Below, piece by piece: positions 1 to 64,000 of a DNA stretch of 64,000 nt. How positions within the stretch are numbered: the first letter of the stretch is position 1; each line of letters opens with the position of its first letter. The position numbers were made by a program, and so were the translations under genes. Source of the DNA: Shigella phage ESh24. The stretch lies in sequence record ON528734; one strand, written 5' to 3'. The notes beneath the pieces are model-generated. The model ran no database searches, had not been told where the DNA came from, and saw nothing but the letters and a program-made list of their open reading frames with translations.

Positions 1-1
1 A

Positions 2-631
2 TACGAAGCACTAGTTAAAAATAAAGTGTTCTATTTCAGAAATTTTGTATCTACTTCTTTAACTCCTATCATTTTTGGACGTTTTGGAATCACACATGCT
101 GGTATTGGTCTTTTAGAACCAGAAGCTCGCAATGAATTAACAGTTGATAAAAATGAAGAAGGAATAACTATTAATCCAAACGAAATAAGAGCGTATAAAG
201 AAAATCCTGAATACGTTAAAGTTCAAATAGGATGGGCAATTGATGGAGCTCATAAAGTTAATGTTGTATATCCAGGAAGTCTCGGAATAGCAACAGAAGC
301 TGAAGTTATTCTACCGCGTGGATTGATGGTCAAAGTTAATAAAATAACTGATGCTTCTAATAATGACGGAACAACATCTAATAATACAAAACTCATTCAA
401 GCTGAAGTTATGACTACGGAAGAACTCACCGAATCGGTAATTTATGACGGCGACCGTCTAATGGAAACCGGCGAAGTAGTTGCAATGACAGGTGATATTG
501 AAATAGAAGACAGAGTTGACTTTGCATCATTTGTTTCATCAAATGTTAAACAGAAAGTAGAATCATCTCTTGGAATTATTGCGTCTTGCATAGATATTAC
601 AAACATGCCCTACAAGTTCGTTCAAGGATAA
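2..631 (+). CDS. Alt-like ADP-ribosyltransferase paralog, 3' portion (frame open to window start)
   Basis: Frame is open from position 2 to stop at 631. Product aligns with the Alt C-terminal region (FYFRNFVSTSL, SEAEVILPRG, DGDRLMETGEV versus FYFKNFVSTSL, SEAEVILPRG, DGDHLMETGEV in the next ORF). Confidence 0.6.
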   Translation, partial: YEALVKNKVFYFRNFVSTSLTPIIFGRFGITHAGIGLLEPEARNELTVDKNEEGITINPNEIRAYKENPEYVKVQIGWAIDGAHKVNVVYPGSLGIATEAEVILPRGLMVKVNKITDASNNDGTTSNNTKLIQAEVMTTEELTESVIYDGDRLMETGEVVAMTGDIEIEDRVDFASFVSSNVKQKVESSLGIIASCIDITNMPYKFVQG

Positions 632-634
632 ATC

Positions 635-2692
635 ATGGAACTTATTACAGAATTATTTGACGGCGCTTCGGCGCCGGTTGTTAACTTAAATCCTAAGCAT
701 AAAATACCTCAAATTTTTGCTATTCAAGCCGGTGAAGAAAGCGTTCTCCCCGGATTTAGATTTTGTACATACACCTCTGGCGGTGATACGAATAAAAACG
801 TTAAGCCAGGCGACAAAATGATGCATATCGTAATGATAGGTGTTAATGAGAAATTATCGTTAGTTAAGCTTAAAAACTTGGGTGGAAATCCAATTGGTGT
901 CATTAATGCGGTTTTTGATACTGCTCTTCAAACAATGAAACAGTATAAAATTGATGCATGCCTATTCCGCGTACTAAAAAGTAAAACAAATGGCGCAGCC
1001 CGTCAAATGCAAGTTATTGCTGACCGTTTAGTACGTACTAAAGGAGCAGGTCGATATGTTCTTTTAAAGGAAATCTGGGACTATGATAAGAAATATGCAT
1101 ATATTATGGTTTACCGTAAAAATGCCAATTTAGAAGACATTCCAGGTGTACCTCCTATTTCAACTGAGTTATTCACAAAAGTTGAATCAAAGGTTGGTGA
1201 TGTTTATGTAGACGTTAAAACAGGAAATGCTGTTCCTAAAACTGTCGCTGTTGCTGCTTCTATTGCTTTAGAAAATGATAAGCGCACGGATCAAGCTGTT
1301 ATTCAGAAAACTAAAATTAGTCGTCGATTAGCAGCACAAGCTCAATATTCTACTGTTGATGCTTCACTTCAGGGTGATAGCTTCGCTGCTAAGAAATATC
1401 AAGAGTTTGAATCTAAAGTTCCGGTATATAAAGCAGAAGGACCAATGAACTCTGGCGTTATTCAGATTGGTTCAAACTTCGGCAAAGGAGCTATCGGTGG
1501 TATGAGAAGTGCTTCTCGTTTTAAATCTAGCGATTATGAACTAGAAAACTTCCGAAATCATATTGCATTAGCCCATGCACGTTTACGTGATCCATCCATC
1601 AAGTTGCAGAGCGATATATCGTATCAAGGTTCTCAAGAATATTTAAAAAATAAAGAATTCTTTGATTATAAAACTGATAAAATTTTAAGCGATCTTGCCG
1701 ATATTAATATTTCTAACAGCTTTGATGTTATTAAGAAAATTATCAATGATTTGGTTAAAGGTTCTAAAGCTACGCCAGATGAAAAGACAGCTATTATTCA
1801 ATTTGTAATGAATGGCATTTATAAATTGATTAATGAATCTGCTGCCCAGGCATATGAATATGCAAGTACTGAAGTAACTCCAAAAGGATTAACTCAAGCT
1901 GAATCTGATGTAATTGAAGATTATTGTGCAGATTCATATGTTGAAATGAACTCATTCCTTTTGGGTAAACCAGATTCTACCCGTGAAGAATATATGGAAC
2001 GAGCTATTAAACATATTGAGACGCTTGATTCTGCATTCGCTAAAGGTTCAGTTCTTCCTCCAGGAACTACGCTTTATCGTGGACAAGAAGTTACCTTTAA
2101 AACTTTGCGTCATAACATTGAAAACAAAATGTTCTATTTCAAGAACTTCGTATCCACATCGCTTAAACCAAATATCTTCGGTGAGCATGGTAAAAACTAT
2201 ATGGCTCTAGATGATTCCGGTGCAGTATTTTCTGGCGAAGGAGAAGGTTCTGTTGATGCAGAAGATTTGATGCATATGGGTAGTCATTCTACATATGCTA
2301 ATGAAGATGCTGAAACTAGCGTGGGTATGGTAATTAAAGGAGCTGAGCGAATTAAAGTTATCGTTCCGGGTCATTTATCAGGATTTCCATCAGAAGCTGA
2401 AGTTATTCTACCGCGTGGAATTTTACTGAAGATTAATAAAGTAAGTACTTACTTTATGAAAGAAACTGCTTATAACAAGTATCTAATCGAAGGTACAATC
2501 GTTCCTCCTTCTGAACAATTAGAGGAATCAGTATATGATGGCGACCATCTAATGGAAACTGGTGAAGTTCGTCCAATGACTGGATTTAATCAATTCCTTG
2601 TAGAAGAATCAAAAGAAGAGGAAAACGAAGTTTCTCAAATCTTAGCTTCTTTGGTTAACATTAACGGAATGTCTAAAAAGTTCAAAATGTAG
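635..2692 (+). CDS. alt: ADP-ribosyltransferase Alt (capsid-packaged)
   Basis: 685 aa ORF adjacent to gene 54; STS and E-x-E type ART motifs near the C-terminus; length and position match T4 Alt. Confidence 0.85.
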   Translation: MELITELFDGASAPVVNLNPKHKIPQIFAIQAGEESVLPGFRFCTYTSGGDTNKNVKPGDKMMHIVMIGVNEKLSLVKLKNLGGNPIGVINAVFDTALQTMKQYKIDACLFRVLKSKTNGAARQMQVIADRLVRTKGAGRYVLLKEIWDYDKKYAYIMVYRKNANLEDIPGVPPISTELFTKVESKVGDVYVDVKTGNAVPKTVAVAASIALENDKRTDQAVIQKTKISRRLAAQAQYSTVDASLQGDSFAAKKYQEFESKVPVYKAEGPMNSGVIQIGSNFGKGAIGGMRSASRFKSSDYELENFRNHIALAHARLRDPSIKLQSDISYQGSQEYLKNKEFFDYKTDKILSDLADINISNSFDVIKKIINDLVKGSKATPDEKTAIIQFVMNGIYKLINESAAQAYEYASTEVTPKGLTQAESDVIEDYCADSYVEMNSFLLGKPDSTREEYMERAIKHIETLDSAFAKGSVLPPGTTLYRGQEVTFKTLRHNIENKMFYFKNFVSTSLKPNIFGEHGKNYMALDDSGAVFSGEGEGSVDAEDLMHMGSHSTYANEDAETSVGMVIKGAERIKVIVPGHLSGFPSEAEVILPRGILLKINKVSTYFMKETAYNKYLIEGTIVPPSEQLEESVYDGDHLMETGEVRPMTGFNQFLVEESKEEENEVSQILASLVNINGMSKKFKM

Positions 2693-2721
2693 TTTACAAG
2701 TCCCTCGTGTTGTGTTATAGT
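2692..2721 (+). promoter_or_regulatory. T4 early-type promoter (GTTTAC -35, 18 bp spacer, TATAGT -10)
   Basis: GTTTAC at 2692-2697 and TATAGT at 2716-2721, upstream of the 2753 ORF. Confidence 0.45.
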
Positions 2722-2752
2722 AGTCTTACTGACATAACATGAGGAACACAAA

Positions 2753-3043
2753 ATGAAATCTTCTCTGCGCTTTTTAGGTCAAGAACTTGTAGTTGAAGGC
2801 GTTATTCCTGCTGATAATGCTTTTAATGAAGCAGTTTATGATGAATTTATCAAAATTTTTGGAACAGATAAAAAGTTCGGAATTTTTCCTTCTGAAAATT
2901 TTTCAAAGCCAGAACAGACTGAAAGTATTTTTCAGGGTGTAGTAACAGGTAAATTTGAGTCAGAAGCTCCGGTAAAAATTGAAGTTTATATTGAAGACAG
3001 TTTAGTTGCTTCAGTTGCTGCTTTTATTTCATTCCGTAAATAA
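2753..3043 (+). CDS. hypothetical early protein (96 aa) between alt and gene 54
   Basis: ORF with its own early-type promoter, followed by a strong hairpin terminator. Confidence 0.55.
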   Translation: MKSSLRFLGQELVVEGVIPADNAFNEAVYDEFIKIFGTDKKFGIFPSENFSKPEQTESIFQGVVTGKFESEAPVKIEVYIEDSLVASVAAFISFRK

Positions 3044-3049
3044 AAATAT

Positions 3050-3067
3050 GGGGACCTTTCGGTCCCC
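3050..3067. terminator. bidirectional stem-loop terminator (GGGGACC-TTTC-GGTCCCC)
   Basis: Perfect 7 bp GC-rich stem between convergent ORF 2753..3043 (+) and gene 54 (-), with a T-rich flank. Confidence 0.7.
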
Positions 3068-3071
3068 ATTG

Positions 3072-4037
3072 TTATATTGCTCCTAATATTTTACTCTGCG
3101 AATTGACAATCCCTGTCATAGTATTAATGTTTGAAATGCTTCCTGCAGTTCCCCCTAATCTACTAAGTCGTGAAAGCGAATTAGATAGTCCAGTAACACC
3201 TCCACTATTTCCGAGAACGCTTTGAATACCATTTATAGCAGCAGATTCAAGCCATTCAAGCGCAGCTTGCCTATCAACTGCTCCAGCCTGCATCACTCTA
3301 TACGCAAAAGTAACGTCAAATGTAGTTATTTGGTTATCTCCATCATATGATAACTCAGGAGCGCTCACTGACACCGGAATGCATCCAGTGAACATCACCG
3401 CAGTATGTGGTAATCCATTGCGAGAATGAAGATTAACCTGAATATCTGCCTCGACATCTTGTGGCAAAGCTCGTAATCCAGTTACTGGGTCTTGAACAGC
3501 GTTAACCCAGTCTTGCATCGCACGATAATTACATGCTTCTGAATCCATTCTAAATGAAATAACCAAAGGGTCTAATTCTCTCCCAGTTATACGAATATTA
3601 GGAGAATTATAGTTCCAGTCAGTTTCATAGGATAATCTATTCTCTGGCATTTTTACAGAATATATCATCAATCCAGATGAGTTATATGCCATGTTAAAGA
3701 AGTCAATTAAATATGTACCAACTGTAAACGAGCCTAATAAACTTTGAACTGTACGTTGACTCATGGCACCAATAAGATATTTACTAACCCCTGATTTTCT
3801 TATCAGTTTTTGTGTGCCAGCTGTAATTAGCGTGGTAATTCCCTGATTAATATCACCTTGAGTCAATCCTAACCAATCTGAATTTAGACCCAAGTTATTA
3901 TAAGAAAAGTTGCTAATTGAACTTATCAACGAAGAGCTTTTAGTTGATGGAGTTGTCGCAAAAACGCAGCTAAACATATTATTACGTTGGAAATCTGCGT
4001 TTATTGCTTGATTATTAAATTCCTCTAAAGAATACAT
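3072..4037 (-). CDS. 54: baseplate tail tube initiator gp54
   Basis: 321 aa; position and length match T4 gp54 in the 54-48-29 block. Confidence 0.85.
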   Translation of the reverse strand: MYSLEEFNNQAINADFQRNNMFSCVFATTPSTKSSSLISSISNFSYNNLGLNSDWLGLTQGDINQGITTLITAGTQKLIRKSGVSKYLIGAMSQRTVQSLLGSFTVGTYLIDFFNMAYNSSGLMIYSVKMPENRLSYETDWNYNSPNIRITGRELDPLVISFRMDSEACNYRAMQDWVNAVQDPVTGLRALPQDVEADIQVNLHSRNGLPHTAVMFTGCIPVSVSAPELSYDGDNQITTFDVTFAYRVMQAGAVDRQAALEWLESAAINGIQSVLGNSGGVTGLSNSLSRLSRLGGTAGSISNINTMTGIVNSQSKILGAI

Positions 4038-5131
4038 TAAAAAGTCCCCGCATATAAAGAAGCACGGTTTAACGTGATAATTTCTCTCATAGTAATCTCG
4101 AGAGTAAATGTACTAGGGAGGTTTGGAGCAATAGCTAATCCGTTAAAGTTACCGTTAGGTGTTTTATCAAATCTAATGCTTTGTATTTGGCATGGACCAA
4201 ATATTTCCGTTTTTCCATCAAACTTAGATGTTGCACCAAAGTTTTTCACCATCCAAATTGTCGGGTTTGAAACTACTAGAACGTTAGTTAAACTCGATGT
4301 CATTTTCTCAAATAGTGTTTTATTTTTAGCTGCGTCTTCCGGAGATAAAGGTTCAATTAATGTAGAACGATACCAGTCATCTAAATACCCCTTTATTTCA
4401 GCAGCATATTGAGATTTACCCGTTTCACCATAAGAAAAATAGTTAAAATATTGATAGATATTAATGATAGCCATTAAATCTTCTGTTGAGCGTGGAGTCA
4501 AATCCCATGTAAACACTTTAGTTCTATTTTCAGCACCACCGTACATACTTCTGGCTGTCGTATAAATCTGTTCATTATTATCAGCCATTATACCTTGTGT
4601 TATACTTTCCAGTGCCCCAAATACTGCGGTTGAAGCAATATTACTTAACACACCAGTAGCAGTACCTCCGCCTCTACTGATAAGGCTTTCTTGAACATCA
4701 TTAAATCTATGTGATGATGTGTCAACATCAGATTTAGATCTCGGTAAAAGAATGTTTGCGACAGGAGCTTTACTTATTGTTCCTGAATTATTATTTGATA
4801 TTAATCCATTTGATAGTTTTGATACTGTACTACTAATAGTGTTTCTAGCTGTACTCAAAATACCTGAAGACGCAGAAGAGTAGTTAGATCTCATCGATCT
4901 AAGACTTCCAGAATCCCTAGATGACATATTGTATGCAGTAAATAATAATCCATTCTTATATAGATCTGTTACCTGGAAGTCCCCTGTAGTGTCATTACCA
5001 CTAGCACGCCCAGTTGGAAACTGGGCTGTGTATGTTTTAGTTACTACTTCTGATTTAGTGCTCTGTCCAGCTGAAATTTTCTCACCGGACTTTTTAATTA
5101 AATCAGTAGTTATTTCTTTAACAATTGCCAT
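4037..5131 (-). CDS. 48: baseplate tail tube cap gp48
   Basis: 364 aa; T4 gp48 length and position. Confidence 0.85.
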   Translation of the reverse strand: MAIVKEITTDLIKKSGEKISAGQSTKSEVVTKTYTAQFPTGRASGNDTTGDFQVTDLYKNGLLFTAYNMSSRDSGSLRSMRSNYSSASSGILSTARNTISSTVSKLSNGLISNNNSGTISKAPVANILLPRSKSDVDTSSHRFNDVQESLISRGGGTATGVLSNIASTAVFGALESITQGIMADNNEQIYTTARSMYGGAENRTKVFTWDLTPRSTEDLMAIINIYQYFNYFSYGETGKSQYAAEIKGYLDDWYRSTLIEPLSPEDAAKNKTLFEKMTSSLTNVLVVSNPTIWMVKNFGATSKFDGKTEIFGPCQIQSIRFDKTPNGNFNGLAIAPNLPSTFTLEITMREIITLNRASLYAGTF

Positions 5132-5139
5132 ATTATTCC

Positions 5140-6912
5140 TTAATTAACTCCAGTCGCATCAAATACACCAGGAGCAGTTGTGCTTGTGACAGGTGTCATA
5201 TTATGAACGACAGTATTTTTCTTAATAACATTATTAGTATTATTGATTGAAGGAGATGCTTGCTGAACAGGAGCTTGCTGTGCTTTGTTCTTTTCAATAA
5301 CCTGGACCTGTTTCGCTTCTGGCGATTTAGCAGAAGTTTCAGGTTTGGCATTAGGCTGATTTTTCTTGAGCTCTTGATAAGTAGCATCAATTTTAGAAAA
5401 TCTAGCAGCAAGTTCTTTTTTAACTGCCGGTGAATTATTTAAATCCGGGTCATCCATCCGTTTTTTAAGGTCTTCATAGGCAGATTCAACTGATTTAACC
5501 GTTGAGTCTTTACTCATATCAGCTGAATCAGCATATTTTTCAAAGCGAATCATCGCAGCACGAGCTTCATTAGCCTTCATTAAAGCATTTTTTCTTTCTT
5601 CAGGTGAAAGTTGCTTTAATTTTTCTTCTTCTGCTGCACGTTCTTCGTCGGTAGTTAGTGCTTCTTTATTATCAACACCGCGAATCCAATTAGATGCGCG
5701 AGTTTTCCAGTTCGCAATCTTGTCTAATCCTTTTGCTATCGGACCAAGGTCTCCATTCATTCTTTTATCTTGATAATTTGCAACTTTTTCCTGGTCTTCT
5801 TTATTGAGAGATGCTCCAGTAGAATTTTGGAAATTTTCTAGTGCTCTTCCTTCTACTTCGTCAGCAGTATCCTTCATGCCAGGAATGACTCGAAGAATTG
5901 CTGCAGATAATTTAGCCATACCTAATTGAATAAGTTCACCTAAATTAAAAAGAACACTTCCGAGTCCTTCAACAATAGCTGCTGTCAATCCACCCCAATC
6001 TCCCGCTTCCCAAAGTTGTTTAATTTTATCAATAGAATCAAAGATGCTCTGTAATAAAGGACCCCATGTTCCGGTTTCGCTAGAGAATTTAGTAAAATCA
6101 GTATTAAATAAATCCCAGGCTTTTGAAAATTTATCTGACCAGTATTTAAAATGAACCATCAACAGGTCTATTCCAACAACAACAGCCAATATCATTGCAG
6201 TCATTTTAGCAGCTTCAATAGCAGCACTAACGGTGTACTTAAATAACATGCTTGATATTTTATCAGTAATTGAAATGGATTTTTTAAATCCAAAATCAAC
6301 TGTCTTTGTTAATTTATCTAAAGCTTGAGATAATTTTAAGTTAAATGCTTCTTTTTTCTGTTTTTCTTCTGGTGATTCTTGCTTTGGCTCAACTGGCTGA
6401 GGGGTCGGGAAAAAATCAGCATCAGGGTCATTATTAACTGCTTCAGGAGCCGGTAATAAAGGACCCACAGATTCAGCTGTATCATCCTCAACGACTTTAA
6501 CAGGAATAGCGCTTTCAACTGTGGCTAAACTAGTTCCCGTCTGTTGAATTCCAGCTGTCTGAATTTTTTGCTCTAGTAAACTTGTTAATTTATCTAATTT
6601 GCTTCCGAGTGATTCACCGATTTCTTTATTAATATTGTTGCCAATTTCGACAGTTTCAGCAATTAACTCAGAACCGGCAGTAGTATCACTCACTGCGCTT
6701 TCTACGTTACCAATTGCTCCAACTATTTCATTAGATTTTTCTTCGACAGTTTGAGCTATTAATTCAGAGGCAGCTTGAGCATCATCCAATTTCGTAGATA
6801 TATCGTTAAGTCCAGATAAAGTGTTAGAAGCGGATTTAGCCGCTTCCTGTGTTGGTTTATTATCTGAAATAACTTTTCTACGCATCGTTTGCATTTCTTG
6901 TGGCTTTTTCAT
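5140..6912 (-). CDS. 29: tail length tape-measure / baseplate hub protein gp29
   Basis: 590 aa; T4 gp29 length and position. Confidence 0.85.
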   Translation of the reverse strand: MKKPQEMQTMRRKVISDNKPTQEAAKSASNTLSGLNDISTKLDDAQAASELIAQTVEEKSNEIVGAIGNVESAVSDTTAGSELIAETVEIGNNINKEIGESLGSKLDKLTSLLEQKIQTAGIQQTGTSLATVESAIPVKVVEDDTAESVGPLLPAPEAVNNDPDADFFPTPQPVEPKQESPEEKQKKEAFNLKLSQALDKLTKTVDFGFKKSISITDKISSMLFKYTVSAAIEAAKMTAMILAVVVGIDLLMVHFKYWSDKFSKAWDLFNTDFTKFSSETGTWGPLLQSIFDSIDKIKQLWEAGDWGGLTAAIVEGLGSVLFNLGELIQLGMAKLSAAILRVIPGMKDTADEVEGRALENFQNSTGASLNKEDQEKVANYQDKRMNGDLGPIAKGLDKIANWKTRASNWIRGVDNKEALTTDEERAAEEEKLKQLSPEERKNALMKANEARAAMIRFEKYADSADMSKDSTVKSVESAYEDLKKRMDDPDLNNSPAVKKELAARFSKIDATYQELKKNQPNAKPETSAKSPEAKQVQVIEKNKAQQAPVQQASPSINNTNNVIKKNTVVHNMTPVTSTTAPGVFDATGVN

Positions 6913-7442
6913 TCAAATAATCCAATAATATTGCCAATTCCGGTTATTGGACCATTAGGGCCAGGAATTGCTAAAGTTGTAAAAATATCATTTGCCCATT
7001 TTAAAACGAATGCTGGCATCTCAAGAAAATTAATTTCTTTAACTTCATCATTGACCTTAAGCAAGCATTTGGATAACATATCGCTTACAGTTAAAAATTG
7101 TTCAAATTTTCCAGGAGGTCTAAAATAAAATGTATTTCCTTGGTATTGAAATTCCAATCTTTGACATACATAAACGTCATTAATATCATAAGTATAACCA
7201 TCTATTTCTTTACGAGATTTAATCTTTCCATTAAATTCCAATAAATGAATAGAAACGAAATCAACTTCTGCCGGTGATAAATTCGGACAAATAGAATCAA
7301 TAAGAAGTTTTAAATTTTCATCAGGACCTTTAACATCTTTTAAAATGTTATAATGTTTAAGACCCATTTTAGGAATAGAAACTTCTTTATTACTTATTGG
7401 AAGAACTACTTTCTTCAGTGGTAGTATCAGATTTAAATTCAT
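6909..7442 (-). CDS. 28: baseplate hub distal subunit gp28
   Basis: 177 aa; T4 gp28 length and position. Start overlaps the end of gene 27. Confidence 0.8.
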
Positions 7443-8562
7443 TTTTAACCTTAACTGGGTCTATTGTTTCCAGTTTCGTTGCATTAGTGAACATATATAG
7501 ATGAGTTACTGAGTTATTATTGGATAATTCATGGATAACTTCATCAACGTAAAATTCTGTTTTAAATTGGTTTTTACTATCATTAAAAATAATTTTAACA
7601 CCAGGAGTCAAGTTAAAATTACCGACAGTAGAACATTTAGCATAGCCATCATATTGCGCCATAGTTTGAAGACGAATAGCTTCTTCATAGCCATTCCTAT
7701 AAGTCATTTCAGAATAAGCACCTGACCTTGATACTACAATAGAGTTTTCGCCCTTTCCTGTAGTAATCATTGGCAGTGAAGAATCTAAAAACGAATGTGC
7801 ATAGATAGTAGCATTTTTCATTGGGTCGCGTTTGTGAGGATTCGATTTAGTCAACCAAACGAAATCATATGCTAATGGATATTTTAATTCTTGGATGAAT
7901 TGACCTATTAAAGATGGCTCACCGACAATCATTGGATATGGTTCTTGATTTATCATCATATCATAGTCCATCATGTTAACTCCCATGATGTCTTGCCACA
8001 CAAACACAAATTTGTCACTTCCTACAGCTAGAGCAACTTCTCTAACATACGACAAATAGTTTTCAAATGTGCTAGTCCACGGAATATCAGGAACATAAGC
8101 ATTTATAGCATTTATTGCTGGAGTTAATAGTGTGCGGTCTTGATAAATGACACCAAGCATTTCCTTTATAGATTCACCTGCATCAGGGAAAAACGGTCTA
8201 CCAAATTTAAGATTTTCTATAGAATGAATAGTTCCCAATTCAATAGCAATGATGTTATCGCCTTTTGAATCTACTGACACGGAAAAATGCTTACATCCAT
8301 AAATTCGTGTTTTAACATTATTAATATCGTTTGCATTAGCTACAGAAATCTGAATTATTTCATTTCCATCCATTTTTGTATGGATGTTTTTAGAATCATA
8401 AAACTGCAGCATTCCTTCATTTCGGCCATAAAGAGAATCCCGCATAGTTAATGTGGTAATAGTAGCAGCTAATTCAACAAATCTATTATTACTCCAAGCG
8501 TCGTAGCTATCAAATAATTTAACGCTGAGATTTGGATATCCGGGGCGTTGCAACATACTCAT
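7390..8562 (-). CDS. 27: baseplate hub subunit gp27
   Basis: 390 aa; T4 gp27 length and position. Confidence 0.85.
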
Positions 8563-9311
8563 TATTGTTTATCCTTCTCAATCAGTTTTAATACGAATCC
8601 GCGCTCGGCAGGAATCATTTTCATTATTGAATTTAAGCTATAATTACTTTTTACAAGTGTGTGATTAATTTGATAAAAAGTAAATATCTCATCTGGGTTA
8701 ACTAATAGCTTAAACACATCTACTATATCAGTGTATTTTTTTACATACTTATTACAACACGACATGTGCAACGTTAAATTAATAGGATTCATTGCATCGA
8801 GAATTTTTTCTAATGTTTCTATCTCGATGGCATCAACAAGTTCTATTTGACTTGATTCGCTAATTTCCTTCCAATCATACCAAGTTTCATCTACTTGAAC
8901 AGAATGAATATTTTCAGTAATCATCTTTGCTTTATTTTCATAAAACTCAGAAGGAAACTTTAATTTAATTTTAACATTAGCTACATCAAAAACAGGCTCC
9001 TTTAATTCTTTTTGGTATATTTCAAATGGAACTGTCTTTTCTTTTTTACATTTTGGACATACAAATGTGACTGGTACTTTAGTTTTACCTATTGACCCTA
9101 CAAATACCTGCAAAAATATAAATGGTTGCCAAGTCTTTGGATAGTCTCCAAAATAATCAGCAATTAAATCAGCAATTACTTCTTTTTGTTCTTGTGGTGA
9201 CCGATGTTCTATATCGTTTCGAACTAACAAAAAATCTCGATAATCTTCTACCGTAAATGGTTTAAAACGATGAACACCATCTGGTAATTTACAACGAATA
9301 ATGTTTGCCAT
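8562..9311 (-). CDS. 51: baseplate hub assembly catalyst gp51
   Basis: 249 aa; T4 gp51 length and position. Confidence 0.85.
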
Positions 9312-9328
9312 AGATGCTCCTTTTATTC

Positions 9329-9340
9329 TATTTATAAATA
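9329..9340. promoter_or_regulatory. divergent overlapping late promoters (TATAAATA on both strands)
   Basis: TATTTATA at 9329-9336 (reads TATAAATA on minus, gene 51) overlaps TATAAATA at 9333-9340 (plus, gene 26). Confidence 0.6.
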
Positions 9341-9361
9341 TGATAAATAAAGGAGCTAAAT

Positions 9362-9988
9362 ATGTATGAATATAAATTTGACGTGAGAGTTGGTTCTAAA
9401 ATAATCAATTGTCGCGCATTCACGCTTAAAGAATATCTAGAACTTATTACTGCTAAAAATAATGGTTCTGTAGAAGTAATTGTTAAAAAGCTAATCAAAG
9501 ACTGCACAAATGCAAAAGATTTAAACCGCCAAGAATCAGAACTATTGTTGATTCATTTATGGGCACATTCTCTTGGTGAAGTTAATCACGAAAACTCCTG
9601 GAAGTGCACCTGTGGAACTGAAATACCAACCCATATAAATCTATTACATACACAAATAGATGCACCAGAAGACCTCTGGTATACACTGGGTGACATTAAA
9701 ATTAAATTCCATTACCCTAAAATTTTTGATGATAAAAATATAGCCCACATGATAGTATCATGTATAGAAACGATTCACGCTAACGGGGAAAGCATTCCAG
9801 TTGAAGACTTAAATGAAAAAGAACTGGAAGATTTATATTCTATCATCACAGAGTCAGATATTGTAGCTATAAAAGATATGCTTTTAAAGCCTACTGTTTA
9901 TTTGGCTGTTCCAATTAAGTGTCCAGAGTGTGGAAAATCTCATGCTCATGTAATAAGAGGACTCAAAGAATTCTTTGAGCTATTATAA
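9362..9988 (+). CDS. 26: baseplate hub subunit gp26
   Basis: 208 aa; T4 gp26 length and position. Confidence 0.85.
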
Positions 9989-10386
9989 TGGCAAATATTA
10001 ATAAGCTTTATTCTGACATCGACCCAGAAATGAAAATGGACTGGGACAAAGACGTTTCCAGATCGCTTGGATTAAGGTCAATTAAAAACAGTCTTTTGGG
10101 AATTATTACAACAAGAAAAGGTTCAAGACCGTTTGACCCTGAATTTGGATGTGATTTATCAGACCAGCTTTTTGAAAATATGACTCCTCTTACTGCTGAC
10201 ACAGTTGAGCGTAATATCGAAAGCGCAGTAAGAAACTATGAGCCACGTATTGATAAATTATCAGTTAATGTGATACCAGTTTATGATGATTATACTCTGA
10301 TAGTAGAAATACGCTTTTCAGTCATCGATAACCCTGATGATATTGAGCAGATAAAACTACAACTGGCTTCCAGTAATAGAGTATAA
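9988..10386 (+). CDS. 25: baseplate wedge subunit gp25
   Basis: 132 aa; T4 gp25 length and position. Confidence 0.85.
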   Translation: MANINKLYSDIDPEMKMDWDKDVSRSLGLRSIKNSLLGIITTRKGSRPFDPEFGCDLSDQLFENMTPLTADTVERNIESAVRNYEPRIDKLSVNVIPVYDDYTLIVEIRFSVIDNPDDIEQIKLQLASSNRV

Positions 10387-10412
10387 TGCTTCACGTATAA
10401 ACGTGGTATAAT
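10387..10412 (+). promoter_or_regulatory. middle-type promoter (MotA box TGCTTCA plus TATAAT)
   Basis: TGCTTCA at 10387-10393, 13 bp spacer, TATAAT at 10407-10412, upstream of uvsY. Confidence 0.5.
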
Positions 10413-10452
10413 GAATCTAAGTCCATCCAATAATAATTGAATAGAGAACAAT

Positions 10453-10866
10453 ATGAGATTAGAAGATCTTCAAGAAGAATTGAAGAAAGATGTGTTTATA
10501 GATTCGACTAAATTACAGTATGAAGCAGCTAATAATGTGATGTTATATAGTAAATGGCTTAATAAGCATTCAAGTATTAAAAAGGAAATGCTTAGAATTG
10601 ATGCACAGAAAAAAGTTGCTCTTAAAGTTAAATTAGACTACTACTCGGGACGAGGAGATGGTGATGAATTTAGTATGGATCGTTATGAGAAATCAGAAAT
10701 GAAAACAGTTCTATCAGCTGATAAGGATGTTTTAAAGGTTGATACCTCGTTACAGTATTGGGGGATTTTATTAGATTTCTGTAGCGGAGCTCTTGATGCT
10801 ATCAAATCACGCGGATTTGCTATTAAGCATATTCAAGACATGCGAGCATTTGAGGCTGGAAAATAA
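10453..10866 (+). CDS. uvsY: recombination mediator UvsY
   Basis: 137 aa; T4 UvsY length and position between gene 25 and uvsW. Confidence 0.85.
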   Translation: MRLEDLQEELKKDVFIDSTKLQYEAANNVMLYSKWLNKHSSIKKEMLRIDAQKKVALKVKLDYYSGRGDGDEFSMDRYEKSEMKTVLSADKDVLKVDTSLQYWGILLDFCSGALDAIKSRGFAIKHIQDMRAFEAGK

Positions 10867-11090
10867 TGAGATATAGCATTGATGATGCTTTTAATTATGA
10901 AGAAGAATTTGAAACGGAAATTCAATTTTTAATGAAAAAGCATAATCTTAAGCGTCAGGATATTCGTATCCTGGCCGACCACCCATGCGGTGAAGATGTA
11001 CTTTATATTAAAGGAAAATTTGCCGGATATCTAGATGAATATTTTTATTCTAAAGATATGGGCATTGATATGCATATGAGAGTTGTATAA
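10866..11090 (+). CDS. uvsY.-1: hypothetical protein (uvsY.-1 position)
   Basis: 74 aa ORF whose start overlaps the uvsY stop. Confidence 0.6.
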   Translation: MRYSIDDAFNYEEEFETEIQFLMKKHNLKRQDIRILADHPCGEDVLYIKGKFAGYLDEYFYSKDMGIDMHMRVV

Positions 11091-11118
11091 ATAGATATAT
11101 AATTCAGAGGAGACAATC

Positions 11119-11286
11119 ATGTCAGATAAGATTTGTGTTGTCTGTAAAACTCCAATCGATTCTGCATTGGTTGTTGAAACAGACAAAGGTCCTGTACATC
11201 CTGGGCCTTGCTATAATTACATTAAAGAACTACCAGTTTCAGAAAGTTCGGAAGAACAATTAAATGAAACACAACTTTTGCTATAG
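11119..11286 (+). CDS. uvsY.-2: hypothetical Cys-rich small protein (uvsY.-2 position), 55 aa
   Basis: Not in the supplied ORF track (below size cutoff). ATG at 11119 preceded by GAGGAG; product MSDKICVVCKTPIDS... has a CxxC...C pattern. Confidence 0.5.
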   Translation: MSDKICVVCKTPIDSALVVETDKGPVHPGPCYNYIKELPVSESSEEQLNETQLLL

Positions 11287-11341
11287 TGTGACCTTTAGTC
11301 TATAGTTTTGGCCCTTCCTTTTTGGTTGGGCCTTTTTTAAT

Positions 11342-11584
11342 TTAAAAGCTTTCTTCTACTTCATCGTCTGAATCTTCTAATTCAGCTCTTTTTCCTGCCA
11401 AAGCATCTCTGACTGAGATGTCATCAGTATCTTTTAATTCAGTTTCTTTAACTCTTTTCTTATAATAAGCTTCAAGTTCTTCTAAACCTTCTAATGTTTG
11501 ACAAGAGGCAATTTTACCCATAAATTCATCAATAGAAGCTTCATAAAGAAATTGTTTAAATTCTAGTAACATCTTTTTCTCCAA
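11342..11584 (-). CDS. uvsW.1: UvsW.1 small acidic protein
   Basis: 80 aa ORF immediately downstream of uvsW on the same strand. Confidence 0.75.
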   Translation of the reverse strand: MEKKMLLEFKQFLYEASIDEFMGKIASCQTLEGLEELEAYYKKRVKETELKDTDDISVRDALAGKRAELEDSDDEVEESF

Positions 11585-11597
11585 AGGGCCGAAGCCC

Positions 11598-13109
11598 TTA
11601 TAAATTAACTGTTTTCATTACGTAATTAAATTTTTCATCTGCGTAGCGCTGAATACGATCAATGCCGTGTTTTAAAAGATAGTTCAAATGAACATATTTC
11701 TTTTTAGTATTAGCAGATTTTGGCTTAACACCACAATCATCTATGAGGTCCCATACTGTTGCTATTGTCTTAGAACCATGCTTACGTAATACACGACCGA
11801 TTGTTTGTAATACAATAATTTTTGATTTAACACCGTGTGCTAAAACAACGTGGTGCAGATTTTTAACTGAAATACCAGTAGAAAATACACCATAACTAGC
11901 TACTATAATTATTCCTTTACCATTTTCAGCTAAGGTTTTCATTATATTGCGGGTTTCGGTATCAACTTCCCCTGATACGTAATAAACTTTATCGTATTCA
12001 TTTTTAATTAAATCGAAAATAGCTTTACCGTGCGATACATGTTTAAACATGACAAAAGCGTTTTCATCTTTTTGCGCAAGCTTAATAGCTAATTTAGCGA
12101 TCCATTTATTTCTTTTACTAAGCCCAGTAATAATTTTTATTTCTTCTTGATAAGTTTTTCCCTTTAATTTAGTAGTGAACTCATCAGGATAACGAAGAAA
12201 AATACTATTAATTTTTAGCTCAGTTACTTGTCCATCTTCCATTAACTTAGAAGTCGTTACTGGCTTAAATATTTCGCCAAACATTCCAACATACTGCATG
12301 ATATTGGCTTTGCCGTCACGTAATGAACCAGATAGACCAAATTTGAACATGCAGTTATTTAAACCTGATATGATAGATGAAATACTTTTTCCTGTAGCAA
12401 GATGACATTCATCATTCATCATCATTCCAAACTGTGAGAACCATTCTTTTGGTTGTTTTACTACAGTTTGCCATGTACCAACAACGACTGGTGCATCATT
12501 TTTATATTTATCATCTTTTGATGCTCCGCCACCAATTTTCTTTATCATTGCATGACTGAATAAACGATAGTCAACGAAGTCATCAGCCATCTGAGTTGTC
12601 AGAGCAGTTGTTGGAACAATGATAAGAATTTTACCTTCGTAATTTTCCAAATAATATCGCGCAAGCAAAGCTTGAATTAACGATTTACCAGCAGATGTTG
12701 GAAGATTAAGAATTCTACGACGATTAACTAATCCTTCGAACACTGCATCTTTTTGATACCAGTGTGGTTCAATTCTTTTATTTCCTGAATAGATTTCTAA
12801 TTTAGAAAGCCATTCATCAAAATCTTTTCTTGATAATTCTTCTTTTTCATTAATTTGTGGGTCAATCCAGGCTTTATAGCCAAAGTTATCACAGAACTTT
12901 TTAATTTGCCCGACTAAGCCGAATGGAAGAAGACGATTATAATCTAAAAGACGGATTCGTCCATCCCAGTGGCCATATTTGTATTTCGGATTAAAACGAT
13001 ACCCATCAGCTTCAAAGCTAAAGAAATCACGGAGTTCATGAAATGTACTTTCTTCACAATCAATTCTCACGTGACTAAAATCATAAAAATGTACTTTAAT
13101 GTCAGTCAT
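11598..13109 (-). CDS. uvsW: UvsW RNA-DNA / DNA helicase (SF2)
   Basis: 503 aa; putative Walker A (TSAGKS) and DECH (Walker B) motifs; T4 UvsW length and position. Confidence 0.9.
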   Translation of the reverse strand: MTDIKVHFYDFSHVRIDCEESTFHELRDFFSFEADGYRFNPKYKYGHWDGRIRLLDYNRLLPFGLVGQIKKFCDNFGYKAWIDPQINEKEELSRKDFDEWLSKLEIYSGNKRIEPHWYQKDAVFEGLVNRRRILNLPTSAGKSLIQALLARYYLENYEGKILIIVPTTALTTQMADDFVDYRLFSHAMIKKIGGGASKDDKYKNDAPVVVGTWQTVVKQPKEWFSQFGMMMNDECHLATGKSISSIISGLNNCMFKFGLSGSLRDGKANIMQYVGMFGEIFKPVTTSKLMEDGQVTELKINSIFLRYPDEFTTKLKGKTYQEEIKIITGLSKRNKWIAKLAIKLAQKDENAFVMFKHVSHGKAIFDLIKNEYDKVYYVSGEVDTETRNIMKTLAENGKGIIIVASYGVFSTGISVKNLHHVVLAHGVKSKIIVLQTIGRVLRKHGSKTIATVWDLIDDCGVKPKSANTKKKYVHLNYLLKHGIDRIQRYADEKFNYVMKTVNL

Positions 13110-13159
13110 GTCTAAATACCATGTAATAAATATATCTATATTTATACTGAGGAAATATT

Positions 13160-13837
13160 ATGATAGATAAAGATTATATTGCAGAGCTGAAGGCTCTTGA
13201 TGATAATAAAGAAGCTAAAGCTAAATTAGCTGAATATGCTGAACAGTTTGGTATAAAGGTCAAAAAGAATAAATCTTTTGATAATATCGTTGTTGATATT
13301 GAAGAAGCTCTCCAGAAGCTCGCTAGTGAACCTATGCCAGAGACTGATGGGTTATCTATTAAAGACTTAATTGATGCTGCTGATGCTGCAGAGGGATTAA
13401 AATATGACGATGAAGAAGTCAATCCAGAAGCAGCACTTCTGATTGATTCTCCAGTTAAATCTGATATTAAAATTGAAGTGGTAGAAACGGATAAAATTCC
13501 TGAAAATACTGATGTTTTGATTGAAGACACTCCTTTCGTTGAAGAAAAGTTTGAACAAGCTGTAGCTGAGATTATTGAATCTGAAAAACCTGTATTCGCT
13601 CTTCCAGAAAACTTTAGTCCAAATCTTCAATTATTAGGAAAAAATCCAGGTTTCTGCACTGTTCCATGGTGGATTTATCAATGGATCGCTGAAACTCCTG
13701 ATTGGAAATCTCATCCAACTAGTTTTGAACACGCGTCAGCACACCAAACTTTGTTTAGCTTAATTTATTACATTAATCGCGACGGATCAGTTTTAATTCG
13801 TGAAACACGCAATTCTTCTTTCGTAACATTAAAATAA
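13160..13837 (+). CDS. inh: Inh, inhibitor of prohead protease gp21
   Basis: 225 aa; position next to hoc; acidic central region. Confidence 0.8.
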   Translation: MIDKDYIAELKALDDNKEAKAKLAEYAEQFGIKVKKNKSFDNIVVDIEEALQKLASEPMPETDGLSIKDLIDAADAAEGLKYDDEEVNPEAALLIDSPVKSDIKIEVVETDKIPENTDVLIEDTPFVEEKFEQAVAEIIESEKPVFALPENFSPNLQLLGKNPGFCTVPWWIYQWIAETPDWKSHPTSFEHASAHQTLFSLIYYINRDGSVLIRETRNSSFVTLK

Positions 13838-13846
13838 GGATAACAT

Positions 13847-14977
13847 ATGGCTTTTACAGTTGATATAACTCCTAAAACACCTGCTGGAGTTATAGATCAG
13901 ACCCAGCAGTTTACTGCTACGCCCAGTGGTCAAACTGGAGATGGACCTATTACCTATGCTTGGACTGTTGACGATGCACCGCAGGAAGAAACGTCTGCAA
14001 CTTTTGATTATACGTTAAAAGGACCTGCCGGTCAAAAGACTATTAAGGTAGTTGCAACAAACCAAGTTGCAGATAGTAGTCCTGAAACAGCTCAAGCATC
14101 AACTACTATAACGGTTAAAAATAAAACTCAGACAACTACTTTGGCAGTAACTCCTAATAGTCCTCCAGCAGGAGTAATTGGAACCCCAGTTCAATTTACT
14201 GCTGCCTTAGCTTCTCAACCTGATGGAGCGTCTGCTACATATAAATGGTATGTAGATGATTCTCAAGTTGGTGGAGAAACTAACTCTACATTTAGCTATA
14301 CTCTAACTACAAGTGGAGTAAAAAGAATTAAATGCGTAGCCCAAGTAACAGCAGAAAATTACAATGAAAAGGAAGTTACTTCTAATGAAGTATCATTAAC
14401 AGTTAATAAGAAGACAATGAATCTACAGGTTACATTGACTCCTCCTTCTATTAACGTTCAGCAAGATGCTTCAGCTACATTTACCGCTAATGTCACTGGT
14501 GCTCCAGAAGAAGCGCAAATTGAATATTCATGGAAGAAAGATTCTTCTCCTGCAGAAGGGTCAACTAATGTATATACCGTTGATACCTCATCTATTGGAA
14601 GTCAAACTATTGAAGTTACGGCAACTGTTACTGCTACTGATTATGATAGCAAAACAGTTAAAACGACGGGTCAAGTTCAGGTAACTGATAAAGTTGCTCC
14701 AGAACCAGAAGGTGAATTACCTTATGTTCATCCTCTTCCACATCGCACTTCAGCTTACATCTGGTGTGGTTGGTGGGTTATGGATGAAATCCAAAAAATG
14801 ACTGAAGAAGGTAAAGATTGGAAAACTGAAGATCCAGATAGTAAGTACTACTTGCATCGTTATACGCTTCAGAAGATGATGAAAGATTATCCAGAAGTTG
14901 ATGTTCAAGAATCGCGTAATGGATACATCATTCACAAAACTGCTTTAGAAACTGGTATCATCTATACCTATCCATAA
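13847..14977 (+). CDS. hoc: Hoc, highly immunogenic outer capsid protein (Ig-like repeats)
   Basis: 376 aa; T/S/V-rich repeated Ig-like modules; T4 Hoc length and position. Confidence 0.85.
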   Translation: MAFTVDITPKTPAGVIDQTQQFTATPSGQTGDGPITYAWTVDDAPQEETSATFDYTLKGPAGQKTIKVVATNQVADSSPETAQASTTITVKNKTQTTTLAVTPNSPPAGVIGTPVQFTAALASQPDGASATYKWYVDDSQVGGETNSTFSYTLTTSGVKRIKCVAQVTAENYNEKEVTSNEVSLTVNKKTMNLQVTLTPPSINVQQDASATFTANVTGAPEEAQIEYSWKKDSSPAEGSTNVYTVDTSSIGSQTIEVTATVTATDYDSKTVKTTGQVQVTDKVAPEPEGELPYVHPLPHRTSAYIWCGWWVMDEIQKMTEEGKDWKTEDPDSKYYLHRYTLQKMMKDYPEVDVQESRNGYIIHKTALETGIIYTYP

Positions 14978-14983
14978 TCGTAA

Positions 14984-14997
14984 GGGGCTTCGGCCCC
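14984..14997 (+). terminator. rho-independent terminator after hoc (GGGGC-TTCG-GCCCC followed by T7)
   Basis: GC stem with a TTCG tetraloop followed by TTTTTTT. Confidence 0.75.
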
Positions 14998-15066
14998 TTT
15001 TTTCATTTTGAAAGCACACAAAACACAATCAGAAAATGATGTATATAATGGCACCAACTCGATAAC

Positions 15067-15282
15067 ATGAGATTGATTATGAGAACTGAAGTTGTGGTGT
15101 TTACGCTTCATGAGTCTGGAAAGTCATTCATTGAAATTGCTCGTGAATTAAACTTACAGGCGAAAGAAGTGGCTGTATTATGGGCTCGAGCTATGACTGC
15201 AAAGAATAAATTTGAGACTCGAGAAAAAGTTGTCTATAGAAAAAGACACATTAATAAAAAGGTGAAAAATGGAACAGTATGA
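15067..15282 (+). CDS. 24.3: hypothetical protein (24.3 position)
   Basis: 71 aa ORF between hoc and rnlB; start uncertain (alternative ATG at 15079). Confidence 0.55.
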   Translation: MRLIMRTEVVVFTLHESGKSFIEIARELNLQAKEVAVLWARAMTAKNKFETREKVVYRKRHINKKVKNGTV

Positions 15283-15547
15283 TCTTTATGAAAATGAATC
15301 TTTTGCTAATCAATTACGTGAAAAAGCATTAAAAAGTAAACAGTTTAAGCTAGAGTGTTTTATTAAAGATTTTTCAGAACTTGCTAATAAAGCAGCTGAA
15401 CAAGGTAAAACATATTTTAGTTATTATTGTACTGCTCGTGATAAATTGATTACTGAAGAAATTGGTGATTGGCTGAGAAAAGAAGGATTTAATTTTAAAG
15501 TCAATAGTGATCAGCGTGATGGTGATTGGTTAGAAATTACATTTTGA
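15269..15547 (+). CDS. 24.2: hypothetical protein (24.2 position)
   Basis: 92 aa ORF with an AGGTGA-type RBS; overlaps the upstream ORF. Confidence 0.6.
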   Translation: MEQYDLYENESFANQLREKALKSKQFKLECFIKDFSELANKAAEQGKTYFSYYCTARDKLITEEIGDWLRKEGFNFKVNSDQRDGDWLEITF

Positions 15548-15556
15548 GGATTAATT

Positions 15557-16561
15557 ATGTTTAAAAAGTATAGCAGTCTTGAAAATCATTACAACTCTAA
15601 ATTTATTGAAAAACTTTATAGCTTGGGATTGACTGGCGGCGAATGGGTAGCTCGTGAAAAAATTCATGGAACAAACTTTTCTTTGATTATTGAGCGTGAT
15701 AAAGTAACTTGCGCTAAACGTACTGGACCGATTCTTCCTGCTGAAGATTTCTTTGGGTATGAAATTATTCTAAAGAATTACGCTGATTCCATTAAAGCAG
15801 TACAAGATATTATGGAAATTTCAGCTGTTGTGACTTATCAGGTATTTGGCGAATTTGCTGGTCCTGGTATTCAGAAAAATGTTGATTATGGTAATAAAGA
15901 TTTTTACGTGTTTGATATTATTGTTACTACCGAAAGTGGTGATGTAACTTATGTCGATGATTACATGATGGAATCGTTTTGTAATTCATTTGGGTTTAAA
16001 ATCGCTCCACTTTTGGGTCGTGGTAAATTTGAAGATCTTATTAAAATTCCAAATGATTTGGATTCTGTTGTTCCGTCTTATAATTTTACCGTAGATAATG
16101 CAGGTTTAATTGACGCTAACAAATGTGTTTGGAAAGCTGAAGCAAAAGGCGAAGTATTTACCGCTGAAGGATATGTATTGAAACCTTGTTATCCTTCTTG
16201 GCTGCCTAATCGCAATCGTGTAGCCATCAAATGCAAGAATTCTAAATTTAGTGAAAAGAAAAAGTCTGATAAGCCTATTAAAGCTAAAGTTGAATTGTCA
16301 GAAGCTGATAACAAATTGGTGGGAATTTTAGCTTGTTACGTTACACTGAACCGAGTAAATAACGTTATTTCTAAAATTGGCGAAATTGGTCCAAAGGATT
16401 TTGGAAAGGTGATGGGGCTAACTGTCCAAGATATTTTGGAAGAAACTTCTCGTGAAGGTATTACTCTAACTCAAGCAGATAATCCTTCTTTGATTAAAAA
16501 GGAATTAGTTAAAATGGTGCAAGATGTACTTCGTCCAGCTTGGATTGAGTTGGTGAGCTAA
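15557..16561 (+). CDS. rnlB: RNA ligase 2 (Rnl2)
   Basis: 334 aa; nucleotidyltransferase lysine motif KIHGTN near the N-terminus; T4 Rnl2 length and position. Confidence 0.9.
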
Positions 16562-16568
16562 ATAAAAA

Positions 16569-16584
16569 GGGACCTTTCGGTCCC
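16569..16584. terminator. bidirectional stem-loop terminator (GGGACC-TTTC-GGTCCC)
   Basis: Between convergent rnlB (+) and gene 24 (-); T-rich flank. Confidence 0.7.
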
Positions 16585-16590
16585 TTTGTT

Positions 16591-17874
16591 TTATTCATCA
16601 ATGATAATTTTTGGTAGCTTAACACCCAATAAAACAGACAAATCTGAACGACCCGCCATTTTATCCATGTCTCCACCATCAATTACTCTTGCTTCTTTTT
16701 CATCTTTTGCTACGGTGTAAGGATTTGCAGATAAAGCATATCTAACTAATAAACCGATAGACGGTTGCAAGCTTTCTGGATCAACAACAACTTTAAATGC
16801 ACCTACATGTTCAGGGTCATCTAAATCGAGACCTTCTGTATACGGAGCATAGAAAATTGATCCAACGATTTCTTTTTCACCGATATTTTCTACTACGCCA
16901 ACGATTACATAATCTAATGGGCTATTAGTATCGCAATAAAGCGGTAAACCATTAGCTAAGAACCCATAGGCATTTTGTGAAAGATATTTATCATCTTCTG
17001 GTTTATGTTTTAACCAACCTGATGCAGCAAGAATCGCGGCGGCACGAGCAGAAGCAACACAGAACGTTGCTGTATAAGTTGATTCTTTTTGGATATGCGA
17101 AACCATTTCGCATACCATTCGGTATAATGAACGACCAGCTTCAGGTGCAGATGCATAACTCAAATCAATGAATCCAGTATCAGTAATTCCTGTAACTTTA
17201 TAACGTTTTGATACTGTAATCAAAGACTGCAGAATATCTTTATTGATTTCATCTGCCATTTCAGTTGCAAGCAAATCTTCTAAGAAATTAGGAGCATCGA
17301 ATCCATTTGCTTCTAAATCTTGTGCTAATTCAACTGTGATACCAGTTTTAAGTTTACGAGATTTAACTGCGGTTTGCCATTTATTAATCTGGAATCTAGC
17401 ATCCGCAATTTCACTATCAGAGCTTTCAAATTTGCTTGTTGACGCTGCGTCAGAAAATAGACGAACCTTTAAAAGAACAATTGCAATCTGAAGAGCTAAT
17501 TCTAAATCACTTTCTTCAATATCAGCAAATGGTGTATCTTCTAATACTTTATAAACGATATTATTATATTTGAATAAATCGCCTTTATTGAGAGTTAATT
17601 TAGACTCTTCTGTTAATTCTGTGATTTGTTCTCGGTCTACATATCCAGCTTCGCCAGCGTAAGTAGCACCAGTTTTAAATGTAAATTCATTGTCTGGGTT
17701 AAGGTATTTGATACCATAAAAAGCAGCAACAGGTTGATTAGTTCTTTGCGTTGCTACAATGTCAGAATATATTAATTTAGTGGTAGCGCGAGTCAAAGCA
17801 ACGAGATTTGGGCGACCGATTGAGTTGCTATTCGTTGTGGTTGATTCGCGCAGAAGTTCGTTGATTTTAGCCAT
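16591..17874 (-). CDS. 24: head vertex protein gp24
   Basis: 427 aa; paralogous to the downstream major capsid protein; T4 gp24 length. Confidence 0.9.
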   Translation of the reverse strand: MAKINELLRESTTTNSNSIGRPNLVALTRATTKLIYSDIVATQRTNQPVAAFYGIKYLNPDNEFTFKTGATYAGEAGYVDREQITELTEESKLTLNKGDLFKYNNIVYKVLEDTPFADIEESDLELALQIAIVLLKVRLFSDAASTSKFESSDSEIADARFQINKWQTAVKSRKLKTGITVELAQDLEANGFDAPNFLEDLLATEMADEINKDILQSLITVSKRYKVTGITDTGFIDLSYASAPEAGRSLYRMVCEMVSHIQKESTYTATFCVASARAAAILAASGWLKHKPEDDKYLSQNAYGFLANGLPLYCDTNSPLDYVIVGVVENIGEKEIVGSIFYAPYTEGLDLDDPEHVGAFKVVVDPESLQPSIGLLVRYALSANPYTVAKDEKEARVIDGGDMDKMAGRSDLSVLLGVKLPKIIIDE

Positions 17875-17901
17875 TGCGCTTTCCTTTCAGTTTATATGAT
17901 T

Positions 17902-17909
17902 TATTTATA
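17902..17909 (-). promoter_or_regulatory. late promoter TATAAATA for gene 24
   Basis: Plus strand reads TATTTATA, so the minus strand reads TATAAATA just upstream of the gene 24 start. Confidence 0.55.
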
Positions 17910-17926
17910 CCATAAAAACAACTAAA

Positions 17927-17942
17927 GGGACCCGAAGGTCCC
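17927..17942 (-). terminator. stem-loop terminator after gene 23 (GGGACC-CGAA-GGTCCC)
   Basis: GC-rich hairpin immediately 3' of gene 23 on the minus strand. Confidence 0.65.
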
Positions 17943-17957
17943 TTAAATCGTCAAAGA

Positions 17958-19523
17958 TTAGATACCTTTAACATATACACGGCGGAAGTAAGCGTTCTTA
18001 CCAAGGCTGTTCAGGATAGAAGGCATACCACTCTGAATGCGAGAAGCCGGAGCCTGAGCAGCGGATTCTGCAAATGGGTTGATACCGATACCGTAACGAG
18101 TTTTGAACCCCATTACCGGTTGGAAGTTCTTCGGATCAGAACCACGCAGTGGAGTCAGAGCTACATATGGAGCGTAGTAAATACCAGCATCCATTTCGTT
18201 CGGACCTTTATAACCTACAGTGAAATAATCCTGTTTAGCATACTGGTCGATATATACACGGTATTTACCACCCAGAACACCAGCAAATACTGACTTGGTA
18301 GTATCAGTGTTAAAGCCAGTAGCCAGACCCTGTGCAGCATAAGAAATGCCGGTATCAACTGAAGCCAGAACGTTAACTACGTTACGGGAAGCGATAATGA
18401 AGTTACCTTCACCACGACCGGTCTGACGAGCAATTTCAACTGCTTCTTTGTCAATCTGGAACAACAGAGCTTTAAAGGATTCACCCGCCCAGCGAGCACC
18501 ACGAATATCGATTGGGTCCTGGAAGTCAAATACACCAGCTTTAGAACCCGGAGTCAGGGTCATACCAGATTTACCAACCTGAGCGGAGTAGTTAATCCAA
18601 TCAACAACTTCACGGTTGATTTCCAGCATAATTTCTGTAGCCAGAATACCAGACAGTTCAGCATCAGCATCCATACCGTGAACAGCGCGGAGGTCTTGTG
18701 CTAATTCAATAGAGTAAGCAGCTTTCAGCTGACGAGATTTAGCTTCGATAACTTGTTTATCGATACGGAAGCCCATTTCATTCCACGGGTTATCGGTAGA
18801 ACCGTTAAAACCTTCTTGAAGTTCAGCGATAGAAGTAGCCATACCTTCAGCGATTTCTACCAGTACACCAGCTTCCATTTGTTTCTTAATTTCAGCATCT
18901 AATTTGTCTGCGTCAGATGCGCCTGAATCAATTTGTTTAGCTGCTGTAGCTTGCAGATACACAGTACCAGTGTCCTGGAAGAAGTGGGTGTAAATAGTTC
19001 CGACTTCAAGAGTATCACTTGCTTTCAAAGCAGCGAATTTCTTAGCAGCACCCTGACCAGAGAACATTGCATCTGGACCATACATTGGGTGGAATGCTTC
19101 TTTAGCGCCGGAAGCGATTGGATCTTTACCATATACTGCGCGCAGCGCGAATACCTGGCCAGTCGGGCTGTTCATCGGCTGAACACCGCAAATATCGAAA
19201 GCAATCAGGTTAGGAATAGCACGACGTACCATACCCATAACAGCTGGGCCAATCTGAGTTACTGCACCAGAAGTCTGACCCGCAGCGATGTTGGTAGCAT
19301 TGTAACCGTGGTCACCACCGATTTCAGCTTCTGTTAAGAAAGAACCGAATGCCTGAGCAATTTTTTCGTCTTTATATTCCGGAGCTGTCTGGAAATCTTT
19401 TTCCTGGTTTTCAAAGATTTTAGCGATAATCGCTTGTTTGCTATTAGCAATTTCCGGTAAACCTTCACCTTCCAGTAATGGCTTCCATTTGTTCAAAAGT
19501 TCAGCTTTAGTTTTGATAGTCAT
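17958..19523 (-). CDS. 23: major capsid protein gp23
   Basis: 521 aa; high-GC-codon, highly expressed gene; T4 gp23 length and position. Confidence 0.95.
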   Translation of the reverse strand: MTIKTKAELLNKWKPLLEGEGLPEIANSKQAIIAKIFENQEKDFQTAPEYKDEKIAQAFGSFLTEAEIGGDHGYNATNIAAGQTSGAVTQIGPAVMGMVRRAIPNLIAFDICGVQPMNSPTGQVFALRAVYGKDPIASGAKEAFHPMYGPDAMFSGQGAAKKFAALKASDTLEVGTIYTHFFQDTGTVYLQATAAKQIDSGASDADKLDAEIKKQMEAGVLVEIAEGMATSIAELQEGFNGSTDNPWNEMGFRIDKQVIEAKSRQLKAAYSIELAQDLRAVHGMDADAELSGILATEIMLEINREVVDWINYSAQVGKSGMTLTPGSKAGVFDFQDPIDIRGARWAGESFKALLFQIDKEAVEIARQTGRGEGNFIIASRNVVNVLASVDTGISYAAQGLATGFNTDTTKSVFAGVLGGKYRVYIDQYAKQDYFTVGYKGPNEMDAGIYYAPYVALTPLRGSDPKNFQPVMGFKTRYGIGINPFAESAAQAPASRIQSGMPSILNSLGKNAYFRRVYVKGI

Positions 19524-19541
19524 TTGTGTTAACCTTTAAAA

Positions 19542-20351
19542 TTAGAAACGAGATGCGACTTTCGCATATACACTTACAATATCTTCTGCACCTTGCGCAG
19601 ATTTATCTTCTACAGCTTCAGTGACGAAATTCAGTCCGGCTGCTTCAGTATCAGGAGTATTTATACTCTCAGTAATAGTGCTTTCATCTTTATTAGATTT
19701 CTTCACCATTTCTACGATGGCGCTCAATTTGCTTGAGAATGCATCTGAATAATCAATACCTTCGACCAGAGCAGAGACTTTTTCTTTTTGAGACTCAGTC
19801 AGATCTTTAGTACTTTCGCTCAATGCCACTTCACGCTGCACATAATTGATATATGCGTCACGCTTATTGAGTTCTTCGAACAGACGAGCTGATTCTTCTT
19901 TGTGTTCTTGCAGTTCTTCTTCCATTTCAGCTACAACATCAACTGATTCTTCTGGAACAACAACGTTGTGTTCAACGAAGAGCTCTTTCAATCCACCAAG
20001 CATGGATTCAAACAGTTCGGCTTTGATGCCTTTATCTACTGCTAATTTATTTTCAGTGAGCCATTCTTTTGCAAGATGGTCAAGGAATTTAGAAGCTTGC
20101 TCAGCGATTTTCTTCTCAGCTTTTTCTTCTGCTTCTTCTTTATTTTTTTCTACTTCTTCTTCTGCTTTTTCAGCAATTTTAGCGATATGAGATTCAGCTA
20201 ATTTAACGGCGTGCTGCTTGACGGTAGCTTCGAATACAGTGCCGAAAGTTTCTTTTGCTTCCGGAGAAATATTAACTGATTCGAAAATACTATCAAGAGC
20301 AACGGAAGCATCAATTTTCTGCGCTTCGGCAATCAGTTGTTCTTTAAGCAT
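19542..20351 (-). CDS. 22: prohead core scaffold protein gp22
   Basis: 269 aa; acidic coiled-coil-rich; T4 gp22 length. Confidence 0.9.
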   Translation of the reverse strand: MLKEQLIAEAQKIDASVALDSIFESVNISPEAKETFGTVFEATVKQHAVKLAESHIAKIAEKAEEEVEKNKEEAEEKAEKKIAEQASKFLDHLAKEWLTENKLAVDKGIKAELFESMLGGLKELFVEHNVVVPEESVDVVAEMEEELQEHKEESARLFEELNKRDAYINYVQREVALSESTKDLTESQKEKVSALVEGIDYSDAFSSKLSAIVEMVKKSNKDESTITESINTPDTEAAGLNFVTEAVEDKSAQGAEDIVSVYAKVASRF

Positions 20352-20381
20352 TTTGTAGTCCTGTTGTTTAGATAATAATAT

Positions 20382-21020
20382 TTATAACGCTTTTTTCATG
20401 GCCTCTGCGAGAGCCATATAGGCGTCATCGGCACTTGTATCGGCTTCCGCCGTCTGTGATTCGGTAATTTCCTTAGGAGTTACCCATGCATCTGGAGCAC
20501 TTGGACCCCATACTGCATCAACACCTACAGTTAATTTGAATCCTTCGTTTACGATACGATAACCTTTATTTGTGTCAGTCAATGAACCTAATCCACGAGA
20601 AGAAACTCCTGGAATCCATCCGGCACGAATATTAGCTGCTAATTTATCTCCAGGACCGTGGTCACCTTCAATAACACGAGCTCGTCCGTATACGTCATTT
20701 CCTTTCCACCACATATCTTCTATAATGATAGCGGCTTGCATTGGGTCAACATTAGCGCGTGGAGGATGATTTAATTCTCCGAGAGCTTGTTTAGTTAAAA
20801 CTTGCTCATTGATATAGTCTTTTACCGCTTTTTCTAATATACGTTTTGGATAAAGACGTTTATTTCTATTGACGACTTCTGCTTGCATGAATATTCCTTC
20901 GATGTATAAACCAGGTTTTAAACCTAAGTCTTTCCCATCATGGGATTCAAGCATTGGCACACCATCAATAATTTCGCCAGGTTGACCCCAAGTTTCAATT
21001 AGCAATTGGGGTTCATTCAT
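20382..21020 (-). CDS. 21: prohead core protease gp21
   Basis: 212 aa; T4 gp21 length and position. Confidence 0.9.
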   Translation of the reverse strand: MNEPQLLIETWGQPGEIIDGVPMLESHDGKDLGLKPGLYIEGIFMQAEVVNRNKRLYPKRILEKAVKDYINEQVLTKQALGELNHPPRANVDPMQAAIIIEDMWWKGNDVYGRARVIEGDHGPGDKLAANIRAGWIPGVSSRGLGSLTDTNKGYRIVNEGFKLTVGVDAVWGPSAPDAWVTPKEITESQTAEADTSADDAYMALAEAMKKAL

Positions 21021-21445
21021 TAGCTTAATCCTAATGCTTTACGGCGTTTAAGAGCTTTTTTACGCTTACGCTGAGCACGAGATTGACCTGCTGGATTGGC
21101 AATCTTCGTTTTGGTAGCTTTACGAGCAATTTGTCTACGTTTTGCTTTAGACAACCCGGTAGTTTGAAATGCATTACGTTCGCGGGTTTTGCGATCTTTA
21201 GTGCGAGTAATTTCACCACGGGCAGAAACATGTTTAACGATGAATTCATTTAACGGCATATTTTCATTAATAGAAGCTAATGCAACCGCTAAATCAGTTT
21301 CATCATCAAGCATATTCTCGATAATTTTATTTATATCGTCTTTATTTAAAGCAGAAGACAACTCGTCAAAGCGACCCTGTGCTTCAGGAATAAGTGCTTC
21401 GACATTCTCGAGAACTAATTCATGAGTTTCAGGGATTAGAATCAT
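21020..21445 (-). CDS. 68: prohead core protein gp68
   Basis: 141 aa; T4 gp68 length and position. Confidence 0.8.
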
Positions 21446-21683
21446 TATTCATCATCCTCGTCTTCGTCAGAGTCTTTGTCTTTTTTGTCGTCTTTATCAT
21501 CATTATCGTCGTCGTCATCTTCATCCTCGTCATCAGGTTCTTCACCCTCGATTAAGAAATTACGAGCGATAGTGATTTTTTCTTCTTTGATTAAATCAGT
21601 CGTTCTTGCAGCCATGGCTTCAGCAAATAATTTACGAGCGGCTACGAGGTCGTTTGATTTAATAGCTTCAATTAAACCTTCCA

Positions 21684-21684
<1 letters not shown>
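21445..21684 (-). CDS. 67: prohead core protein gp67 (acidic C-terminus)
   Basis: 79 aa with a poly-Asp/Glu tail; T4 gp67 length and position. Confidence 0.8.
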
Positions 21685-23309
<1,625 letters not shown>

Positions 23310-23318
23310 TTAAGCAGG

Positions 23319-23336
23319 ATGGGGATTTCTCCCCAT
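23319..23336 (-). terminator. stem-loop after gene 19 (ATGGGGA-TTTC-TCCCCAT)
   Basis: Inverted repeat directly 3' of gene 19. Confidence 0.5.
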
Positions 23337-23341
23337 TCATT

Positions 23342-23833
23342 TTATTCCCAATAATCGAGAGCAAGAGTTACTTCAAAGGTTTGGATTTCATTGTTTGAAT
23401 CCCAATCTAATTGAAGTTCACCCACGTTAGTAGGCCACAGACCTTTAATTTCAATTTCTTTTGTTACTGTTTTAGCATCACGAGCATATTGACGAACAAT
23501 AGCGCTCTTTTTATACTCTGCAGGTTTTCCACCAGTAATTTCGTTTCCTTGTCCTGCGGCAATGCTTTGCCAATCAACAAACTTCTGGCGAGCATCATGA
23601 GCTTCATCGTTCATTACTGTAACAGTCCAGTCATCGAATGTACGATCGCCTGCCACGTTAATTTTACGGTTCATAAATCCGACTGGAATTTTTTCTACAA
23701 TACCAGCTGGTAAAGCAGTGGCTTTACATTGGAACGTAAAATTTTGTCCAAGATAAGAAATTTCTACTTGGAATAAGTTAGGTCGAGCAAAATCACCAGA
23801 TTCAAACGCTCGTGTTACATCATCTACAAACAT
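23342..23833 (-). CDS. 19: tail tube protein gp19
   Basis: 163 aa; T4 gp19 length and position. Confidence 0.9.
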   Translation of the reverse strand: MFVDDVTRAFESGDFARPNLFQVEISYLGQNFTFQCKATALPAGIVEKIPVGFMNRKINVAGDRTFDDWTVTVMNDEAHDARQKFVDWQSIAAGQGNEITGGKPAEYKKSAIVRQYARDAKTVTKEIEIKGLWPTNVGELQLDWDSNNEIQTFEVTLALDYWE

Positions 23834-23847
23834 ATTAGCCTCTGTAG

Positions 23848-23855
23848 TATTTATA
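23848..23855 (-). promoter_or_regulatory. late promoter TATAAATA for gene 19 (proximal)
   Basis: TATTTATA on plus strand. Confidence 0.5.
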
Positions 23856-23906
23856 TCCCTATGTTTAACCTAGGGCATATAGAATTAAAGAATTAAGGAT
23901 ATAGTG

Positions 23907-23914
23907 TATTTATA
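23907..23914 (-). promoter_or_regulatory. late promoter TATAAATA for gene 19 (distal)
   Basis: Second TATTTATA on plus strand in the 18-19 intergenic region. Confidence 0.45.
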
Positions 23915-23915
23915 T

Positions 23916-23933
23916 GGCCTGTCGAAACAGGCC
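23916..23933 (-). terminator. stem-loop after gene 18 (GGCCTGT-CGAA-ACAGGCC)
   Basis: Perfect 7 bp inverted repeat 3' of gene 18. Confidence 0.55.
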
Positions 23934-23949
23934 TTTAGAATGCACCGTA

Positions 23950-25929
23950 TTAACCAGCAAGACCAGTTAACTCATCGAAATCTGCACCAGTAGCAGTCGC
24001 AACGAAGTTAAGCTGGATATAATTTATACTGCGCGCCGGTTGGATGTAGAATGTTGCAACAAACTCATTTCTATCAATTACTGACGGAGTGTTATTTGTT
24101 GTATCGCAAACTACACGATATTCATAAATTCCACCGAGAGCTTTAATTCCCTGTAAGTACTGGGCAGTTTCTGTGCGGAATGATGAACGAGTAAACGCAT
24201 TGTTTAATTCGAACAAACGATATTTTGAACTACGTCCGATATTCGTTTTCAACATATTAAACAGACGACGAACGTTAATACGATCAAATGGAGAAGGAAC
24301 AGAAGTAGCTGTTTTATCACCATACAATACGTAACCATCACCACCTGTACCAGTTACCGGGTTGATAGCTTCTTGGTATAAACGGTCGCGCTGAGCCTGG
24401 CGAGTTTCAATAGCAAGTTTAATAACGTTAAGAATCTGGCCACGATTATAACCAGCTGGAGACATCCAAGTCTGAGAAACGTTATCGGTTCTCGCGCATA
24501 AACCAGCAATATCAGCTGCTAATGGAACCCAACGATTCACATCATTATATTTGTCATACTGATATTTGTAGTTGCCATCGATTGCTGCATAGGTTGAACT
24601 GATATTAAAGTTATTATCAGTGTATGAACCTGCTGCAGTTCTCCAATTGACTAAGTTATCAACAGCACGGGTTACAGGAATTCCAACTACAGTTTCACGC
24701 GGTGGTGAGCACAATACTAAGCAATCCTGGCGAGCATCACCAATTGAAACGACGTGTTTTTGGACAGTAGATGCTGTTTCTAAAGATTCACCAGCACAAG
24801 AACCCGCAATAAACAGTTGAACGTCAACAGATTCACGGTCAGCAAAGAAGTCCCAAGCTTCCATCAAATCTCCTGCTGTTACTTCAGCATTTGATGATAA
24901 TCCACCAGACAGAGTTAAAATTCCAGAGAAGCCTTCTGGCCAATTTTGTGCAGTTGCAAAAATATATTCTGAGCCGCCTTTTGCGAAAAAGTCATCGATA
25001 TAGATGTTACTATCGTAAATATCTTTTTCGCCACGCTTAGTTGAAAGAACAACGCTTTGAACAATAGCATCATTACGACGAACTATAATAGCGTACTGTG
25101 AATCAGTTTGTGGTCCATATCCAAACACCGCTTTAGCAGTAGATGCACGAGTACCACCACCTGGATAAATTGGGAGTAATGCAGAAGCGCCTTTCGCATA
25201 GTCAGCTTTAGATACGATTTCAATTTCAATTTTATCGCCTAATTCGCCTGGATAGAGAGCTACTACTCCTGGAATTCCATATTTTTCAAGATTTGCCTGA
25301 AAATCAACTGCTGTCATAGCAGTTTCAGCGCTCTCGATTTCAGCTAATAAAATACCGGAATCAGTAATAATTTTTCCAAGAGTTATTACTGCAGCTAAAC
25401 CGGAAGAAGATGAAGAAATTTCTGCAGTCCAGTTATAACCTAATGCTGGGTATTCGCCAACTTCTTTAGCTTTAGCAATAATTTTTGCAGTAGGAATATT
25501 AATTTTCTTAATTTTTCCATCTGCGTCTACTTCAGTAATTTTACCTTCAGTTTCAATATCATCTGAAACATATTTGACCGTGATTTTATCTCCAACTGCA
25601 TAGTTACTACCTGGGGTAGAAATTGTGTATTCAATATTACCAGCAATTGGCGATGAGTTTTTAGCGGTATCTCTATCAACAGCACGAACTACTCGTAAGT
25701 CATTTCCGTACTGCAAGAAATTCATCGCAGACATAAAGTAGTCAGCCGTTTCAGCCGTAGGCTGACCAAAAGTATTAACTAAATCTACTTCGTTTGTAAC
25801 CTGTTTAATTTGAAAAGCAGGACCCCACTGGAATTTACCGGCCAAAGCTGCTGTACCAGTAGAGTTATTAACCACGGTGCTTTGAACCGTAGTTTCTTTG
25901 AGCTCAATGCCCGGAGATAATAAAGTCAT
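23950..25929 (-). CDS. 18: contractile tail sheath protein gp18
   Basis: 659 aa; T4 gp18 length and position. Confidence 0.95.
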   Translation of the reverse strand: MTLLSPGIELKETTVQSTVVNNSTGTAALAGKFQWGPAFQIKQVTNEVDLVNTFGQPTAETADYFMSAMNFLQYGNDLRVVRAVDRDTAKNSSPIAGNIEYTISTPGSNYAVGDKITVKYVSDDIETEGKITEVDADGKIKKINIPTAKIIAKAKEVGEYPALGYNWTAEISSSSSGLAAVITLGKIITDSGILLAEIESAETAMTAVDFQANLEKYGIPGVVALYPGELGDKIEIEIVSKADYAKGASALLPIYPGGGTRASTAKAVFGYGPQTDSQYAIIVRRNDAIVQSVVLSTKRGEKDIYDSNIYIDDFFAKGGSEYIFATAQNWPEGFSGILTLSGGLSSNAEVTAGDLMEAWDFFADRESVDVQLFIAGSCAGESLETASTVQKHVVSIGDARQDCLVLCSPPRETVVGIPVTRAVDNLVNWRTAAGSYTDNNFNISSTYAAIDGNYKYQYDKYNDVNRWVPLAADIAGLCARTDNVSQTWMSPAGYNRGQILNVIKLAIETRQAQRDRLYQEAINPVTGTGGDGYVLYGDKTATSVPSPFDRINVRRLFNMLKTNIGRSSKYRLFELNNAFTRSSFRTETAQYLQGIKALGGIYEYRVVCDTTNNTPSVIDRNEFVATFYIQPARSINYIQLNFVATATGADFDELTGLAG

Positions 25930-25957
25930 TTTTAATCCTCTTTAATATGCTTTAATA

Positions 25958-29098
<3,141 letters not shown>

Positions 29099-29139
29099 GA
29101 TTTCTCCTAATCTGGGCTTTAATTAGTTTATAATATTTA

Positions 29140-31650
<2,511 letters not shown>

Positions 31651-31662
31651 TTAAAATCCTTT

Positions 31663-31678
31663 GGGGCCTTGCGGCCCC
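31663..31678 (-). terminator. stem-loop after wac (GGGGCC-TTGC-GGCCCC)
   Basis: GC hairpin between the wac stop and the gene 13 start. Confidence 0.5.
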
Positions 31679-31681
31679 ATG

Positions 31682-33139
31682 TTATGCTGGTGATAAAAAG
31701 GTAGAAAGCAATACCCATTCGCCGTCTTTACGAACGTAAGCTTGCCCATCTCTTGGTGCTTCAGGAATATAACCGGCTTCCTGTAAAGTCTGGACATCCC
31801 TTTGTAATGAAGATACATCGCTTTTAATGCTACGAATCTCTTGATTAATTGAAGCAATGTTAGTCTCATTAGCTTTTATTGAATTAGTCAATCCGCGTTC
31901 TTCGACAGTTGAACCATTTGGATTTGTTCCATTTACTAATTTATTTAATGCTACAACTTGTCCTTTAATTCCGGAATTGTTATTACCAATTTCAACTTGT
32001 AAGTTTTGAACATCATTGTTCAATCTATTAACGGAAGTTTCAACTGTTGAAATTCTATTTAAAAGAGACCCAGGAGGAGAAGGTTGTCCACCGCTAGAAT
32101 CAGTTCCAACAATTTGGTTTAGCCATGAAACATTTGCTCGTAGTCCAGATGAAGTGTTTTCACCAACAACTCCATTTAAAAACTCAATTGATGTGGTATT
32201 ATCTTTAATTTGACCTTTAATACTAGAAGGAATATCATCTGAGCCAATTGATGTTTCAATGACAGTCAATCGTTGTTTAATACCTCCGCTTTTATTTAGT
32301 TCATCATTTAAAGCTGAAATTTCTTGGGTATTAGTGTTAACATCTGTGATTATTGAAGTATTTCCTGGATATCCAATAGAAGTTTTGATAGATTTAATTT
32401 CGGAACTAAGATTAATCTGTGATTGATCTAAATTATGCACACGTGAATATATGCTTTCACTAAATGAAGATGGTCTTTGTCCAAGTTCTTGTCTAAGATT
32501 TCCGACTTCAATTGTCAGTGAACCTACATCAGATTCAATAAATTTTTCTTCCAAATCACTTAGACGTATTCCTTGGGAAGTTATAGCATCTGTATTATTA
32601 ATGATACGGTGCTTCATACCCGTGCTGCTATTTCCTACAACAGGAAGACCATTAATGTCTTGCCCAGCATATTGTCCTAATTCCCTTTTAATCCATAACA
32701 AATCATTTCTAATCGTTCTATAAACTGAATTTGCTTGCGAATTAAATGGACCAATGTCAGCAAGAATGCTATCGACAGTATTATTAGTTCCATTTAATAT
32801 TTCGGTATGTTCACTCGTAAGCGTTTTAAGATCAGTGATATCCTTTTTATTGATACTTATTTGCGATAAAGCTTCTATATCACCAGATACATCTAAGATA
32901 CCCTGAATGGTTTTAATATCTTCCTGGGATGTTTCTAATGCTGTTTTAAGAATTCCTATATTTTCGTCAAGAACCTCAACATTTTTAAACACGGAAACAG
33001 TTGGTCTATTCATTGACCCATCGTTTCCATACTTAGTACTAGCTCCTAATATTTCTTCACCATTTTTAATCCATGAAATACGTTCCTGACCTTCGCCAGG
33101 AACGCTATCAACAAAAGGTAACTCTTTTAATTCAATCAT
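31682..33139 (-). CDS. wac: fibritin (whisker / neck collar) with C-terminal foldon
   Basis: 485 aa; coiled-coil heptads; C-terminal [27 protein letters not shown] is the fibritin foldon. Confidence 0.95.
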
Positions 33140-33148
33140 TTGTAATCC

Positions 33149-34705
33149 TTAGTAATGAATTTTAATAATATAGTTTAATGATATATTCCATGGTCTAGTT
33201 TCATAACCAATTAATCCTTCACGGTTTAACGTGCCAAACGAGTCACGAGCGCCACCCATTTCAAATCCGTCGTTAGTAAAGAACAAATGGTTGTCCCAGT
33301 CGGCGCTTCTACCATTGCCTAAATATCCACTACCATTAGATGCGCCAAACGGTGCATAACCTCTGTTATTTCCATTTTCCCCCCAGGCACCAGCATGTTT
33401 ATGGTATGACATTTGTTGTGCCTGAACACCGCCAACATGCATTCCGTCACATCCTACACCAAGTCTATCCTTCCCATAACCATCTTGTCCGCGTTGATTT
33501 AAAATATGACTGCCTGTGCCAGCTCCTCTAACAAAAAGACCTCGCATATCAGGAATACCAGGATTATTCCAATCACCACCAAATCTTGTTCCAACTGTGT
33601 TTCTATAATCAGGAAATTGGGCACCTGAGATGGTTCCACCATGACACATAATCCAACCTGGAGGCGCTGAATCACCCGCAAACATCATAATAGTTCCAAC
33701 CGGAACCCTTTCGGACGCATATCTTTCAGTGGCAACAGGTTGATCGCCATTTTTCCACATTCCGCCGCGCGACCAAATTCCGTTTGCTGTAAGATGGTCT
33801 AAATTTAAAGAACCATTAATAGTTTGTCCACCACGAGTATTAATTACATCTGCGTTCCATGCTAATGCTCCAGAACTATCACCTTCAGGGGCAATACCAG
33901 CTTGCGTCGTTAATTTTACTACCCCACGCATAGAACCGGTAGCTCCTCGACCATTTAGTGTTTCACCTGTTACTGCAACATCCCCCAAATTATTATTAAT
34001 TTCTGCTTGTGTTCCTAGACGTATAACACCCTTATATTCTTGTGTTGCAACAGAATTCATAAAGGTATACGGGGAAATTGCATATCCTTCACGGAGAGTT
34101 CCTTGACGAGTTTGCGCAACAGTAGATAATTGAACTACACCTCTCACAGATTCTGATGCAGTATCTTCGGAAGGAGCTATTTGTGAAATTAATTTTATTG
34201 CAAGTTTTTGCGTTTTTAATGGAGTCATTGCCGTAGTATCATCTACTCCAGCTAAAGCTGCAGGTGTAGATGATATTTTAATAACCCCATTTGATGACTC
34301 AGACGAATATCTATTTTGGAACACATCGTCAGTATGGTATTTCAGTTTTTGCGGCGTTATTGATGAATTATTATCTGAGCCTTCTAATGTTTCTTCATTT
34401 GTTGAATAGCGCGTTAAACCATACTTAGTTTCAGTAGCATTTGGATACAATAATCTTGTTGCTAATGTAGCTGGTGTAACGATTTTAGAATTATTAGTTC
34501 CATCTAAAACCTCTTGCTCTGACGCAATCATTGCTATTCCTTTAACTTCCATAGTTGCATCAGGAATACCATTTACGCCGATATTACTTATTTTTGATAA
34601 TGCAGACTGCACTGTCGTGACAGTGTCAGGAAAATTCGATCCTACTGGATCGAATTTAACATATTTTGATTCATTTGATACGTGCTGATATGTATTGTTA
34701 CTCAT
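33149..34705 (-). CDS. 12: short tail fibre protein gp12
   Basis: 518 aa; T4 gp12 position. Confidence 0.85.
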
Positions 34706-35361
34706 GCTATTCTCTCAAAATAATAAAATACCGTAGGTTGTGTGTGACTATCTAGCGTAACAGTTTGCGCACCTAATAATTGCCAAGTTCCGTATCCAGG
34801 TTTAGAAGGAGAAATTATTTCTTGTTTGAAAGTAATTCCTTTATCAGAGTATTGTTCTAAGATATGTTCTTGGTTATCTAAATACTTAACTTGTATTTTA
34901 TTTCCTATGGTAGGATGGTCTTCAAATGAATCAATTGCAATAAATTTTGCAACCATTTCCTGCAGAGCTGTTCTAACGGCACTGGTAAATTCGATTGAAG
35001 TCATTCCATTAGTAGCTTTAACAGGAATGCCAAACATATTAACAATAACTGGGTCACCTGGTTTGGCTGAAGTATCAGTAACAGTTCCTTCAAATGACCA
35101 ATAGTCTGTTTGCTGCACGCCAGTAGGAGATACGCCACTTATATTAACTAATACAGCTCCAACCTGTTGCTCTGCCATATTTCTAACATCATTGATAGCA
35201 GATTCTACATTTGGGTCATAAAAACCTTTTGCTATTTGTGAAATTGTTACAGCGCCTACTGGCTGATTATTCATAACCGAAATATCATTTTTCTTAGTTC
35301 TAAAACCAAGAAAATCTGCTAAGCGGGAAATAACTCCCGCTTTATTATTAAGTAAACTCAT
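34702..35361 (-). CDS. 11: baseplate wedge / short-fibre attachment protein gp11
   Basis: Start set at MSLLNNK (219 aa), overlapping the gene 10 stop. Confidence 0.85.
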
Positions 35362-37166
35362 TATGCAATCCTTATCCAACGGTATACAGTAATAGACGGT
35401 TGAATATTACTAATATTAGCAGGAGGAGTATGTGAAGAGTTTGTTGTTGCATAATCTTCACGATATTTTGTATATATAGGACCAGTTTCATCTGGGTCAT
35501 ATTGGCAACCTCCAATAATAACCGATCCATTTTCGTCTTCAATTAAAACTCTTTCGTCGGTTTTAGTCGCAGGAAGATTTGCGTTTTCAAGTGTCACCGT
35601 TGTTGTTCCAACCGTTCCACCGGCAGTATGTGAAGGATTTCCGCTAGAATCTAAATCATTATTGTTTAAAGCAAAGTTTGGATCCGTAACATCATCATTC
35701 CATCCTACTAAAACTTGTCCTTTACCAAATAATTTCCATGAACCAAATCCCATATAAGTCACCGGATTATTTGGGTTTATAGCATTTTCATAAATTGAAC
35801 CAACAGGATAAATGCTGTCGAAAATAGATGATATTGAATTATACGTTCTAGTATAAGAATCAACTTTTTCAACATTTGGCCAACCGATTTTATCAAAATC
35901 TGTTAAGGCCACATCACCAGTAACTTCAGTAGATGATCCTTTACTAACATAACGGTCATCAGTCAATTCAATGATGTCATCTTTTTCTAAAAGAGTTCCT
36001 AAATCATTATTGAACCATGTTATAACGATTATATCACCTGATTCAAATTTTCTATCAAATAAAAGACTGATCGGTTTTCCATCTTCATATTCTATAGAAT
36101 AATCTGTGTTTGATTCTTTCCATTCACCGCCAAGAGATATACATCCTTCTTGCGTATCTGAATTAGCGCCTTCACATAAAAACAGAGGATATCCGGCTGT
36201 TCCAGCTTGTTGTTGTAAAATTCCATTAAAACGAACTTCAAGAGAGTTAGGATTAATAGGTTCACCAGGAATTAATCCAAAGGCAGAAAATGGAATTGAT
36301 TTCATCGTCGATAAATTAGTAACATAAATGCTTCCTTCTAAAGAAGTCTTTGATGTTAATTTTGAATCTAATACTTTTATTTGACGTCTTGTATATGAAC
36401 TTCTCCACTGCGATACACCATCCATAAATGTTTCAATTTGAACAGTGTCACCAACATTACAAGGCTGTCTTAATCTAATATTAAATCCATCAAGAGGAAT
36501 CAATTCTCCTTCATTTTCCCCAGGAGAGCCAAAGTCACTGTTTTCGCTAAATACATCACCGTAATACAATTCGTTACCACGATGTTTTACTCTGATGTTG
36601 TTGACATTATAACTAGTTCCATTAAAAACATCTAAAAAGTCTGTTTGTCCTTGAACTTCGACTAAAAATTCTTTACGAGCTACATTGCTAATGTCTGAAC
36701 TAATAATTTTGTCAATTTGTTTATTTTTGACATATTCCCAACGACCCGGAGCGCAATAAACTAGCTCTAAATCACTAAATTGAACGTTAATTTCAACCGA
36801 TGACGATGATCCTTTGATAGTATCACCAGAAGCGGCTACTAAAGTAACTGGATTAACATTCCATGTTGCAAATACATCCCTAGCTCTAATTACTTTATTA
36901 TAATCATTAACAGTTCCTTTAGGAAGTTGCAGTGTTACTCTTCCAGACGAAGTATTAATAGCGTATGATTTTCCCCATTCAGCTTTTAACGTTTGCCCAG
37001 ATGAAGCATTATAAGTTTTCCAGGCACCGGCTGAATATGGAACATTACCATCACCAAGTTCATAATAAAGCTCATCAAAGTTTTCATTTATTTTTATACC
37101 ACCTTTACGCAGGTAGTCACCGGTACCATCATCTACAACATTACCGATATTAATATTTTGTTTCAT
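35361..37166 (-). CDS. 10: baseplate wedge protein gp10
   Basis: 601 aa; T4 gp10 length. Confidence 0.9.
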
Positions 37167-38032
37167 TATTGAGCCACCCCGATTTTCTGCGTAGCGATAA
37201 CTTTAACTGCTGCTCTCATACCGACAGTTGAAGAACTTATAGTCGCCGTTACATAATTTTCTTTAATACTAAATGCAATATTAGCGATTTCGTCTTCTTC
37301 GGTTTCATTCCCAACTCGCATGACAGCATATTCAGAAGAAATGACCTCTGAATTAACAGTATCCACAAGAATATTTATTTCTGCTGTTTTAATTTTTCTT
37401 CCATCTACCGATTGGCACGTAACTAGTAATTTAGCCATATTGTATTCAGTACGATGAAATAGTGGAATATCAACTGATCCAGATGTAGAAATATTCCATG
37501 TACCTTCAGCTGGTGATTCCTTTTGTCCAAACATGCTTTCAATAGAATAATTCCAAACCGATGTAGAATTATCAGATGAAATACAGCGTAAAGTAACTTT
37601 ACTATATGGAGTAGTTACTACTAAATTACCTGAAACACCTTTAATTGAATCAATAGCCTGAATCGTTAAAGGATTAGTAACTGATATTGATCCATTAGAG
37701 TTAATGAATTCAACACAATCGCCAAGTTCTCCTCTTTCAATAATAACTTTAACACCTACAGTAGAGGTATCAATATCATGTCTAGTACCAACTTTCACCG
37801 GAGTTGCGTACTCTGTGATAGAATGCTTTTGATAATATCCAGTAGCATGGATAATTTGGCCGTCAGCACCAGTGCCATTTGCTACTGCCATTTTACGCTG
37901 ATCGCCAAACGCATTATAAATTGCATTAAAATCACTATTAATTTTATTACCACCGTCGAATAAGATATCACCAGTAGAAGCGTTACCAATTTCGCCGGTA
38001 TCAATCAATTTCTTTGGTTCTTGAATGAACAT
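37166..38032 (-). CDS. 9: baseplate wedge / long-fibre socket protein gp9
   Basis: 288 aa; T4 gp9 length. Confidence 0.9.
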   Translation of the reverse strand: MFIQEPKKLIDTGEIGNASTGDILFDGGNKINSDFNAIYNAFGDQRKMAVANGTGADGQIIHATGYYQKHSITEYATPVKVGTRHDIDTSTVGVKVIIERGELGDCVEFINSNGSISVTNPLTIQAIDSIKGVSGNLVVTTPYSKVTLRCISSDNSTSVWNYSIESMFGQKESPAEGTWNISTSGSVDIPLFHRTEYNMAKLLVTCQSVDGRKIKTAEINILVDTVNSEVISSEYAVMRVGNETEEDEIANIAFSIKENYVTATISSSTVGMRAAVKVIATQKIGVAQ

Positions 38033-38056
38033 AGCGGTTTCCTTATGAGTTTATAG

Positions 38057-38064
38057 TATTTATA
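38057..38064 (-). promoter_or_regulatory. late promoter TATAAATA for gene 9
   Basis: TATTTATA on plus strand upstream of the gene 9 start. Confidence 0.5.
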
Positions 38065-38073
38065 AAGAAAAAA

Positions 38074-38091
38074 GGGAGCCCATGGGCTCCC
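38074..38091 (-). terminator. palindromic stem-loop after gene 8 (GGGAGCCCATGGGCTCCC)
   Basis: Perfect palindrome 3' of gene 8. Confidence 0.55.
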
Positions 38092-38096
38092 TTAAT

Positions 38097-39101
38097 TTAA
38101 AATGTAAACAGAATATTGATTTCTTCTGTTTGATCCATTGCCATGATAATGGGTGGCCTATTTTCCATATAAATCATTTCGCCCGAATGCCTCATTAAAT
38201 CTTCCGGATCATAGTAATCCTTTTCAGCTTTAACGTTTGGGTCATTTGGATGAACTTTAGCTTCAAGAGGATTCGTGATTATCGATATTTGTCTAAATCC
38301 TTTATTTCCTGGCAATGCAGCTTCAGGAAAATAAACTGAATCTAAATATGCTTTAAAACGGATAGTATTTGCCTTAACACGGTAAATTAATCCAAAATCG
38401 TCTTGTTGCCAAGTGAGATTATCTTCATACCCCCATCTAGTCGGGTCTTCTTTTAATTCCTCAGGCCAAGGAACTACGATATATTCATTCGTGCATCTGT
38501 TTATAGATACATCAGGCGGAATCTCAAAAAGATATTCCCATACATACCCATCTCCAGGTTCGATTGTTCCTTCAGCATCTCCTCGACCTTCAGGAGGAGT
38601 CATTGATCTAGCAGAAGGAGTCCATTTTCCACCTAACTTAAGGCATTCATCCTTATCAGTTAAAGATGCGATTGAACACATTCCGGTATCAGGAACATCT
38701 AAACAACGATATACTAACCAGCCTGCGCCTGATTCAGTAGCGTTGTAAGGAGCTGAGTTACACACTACAATATCGTTAATTCTAAATGTGTATGGATCCG
38801 GATATCTAGTATCTCCCCAATCTCTGCGAGGAATAACTGCATCAAGCATAGATGGAAGAACCTTCACGGTTCCCATCATATGAGTCCACATGTCAGTTAC
38901 ACCTAATACAGAATCGGTAGGATAAGGCGGGGCAAAGCCCGCCTCATTTTCATTTGATGACCACGGTTCTGATCTTCCAAATGTGATAAAGATAGTGTTT
39001 TTATCCGGACCACTTCCAATTGAATTATAAAAATTCAACATTTTTTCTGTTCTAAATTTTGAAGTAACTATCGCACGATAGATAACACTTGAATCATTCA
39101 T
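38097..39101 (-). CDS. 8: baseplate wedge protein gp8
   Basis: 334 aa; T4 gp8 length. Confidence 0.9.
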   Translation of the reverse strand: MNDSSVIYRAIVTSKFRTEKMLNFYNSIGSGPDKNTIFITFGRSEPWSSNENEAGFAPPYPTDSVLGVTDMWTHMMGTVKVLPSMLDAVIPRRDWGDTRYPDPYTFRINDIVVCNSAPYNATESGAGWLVYRCLDVPDTGMCSIASLTDKDECLKLGGKWTPSARSMTPPEGRGDAEGTIEPGDGYVWEYLFEIPPDVSINRCTNEYIVVPWPEELKEDPTRWGYEDNLTWQQDDFGLIYRVKANTIRFKAYLDSVYFPEAALPGNKGFRQISIITNPLEAKVHPNDPNVKAEKDYYDPEDLMRHSGEMIYMENRPPIIMAMDQTEEINILFTF

Positions 39102-42100
39102 CTATTTTAACCTGTGTTGGATTTTCAGGGTCTCTTGGATTTCCTATATTATCTTTTAGACGTTTATTAACTAAATCTCTAAATTGCGCAAATGTTGTTC
39201 CAGATGCATCAAATAAAGGACTCATTAATTTACGTCGTTCAGATGGCAATTGACCTTGAAATATTGAATTATTATTTTCAGCATTATAGTCATCAGGAAG
39301 AGGATATTTTACACCAGCCATTGGGCCAGGCTCATAAATTGCTTCGCCTGTTACCGAATCATGCTCAATTTCACCAGTTGGAGTCAATTTAGCTACTCTA
39401 TCAGCATATTCAGTAGGCAATCCAGAATCCCATTTATAGTTTTTGTATTTATTAATTATAGTCTCTGTATGTTTAAGAGTTAAACCAACATTAATAAACA
39501 TTGTTAAAAGGGTAATTGCTATAAATCCAAATCCTACTGGATGAACAAAACGAATAACGTCAGATTTCCAGCGGGAAGAAGGTAAATTGGATTTAATTTT
39601 CATTACATAATATGATCTACTTCTATTAATATAGTCTATATTATTTTGAAGCAAGTCCTTTCCTTTAACCCCACGAATAATTTCGCCTTCAAAACTAGGA
39701 AGTCTTTCTGCTTTAACTTCTTGACCAGCAATTAATCGTCCCAAAAGATTATGAATAGTTACGGTCCATTGCAATTTACCATTAGAATAGCTTCTTTCTA
39801 TATAAGTAACATTACATCTTCCTGTAGCTGTATAAATCGTTTGTCCTACTAAGTCTTCAGTCAAAGAATCAGATTGAACGATTATATCATATTCAGTACC
39901 AGCCCCAGATTCAATTTCAATTTCAACCTCTTCATTATAAAGAACTTTAAAAAGAAATTTGTATGATGCTTCAATTCCTTTAGTAGAATAAAAATCATAG
40001 CTACGCGATTCGAAAAATCTTGCAACAGCATCACGTTTGTCAGCATTTAAATAAATGTTTCTTTTATATATCTCTGACCACAAATATTCCCACGCATGCT
40101 CTTCTCGTGGATATTTGTTACGAATTAAATTTCGTAAATTATTATACTGAGTTCCATATCCATCAGAAAGATACTGAATATATGCTTCGCAAAATGCCTC
40201 AAAATTCGAATCCTGTAACAAATAAGAATCAGGCATCATTGTGCCAATCAATGGTCTTAAATCAGGATCAGCTAATCCATGCTCTTCTTCCGGGGACCAA
40301 GGAGTTTCACGCTCTTGGTTTTGTAAAAATGCTTTTAAAAATATTCCAGTTGGCTTCCAAATTATTTCAACCGTGTCTCTCACCCGATAGTTAAAATCAT
40401 AGTAAGAAATTATTTCACCAGAAGACTTATAAAAAAGCATCCCAGATGCGTATTTTTTAAATCCCGTGAATTTAACATTTGGCATTACTATAGTACAATC
40501 GCCATCATCCCAGTATTCATGAACTAATCTATCTGGTGATGTTTCCGGAATATTTTCTATAACTTTAGTGTATTTTAAATCAGCATAAACTACTACAGCT
40601 CTATCAGAGTTGTTTATCCAACAGCGTGTGTTAGATTTTTTAGACCAGTTAAAGAATGGTTCTGCATAGTATTTCATCGGCTGAGGCGTAAAAGTTTCCC
40701 AATCAGATTTTTCATCTGCTATAAATGCCATCATATGATAATGCTTATCAGCTAACCATTCACGAGGAAATTCATATTTGACAGCACCAATTAACTGATA
40801 TTTTGCTGCAGTTTCAGGGTCATTAACAACATTATCACTTAAAAATTTAAAATTACTCGAAGACAGAGAAACTAATTTACCGTCAGTTGACATATTCGCA
40901 TATCCGGGTTGAATACGTCTTCTTTCTTCTTCGGTATTACCAAAAACTCTTTTCCACGTTTTTGTGTCATGATTTAAAACATATATTCCTTTATCAGCAG
41001 AATCAATTATTTTTGAAGTTCTCGGATTGGCATTTAATGTTTCAACTTCACCAATAATAAGAGCAAAAACTTTATCACCGATAGAATCCATTTTATAGCA
41101 TACTGCTTTAGGATTTCCGGTTATAGTCATTGTATCGGGCTCAAAAAGTCTTTCCGAATATGTTGGAGATAATGGATCAGAATCTATAGGTGCATTACTC
41201 GTTTTTATGTATCTAACTTTGTCTCTGGCGACAACGTAAATGTAATCATCGGTGCAAGTAATAGCTTCTGCAATGCGGTATACATTAGCTGGTAAAGTCG
41301 CATAAGTGGCAAAAATTTCTACATCAAATCCTAGATGCAATTGGTCACCAAGTTTAGCGAATGTTATATCCTGTGAACTAAATCTGACATCATCAGCTGA
41401 CCATCTAACATCAGTAGATTTACGGCCGTAGAAAATCTTGTCGTATCCTAGAACGTATGTTGTGTTTGCAGATTGGTAATATACTGTCTTAGATAAAGGA
41501 TATCCTACACGGTCATTGAAGAGCTTTACAGCTTTCCAAGTTTGTCCTTTATCATTGGATACTTTAACTACAGGTTGATAGCGCTCAAAAAGATATAGAA
41601 TTCCTTCTGATTCCATCAAATAAACACGGTTAATATCCTTACATACTTGCTGAATAGAACCTTGTATTTCATGATACTCATTTTCACCAATAATAAAATT
41701 ACTTATTGATGAAACATCAACATATGATGGGCTGAATTGGAACGATTCATTCATCAATGCAGCCATTATAGTGTCATTATTAAAATTGACATAATTAGAA
41801 TTGTTAAGAGTAAATTTTTCCTGAATGAATTTATTGGCTAATTGCATTTCAATCATGTTTTGAAATGTGTAAGCATTCGTAGCAAAAGTTTCAAACTCTT
41901 CTGTATAAACCCAATCAGATTGCTCAAAATCTTGTGCAGCTGTAGCTACTCTAATGATGTATGATGTTAGTGGATCAGCATCATCAAAAAAGAAACTATT
42001 ATTTGCTGTATATCCTAAATTAATCCAACGATATTGATCGCTCGGGAGATTTTCCCCCGAGTCTGTTTTTGTCTCAGCGATTTCTACAAAATAGTAGAAA

Positions 42101-42192
42101 TTAGCACCAACGTCATCCCAGCGTACTTGCACCTGATTTGCGGATAACTTGGAAATTCTGAGACTAGTGACTGAAGGTGCTTTTACTGTCAT
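39094..42192 (-). CDS. 7: baseplate wedge initiator gp7
   Basis: 1032 aa; T4 gp7 length. Confidence 0.9.
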   Translation of the reverse strand: MTVKAPSVTSLRISKLSANQVQVRWDDVGANFYYFVEIAETKTDSGENLPSDQYRWINLGYTANNSFFFDDADPLTSYIIRVATAAQDFEQSDWVYTEEFETFATNAYTFQNMIEMQLANKFIQEKFTLNNSNYVNFNNDTIMAALMNESFQFSPSYVDVSSISNFIIGENEYHEIQGSIQQVCKDINRVYLMESEGILYLFERYQPVVKVSNDKGQTWKAVKLFNDRVGYPLSKTVYYQSANTTYVLGYDKIFYGRKSTDVRWSADDVRFSSQDITFAKLGDQLHLGFDVEIFATYATLPANVYRIAEAITCTDDYIYVVARDKVRYIKTSNAPIDSDPLSPTYSERLFEPDTMTITGNPKAVCYKMDSIGDKVFALIIGEVETLNANPRTSKIIDSADKGIYVLNHDTKTWKRVFGNTEEERRRIQPGYANMSTDGKLVSLSSSNFKFLSDNVVNDPETAAKYQLIGAVKYEFPREWLADKHYHMMAFIADEKSDWETFTPQPMKYYAEPFFNWSKKSNTRCWINNSDRAVVVYADLKYTKVIENIPETSPDRLVHEYWDDGDCTIVMPNVKFTGFKKYASGMLFYKSSGEIISYYDFNYRVRDTVEIIWKPTGIFLKAFLQNQERETPWSPEEEHGLADPDLRPLIGTMMPDSYLLQDSNFEAFCEAYIQYLSDGYGTQYNNLRNLIRNKYPREEHAWEYLWSEIYKRNIYLNADKRDAVARFFESRSYDFYSTKGIEASYKFLFKVLYNEEVEIEIESGAGTEYDIIVQSDSLTEDLVGQTIYTATGRCNVTYIERSYSNGKLQWTVTIHNLLGRLIAGQEVKAERLPSFEGEIIRGVKGKDLLQNNIDYINRSRSYYVMKIKSNLPSSRWKSDVIRFVHPVGFGFIAITLLTMFINVGLTLKHTETIINKYKNYKWDSGLPTEYADRVAKLTPTGEIEHDSVTGEAIYEPGPMAGVKYPLPDDYNAENNNSIFQGQLPSERRKLMSPLFDASGTTFAQFRDLVNKRLKDNIGNPRDPENPTQVKIDE

Positions 42193-44171
42193 TGTGATAT
42201 AGGCTCCAAATCGATAGTTAAGTATTGCGGACGTAAATCATTTTCAAATACAATCAGTGAACCATCACGGGTAAAGATAACATCATCGGTTGGGTCAGAA
42301 TATAATTCAATAGTCTGAACCTCAAATTTTTCAGATGTTAAATTAATTTTAGCGATATTCCAATAAATCATGTCAGCTGGATAATTTATTTCACCGATAA
42401 CATAGTATTTGTCGCGTCCATCAGAATTTGCTAATTTGTTAAAATCGTTGCCTGTATACGGCTGAATGTTTTCATTTTCTGTAACATCGCCAGAAGCAAA
42501 TGGACCAATAATAACTTTACCAATTCCTTTAGAATCTCGGTCTGTTGATACTATACGAACGTCATATAATACATCTTCTTCTAAACCAGTATCAGGATTT
42601 ACAACCTTTCGTCCAGAATTAAATGAAAACGTATTAGATTCCATAGAACGATCTTTTATTTGATTATTGTATTTAATACCTGCTTCAGGCGTTTTATAGA
42701 AGTTTTGTACTTCACGAACAATTTGAATAGTCGCTGATGAACCAATGATAGAATGATCTGCATCATCTACGTAAGTTAACATCTTAGACTTGGCAAAAGA
42801 TGAGTTAAAAATTTCTACATCTTCGATATAATAGCGATCAATTTTATCAATTATTTGACCTTCAAGCCACTGTTCGGATTCTTGCAGCTTATTTAAAGCA
42901 TATGTGACTTTTAAATTAGTCTTAATAAAAAGATAATTAGGAGAAATAATTGATGGCGTAATAGGAGCTAAATTATAGTCTTTGAGATAATTTTTAATAT
43001 CTTCACGTTGTACAGTAGTTAAATACAGACCTGATTTAGGTTTAGCAGCAATAAATGCATACCCAGGTTTAGTAGAATCAGTGAAAGTTTGAACTGCCTG
43101 AATAATAGAACCGAATCTCTCTGAAACGAATGTATCATAGTCAGTCGCAGTTACGCAGCGTTGCTGGGTTTCGCGTTTAATAGTACCCAATTCGCGAATA
43201 CGCTCAATATCTTCTGGATCGCCACCGCCATCTGCCCCAACAAAATCTGGGTCATCATTTGGATTTTCGTTAATATTGATGACAGTTATATTTGTTAATG
43301 TATCTGCGTATGAAAATCCGACTGCACCATTCGCATCTGCACCGTTAGTACTGATATACTCAATAACAATCGTAGAGTTCTGAGTAGGTTTAAGACCTCC
43401 AATATAATTAGCAGTCAATGCTCCTTCTGCCGCATTAACGGAAATCTCACCTTCACCAAAATAAAATTCAGTATTTCCATCAATAGTTTCACGCATGTAG
43501 TAAATTGTTGATGTAGAACCAGCATGAACCATTGACTTTCTTGTCCAGTTAATCCATTCTGCTCCATCAACGTATAGTTTAACTTGGTTTCTATCTATGT
43601 TTTTGTCATAAATGATAATAGGTGTTAATTTATCATAAATGATTTCAGTTCTTACTATACGTCCTTGAGCTAATTTTAATCGTGGAAAATATTGGTTATT
43701 TTTATCACGAATAGCAATAACATCTTCGGTAGATACAAAGTTATATGGATTAACAGAAGTATCTTTTGCATATGCTAAAAAGCGAGTACCGCGAGGAATA
43801 GTAATGTAATTCCTATTCAATGCGTCGGTGCATGTTAACATAATTTCAGTTTGAGCAGCTGATTTTGAAGTAGGTAAATATCCGTTATCTTGCGCAGCTT
43901 GAACAACTGAACTTCGTAAGTTAGCAGTACGCATAAAGCTTTCATACACAGCAGCATTACCAAACTGCTGAATGTACAGCGTATTATAAGCTAAAAGGTC
44001 GCACAGAACGTTTAATCTTGATCCTTCAAAATCATAATCCAAAAATTCATTTTGGCCATTAAGCCATTCAATGAGGTTTTGTTTTATTTCAGCAAATGTA
44101 CCCCCGACGAATATCTCGGGAATAGCATTTGCTGTTCTTGTTAATTGATAATTTACAGGGGTATTTGCCAT
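42189..44171 (-). CDS. 6: baseplate wedge protein gp6
   Basis: 660 aa; T4 gp6 length. Confidence 0.9.
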   Translation of the reverse strand: MANTPVNYQLTRTANAIPEIFVGGTFAEIKQNLIEWLNGQNEFLDYDFEGSRLNVLCDLLAYNTLYIQQFGNAAVYESFMRTANLRSSVVQAAQDNGYLPTSKSAAQTEIMLTCTDALNRNYITIPRGTRFLAYAKDTSVNPYNFVSTEDVIAIRDKNNQYFPRLKLAQGRIVRTEIIYDKLTPIIIYDKNIDRNQVKLYVDGAEWINWTRKSMVHAGSTSTIYYMRETIDGNTEFYFGEGEISVNAAEGALTANYIGGLKPTQNSTIVIEYISTNGADANGAVGFSYADTLTNITVININENPNDDPDFVGADGGGDPEDIERIRELGTIKRETQQRCVTATDYDTFVSERFGSIIQAVQTFTDSTKPGYAFIAAKPKSGLYLTTVQREDIKNYLKDYNLAPITPSIISPNYLFIKTNLKVTYALNKLQESEQWLEGQIIDKIDRYYIEDVEIFNSSFAKSKMLTYVDDADHSIIGSSATIQIVREVQNFYKTPEAGIKYNNQIKDRSMESNTFSFNSGRKVVNPDTGLEEDVLYDVRIVSTDRDSKGIGKVIIGPFASGDVTENENIQPYTGNDFNKLANSDGRDKYYVIGEINYPADMIYWNIAKINLTSEKFEVQTIELYSDPTDDVIFTRDGSLIVFENDLRPQYLTIDLEPISQ

Positions 44172-44179
44172 TTTAAATC

Positions 44180-44473
44180 CTATTTAATGAATACTTTAGA
44201 TGATGCCTGAGCCACAGTATCACCGCATGATATTGGATCAGCCATTTGAACAGCTTTCTTTCCTGTGACATATACCTTAGAAGTTCTAGGTTGTGTCACT
44301 CCGCCATGTGTTTCATATGGCTTTTTAATTTCTGTATGTTCTGTAATTGGATCGCCTGCTATTAGAACAGCAATTCCTCCAGTGAATACTTTACTTTGTG
44401 TGGCATTCACAGCTGTTGGAGGCCAAGCTTCATGGCCAGCAGTAACACACTTATCATAACTTAATCCTGACAT
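44180..44473 (-). CDS. 5.4: PAAR-repeat spike tip protein gp5.4
   Basis: 97 aa Gly/Val-rich PAAR-like protein immediately upstream of gene 6. Confidence 0.8.
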
Positions 44474-45031
44474 TTATTGCCTCTCATACACGTAGCTTCT
44501 TAATTTATTAGCCCAACGACTCCAATTTCCAACTATAGTTTTTGTGTAATTTTTAACGAGAGTTTTTCTTATTGGAGCAGGAGGATCCGTTGGTTCAGTA
44601 GTATCAGAAGATGACCTAGAATTACTGCCAGAACCTCCAGATTCACTTTGTTCTTGGTAGTCATATATTAATGTTACTTCGTAAGTGAATGTCTTCTGGA
44701 GATTTTGAGGAGCTTTCCATAAATATAACTGAGTATTAGAATCAGTTGGAAGGTCTTCCCATGAAGCAGCAGTTTTAAATTCATCATCTAAACGATATTT
44801 CAATGCGTCATTTCCAAATCCAAATACAGATTCATACGTTCCATATAAACGATTTTCTTCTACTAAAACCCCAGGAGTTTCTTCGTAACTAGTTATATTT
44901 ATAGATACTAACGTTTCACCTGTTTCTAATTGAGCGGTAAAGGTGACGTCGATAGAAGAACCTTCCATGGATTCTCCTAAATCAGCGCTCATTGGAAGTA
45001 TATTAGCCAATGTCAATCCTCGATCCATCAA
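44474..45031 (-). CDS. conserved hypothetical protein between gene 5 and 5.4 (5.1-like)
   Basis: 185 aa ORF; start overlaps the 3' end of gene 5. Confidence 0.6.
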   Translation of the reverse strand: MMDRGLTLANILPMSADLGESMEGSSIDVTFTAQLETGETLVSINITSYEETPGVLVEENRLYGTYESVFGFGNDALKYRLDDEFKTAASWEDLPTDSNTQLYLWKAPQNLQKTFTYEVTLIYDYQEQSESGGSGSNSRSSSDTTEPTDPPAPIRKTLVKNYTKTIVGNWSRWANKLRSYVYERQ

Positions 45032-46730
45032 TTGTGTATTGACCAGATGAAATAGAACTCATAGATGCCATTTTTTCTGTCCAATCACCACCAACGTCCC
45101 AATCAACTGTCCCAGCAACTTTCCAAGAAAGATTTCCATTTACTGTATTAGTTTGATTTCCTTCAACTAAAGTAGTAGCATCTCCTTTAACTGTAATGTC
45201 AGCATTACCTTCAACTACAATAGTAACATTACCTTTAACTAGAATAGTTCCATTACCTTCAACCGTCTTAGTTTCATCGCCACGGACAAATATTGTGTTG
45301 CTTCCATCTATTTGGTGAAGACGATTATCCATATTGTAATAAATTTCTGATCCACCGACGTTAGTCTTTTTATCACCGGCTACCAAAAAATTACCATCAG
45401 CGTTGGTTATATCATACAAATTATCAACAGTTTTTCTTGTTCTTCTTCCTGACGGTGATACTTCTTCATAAGTTCCAGTTGGATGAACTAATCTATATCG
45501 TTCTTGCCCAGGGGTATCATCAAATTCCTGAATATGACCGCTTTCAGTTTCCATTGTGTGCACATAAGGATATTCGCCTTTATATGAAGAAACAGGTTCT
45601 TTGAATAAAATTCTCGAATCATTCGGAATAGGAGGATCGGCCGGGTCAGAAGACTTTACTACAGTAGCAGCCATTGCTGACAAAGACCTAGCTGGCGTTT
45701 TAACTTCAATACCGTATGATTCCAAATTCCCTGTAAGAATAATCATGGTAACACGGGATGCACGGCCTTTTGTTTGTTGATACCACAATGAATCACGACC
45801 GGCTTTATATGCTTTTTCCCAATCTCCGGCTAACATAGCAGTTAACATTGTGTTAAATTTAGCTACGCCACCAACGCCCATTTGGAATGCCATATTTTCT
45901 AACGCCATTTGACGAGAACGATTAACTGCTTGCCAAACTGGGCCAACTTTAGAATGTGATTTAATGTCACGTTGCATATCAGCCAAATCGCGTTCAAATA
46001 AAGTTACCGCTTCTTCCATTGTAATAGAACCTGGATTTCCGGTAATTTCACGACCAATTTGTTTTGATAAAACTTTATTAATTTGGGTCATATCACGAAC
46101 TGGCTGCTTCATGATAAGATGACCAATACCAATTGTCGGATATCCTTCGGTATCCCAATAAACTTTTAGTCTTAATCCTTCATCACGGCGAAGCATTTCA
46201 GCCATTGACATATTTGGATTATCATCAGTTGGAATCTCTGATAGCGGTCTATCATCAGGATTTATCGCAGTGTCTAGATTGCTATCTTGGATAATATTAG
46301 AAGACGAATCATATCCTACTTCTCCGCCTTGGTTTAATACGTTAGTATCATTTCCTAGACGTCTAGGATACTGTCCAGTTGGGTCAGAAAATCCTTCAAG
46401 TCTATTAGGTTTTTCGCGAACTATTCCGCCATAAGTGCCAAGGACAATTCCGTTAGTTTTCCATTTGTCTAAAAAATGACCATATACTCTAGTTCCTTCT
46501 ACTGGCCCTGTAACAGAACCTCCAATTCCAGACATTGCTGCAGAAGTTATCGGTTGAATAACTGACATCCATGGCAATTTATCGGTTGGAATACCCATTA
46601 CATCGCCTTGTGCTCTTTGGGGTGGATGCAGACCAACCACACGAACACGAACACGACCTAATTTTAATGGGTCCATTCTATCTTCAACAACACCAACAAA
46701 CCAATTAAGGTTATTACTTATCATTTCCAT
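45003..46730 (-). CDS. 5: baseplate central spike with lysozyme domain gp5
   Basis: 575 aa; central T4-lysozyme-like segment (LRLKVYWDTEGYPTIGIGHL) and C-terminal VxGxxxxx beta-helix repeats. Confidence 0.95.
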   Translation of the reverse strand: MEMISNNLNWFVGVVEDRMDPLKLGRVRVRVVGLHPPQRAQGDVMGIPTDKLPWMSVIQPITSAAMSGIGGSVTGPVEGTRVYGHFLDKWKTNGIVLGTYGGIVREKPNRLEGFSDPTGQYPRRLGNDTNVLNQGGEVGYDSSSNIIQDSNLDTAINPDDRPLSEIPTDDNPNMSMAEMLRRDEGLRLKVYWDTEGYPTIGIGHLIMKQPVRDMTQINKVLSKQIGREITGNPGSITMEEAVTLFERDLADMQRDIKSHSKVGPVWQAVNRSRQMALENMAFQMGVGGVAKFNTMLTAMLAGDWEKAYKAGRDSLWYQQTKGRASRVTMIILTGNLESYGIEVKTPARSLSAMAATVVKSSDPADPPIPNDSRILFKEPVSSYKGEYPYVHTMETESGHIQEFDDTPGQERYRLVHPTGTYEEVSPSGRRTRKTVDNLYDITNADGNFLVAGDKKTNVGGSEIYYNMDNRLHQIDGSNTIFVRGDETKTVEGNGTILVKGNVTIVVEGNADITVKGDATTLVEGNQTNTVNGNLSWKVAGTVDWDVGGDWTEKMASMSSISSGQYTIDGSRIDIG

Positions 46731-47304
46731 AAGATTTCTCCATTATACGTATAAGGTCGTTCATAAATGAATTGATGTCTGATTTTGCTATTATTTTTAT
46801 TTGACGAAGTTTTTCATTTTCAAGAACAGCAGCTTCATACGTATCGACCGCAGCAAGTGCTCCTTCGTATTGAGGATATTTTCTAGCTTTATCGCCTTTA
46901 TCATACCAAACATATGGATTATCATCGTATGATATTAAATTATAAAATTTTTCACCGTTCTCATTCACGTGATATACTATTTGGTCTCCACCTACATTTT
47001 TGTATTTTTGTATAGATGCTTGATAAGCAGCTTCTTGCGAAGTAATCCATCCATAATACGGGTCATAATTATCATTACACATCAATAAAACCCAATACAA
47101 CTGTGGATTTCCATATATAGCATTTGCTAATTCTTCCGGGCGTGGTGAACCTTTAATATAATAAGTACGTAAGCGGTATCCCGCAAGAGCGCGTTTAAAA
47201 TAGTCTTTATAGTTTCTAAAAATATCTGTCATAGGAATAGTCGGCGCGTTTTTATTCACCGTTTTGGCCGCATATTCAATCGGATCAAAAAATGTAAAGA
47301 GCAT
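46714..47304 (-). CDS. 53: baseplate wedge protein gp53
   Basis: 196 aa; T4 gp53 length and position. Confidence 0.85.
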   Translation of the reverse strand: MLFTFFDPIEYAAKTVNKNAPTIPMTDIFRNYKDYFKRALAGYRLRTYYIKGSPRPEELANAIYGNPQLYWVLLMCNDNYDPYYGWITSQEAAYQASIQKYKNVGGDQIVYHVNENGEKFYNLISYDDNPYVWYDKGDKARKYPQYEGALAAVDTYEAAVLENEKLRQIKIIAKSDINSFMNDLIRIMEKSYGNDK

Positions 47305-47317
47305 GGGCCCTCCTGTT

Positions 47318-47340
47318 TATAAATATATTATCTATTTATA
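47318..47340. promoter_or_regulatory. divergent late promoters (TATAAATA plus strand for gene 4; TATAAATA minus strand for gene 53)
   Basis: TATAAATA at 47318-47325 and TATTTATA at 47333-47340. Confidence 0.55.
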
Positions 47341-47351
47341 AGGAGAATCCA

Positions 47352-47804
47352 ATGGCATATTCTGGAAAATGGGTTCCTAAAAATATATCAAAGTATAGAG
47401 GTGACCCTAAAAAAATTACGTATAGATCAAATTGGGAAAAATTCTTTTTTGAATGGTTAGATAAAAATCCAGAAATTATTGCATGGGGTAGTGAAACAGC
47501 AGTAATTCCTTATTTTTGTAATGCAGAAGGGAAAAAACGTAGATACTTCATGGATATTTGGATGAAAGATTCTTCTAGACAAGAATTTTTTATTGAAATA
47601 AAACCTAAAAAAGAAACACAACCGCCAGTTAAACCAGCACATCTAACAACTGCAGCGAAGAAAAGATTTATGAATGAAATTTATACATATTCCGTTAATA
47701 CCGACAAATGGAAAGCAGCGCAAGCTTTAGCTGAAAAGCGTGGAATAAAATTTAGAATTCTAACAGAAGATGGATTACGAGCTCTTGGCTTTAAGGGGGC
47801 ATAA
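47352..47804 (+). CDS. 4: head completion protein gp4
   Basis: 150 aa; T4 gp4 length and position. Confidence 0.85.
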
Positions 47805-48628
47805 TGGCTATTTTTCAAATAATTAATGAAAGCACTCCCCAAGTTCCAAAGGTTAAGCAATCATTAAACGAAAAGAAATGGATTCAGATAGGTCTTGAAT
47901 ATAAAAAGGCCAAAGCAAAAGGAATGACAGGAAAGCAATTTGCTGAAGAAAGAGGAATCAAATACTCTACGTTTACTTCGGCAATGTCAAAATATGCTTC
48001 GGGAATTAAAACGGCTGAAAAGATTCAAAAGCTTGAATCAAAACCAATGAATAAGCTCAATAAGCAAGAAAGACAACTGCTTATGATAAATTCATTCAGG
48101 CAAACATTGCGTGATAAAATTCGTAATGAAGGTGCAGCAATTAATAATAAAACCAGAAAGTGGTTTGCTGAAACTATTAAGCAAGTAAAAGGACATAAAG
48201 TTGTTCGCCCGCAGCCGGGACGAATATATGCTTTTGCTTATGATGCTAAACACAAGGAAACTCTTCCTTACTGGGATAAATTTCCTTTGATAATTTACCT
48301 TGGTTTAGGTAAGCATAACTTAATGTACGGATTGAACTTGCACTATATTCCACCTAAAGCTCGTCAGCAATTTCTAGAAGAGCTTTTAAAGCAATATTCA
48401 AATACACCTACTATTACTAATAAAACGAAATTAAAAATTGATTGGAGTCAAGTGAAAGGATTTAGGGGTGCAGATCAAATGATTAAGGCATATATACCCG
48501 GTAATATTATGGGTAGCCTTGTTGAAATCGCCCCGAAAGACTGGGCGAACGTTGTGTTGATGCCACTTCAGCAGTTCGTTTCAAAAGGAAAACGTTTCTC
48601 TGCAAACAAAGTCTGGTCAAATATCTAA
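47804..48628 (+). CDS. 2: DNA end protector protein gp2
   Basis: 274 aa; T4 gp2 length. Confidence 0.85.
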
Positions 48629-48734
48629 TTCTATTATCTTCCATTCTTTTCTATTGTTTGTTCTAATTGGAATTGAATGGAAGGGACTTAGACCCATTAT
48701 ACCACTAACAGTTATAAAGCATTATGAGGAATAT

Positions 48735-49265
48735 ATGTCGCAAGCTCTGCAACAAATTTTTAACCAAGCAAATACAACTAACTTTGTAGTATCAATACCA
48801 CATAGTAATACTACATCTGCTTTTACTTTAAATGCTCAGTCAGTTCCTATTCCAGGAATTAGAATACCTGTTACTGATACCGTGACTGGGCCGTTTGGAC
48901 TAGGTCGAGCACAACGACCGGGTGCTACATTTGAGTATGATCCACTCATCGTGAGATTTATAGTTGATGAAGAACTTAAGTCATGGATAGGAATGTATGA
49001 ATGGATGCTAGGAACTAGCAACTATCTTACAGGTGAAAATACTGCCCAAAAAACAGGTCCTGAGTACATTACGCTTTACATCTTAGATAATAGCAAAACT
49101 GAAATCGTGATGTCAATAAATTTTTATAAGCCTTGGGTTTCTGACCTATCTGAAGTAGAATTTAGCTATACGGAAGATTCAGACCCGGCTTTAGTATGTA
49201 CTGCAACGATTCCTTACACCTATTTTCAAGTAGAAAAAGATGGAAAAATTATAGCAGAAGTTTAA
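48735..49265 (+). CDS. 3: tail completion / sheath stabiliser gp3
   Basis: Start set at MSQALQQ (GAGGA RBS), giving 176 aa. Confidence 0.8.
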   Translation: MSQALQQIFNQANTTNFVVSIPHSNTTSAFTLNAQSVPIPGIRIPVTDTVTGPFGLGRAQRPGATFEYDPLIVRFIVDEELKSWIGMYEWMLGTSNYLTGENTAQKTGPEYITLYILDNSKTEIVMSINFYKPWVSDLSEVEFSYTEDSDPALVCTATIPYTYFQVEKDGKIIAEV

Positions 49266-49289
49266 TGCTTCAGTTTTGTGTGTTATAAT
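49266..49289 (+). promoter_or_regulatory. middle-type promoter (TGCTTCA MotA box plus TATAAT)
   Basis: TGCTTCA at 49266-49272, 11 bp spacer, TATAAT at 49284-49289, upstream of gene 1. Confidence 0.45.
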
Positions 49290-49314
49290 CTTAATTAAAT
49301 TTGAGGAGAAACAC

Positions 49315-50039
49315 ATGAAACTAATCTTTTTAAGCGGTGTAAAGCGTAGTGGAAAAGATACTACTGCTGATTTTATCATGAGCAATTATTCTGCAGTTAA
49401 ATACCAACTTGCTGGTCCTATTAAGGATGCATTGGCTTATGCATGGGGAGTATTTGCAGCAAACACTGACTATCCTTGCTTAACTCGTAAAGAGTTTGAA
49501 GGAATTGACTATGATCGTGAGACTAATTTAAATCTGACTAAATTAGAAGTAATCACGATTATGGAACAAGCATTTTGCTATCTTAATGGTAAAAGTCCGA
49601 TTAAAGGCGTGTTTGTTTTTGATGACGAAGGACAAGAATCAGTTAATTCCGTAGCATTTAACAAAATTATTGACGTTATAAATAATATTGAAGATCAATG
49701 GTCAGTCCGTCGTCTGATGCAAGCCCTAGGTACGGATTTGATTGTTAATAACTTCGACCGCATGTACTGGGTAAAATTATTTGCTTTAGATTATCTTGAT
49801 AAATTTAACTCAGGTTATGATTATTATATCGTTCCTGATACTCGTCAAGATCATGAAATGGATGCGGCTAGGGCGATGGGTGCTACAGTAATTCATGTAG
49901 TTCGTCCTGGTCAAAAATCCAATGATACACATATTACAGAAGCTGGATTGCCAATTCGTGATGGCGATTTAGTAATTACAAACGATGGTTCTCTTGAAGA
50001 ACTTTTTTCTAAAATTAAAAATACACTAAAGGTACTATA

Positions 50040-50040
<1 letters not shown>
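49315..50040 (+). CDS. 1: deoxynucleoside monophosphate kinase gp1
   Basis: Start set at MKLIFLSGVKRSGKDT (P-loop; GAGGAG RBS), giving 241 aa. Confidence 0.9.
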
Positions 50041-50737
<697 letters not shown>

Positions 50738-50749
50738 TTTCACAAAGTT

Positions 50750-50779
50750 GTTTACATACTGATGAGGTAGTGATACTAT
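50750..50779 (+). promoter_or_regulatory. early-type promoter (GTTTAC, 18 bp spacer, TACTAT) inside a 9 bp inverted repeat
   Basis: GTTTAC at 50750-50755, TACTAT at 50774-50779; GATGAGGTA/TACCTCATC flank the -10. Confidence 0.45.
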
Positions 50780-50809
50780 TACCTCATCAAAATTAATTAG
50801 GAAAATAAA

Positions 50810-51067
50810 ATGAAAACTTTCAAAGAGTTTGCTATAAAAACTACTATTACTGAATCTTCCCACGGTATGGAAGTAAAACTTGGAATGGCTTTAGCTGAAG
50901 CTGAGCGTCTTTTCTCTCGTATTAAAGAACTTGCTGCTGCAGTCGATCCTTCGTCTTTTAAAGGAGACCAAACGAAAGTTAAAGCACTTTTAGCATTATG
51001 CTCCGATGCGGGAGAAATCGCTAAAAATGGTTCTAAGATGAAGAAACGATTAGAAGATTTAAAATAA
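50810..51067 (+). CDS. internal-protein-like small protein with divergent capsid-targeting leader (ipI position)
   Basis: 85 aa; N-terminus MKTFKEFAIKTTITE resembles the IP capsid-targeting sequence; located after 57B where T4 has ipI. Confidence 0.6.
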   Translation: MKTFKEFAIKTTITESSHGMEVKLGMALAEAERLFSRIKELAAAVDPSSFKGDQTKVKALLALCSDAGEIAKNGSKMKKRLEDLK

Positions 51068-51079
51068 TTTCACAAAGTT

Positions 51080-51109
51080 ATTTACATAGGGTTTTAGTTG
51101 TGATACTAT
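51080..51109 (+). promoter_or_regulatory. early-type promoter, second copy of the 50729-50808 element
   Basis: ATTTAC at 51080-51085, TACTAT at 51104-51109; flanks are near-identical to the first copy. Confidence 0.4.
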
Positions 51110-51138
51110 TACCCTATCAACTACTGAGGAGAATAAAA

Positions 51139-51324
51139 ATGAAACGTTGTGAATTAATTCGAAATGTTGCTATTGCAATTTCTGCTTCCGCTTTTAGTTT
51201 TTCAATGTTTGTTGGATTTATATGCGGATTATTGACTACAGCAGAAAATGTTTTTTCACTTGTAGTAGCATTTTTAATTGGTTTAATCGCTATTGTTATG
51301 GATAAAATTTCTAAAGGTGAATAA
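51139..51324 (+). CDS. small hydrophobic (membrane) protein
   Basis: Start set at MKRCELIRN (GAGGAG RBS); two hydrophobic helices. Confidence 0.55.
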   Translation: MKRCELIRNVAIAISASAFSFSMFVGFICGLLTTAENVFSLVVAFLIGLIAIVMDKISKGE

Positions 51325-51729
51325 ATGAATATTAACGAATATTATGTTTATGCTGGAGATTATGCAAATCCTTCTCATTTTGAAGGTAATTTAATACCTG
51401 ATAGAGTTTTTAATACTCCTTTTGAAGCGTGGAGTTGGGTTGAAAGTAAAAATGGATTTTCTTATCGTTATGTTGAAGTAACTGATTGGAAAGGAACTAA
51501 ATATCCTAAAGAGCATTATTATGTAGACCCATCTAAAGTAAATTTTCTTTTGTTCGCAGGCGATAATTACTATCCTTGCGGTGGATATGATGATTTGATT
51601 GCGTATGCTGAAACAGAAGATGAATTACGCCAAATTATTGAAGACAATAAATCAAAACGATTTGGCGATAGTTTTGACTGGTGGCAAATCGTAAATGCCC
51701 ATACACATACTATTGTTGATAAAGGTTAA
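51325..51729 (+). CDS. hypothetical protein (134 aa)
   Basis: ORF directly abutting the upstream ORF. Confidence 0.6.
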   Translation: MNINEYYVYAGDYANPSHFEGNLIPDRVFNTPFEAWSWVESKNGFSYRYVEVTDWKGTKYPKEHYYVDPSKVNFLLFAGDNYYPCGGYDDLIAYAETEDELRQIIEDNKSKRFGDSFDWWQIVNAHTHTIVDKG

Positions 51730-51731
51730 TA

Positions 51732-52019
51732 ATGATTCTTTATGCGAAAGTATCATCCATTGAAAATGGATATAAATATGATCAAGAAGCAGCTAAAGCC
51801 TTGATTGATGATTATGGCATTTTAACATGTTTTGAAGTTGAAAAGGTTTACATTGATCGTTCATCTTCGCAAGTTAAATTAGTAAATGAAGACCGTAAAT
51901 TTAATACAGTAAATTTTGATTTCTTTATTGAAACAGAAAAAGGTCCTCTTGAATATGATATTTTCAAGAATCCTTTGGGTCTTGAATGCATCGTAAGTAT
52001 GTATCATCATAAATGGTAA
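51732..52019 (+). CDS. hypothetical protein (95 aa)
   Basis: ORF 2 nt after the previous stop. Confidence 0.6.
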   Translation: MILYAKVSSIENGYKYDQEAAKALIDDYGILTCFEVEKVYIDRSSSQVKLVNEDRKFNTVNFDFFIETEKGPLEYDIFKNPLGLECIVSMYHHKW

Positions 52020-52116
52020 ATATGCTTTAAGAATTATTTGTTATTATTAACTCATACCGCACTGATTAATACCCTCTATCATCAAGGGTTCTTGTTTGAG
52101 AGCCTTTGTTAATAAT

Positions 52117-52189
52117 TGGGAATTAGCCAAGTTGGTAAGGCATAGCACTTTGACTGCTAGATGCAAAGGTTCGAGTCCTTTATTCCCAG
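52117..52189 (+). tRNA. tRNA-Gln (anticodon UUG)
   Basis: Acceptor TGGGAAT/ATTCCCA, anticodon loop CTTTGAC, T-arm GGTTCGAGTCC. Confidence 0.8.
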
Positions 52190-52190
52190 C

Positions 52191-52277
52191 GCGAGAATGG
52201 TCAAATTGGTAAAGGCACAGCACTTAAAATGCTGCGGAATGATTTCCTTGTGGGTTCGAGTCCCACTTCTCGCACCA
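52191..52277 (+). tRNA. tRNA-Leu (anticodon UAA), type II long variable arm
   Basis: Acceptor GCGAGAA/TTCTCGC, loop CTTAAAA, encoded CCA. Confidence 0.8.
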
Positions 52278-52282
52278 AATTT

Positions 52283-52356
<74 letters not shown>

Positions 52357-52402
52357 ATTTATGACTCGTCGTGAGACGCTCAGTTCTTTATTAGGGACTG
52401 AT

Positions 52403-53011
52403 ATGCATTTTTATCTTTATAAAATAACAAATAAAATTAATAATAAAATTTATATTGGTGTGCATTCTACCGAAAATTTAGATGATGGATATATGGGTTC
52501 TGGTAAATTATTAAAAAGAGCCCAAGATAAATATGGTATAGAAAATTTTTCTAAAGAAATATTAGAGTATTTTGACGATAAAGAATCTATGCTTGAAGCC
52601 GAGAAAAATATTGTCACAGAAGAGTTTTTAAATAGACCAGATGTGTATAATTTAAAACTTGGAGGTGAAGGTGGATGGGATCATATAAATAATTATCCTA
52701 TGACAGATCAGCAACGCGAATTAATTTCATTGGGTGTTAAAAAGGCACATTCTAATGGAAAATTAAAAGGATGGTCTTCAAATGGATTAATGAAGAATGG
52801 CTTTGCTGGTAAAACTCATTCTCAAGAAGCTAAACGTAAAATAGCAAAAGCAAACGAAGCAAAAGTTTCTGTGGATGAAAGAAAAAGAAGAATAGAAATT
52901 TCTAAATTATATGATTTTTCTAAACGTGGCGAATTGTCTAAATATGCTAAGCATATTGGCGTAAGTCATACTCAAGCAAAAAGAATTCTAAATCAAATTA
53001 ACAATATATAA
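52403..53011 (+). CDS. segB: GIY-YIG homing endonuclease (SegB-like) inside the tRNA cluster
   Basis: Start set at MHFYLYKITNKINNKIYIGV (GIY-YIG core; track start 52361 abuts tRNA-Gly with no RBS); basic C-terminal DNA-binding region. Confidence 0.8.
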   Translation: MHFYLYKITNKINNKIYIGVHSTENLDDGYMGSGKLLKRAQDKYGIENFSKEILEYFDDKESMLEAEKNIVTEEFLNRPDVYNLKLGGEGGWDHINNYPMTDQQRELISLGVKKAHSNGKLKGWSSNGLMKNGFAGKTHSQEAKRKIAKANEAKVSVDERKRRIEISKLYDFSKRGELSKYAKHIGVSHTQAKRILNQINNI

Positions 53012-53017
53012 ATATTT

Positions 53018-53107
53018 GGAGGCGTGGCAGAGTGGTTTAATGCACCGGTCTTGAAAATCGGCAGTCGCTCCGGCGACTCATAGGTTCAAATCCTATCGCC
53101 TCCGCCA
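53018..53107 (+). tRNA. tRNA-Ser (anticodon UGA), type II
   Basis: Acceptor GGAGGCG/CGCCTCC, loop CTTGAAA, long variable arm, CCA. Confidence 0.8.
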
Positions 53108-53112
53108 GTTTT

Positions 53113-53188
53113 GCTGATTTAGCTTAGTAGGTAGAGCAACTCACTTGTAATGAGAAGGTCGGCGGTTCGATTCCGTCAATCAGCACCA
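53113..53188 (+). tRNA. tRNA-Thr (anticodon UGU)
   Basis: Full cloverleaf traced by hand (acceptor GCTGATT/AATCAGC, loop CTTGTAA). Confidence 0.8.
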
Positions 53189-53189
53189 A

Positions 53190-53264
53190 GGCCCTGTAGC
53201 TGGAAGGTTCAAGCAAGCGACTCATAATCGCCAGATGGTGGTTCAATTCCACCCAGGGCCACCA
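53190..53264 (+). tRNA. tRNA with CAU anticodon, Ile2 (lysidine) type
   Basis: Loop CTCATAA; anticodon arm GCGACTCATAATCGC resembles the bacterial ileX type rather than Met. Confidence 0.7.
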
Positions 53265-53276
53265 AATTATGAATTA

Positions 53277-53363
53277 GGGGAGTTATCCCGTAGAGGTAGC
53301 GGTGTGGACTGTAAATCCATTGTCATTGCGACTCGGGTGGTTCGACTCCATCACTCCCCACCA
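53277..53363 (+). tRNA. tRNA-Tyr (anticodon GUA), type II
   Basis: Acceptor GGGGAGT/ACTCCCC, loop CTGTAAA, long variable arm. Confidence 0.7.
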
Positions 53364-53367
53364 ATTT

Positions 53368-53443
53368 GGATGTGTAGCTCAATGGCAGAGCGATCGCCTG
53401 TTAAGCGATTGGTTATAGGTTCGAATCCTATCACGTCCGCCAA
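53368..53443 (+). tRNA. tRNA-Asn (anticodon GUU)
   Basis: Acceptor GGATGTG/CACGTCC, loop CTGTTAA. Confidence 0.7.
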
Positions 53444-53446
53444 ATA

Positions 53447-53522
53447 CGAGGCATAGCTCAGAAGGAAGAGCAAGGACCTTCTAAGTCCTAGGTCGTAGGT
53501 TCGATCCCTACTGCCTCGACCA
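53447..53522 (+). tRNA. tRNA-Arg (anticodon UCU)
   Basis: Full cloverleaf traced by hand; loop CTTCTAA; CCA encoded. Confidence 0.8.
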
Positions 53523-53538
53523 ATTAAGTGAGGAAAAT

Positions 53539-53889
53539 ATGAAAGGTAATGTTTATTTAGTAGTTCACGATTTAACATTTTATTTTAATCACAATGACAC
53601 TGTTATTTCTGAACGTGTAATTAATTTGCTTTATCAACACGCGGATTATGTTTATGTCGAAAACGAATATGGTCATTGGCAATTTCTCAAAAATCGTTCA
53701 TTTGGCTTAGATGGTTACGAATACTTTGAACGTAAAGACCTTTTAGATAAAATTCCGTTATCTACGCAATATCAAAATCACGAGTCTTTATATAAATGCC
53801 GTCCAATTCGAAATGCTGAATCTGCGTATGAAGCAATTGATTTATGGCGTAAACGTCGTGAACAGATTGATGCTTTAAAAGAATATTAA
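53539..53889 (+). CDS. hypothetical protein (116 aa)
   Basis: GAGGAAA RBS 6 nt upstream of the ATG. Confidence 0.6.
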   Translation: MKGNVYLVVHDLTFYFNHNDTVISERVINLLYQHADYVYVENEYGHWQFLKNRSFGLDGYEYFERKDLLDKIPLSTQYQNHESLYKCRPIRNAESAYEAIDLWRKRREQIDALKEY

Positions 53890-54230
53890 GAAACCGGGTC
53901 GCTACCGGTAAGTCGTCGGACTGATGTTCCCTGGGTAAGGAATCGTGTTAATAAATCTTTATGATTTGTTGATGCCCTCTTACATCACAGCAGAAACGGC
54001 GCACCGAATTATCGATTCGAGGAAATATCTTTGCCGTAAGCCGAGTAGCGTTTTTGACGGAACGTTCGGATATGGTCGAGATATGGCCTTTTAAAAAAAT
54101 ATTGAGTAGCGTCAACTGCTTAATAACCGGGTTCGAATCCCGGCGTTTCGTACAAACACTTGCCTTAGCAGGTGGAACCCCGACAAGGTTGCCGCAAGGC
54201 TTAGCCCCGACCGAAAGGTTGGGGCTTTTT
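53890..54230 (+). ncRNA. candidate small stable RNA region (T-arm-like hairpin and strong terminator)
   Basis: No convincing ORF; CCGGGTTCGAATCCCGG T-arm-like element at about 54124-54142; ends with a 10 bp GC stem (AGCCCCGACC-GAAA-GGTTGGGGCT) plus TTTTT at 54203-54230. Confidence 0.35.
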
Positions 54231-54305
54231 AGTTTGAATCACTCAGAGAATGCTGTTACGGATAATAAATAATTAATAACCAATAAATTATTTCAAGGAT
54301 TTTAA

Positions 54306-54869
54306 ATGAAAACCTATGCCGAATTTTTAACCGAAGCAGCAAAATTACCATCTGAAGCAGATCTTACTAAAGTATTCTTCCACTTGGACCCAAAAGACCG
54401 GGGCGATTTTCTTAAGTGGAAAGCTAAAGCTATTGAAATGTATAACATCGATAATAGTTCTTTTACGATGAGTCAAGAAAATAAATTCAATAAAGCATTT
54501 TTCAAAATTTCTAAGAAACTTGCATCAGGCGCTCAGGTTCCTAAATCTGCCTTAGCTACTCCTGAACGTGCGCCTGTTAAAATTTCTAAGAATATGTTCG
54601 ATACTAAAAAATACGTTAATGCTTTGAATAAAGCTCTTGATGCATTGGATGATGCAAAGAAGGCAGCACACGATCTTCAAGACGTATACACCGATTTTGA
54701 TCGTAAAACTAAAGGTTCTATTTCAAATAGCGAACGCAATAGTGTAAGTGTTTATTCTGATAGCCTTGATGTTCTTGGCGATGCGTATACTGAAATTAAA
54801 AATCGTATTAACACCGCATCTAAGCTAAAAGCTGCCGCAGAAGCTATAATAACTAAACTAAGCAAATAA
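54306..54869 (+). CDS. internal-protein-like protein with capsid-targeting leader (187 aa)
   Basis: N-terminus MKTYAEFLTEA is the T-even IP capsid-targeting motif; the body is a basic, Ala/Lys-rich protein. Confidence 0.7.
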   Translation: MKTYAEFLTEAAKLPSEADLTKVFFHLDPKDRGDFLKWKAKAIEMYNIDNSSFTMSQENKFNKAFFKISKKLASGAQVPKSALATPERAPVKISKNMFDTKKYVNALNKALDALDDAKKAAHDLQDVYTDFDRKTKGSISNSERNSVSVYSDSLDVLGDAYTEIKNRINTASKLKAAAEAIITKLSK

Positions 54870-54877
54870 TTTTAAAT

Positions 54878-54902
54878 CCCTATCTAAATGATAGGGCTTT
54901 TT
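54878..54902 (+). terminator. rho-independent terminator (CCCTATC-TAAATGA-GATAGGG followed by CTTTTT)
   Basis: Stem-loop followed by a T tract directly after the 54306 gene. Confidence 0.65.
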
Positions 54903-55034
54903 GGTATCTAGGCCTTTCCAGGCCTCTCTAGGCATCATTTAGTTTCTACCCTTTATAATATATTATCCTATCCTTTGATTTCCCCTCCCTGCCCTAGAAT
55001 TCCCCAAAACTTTTTAAAAAATTTTTCACAAAAC

Positions 55035-55064
55035 TGTTTACATCCTTGTCCTTCCATGGTACTA
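55035..55064 (+). promoter_or_regulatory. early-type promoter (GTTTAC, 18 bp spacer, TACTAT)
   Basis: Shares TTTCACAAA..GTTTACAT with the 50750 and 51080 elements. Confidence 0.45.
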
Positions 55065-55108
55065 TACAACTATCAACTACTGATACAGAAAACAACTTGG
55101 AGAATAAA

Positions 55109-55372
55109 ATGGATAATTACGGTGAACTGTTCAACTTCTTTATGAAATGTGTTTCAGAAGATTTTGGTCGTACAGTGAATGATATTAAAGTTATCGGTCC
55201 TGACCATCCGATGTTTGAAACCTACGCAGTAATGGGTAATGAAGATGGTCAGTGGTATACTGTAAAAGTTGTGATTAACATGTTCACTGCTGAAGGTTAT
55301 GTTAAACTGTCTTCTAAAGTTTACCATGATAACGATGAAATCGCAGAAGAATATTTCAATAATATGAAATAA
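55109..55372 (+). CDS. hypothetical protein (87 aa)
   Basis: Start set at MDNYGEL (GGAGAATAAA RBS); the track's 55046 start lies inside the promoter -10. Confidence 0.6.
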   Translation: MDNYGELFNFFMKCVSEDFGRTVNDIKVIGPDHPMFETYAVMGNEDGQWYTVKVVINMFTAEGYVKLSSKVYHDNDEIAEEYFNNMK

Positions 55373-55441
55373 TTGTGTACAAACACCAAGGACGGTGTTA
55401 TTATAGACTTATCAAAACAAATACAGAAAACGGAGAAATAA

Positions 55442-55618
55442 ATGACTACATTAATTATTTGGTTTGACGAAAATGAAGAAACATACTGCGTGAACATTGG
55501 AGAAAGCCCAATGCCAGAATTTGAATCTTCGGATAAAAACTCGGTTGTATCTTGGGCTGAAGGTTATAAAGCAGCAAAAGGCGATGTTGAAATAGTTTAC
55601 AAACTATCCGGAGTATAA
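55442..55618 (+). CDS. hypothetical small protein (58 aa)
   Basis: Not in the ORF track; ATG at 55442 preceded by GGAGAAATAA; product MTTLIIWFDENEETYCVNIG... Confidence 0.5.
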   Translation: MTTLIIWFDENEETYCVNIGESPMPEFESSDKNSVVSWAEGYKAAKGDVEIVYKLSGV

Positions 55619-55661
55619 TACTCTCGTGGATTTTAAATCTTAATTAACCTAAGGAAATACT

Positions 55662-56255
55662 ATGAACACACTGAAGAAAATTGTTGAGTTTATTCGCACT
55701 AAACTTGGTTCTGCTATGGCTAAAAATCTATCTGTTGAAGAGCAGTATACTGCTGCGGCAGCAAAATTGCTTGATAAAATTAAAGATCTAAAAACTGCTT
55801 CTGTTAAATCTATTAATGAAGAAAAGCGTATTCGTGAACTTATTGTCGAAAAGAATAAGCAGGCCGAATCAAAAGAGCGTGAAATTCGCAAGCTTCTTTC
55901 CGAAGGTCAAGATGTAACAATGCATGCTAAACTCGGTTTACTATATCGTCGAACAGCTGAGCAGTTGACTACTAAAGCTGATGGTTATGCTGAAATGCGA
56001 ATTGAAATTGCCAAGAAAGTAGTTGAGTTAGATGATGCTCGCCAAGAACTTGCAGTTAAATTGGAATATATCCGTGAAACTCGTGCAGCAAATGCCCTTG
56101 GAATTAGTACTGCTGATGATGTAGTTGAAATTGCAGCGCTGACTAAGGTTGATATTGAAGATACTCTTGCCCGAGTTGAAACCTTTAATGGCAATATTTC
56201 CGGGGTTGAAACTACCTCTGCCGATGTTCAGGAATATATTAATTCTCTGAAATAA
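55662..56255 (+). CDS. hypothetical coiled-coil protein (197 aa)
   Basis: Heptad-rich, charged; AGGAAA RBS; followed by a GC hairpin. Confidence 0.6.
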
Positions 56256-56261
56256 CGATAA

Positions 56262-56275
56262 GGGGCTTCGGCCCC
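56262..56275 (+). terminator. stem-loop (GGGGC-TTCG-GCCCC)
   Basis: GC hairpin after the 55662 gene; U-tract is weak. Confidence 0.45.
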
Positions 56276-56296
56276 TATTACTTGGAGTAAGTAGGA

Positions 56297-56905
56297 ATGA
56301 AAATGCAAAGTGATTTCAATTCAATGTTTGAAGAGTTCCAAAGACATGTTGATGTTCCAGACCAATTATTAAATGCTCTTAAACGTATGGCAGAAGGGCG
56401 TAATTATTATTGGGGTTCTTCATATGAAACTGATGAAAGTCTTTCTGGAAGATTTTCTAGAGGTAAAAAGTCTTTAATACGTCCTGGAATACTTATTAAC
56501 AGTATTGAATCAATTCATTTATTAACATGTGATTTTGACGTTGAATTTACTGATTTTGTTTCTCCTGAATGGACGGTCTGTTATTTAAACGACGATTATG
56601 ATTATCTTGGCGTTTATAGTTTAAGTGATGCATGGTTTAAACGTAATTTACAAAAGTCAAATTTATTCTATATTGATACTACTGTAAAGTTTCAGGGCAA
56701 GAAATATTTCTTTACTCTTATAGTTGATTCTGAAACGAAGCATGAAAATAAACGTATTCTTAGTAAAAAGAATATCTTAACTATTGTTGATGATCTTTTT
56801 GATAAATTCGTAGAAAATCCCAATTTTGAAAGCGATTTATTACTAGAAAAATTTGTTAAGGAATGTAGAGAATATGTCAAAGCCATCAATGTATCTTCCA
56901 AGTAA
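56297..56905 (+). CDS. hypothetical protein (202 aa), first member of a shared 3' junction family
   Basis: ORF ending ...EKFVKECREYVKAINVSSK; its 3' end carries the RBS and start of the next gene. Confidence 0.6.
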   Translation: MKMQSDFNSMFEEFQRHVDVPDQLLNALKRMAEGRNYYWGSSYETDESLSGRFSRGKKSLIRPGILINSIESIHLLTCDFDVEFTDFVSPEWTVCYLNDDYDYLGVYSLSDAWFKRNLQKSNLFYIDTTVKFQGKKYFFTLIVDSETKHENKRILSKKNILTIVDDLFDKFVENPNFESDLLLEKFVKECREYVKAINVSSK

Positions 56906-57266
56906 ACCCTTAAAGTATGAATTAAAGCGTCAGATAATTTCTACTGATGTATTAATAGGTCCTGTTATACTCATATCATTTGTAATTCTATTGATTATTG
57001 GAGGTGTTTTAGATGTTATGACTGATATTGATTCTGGCGAAATACTGGTATTAATGCTAATTCTTCCATTAATAGTTCCACTTTTATTAGTACCTGTAAA
57101 TTGGGTAGGATACTGGTATCAAGGAAGACATTATCGTAAACGCGTACGTGATTGGAAAGCACAGTGTGAAAAGATTAAAAAGGAACACCAGCTTAAACTT
57201 GCTGCGTATGAATTTAATGAAATTATGAAATTTGTTAAGGAATCACGATGCAAAAGCCAAAACTAA
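56874..57266 (+). CDS. small two-helix membrane protein (e.x family paralog)
   Basis: Start set at MSKPSMYL (AAGGAATG junction module); two hydrophobic helices; C-terminus ...FVKESRCKSQN. Confidence 0.6.
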   Translation: MSKPSMYLPSKPLKYELKRQIISTDVLIGPVILISFVILLIIGGVLDVMTDIDSGEILVLMLILPLIVPLLLVPVNWVGYWYQGRHYRKRVRDWKAQCEKIKKEHQLKLAAYEFNEIMKFVKESRCKSQN

Positions 57267-57610
57267 ATAAAGTCAAATATTCGCTTCCTGAGTCATTTTT
57301 AATTTTTGCTGTGGCGTTGGCTGCAGCTCTTGCGGGTAGTCTTTTTGGATTGTTAATTGACTGTCTTATTTTAAACATTGACGGCACAGTAAATATAATA
57401 GAAGTTTGGAGTGAACTTCACTATACTAAAATTATTTCATTATTTTCATTCTTTGGTACCATGTTATATTTTCATTATGATAATTTTAAAATAAATTGGC
57501 AAAGAAAAAAAGATTACAAAATACAATTAAAAGAATATAATAGTTACATGTCTCATATTGAAAAAGAATCAATGGAAGAGTTTGTGAGTGATTGTAGGAA
57601 AATCAAATGA
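57248..57610 (+). CDS. small two-helix membrane protein (paralog)
   Basis: 120 aa; two hydrophobic helices; C-terminus ...FVSDCRKIK. Confidence 0.6.
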   Translation: MQKPKLNKVKYSLPESFLIFAVALAAALAGSLFGLLIDCLILNIDGTVNIIEVWSELHYTKIISLFSFFGTMLYFHYDNFKINWQRKKDYKIQLKEYNSYMSHIEKESMEEFVSDCRKIK

Positions 57611-57747
57611 TTTTAAAAACTCGCTGGTATGATTTAGATGATGGGGATGATGGCATTTCAGTTGATAGAGTTGATTGGAATGGTTGTTCCAAAGATATGA
57701 AAAATTTGTTGATTAGGGAGTTTAGAATGGGATTATCAAGCAACTAA
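57607..57747 (+). CDS. hypothetical small acidic protein (46 aa)
   Basis: ATG overlaps the upstream stop (ATGA); not in the ORF track. Confidence 0.4.
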   Translation: MILKTRWYDLDDGDDGISVDRVDWNGCSKDMKNLLIREFRMGLSSN

Positions 57748-57775
57748 GCCATCTATTATAACAGATGATAAATTC

Positions 57776-58077
57776 GTGTGTATTCATAATGGTCGCGCTA
57801 AGTTAACGAACGCTGATTGGTTCACAGATAAAATTATGATTCTGTGGTATATTATTAGTCTTCCTGTGACATCATTCGTATTTTACTTTTTTATAAAAAA
57901 TCCAATGGGCAGAATAGGAGATTGGATTCTTTTAACCATACTTGTTAATATTTTTACAGCAGCAATATTATCTGGGATATGGTACACGTTCATTGAAATG
58001 CCATGGCGGCTACGCAGACAACAAAAGATTTTTGATGAAAAGAAATATACTCAAAATTTAAATAACTTTATCACTGA

Positions 58078-58096
<19 letters not shown>
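57776..58096 (+). CDS. small membrane protein (paralog)
   Basis: 106 aa; hydrophobic helices; C-terminus ...FITECRKLQ. Confidence 0.55.
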
Positions 58097-59065
<969 letters not shown>

Positions 59066-59069
59066 AGTT

Positions 59070-59099
59070 GTTTACTTTCTCCTAAAACTGTGATAGTAT
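59070..59099 (+). promoter_or_regulatory. early-type promoter (GTTTAC, 18 bp spacer, TAGTAT) inside a 7 bp inverted repeat
   Basis: ACTGTGA/TCACAGT flank the -10 hexamer. Confidence 0.45.
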
Positions 59100-59136
59100 A
59101 TTCACAGTTACTAATTAAAATATTTAAAGGAAACAC

Positions 59137-59718
59137 ATGAAAACGTATAAAGAATTTATCGCTGAAGCTTCTGTGGAAAAGGCCAAAGGCATTAATAAAG
59201 ATGAGTGGACCTACCGTTCGGGAAACGGCTTTGACCCTAAAACGGCTCCTATTGAACGGTACTTAGCTACAAAGGCTTCCGACTTTAAAGCCTTCGCTTG
59301 GGAAGGACTTCGTTGGCGTACCGATTTAAATATTGAAGTTGATGGACTTAAATTTGGCCATATTCAGGATGTTGTTGCTAGTAACTTAGACGCAGCTTTT
59401 GTTAAAGCCGACGGTGACCTTCGTCGCTGGAATTTAAAACTGTTCTCTAAACAGAAAGGCCCGGTGTTTGTGCCTAAAGCTGGTAAATGGGTTATTGATA
59501 ATAAATTAGCTAAGGCTGTCAACTACGCTGGTCTTGAATTCGCCAAGCACAAATCATCATGGAGAAGTCTTGATGCAATGGCCTTCCGTAAAGAATTCGC
59601 CGAGGTTATGACTAAAGGCGGCTTTAAGGCAGAACTAGATACCTCTAAAGGTACGTTTAAAGACGCTAATGTTCAGTACGCTTACGCCGTTGCTAATGCA
59701 GCCCGCGGTAATTCTTAA
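59137..59718 (+). CDS. ipIII: internal protein III-like (capsid-targeted)
   Basis: 193 aa; N-terminus MKTYKEFIAEA; position immediately after e. Confidence 0.75.
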   Translation: MKTYKEFIAEASVEKAKGINKDEWTYRSGNGFDPKTAPIERYLATKASDFKAFAWEGLRWRTDLNIEVDGLKFGHIQDVVASNLDAAFVKADGDLRRWNLKLFSKQKGPVFVPKAGKWVIDNKLAKAVNYAGLEFAKHKSSWRSLDAMAFRKEFAEVMTKGGFKAELDTSKGTFKDANVQYAYAVANAARGNS

Positions 59719-59826
59719 TAAAGCCGAGTTCGAACCTGGTAATTGATAAATACAGAAACGGGCAATTCATGTGTGTGAATTGCCTCAAACTTAAAGAATA
59801 AAACTATTTACATTTAAAGGAAACAC

Positions 59827-60300
59827 ATGAAAACATATCAAGAATTTATTACTGAAGCAGCTATTAATTCTCAAATTATTGCTGAATCTTTTACTGATCT
59901 TTTGAAATTTAAAAAAGGACAGAAAATCACTGCTGTATTGGATGATGGTACAGAAGTTGAGATGGATGTGCAAGGATATAATTATGCAGTAGATGGAAAA
60001 CTGTATAATAAATCTCATGCTAAATTTGATTCATTTGACGACTTTGTTAATACAGTTGAAGATGAAAAAACTCGTCGATCCATTGCAACTGGTGATGCTA
60101 AGGTTCTTATGGCACATGGTCATGAACGCATTCGCGCTAAACAGAATAAAATGGGTGAAGATAATTTTGCATTAGTCGGTTATCAATCTGGTAAACAAAC
60201 CTATGGTTATCAGCGTACTGCTACCATGTATAACAAAAATGGTAAAATTGCCTTTGTAAATAGTAAAGGTTCTATTCAGTACGTTAAATCATTCAAATAA
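59827..60300 (+). CDS. internal-protein-like protein (157 aa) at the ipII position
   Basis: N-terminus MKTYQEFITEA; shares the 15 nt upstream sequence ATTTAAAGGAAACAC with the 59137 gene. Confidence 0.7.
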   Translation: MKTYQEFITEAAINSQIIAESFTDLLKFKKGQKITAVLDDGTEVEMDVQGYNYAVDGKLYNKSHAKFDSFDDFVNTVEDEKTRRSIATGDAKVLMAHGHERIRAKQNKMGEDNFALVGYQSGKQTYGYQRTATMYNKNGKIAFVNSKGSIQYVKSFK

Positions 60301-60453
60301 GCAAATAAGAAATATGGGAACAAACTGGACCTCATGATTCTGTGAGGGATTCCCGCCAACCTGTAATAAGGTCGAGCCCAAGTGCGGTAATGGGTAAATA
60401 CAGAAATGGACAATTCATGCGCCACGGAATGGCCCAAACTTAGAGAGAATAAA

Positions 60454-60996
60454 ATGAGAACATTTTTAACTGGTCCTTATCTATCCCTGATGAATGCTTT
60501 TACACACCATTCTGATGCTAGAGTAGAAGAAATTTGTAAGAATGATTATCTTCCACCAATGGAAGATGTGCTCAAACAGTACTGCACACTTCGTATAGAT
60601 GGTGGACGTCAATCCGGTAAATCAATTGCTGTGACTAACTTTGCTGCTAATTGGCTGTATGATGGCGGAACAGTTATTGTTCTTTCTAATACTTCAGCTT
60701 ACGCTAAAATTTCTGCAAATAACATTAAAAAGGAATTTTCGCGTTATTCTAATGATGATATACGTTTTCGTTTATTTACTGATTCTGTCCGTAGTTTTAT
60801 CGGTAATGAAGGTCATAAATTCCGTGGGTTATCGCTTTCTCGTATCTTGTACATAATTGACGAACCTATTAAAGCTCCTGATATGGATAAGATTTACAAT
60901 ATCCATATTAAAACGGTACAACACTGTTGTCGAAGCTATAATGCTGAAACAGGTGAAACAGTTCGTCCTCAATTTTTTGTGATTGGAATGCAATGA
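60454..60996 (+). CDS. small P-loop NTPase (Walker A GGRQSGKS, Walker B LYIIDEP)
   Basis: Start set at MRTFLTG (GAGAGAATAAA RBS), about 180 aa. Confidence 0.6.
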   Translation: MRTFLTGPYLSLMNAFTHHSDARVEEICKNDYLPPMEDVLKQYCTLRIDGGRQSGKSIAVTNFAANWLYDGGTVIVLSNTSAYAKISANNIKKEFSRYSNDDIRFRLFTDSVRSFIGNEGHKFRGLSLSRILYIIDEPIKAPDMDKIYNIHIKTVQHCCRSYNAETGETVRPQFFVIGMQ

Positions 60997-61322
60997 TGAC
61001 AGACACACAGCTTTTCGAATATCTTTATTTTTCGCCAAAAACTATTAAAAATAAATTGGTGAATCATTTTGAAATTTTGGCAAATAACAACATTTTGAGC
61101 GAATTTTATCCCAAGCAATACAAATTACAAAAAGGCGTATTCAAAGGATGCAGAGTTTTGTGCACGGCTCCTAATGCACGGCTAATGAATAAAATTCCAT
61201 ATTTTACCATGGAATTTATTGATGGGCCTTTTAAAGGACTAATCACGCAGAGTTTAATGGCATATGATTCTGAGCCATTTTTAATTAAAGAACAATCTTG
61301 GATAAATTTATTTTCTAATTGA
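60993..61322 (+). CDS. hypothetical protein (109 aa), translationally coupled to the P-loop NTPase
   Basis: ATGA start/stop overlap with the upstream gene. Confidence 0.55.
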
Positions 61323-61329
61323 GGTTTAT

Positions 61330-61692
61330 ATGAAAGCATATCAAATTCTTGAAGGCACGCATAAAGGTACTATTTATTTTGAAGATGGTATTCAAGCACG
61401 AATTATTGTCTCTAAAACCTTTAAAGAGGACTCTTTTGTAGACCCAGAAATTTTCTACGGTTTGCATGCCCGTGAAATTGAAATTGAAACACAACCTACA
61501 GTTAAAATTGAAGGTGGTCAACACCTGAACGTTAACGTTCTGCGTCGTGAAACTCTGGAAGATGCAGTTAAGCATCCGGAAAAATATCCGCAGCTGACCA
61601 TCCGTGTATCCGGTTATGCAGTTCGCTTTAACTCTCTGACTCCGGAACAGCAGCGCGACGTTATCGCTCGTACCTTCACCGAGAGTTTGTAA
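61330..61692 (+). CDS. autonomous glycyl-radical cofactor, GrcA/YfiD-like
   Basis: C-terminal [57 protein letters not shown] carries the RVSGY glycyl-radical motif; the 3' half uses CTG/CGT/CCG codons unlike the rest of the window. Confidence 0.85.
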
Positions 61693-61913
61693 TGGCAAAG
61701 ATAATTATTGAAGGTTCTAAAGATGTGCTAAATGCTTTCGCCGAGTGGTTTAGTAATTCAGGCGAACAGCAATTTAATGAAGCATGGAACATGGGTGATA
61801 TTAATGGAATTTATCCTACGACAGAAATTTCTGTTCAGGGATATGGCATTCATGAACCTATTCGTTTAGTTGAATATGATTTATGCACTGGTGAGGAAGT
61901 CAAATATGATTGA
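61692..61913 (+). CDS. hypothetical protein (73 aa)
   Basis: TAATG stop/start overlap with the GrcA-like gene. Confidence 0.5.
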   Translation: MAKIIIEGSKDVLNAFAEWFSNSGEQQFNEAWNMGDINGIYPTTEISVQGYGIHEPIRLVEYDLCTGEEVKYD

Positions 61914-62172
61914 AGATATTAAAGGTTATAAGCCACATACCGACGAAAAAATCGGTAAAGTAAATGCTATTAAAGACGCTGAAGTTCGTTTAGGACTTAT
62001 CTTTGATGCTTTATACGATGAATTTTGGGAAGCATTTGATAGCTGTGAAGATGATGAACTTGCGAAGAATTACGCCGAAAGCCTCGATCAGTTAACTATT
62101 GCTAAAACGAAACTCAAAGAAGCCAGTATGTGGGCTTGCCGTGCTGTGTTCCAACCAGAGGAAAAATACTAA
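61906..62172 (+). CDS. hypothetical acidic protein (88 aa)
   Basis: Start set at MIEDIKG, overlapping the upstream stop. Confidence 0.5.
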
Positions 62173-62450
62173 TGGCTCAATTAAGCGCAGGGTTTGGTTA
62201 TGAGTATTATACTGCACCTCGTCGTGTATCTGCCGCTCCTAAGAAAATTCAAAGTCTTGATGACTTCCAAGAAGTAATTCGTAATGCTTTCCAGGACTAT
62301 GCGCGTTATCTTAAAGAAGATTCACAGGACTGTCTCGAAGAAGATGAAATTGCTTACTATGCGCAGCGTCTTGAACAGCTTAAAAACTTACATGAGGTTC
62401 GTGCAGAAGTTTCAAAGTCTATGAATAAATTGATCAGATTTAAAGAATAA
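62172..62450 (+). CDS. hypothetical protein (92 aa)
   Basis: Start set at MAQLSAGF (TAATG overlap). Confidence 0.5.
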
Positions 62451-62452
62451 CT

Positions 62453-62482
62453 GTTTACTTTTCCTCTTGACTGTGGTATAAT
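62453..62482 (+). promoter_or_regulatory. early promoter for regB (GTTTAC, 18 bp spacer, TATAAT)
   Basis: Consensus-like; an 8 bp imperfect inverted repeat CTTGACTG/CAGTTAAG brackets the -10. Confidence 0.55.
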
Positions 62483-62509
62483 TTTTCTATCAGTTAAGAG
62501 GAGAATAAC

Positions 62510-62971
62510 ATGACTATCAACACAGAAGTTTTTATCCGTCGAAATAAGCTCCGTCGTCACTTTGAGTCGGAGTTTCGTCAAATTAACAATGAGATTCGTG
62601 AGGCATCAAAAGCAGCAGGAGTCTCATCGTTTCATCTAAAATATTCTCAACATCTTCTTGATCGTGCAATTCAACGGGAGATTGATGAGACATATGTTTT
62701 TGAATTATTCCATAAAATAAAAGACCATGTTTTAGAAGTTAATGAATTCCTGAGTATGCCTCCGCGTCCTGACATTGACGAGGATTTTATTGATGGGGTT
62801 GAATATCGTCCTGGACGTTTAGAAATCACAGATGGAAATCTTTGGCTTGGATTTACAGTTTGTAAACCTAACGAGAAGTTCAAAGACCCGTCACTTCAAT
62901 GTAGGATGGCAATTATCAACAGTCGTCGTTTACCAGGAAAGGCTTCTAAAGCAGTAATTAAAACTCAATGA
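62510..62971 (+). CDS. regB: RegB sequence-specific endoribonuclease
   Basis: 153 aa, MTINTEVFIRRNKLRRHFESEFRQINNEIRE...; own RBS contains GGAG. Confidence 0.92.
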   Translation: MTINTEVFIRRNKLRRHFESEFRQINNEIREASKAAGVSSFHLKYSQHLLDRAIQREIDETYVFELFHKIKDHVLEVNEFLSMPPRPDIDEDFIDGVEYRPGRLEITDGNLWLGFTVCKPNEKFKDPSLQCRMAIINSRRLPGKASKAVIKTQ

Positions 62972-62978
62972 GGTAAGC

Positions 62979-63524
62979 ATGAGAAAAGCACTACTCGCTG
63001 GTCTATTGGCCATTTCAATGATGGCACATAGCTCCGAGCATACTTTCAGTAATGTCCAACTCGATAACATGCGTTACGCGTATCAATTCGGGGAACAATT
63101 TTCTAAGGATGGAAAATATAAAACACACAAAAATATCCACAAGAGCGGATTAGGTCATATAATGGCTGCTATTTTATGGCAAGAAAGCTCTGGCGGAGTT
63201 AATTTAAAATCTAAACCAAAGCATCACGCCTACGGAATGTTCCAAAATTATTTGCCTACTATGCGAGCAAGAGTTAAGGAACTTGGTTATAATATGACCG
63301 ATGCTGAAATAAAAAGAATGTTGAATAAACGATCCAATTCAGCTTCCTGGGCGTACATTGAACTTTCTTATTGGTTAAATATACATAAGGGCGATATAAG
63401 AAAAGCAATATCCTCTTATAATTCGGGATGGAATGTTAAAGCTGGTTCTAAATATGCTTCTGAAGTCCTAGAAAAGGCTAATTACCTTAAAAATAATAAA
63501 CTTTTGGAAATAGTAAATGACTAA
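62979..63524 (+). CDS. vs.1: secreted protein with lytic-transglycosylase-like motif (vs.1 position)
   Basis: 181 aa; N-terminal signal peptide MRKALLAGLLAISMMAHS; WQESSGG motif. Confidence 0.6.
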   Translation: MRKALLAGLLAISMMAHSSEHTFSNVQLDNMRYAYQFGEQFSKDGKYKTHKNIHKSGLGHIMAAILWQESSGGVNLKSKPKHHAYGMFQNYLPTMRARVKELGYNMTDAEIKRMLNKRSNSASWAYIELSYWLNIHKGDIRKAISSYNSGWNVKAGSKYASEVLEKANYLKNNKLLEIVND

Positions 63525-63864
63525 AATTTTGGTTTTATGTATAGGATTAATTTCATTTTCTGCTTCTGCATCAGCAGATACATCATATACTGAAATTAGA
63601 GAATATGTAAACCGCACTGCGGCAGATTATTGTGGGAAAAATAAAGCATGCCAAGCTGAATTTGCACAGAAATTAATATATGCATATAAAGATGGAGAAA
63701 GAGATAAATCAAGCAGATACAAAAACGATACATTATTAAAACGATATGCTAAAAAGTGGAATACCTTAGAATGTTCAGTTGCGGAGGAGAAAGATAAAGC
63801 CGCTTGTCATTCAATGGTTGACCGTTTGGTAGATTCTTATAATCGAGGATTGAGTACTAGATGA
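63517..63864 (+). CDS. vs: secreted Cys-containing small protein (vs position)
   Basis: 115 aa; signal peptide; four Cys; located after regB and vs.1. Confidence 0.55.
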   Translation: MTKILVLCIGLISFSASASADTSYTEIREYVNRTAADYCGKNKACQAEFAQKLIYAYKDGERDKSSRYKNDTLLKRYAKKWNTLECSVAEEKDKAACHSMVDRLVDSYNRGLSTR

Positions 63865-64000
63865 TTGTAAAATATATCAAGGGCGATATTGTCGCCCTAT
63901 TTCTTCAAGGTAATATTATTGCGCACGGGTGCAATTGTTTTCATACAATGGGCAGTGGTGTAGCTGGTCAATTAGCAAGAGCCTATCCCAAAATTTTAGA
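63861..64000 (+). CDS. partial ORF (3' end outside window), possible macro-domain-like N-terminus
   Basis: ATGA overlap with the upstream stop; MIVKYIKGDIVALFLQGNIIAHGCNCFHTMGSGVAGQLARAYPKIL loosely resembles the macro-domain N..GxGV.G motif. Confidence 0.4.
   Translation, partial: MIVKYIKGDIVALFLQGNIIAHGCNCFHTMGSGVAGQLARAYPKIL

Follow-up and report, generated by a model that had tools for sequence, protein, structure and literature searches.

Probable Gene Conversion of the Glycyl-Radical Block of the Phage Gene vs.6 from Enterobacterial grcA

Shigella phage ESh24 carries a short gene whose two halves differ in character, the 5′ half being AT-rich and typical of the phage and the 3′ half resembling the chromosome of an enterobacterial host. 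The question raised by this locus is whether the 3′ half was exchanged with a host and, if so, in which direction, how recently, and how many times. The gene was analysed within a 64,000-nucleotide stretch of ESh24 DNA (sequence record ON528734), hereafter called the window. The gene is vs.6, and it is very probably a recombinant, namely, an AT-rich phage homolog of grcA in which the glycyl-radical block has been overwritten from host grcA by gene conversion.

The gene, its product, and its neighbourhood

In the list of open reading frames, vs.6 (grcA) of Tequatrovirus corresponds to the frame that heads Table 1. The initial annotation had described this frame as ending in a glycyl-radical module, and the description was borne out, as the frame ends in the manner described and the product matches the Pfam family Gly_radical (PF01228) over residues 60–101 with 67.2 bits against a cutoff of 22.2. 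The product is a small stand-alone protein of about 14 kDa without the catalytic barrel of pyruvate formate-lyase (PFL), its match to PFL being confined to residues 697–759 of the enzyme. It contains the RVSGYAV motif, including Gly95, the equivalents of which are Gly102 in E. coli GrcA and Gly734 in PflB; the role of this residue is taken from work on PFL and YfiD (PMC8683613). The closest solved structure is 6OWR (E. coli YfiD/GrcA; E = 4.6e-42), and the top-scoring family is TIGR04365, the NCBIfam equivalog model for GrcA, with GrcA3 (106.4 bits) and GrcA2 (93.6 bits) scoring lower; the match to TIGR04365 (154.6 bits, residues 20–120) nevertheless falls under the cutoff of 170, because the N-terminus of the phage protein has diverged.

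Both the gene and its biochemical role are already known from T4 Y06I and from GrcA. Y06I (vs.6 of T4, NP_049730; NC_000866 63557..63919) is an ortholog of the same length in the same neighbourhood and is identical at 118 of 120 residues; the window protein has T54 and R73 where T4 has P and H, R73 being the host residue. According to Wagner et al. (2001), as summarized in PMC8683613, Y06I, once activated by PFL-AE, makes oxygen-cleaved PFL active again, which agrees with the repair of oxygen-damaged PFL that the initial annotation had attributed to it. In the scheme established for the T4 ortholog, oxygen cuts host PflB at the glycyl radical, the broken enzyme is then bound by the spare part, and the host activase PflA places a new radical on the glycine of the spare part (which would be Gly95 here), so that catalysis returns; by analogy with Y06I, the window protein would likewise receive the radical and rescue cleaved PFL. 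Since T4 shuts off host gene expression, the phage would presumably have to bring its own copy of the spare part, and such a copy would sustain the output of acetyl-CoA, ATP, and formate in the low-oxygen gut. Formate is the reductant for the phage anaerobic ribonucleotide reductase.

In comparison with E. coli GrcA/YfiD (P68066; NMR structure 6OWR), the phage protein follows the same domain plan, in which an N-terminal half matching the disordered part of GrcA is joined to a structured radical domain (PMC8683613). No residue differs among the last 60 (E61–L120, corresponding to GrcA 68–127); the N-terminal half, which is 7 residues shorter in the phage, is 35% identical over 40 residues (against GrcA residues 28–67; BLASTP, E = 2e-6). 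In YfiD, residues 61–127 are structured with a fold like that of PFL 693–759, and residues 1–60, though disordered, help in the binding to cleaved PFL (PMC8683613). The C-terminal glycyl radical domain of PflB (693–759) shares this fold and motif and is the part that the spare part replaces; as a protein match, the vs.6 product scores 94 bits against PflB and 146 bits against GrcA. The module of Morganella phage MP1 is PflB-like, unlike the grcA-type module of the window.

The two genes stand in different settings, E. coli grcA in the ung-grcA-eamB locus and vs.6 in a phage operon with phage translation signals. The gene order is that of T4 (vs.7-vs.6-vs.5...regB-vs.1-vs), and the putative ribosome-binding GAGG ahead of vs.6 overlaps the stop codon of vs.7 (60993..61322). 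A further motif, GAGAG at 61681..61685, stands 6 nt ahead of the start codon of vs.5 and is formed by the retained GAG AGT codons; its reading as a putative ribosome-binding site of vs.5 holds only in part, since T4 carries a host-like GAA in this place. A promoter and terminator scan of 59000..63000 returned nothing that exceeded the shuffled expectation.

Table 1. Positions of vs.6, its segments, and adjoining features in the window.
Feature	Positions	Strand	Remarks
vs.6/grcA coding sequence	61330..61692	+	120 aa + stop; autonomous glycyl radical cofactor, ortholog of T4 Y06I
Phage-type 5′ half	61330..61507	+	Codons 1–59 and first base of codon 60
Conversion tract, very probably host-derived	61508..61676	+	169 nt without a difference from nt 200–368 of E. 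coli grcA
GGT codon of Gly95, predicted glycyl radical site	61612..61614	+	RVSGYAV motif; alignments with GrcA and PflB 697–759
Phage-type 3′ end	61677..61692	+	Third base of codon 116, codons 117–120, stop
Shine-Dalgarno-like GAGG, putative	61321..61324	+	5 nt 5′ of the vs.6 ATG; read from sequence
vs.5, downstream gene	61692..61913	+	ORF list; start overlaps vs.6 stop (TAATG), predicted to be translationally coupled to vs.6

A host-identical tract within a phage-type gene

The two halves of vs.6 differ in composition, with a GC content of 0.34 and a GC3 of 0.20 in codons 1–59 and corresponding values of 0.50 and 0.46 in codons 60–120; the GC content of the 169-nt tract lies at the 99th percentile among windows of the same size (mean over the 64 kb, 0.359). 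The break in GC3 that had been proposed is thus present, but it is noisy by itself, as 10-codon windows overlap between the two halves, and codon-usage likelihood and nucleotide identity were therefore relied on instead. In the 3′ half, leucine is encoded by CTG in five of six cases, as against 7% CTG in 52 long ORFs of the window; proline is always CCG (3/3), asparagine AAC (3/3), and arginine CGT or CGC (6/6). The fit of this half to phage codon usage falls within the lowest 0.14% among 1,422 windows of 61 codons. The switch to host-type codons that the initial annotation had placed near 61507 was recovered at 61507/61508 by composition, codons, and informative sites, and its description of the 5′ half as phage-like holds equally, given the low GC3 of that half and its nucleotide identity of about 46% to E. 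coli grcA.

Alignment with host grcA, which had been proposed as a check, gave complete identity over 169 nt, as against an identity of the block of 75–86% to phage copies outside Tequatrovirus and Mosigvirus. The tract has no difference from E. coli in 55 codons and 20 from K. pneumoniae; about 42 synonymous sites are included in the former comparison, none of which differs, whereas unconverted phage copies differ at about 56% of them, and chance identity of the tract is excluded (roughly 1e-15 by our own estimate). With the phage-type 3′ end included, 61508..61692 is identical to E. coli grcA at 180 of 185 positions (97.3%), the five differences (61677, 61680, 61683, 61686, and 61687) all being synonymous and all lying in 61677..61692. 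The best match of the 3′ block had 95–99% identity in all 5,426 complete E. coli genomes. In the 5′ half, nucleotide identity is 97–98% to other Tequatroviruses, 89–90% to Mosigvirus, and 71–77% to Jiaodavirus and Karamvirus. Informative sites are phage-like rather than host-like in a ratio of 57:9 upstream and 3:33 in the tract (Fisher p = 3e-15), and the maximum chi-square break falls at 61506–61518. The beta strand and the glycyl radical loop are encoded by the tract, as is most of the C-terminal helix. Judged by alignment, the block that has very probably been replaced closely matches the structured glycyl-radical domain of GrcA.

Homology to the host locus does not extend beyond vs.6, as identity to ung-grcA-eamB ends at the stop codon and at 61508. 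By megablast against E. coli genomes, no other host-identical DNA was found within 1..39500; the matches listed for 39001..64000 comprise the grcA tract and one tRNA-Tyr match to an E. coli plasmid, and no other protein-coding stretch is among the matches listed for the whole 64 kb against the 5,426 genomes. The genes pflB and tdcE were considered as donors and rejected, since grcA gives the top match among the E. coli genomes examined and, at the protein level, PflB matches less well.

Direction, age, and recurrence of the exchange

From the alignments, the event is a gene conversion of an existing phage homolog and not a new acquisition, since the 5′ half, though diverged, is also homologous to grcA, the last codons are of phage type, and Karamvirus has an unconverted counterpart. 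The last five codons keep phage-type synonymous codons, and the host-like tract is therefore a patch bounded on both sides. In Karamvirus (CC31, Pet-CM3-4, and PG7), 30–38 of 165 tract positions differ from E. coli, divergence from the window is the same in both halves of the gene, and the 3′ half is 71–80% identical to the compared hosts; together with the RB43 copy, these phages differ from both host species at 30–40 of 165 nt. Diverged, unconverted modules are kept in Karamviruses and in RB43- and RB49-type phages. Of the two readings offered by the initial annotation, recent transfer or gene conversion from host grcA, gene conversion stands and new acquisition does not, as a phage homolog existed beforehand.

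The direction of transfer was shown, by inference from codon usage, even divergence among hosts, and nesting in the tree, to be from host to phage. Host species diverge evenly along grcA, E. coli and Salmonella, for example, being 84% identical in the 5′ half and 84% in the 3′ half, and the tract nests inside the Escherichia clade in 198 of 200 bootstraps. As judged by divergence, the tract is also younger than the phage genera: dS between the window and Mosigvirus is 0.36–0.40 in the 5′ half and 0.02–0.13 in the tract, and the vs.5 proteins of the two are clearly different, whereas the adjoining tract is nearly identical. The term “recent” applies relative to the split between Tequatrovirus and Mosigvirus and not to the ESh24 isolate. 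Nor is the mosaic confined to ESh24, being shared by T4 and about 620 T-even phage records.

These counts of T-even phage records, which include T4, T2, and RB69, come from BLAST summaries, and the base-by-base comparison covered about 25 phage copies; vs.6 as such matched roughly 1,500 phage records. Tracts of Tequatrovirus and Mosigvirus have 0–4 differences (synonymous) from E. coli and 19–21 from K. pneumoniae; T4 vs.6 has the same host-derived tract, and its final 185 nt differ from E. coli at 3 positions. Conversely, tracts of Jiaodavirus, which infects Klebsiella, have 4–7 differences from K. pneumoniae and 19–21 from E. coli, and 106 phage records are 95–99% identical to K. pneumoniae grcA (BLAST summary). 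The K. pneumoniae grcA sequence came from a PLSDB entry that is labelled a plasmid but is in fact a chromosome. Phage KP17 has an exact run of 104 nt with K. pneumoniae grcA from the same codon junction, Jiaodavirus and K. pneumoniae form a clade in 168 of 200 bootstraps, and the E. coli-type and Klebsiella-type tracts begin at the same codon. The Jiaodavirus tract is 97–98% identical, and not 100%, to the one K. pneumoniae strain compared, which points to a K. pneumoniae-like donor, not necessarily K. pneumoniae itself. On the strength of these alignments and trees, at least two independent host-to-phage events were shown, and the process appears as recurrent and host-specific, the allele following the Escherichia or Klebsiella host.

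Alternative explanations, mechanism, and significance

Several other explanations of the mosaic were weighed. An artefact, such as contaminating host reads or a chimeric assembly, or else chance and convergence arising from amino-acid conservation, can practically be set aside: a conserved module does yield 70–85% nucleotide identity in every phage copy without exchange, but this mosaic is found in T4, T2, and RB69 as well as in over 600 phages sequenced independently, and the full identity at synonymous sites reported above runs against convergence. Hardly any weight can likewise be given to a reverse transfer, by which E. coli and, separately, Klebsiella would have taken the 3′ half of grcA from T-even phages; high identity is expected equally under this direction and speaks specifically for neither, whereas the codon usage of the tract is host-typical and phage-atypical, the halves of grcA are equally diverged among hosts, the tract follows host taxonomy, and the limits of homology are the stop codon and the domain boundary in the phage gene, not a point inside the host gene. 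An ancient chimera, whose E. coli-like 3′ half would be ancestral to all these phages and held by nucleotide constraint (codon selection or an RNA element) with no recent exchange, is highly improbable, even though the module shows strong amino-acid conservation across every phage and host copy and the left junction is invariant among the matches listed. In unconverted relatives, the dS of the block against E. coli is at least 1 and at least as high as that of their 5′ halves, and there is therefore no intrinsic synonymous constraint; moreover, block dS between E. coli and K. pneumoniae is 0.57, Jiaodavirus carries the Klebsiella allele and not that of E. coli, and divergence between Tequatrovirus and Mosigvirus is far lower in the tract than in its flanks.

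A more serious contender, to which somewhat less than an even chance is given, concerns only the number of E. coli-type events and holds that a single conversion from E. coli was followed by phage-to-phage spread among co-infecting Tequatroviruses and Mosigviruses, with the Klebsiella-type tract being separate. T-even phages are well established to recombine readily in mixed infection, the left junction is identical in all phage copies listed, the tracts of the two genera intermingle in the tree instead of grouping by genus, and their private synonymous changes are arranged star-like about the allele of E. coli. Several E. coli-type captures are hinted at by the right junction, which ends at 61676 in the window, 3 nt further in phage copy L095, 6 nt further in L096, L099, and the other Mosigvirus copies, and 9 nt further in T4, and by one shared polymorphism, a T/C variant of E. 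coli at grcA nt 240 that is found in both Tequatrovirus and Mosigvirus. According to a passage in PMC6024577, RB69 is reported not to recombine with T4. None of these three observations is decisive against a single conversion.

Gene conversion from host grcA, the preferred explanation of the tract, would proceed as follows. Fragments of host DNA freed by phage nucleases may invade replicating phage DNA via the UvsX machinery. At the left edge of the tract, on the boundary with the disordered N-terminal half, phage–host homology runs out, and the right edge lies among the last five codons. Cytosine-containing host DNA is broken down by T-even phages, which themselves use hydroxymethylcytosine. 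Because of this degradation, such recombination should be rare, which counts against the UvsX route. Fixation may have been favoured since an exact host-type module fits host PflA and PflB; against this adaptive view, only two residues of the tract distinguish GrcA of E. coli from that of K. pneumoniae, and phage modules without the conversion presumably work. A first conversion could moreover serve as a high-identity landing pad that eases later ones in a ratchet-like manner. That the glycyl-radical module is kept in step with the grcA of the current host by repeated recombination during lytic infection is accordingly put forward as a tentative proposal, which may well prove wrong.

Among known systems, the photosynthesis genes psbA and psbD of T4-like cyanophages (Sullivan et al. 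2006, PMC1484495) are likewise auxiliary metabolic genes with host-exchanged segments and compositional breaks. Unlike that case, vs.6 belongs to classical coliphages that degrade host DNA and use hydroxymethylcytosine; its tract is short (about 170 nt), with a left edge only a few codons away from where the structured domain begins; and the tract is still 100% identical to its donor, which changes according to host genus (E. coli or Klebsiella). The searchable full-text literature (the T4 genome review lying outside this scope) gave what Y06I does and to which Pfam family vs.6 is assigned, but no account of the nucleotide mosaic was found there.

Outside the marine cyanophages, the vs.6 gene offers a clean and datable case in which an auxiliary metabolic gene of a phage underwent gene conversion from its host, and it indicates that T-even phages recombine with host chromosomal DNA in nature although they degrade it. 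The host-specific alleles suggest that compatibility of the spare part with host activase and cleaved PFL may differ by host, and the tract might possibly serve as an annotation marker for the host genus of a phage lineage. If the module is indeed kept in step with the host, lytic T-even phages would often sample host DNA, and a homology of about 170 nt would be overwritten repeatedly; the tract would then record recent host history, and exact matching to PflA and PflB would be under selection.

Gene, neighborhood, and protein family

The gene vs.6 (also grcA) lies in the order vs.7, vs.6, vs.5 ... regB, vs.1, vs, which is that of T4, and its stop codon overlaps the start of the following gene (TAATG); Tequatroviruses such as ECML-134 and Shfl2 are about 95% identical to the final 12 kb of the window. 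The encoded protein contains the Pfam Gly_radical domain, has E. coli YfiD/GrcA (6OWR) as its closest solved structure, and differs from the T4 product Y06I at 2 of 120 residues. Its score against the NCBIfam GrcA equivalog model (154.6 bits) falls below the cutoff of 170 because the N-terminus has diverged. Both the family and the function were known before; in earlier genome comparisons, vs.6 was only noted for its Gly_radical domain, and a role in nucleotide metabolism was guessed (PMC1524935). According to PMC8683613, which cites Wagner et al. (2001), Y06I and YfiD are the two spare-part proteins validated biochemically; the activating enzyme of pyruvate formate-lyase (PFL) introduces a glycyl radical into either protein, and oxygen-cleaved PFL thereby regains activity.

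Features of the vs.6 locus
Feature	Position	Strand	Size	Basis
vs.6/grcA open reading frame	61330..61692	+	120 codons	
Putative ribosome-binding site of vs.6 (GAGG)	61321..61324	+		sequence

An antisense open reading frame of 127 codons (61315..61698, minus strand) covers all of vs.6; it shows no sign of being a real gene and is probably a by-product of sense-strand codon composition. Elsewhere in the window, 10 tRNA genes are clustered at 52117..54153; the tRNA-Tyr gene (53277..53363) has a 91.5% match to an E. coli O111:H8 plasmid record, and ARAGORN calls a tRNA-Phe with anticodon AAA at 54057..54153 that is unusually long (97 nt).

Compositional break and host identity

The initial annotation placed a switch from phage-like to enterobacterial codon usage at about 61507, and both the switch and its position were borne out. 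Codons 1–59 have a GC content of 0.34 and a GC3 of 0.20, as against 0.50 and 0.46 for codons 60–120; in the 3' half, CTG, CCG, AAC, and CGT/CGC are used nearly exclusively, while CTG makes up only 7% of leucine codons in the long open reading frames of the phage, and only 0.14% of comparable windows fit phage codon usage as poorly as this half. The maximum chi-square test puts the break between 61506 and 61518. A GC content of 0.50–0.53, equal to that of the grcA tract, is also reached at 17925..19387 and 33220..33804, neither of which has a megablast match to E. coli genomes; therefore, high GC alone is no marker of host DNA here.

The alignment with E. coli grcA that the initial annotation had proposed was run, and returned 100% identity over 169 nt (61508..61676, hereafter the tract). 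Identity drops to about 46% upstream, the last 16 nt of the gene carry five differences, all synonymous (TTC/TTT, ACC/ACT, GAG/GAA, AGT/AGC, TTG/CTG), and past the stop codon no similarity to host DNA was found. With E. coli grcA and one unconverted phage copy (that is, one retaining a phage-type 3' half) as references, the ratio of phage-like to host-like informative sites is 57:9 upstream and 3:33 downstream (Fisher p = 3e-15). A megablast search of window positions 1..39500 against 5,426 E. coli genomes returned no match, and all but one of the matches listed for 39001..64000 are the grcA tract.

The direction of exchange is from host to phage. The codons of the tract are typical of the host and unusual for the phage. 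Between E. coli and Salmonella, the 5' and 3' halves of grcA are 84% and 84% identical, and between E. coli and K. pneumoniae 84% and 88%; the halves being equally diverged, the host gene has therefore been inherited vertically as a unit. In a neighbor-joining tree of the block, all Tequatrovirus and Mosigvirus copies are placed within the Escherichia clade (198/200 bootstraps), and the Karamvirus, Krischvirus, T5-like, and Morganella phage MP1 copies lie outside the enterobacterial host genes, with long-branched Pseudotevenvirus copies among them. Where E. coli and a cryptic Escherichia clade genome differ, the window sides with E. coli at both of the two sites.

Conversion of a resident homolog and its recurrence

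The mosaic is a conversion of a gene already present and not a new acquisition, as three lines of evidence indicate. The 5' half encodes a recognizable homolog of the GrcA N-terminal half (35% identity over 40 aa, E = 2e-6), the 3' flank of the host-identical block carries phage-type synonymous codons, and relatives retain a phage-type module: the 3' block of Karamvirus (Enterobacter phage CC31, Cronobacter phage Pet-CM3-4, PG7) differs from E. coli at 30–38 of 165 positions and is about 75% identical to the window, as is its 5' half. Across 92 phage loci compared with 81 host grcA genes, the 3' module is usually 72–85% identical to the best host gene; this range is exceeded only by Tequatrovirus and Mosigvirus (96–99% to E. 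coli) and Jiaodavirus (90–94% to a Pseudocitrobacter allele, the best in the 81-gene host set). The host grcA origin suspected by the initial annotation is supported and extended, and the tract very likely arose by recombination of host DNA into a pre-existing phage homolog.

In all, 106 phage records show 95–99% identity to K. pneumoniae grcA over about 170 nt, with the same starting point as the E. coli tract, and the best matches among those listed are Klebsiella-infecting Jiaodavirus. The K. pneumoniae gene used here comes from a chromosome that PLSDB lists under plasmids; several plasmid records of this database in fact contain all or part of a chromosome, such as a 5.37-Mb K. pneumoniae 'plasmid unnamed2' (the PLSDB record L174 is CP125156.1). 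Within a 55-codon block in which E. coli and K. pneumoniae differ at 20 positions, Jiaodavirus (Mineola, KP17, Nispero) has 4–7 synonymous differences to K. pneumoniae and 19–21 differences to E. coli, whereas Tequatrovirus and Mosigvirus have 0–4 synonymous differences to E. coli and 19–21 differences to K. pneumoniae; the host proteins themselves differ there at only two residues (E77L and K81E, phage numbering). From the same codon junction (AAA ATT/GAA GG), KP17 and K. pneumoniae grcA are identical over a run of 104 nt, and Jiaodavirus groups with K. pneumoniae in 168/200 bootstraps. Given these opposite affinities, the module has probably been replaced at least twice, independently and host-specifically, from different host genera.

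Krischvirus GEC-3S (L089, 167..583) and the RB49-like 011D4 (L093, 167..583) are 97–100% identical over the first 231 nt and 65–85% over the last 186 nt. The contrast marks a third replacement of this module, again at the EGGQH junction; its donor is not in the host set, where the best match is 80.8%. In Morganella phage MP1 (L090, 182..583), the C-terminal 63 residues score 105.3 bits to E. coli PflB 697–759 and 104.1 to GrcA, and the module bears PflB-type residues (NVMNREMLL, LTKEQQ); pflB, not grcA, may thus have supplied the module in some phages.

The E. coli-type tract postdates the separation of the two coliphage genera: dS between the window and Mosigvirus is 0.36–0.40 in the 5' half and 0.02–0.13 in the tract; the adjacent vs.5 proteins also differ clearly. 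There are hints of several captures from E. coli rather than one. The right junction varies, lying at 61676 in the window, 3 nt further in L095, 6 nt further in L096, L099, and other Mosigvirus copies, and 9 nt further in T4; the two genera are intermixed in the tract tree; and at grcA nt 240 (window 61548), where the E. coli codon is CGT in some strains and CGC in others, T and C each recur in both genera, with G in one copy. The last pattern may stem from separate captures involving different E. coli alleles, or from repeated mutation at this site.

Proposed route and role in infection

Established T4 biology suggests a route in which phage nucleases would cut host DNA, and the fragments would invade replicating phage DNA via the UvsX/UvsY recombination-replication machinery. 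The tract begins at GrcA codon 67/68 and extends nearly to the gene end, so that its extent is mostly that of the structured module, which may be the sole part with phage–host similarity (72–85%) sufficient for homologous recombination. A heteroduplex would extend to the edge of this homology, which would explain the invariant left junction, and a first conversion, raising identity to enterobacterial grcA to about 85–100%, would make later conversions easier. T4 shuts off host expression, and formate is the reductant for its anaerobic glycyl-radical ribonucleotide reductase; a spare part made by the phage itself would therefore sustain PFL. Through oxygen fluctuations in the gut, PFL kept running in this way would maintain the supply of acetyl-CoA, ATP, and formate during infection.

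No description of the nucleotide mosaic was found in the literature searched, and an earlier remark, for example in a T4 genome review, is possible. Host–phage intragenic recombination in cyanophage psbA/psbD (PMC1484495) is the same kind of phenomenon. The vs.6 mosaic stands out by its sharp domain-level boundaries and perfect donor identity, by a donor that changes with host genus, and by being found in phages that break down the DNA of their hosts. As a gene, vs.6 is unremarkable; its evolutionary footprint, however, is tidy and open to experiment.
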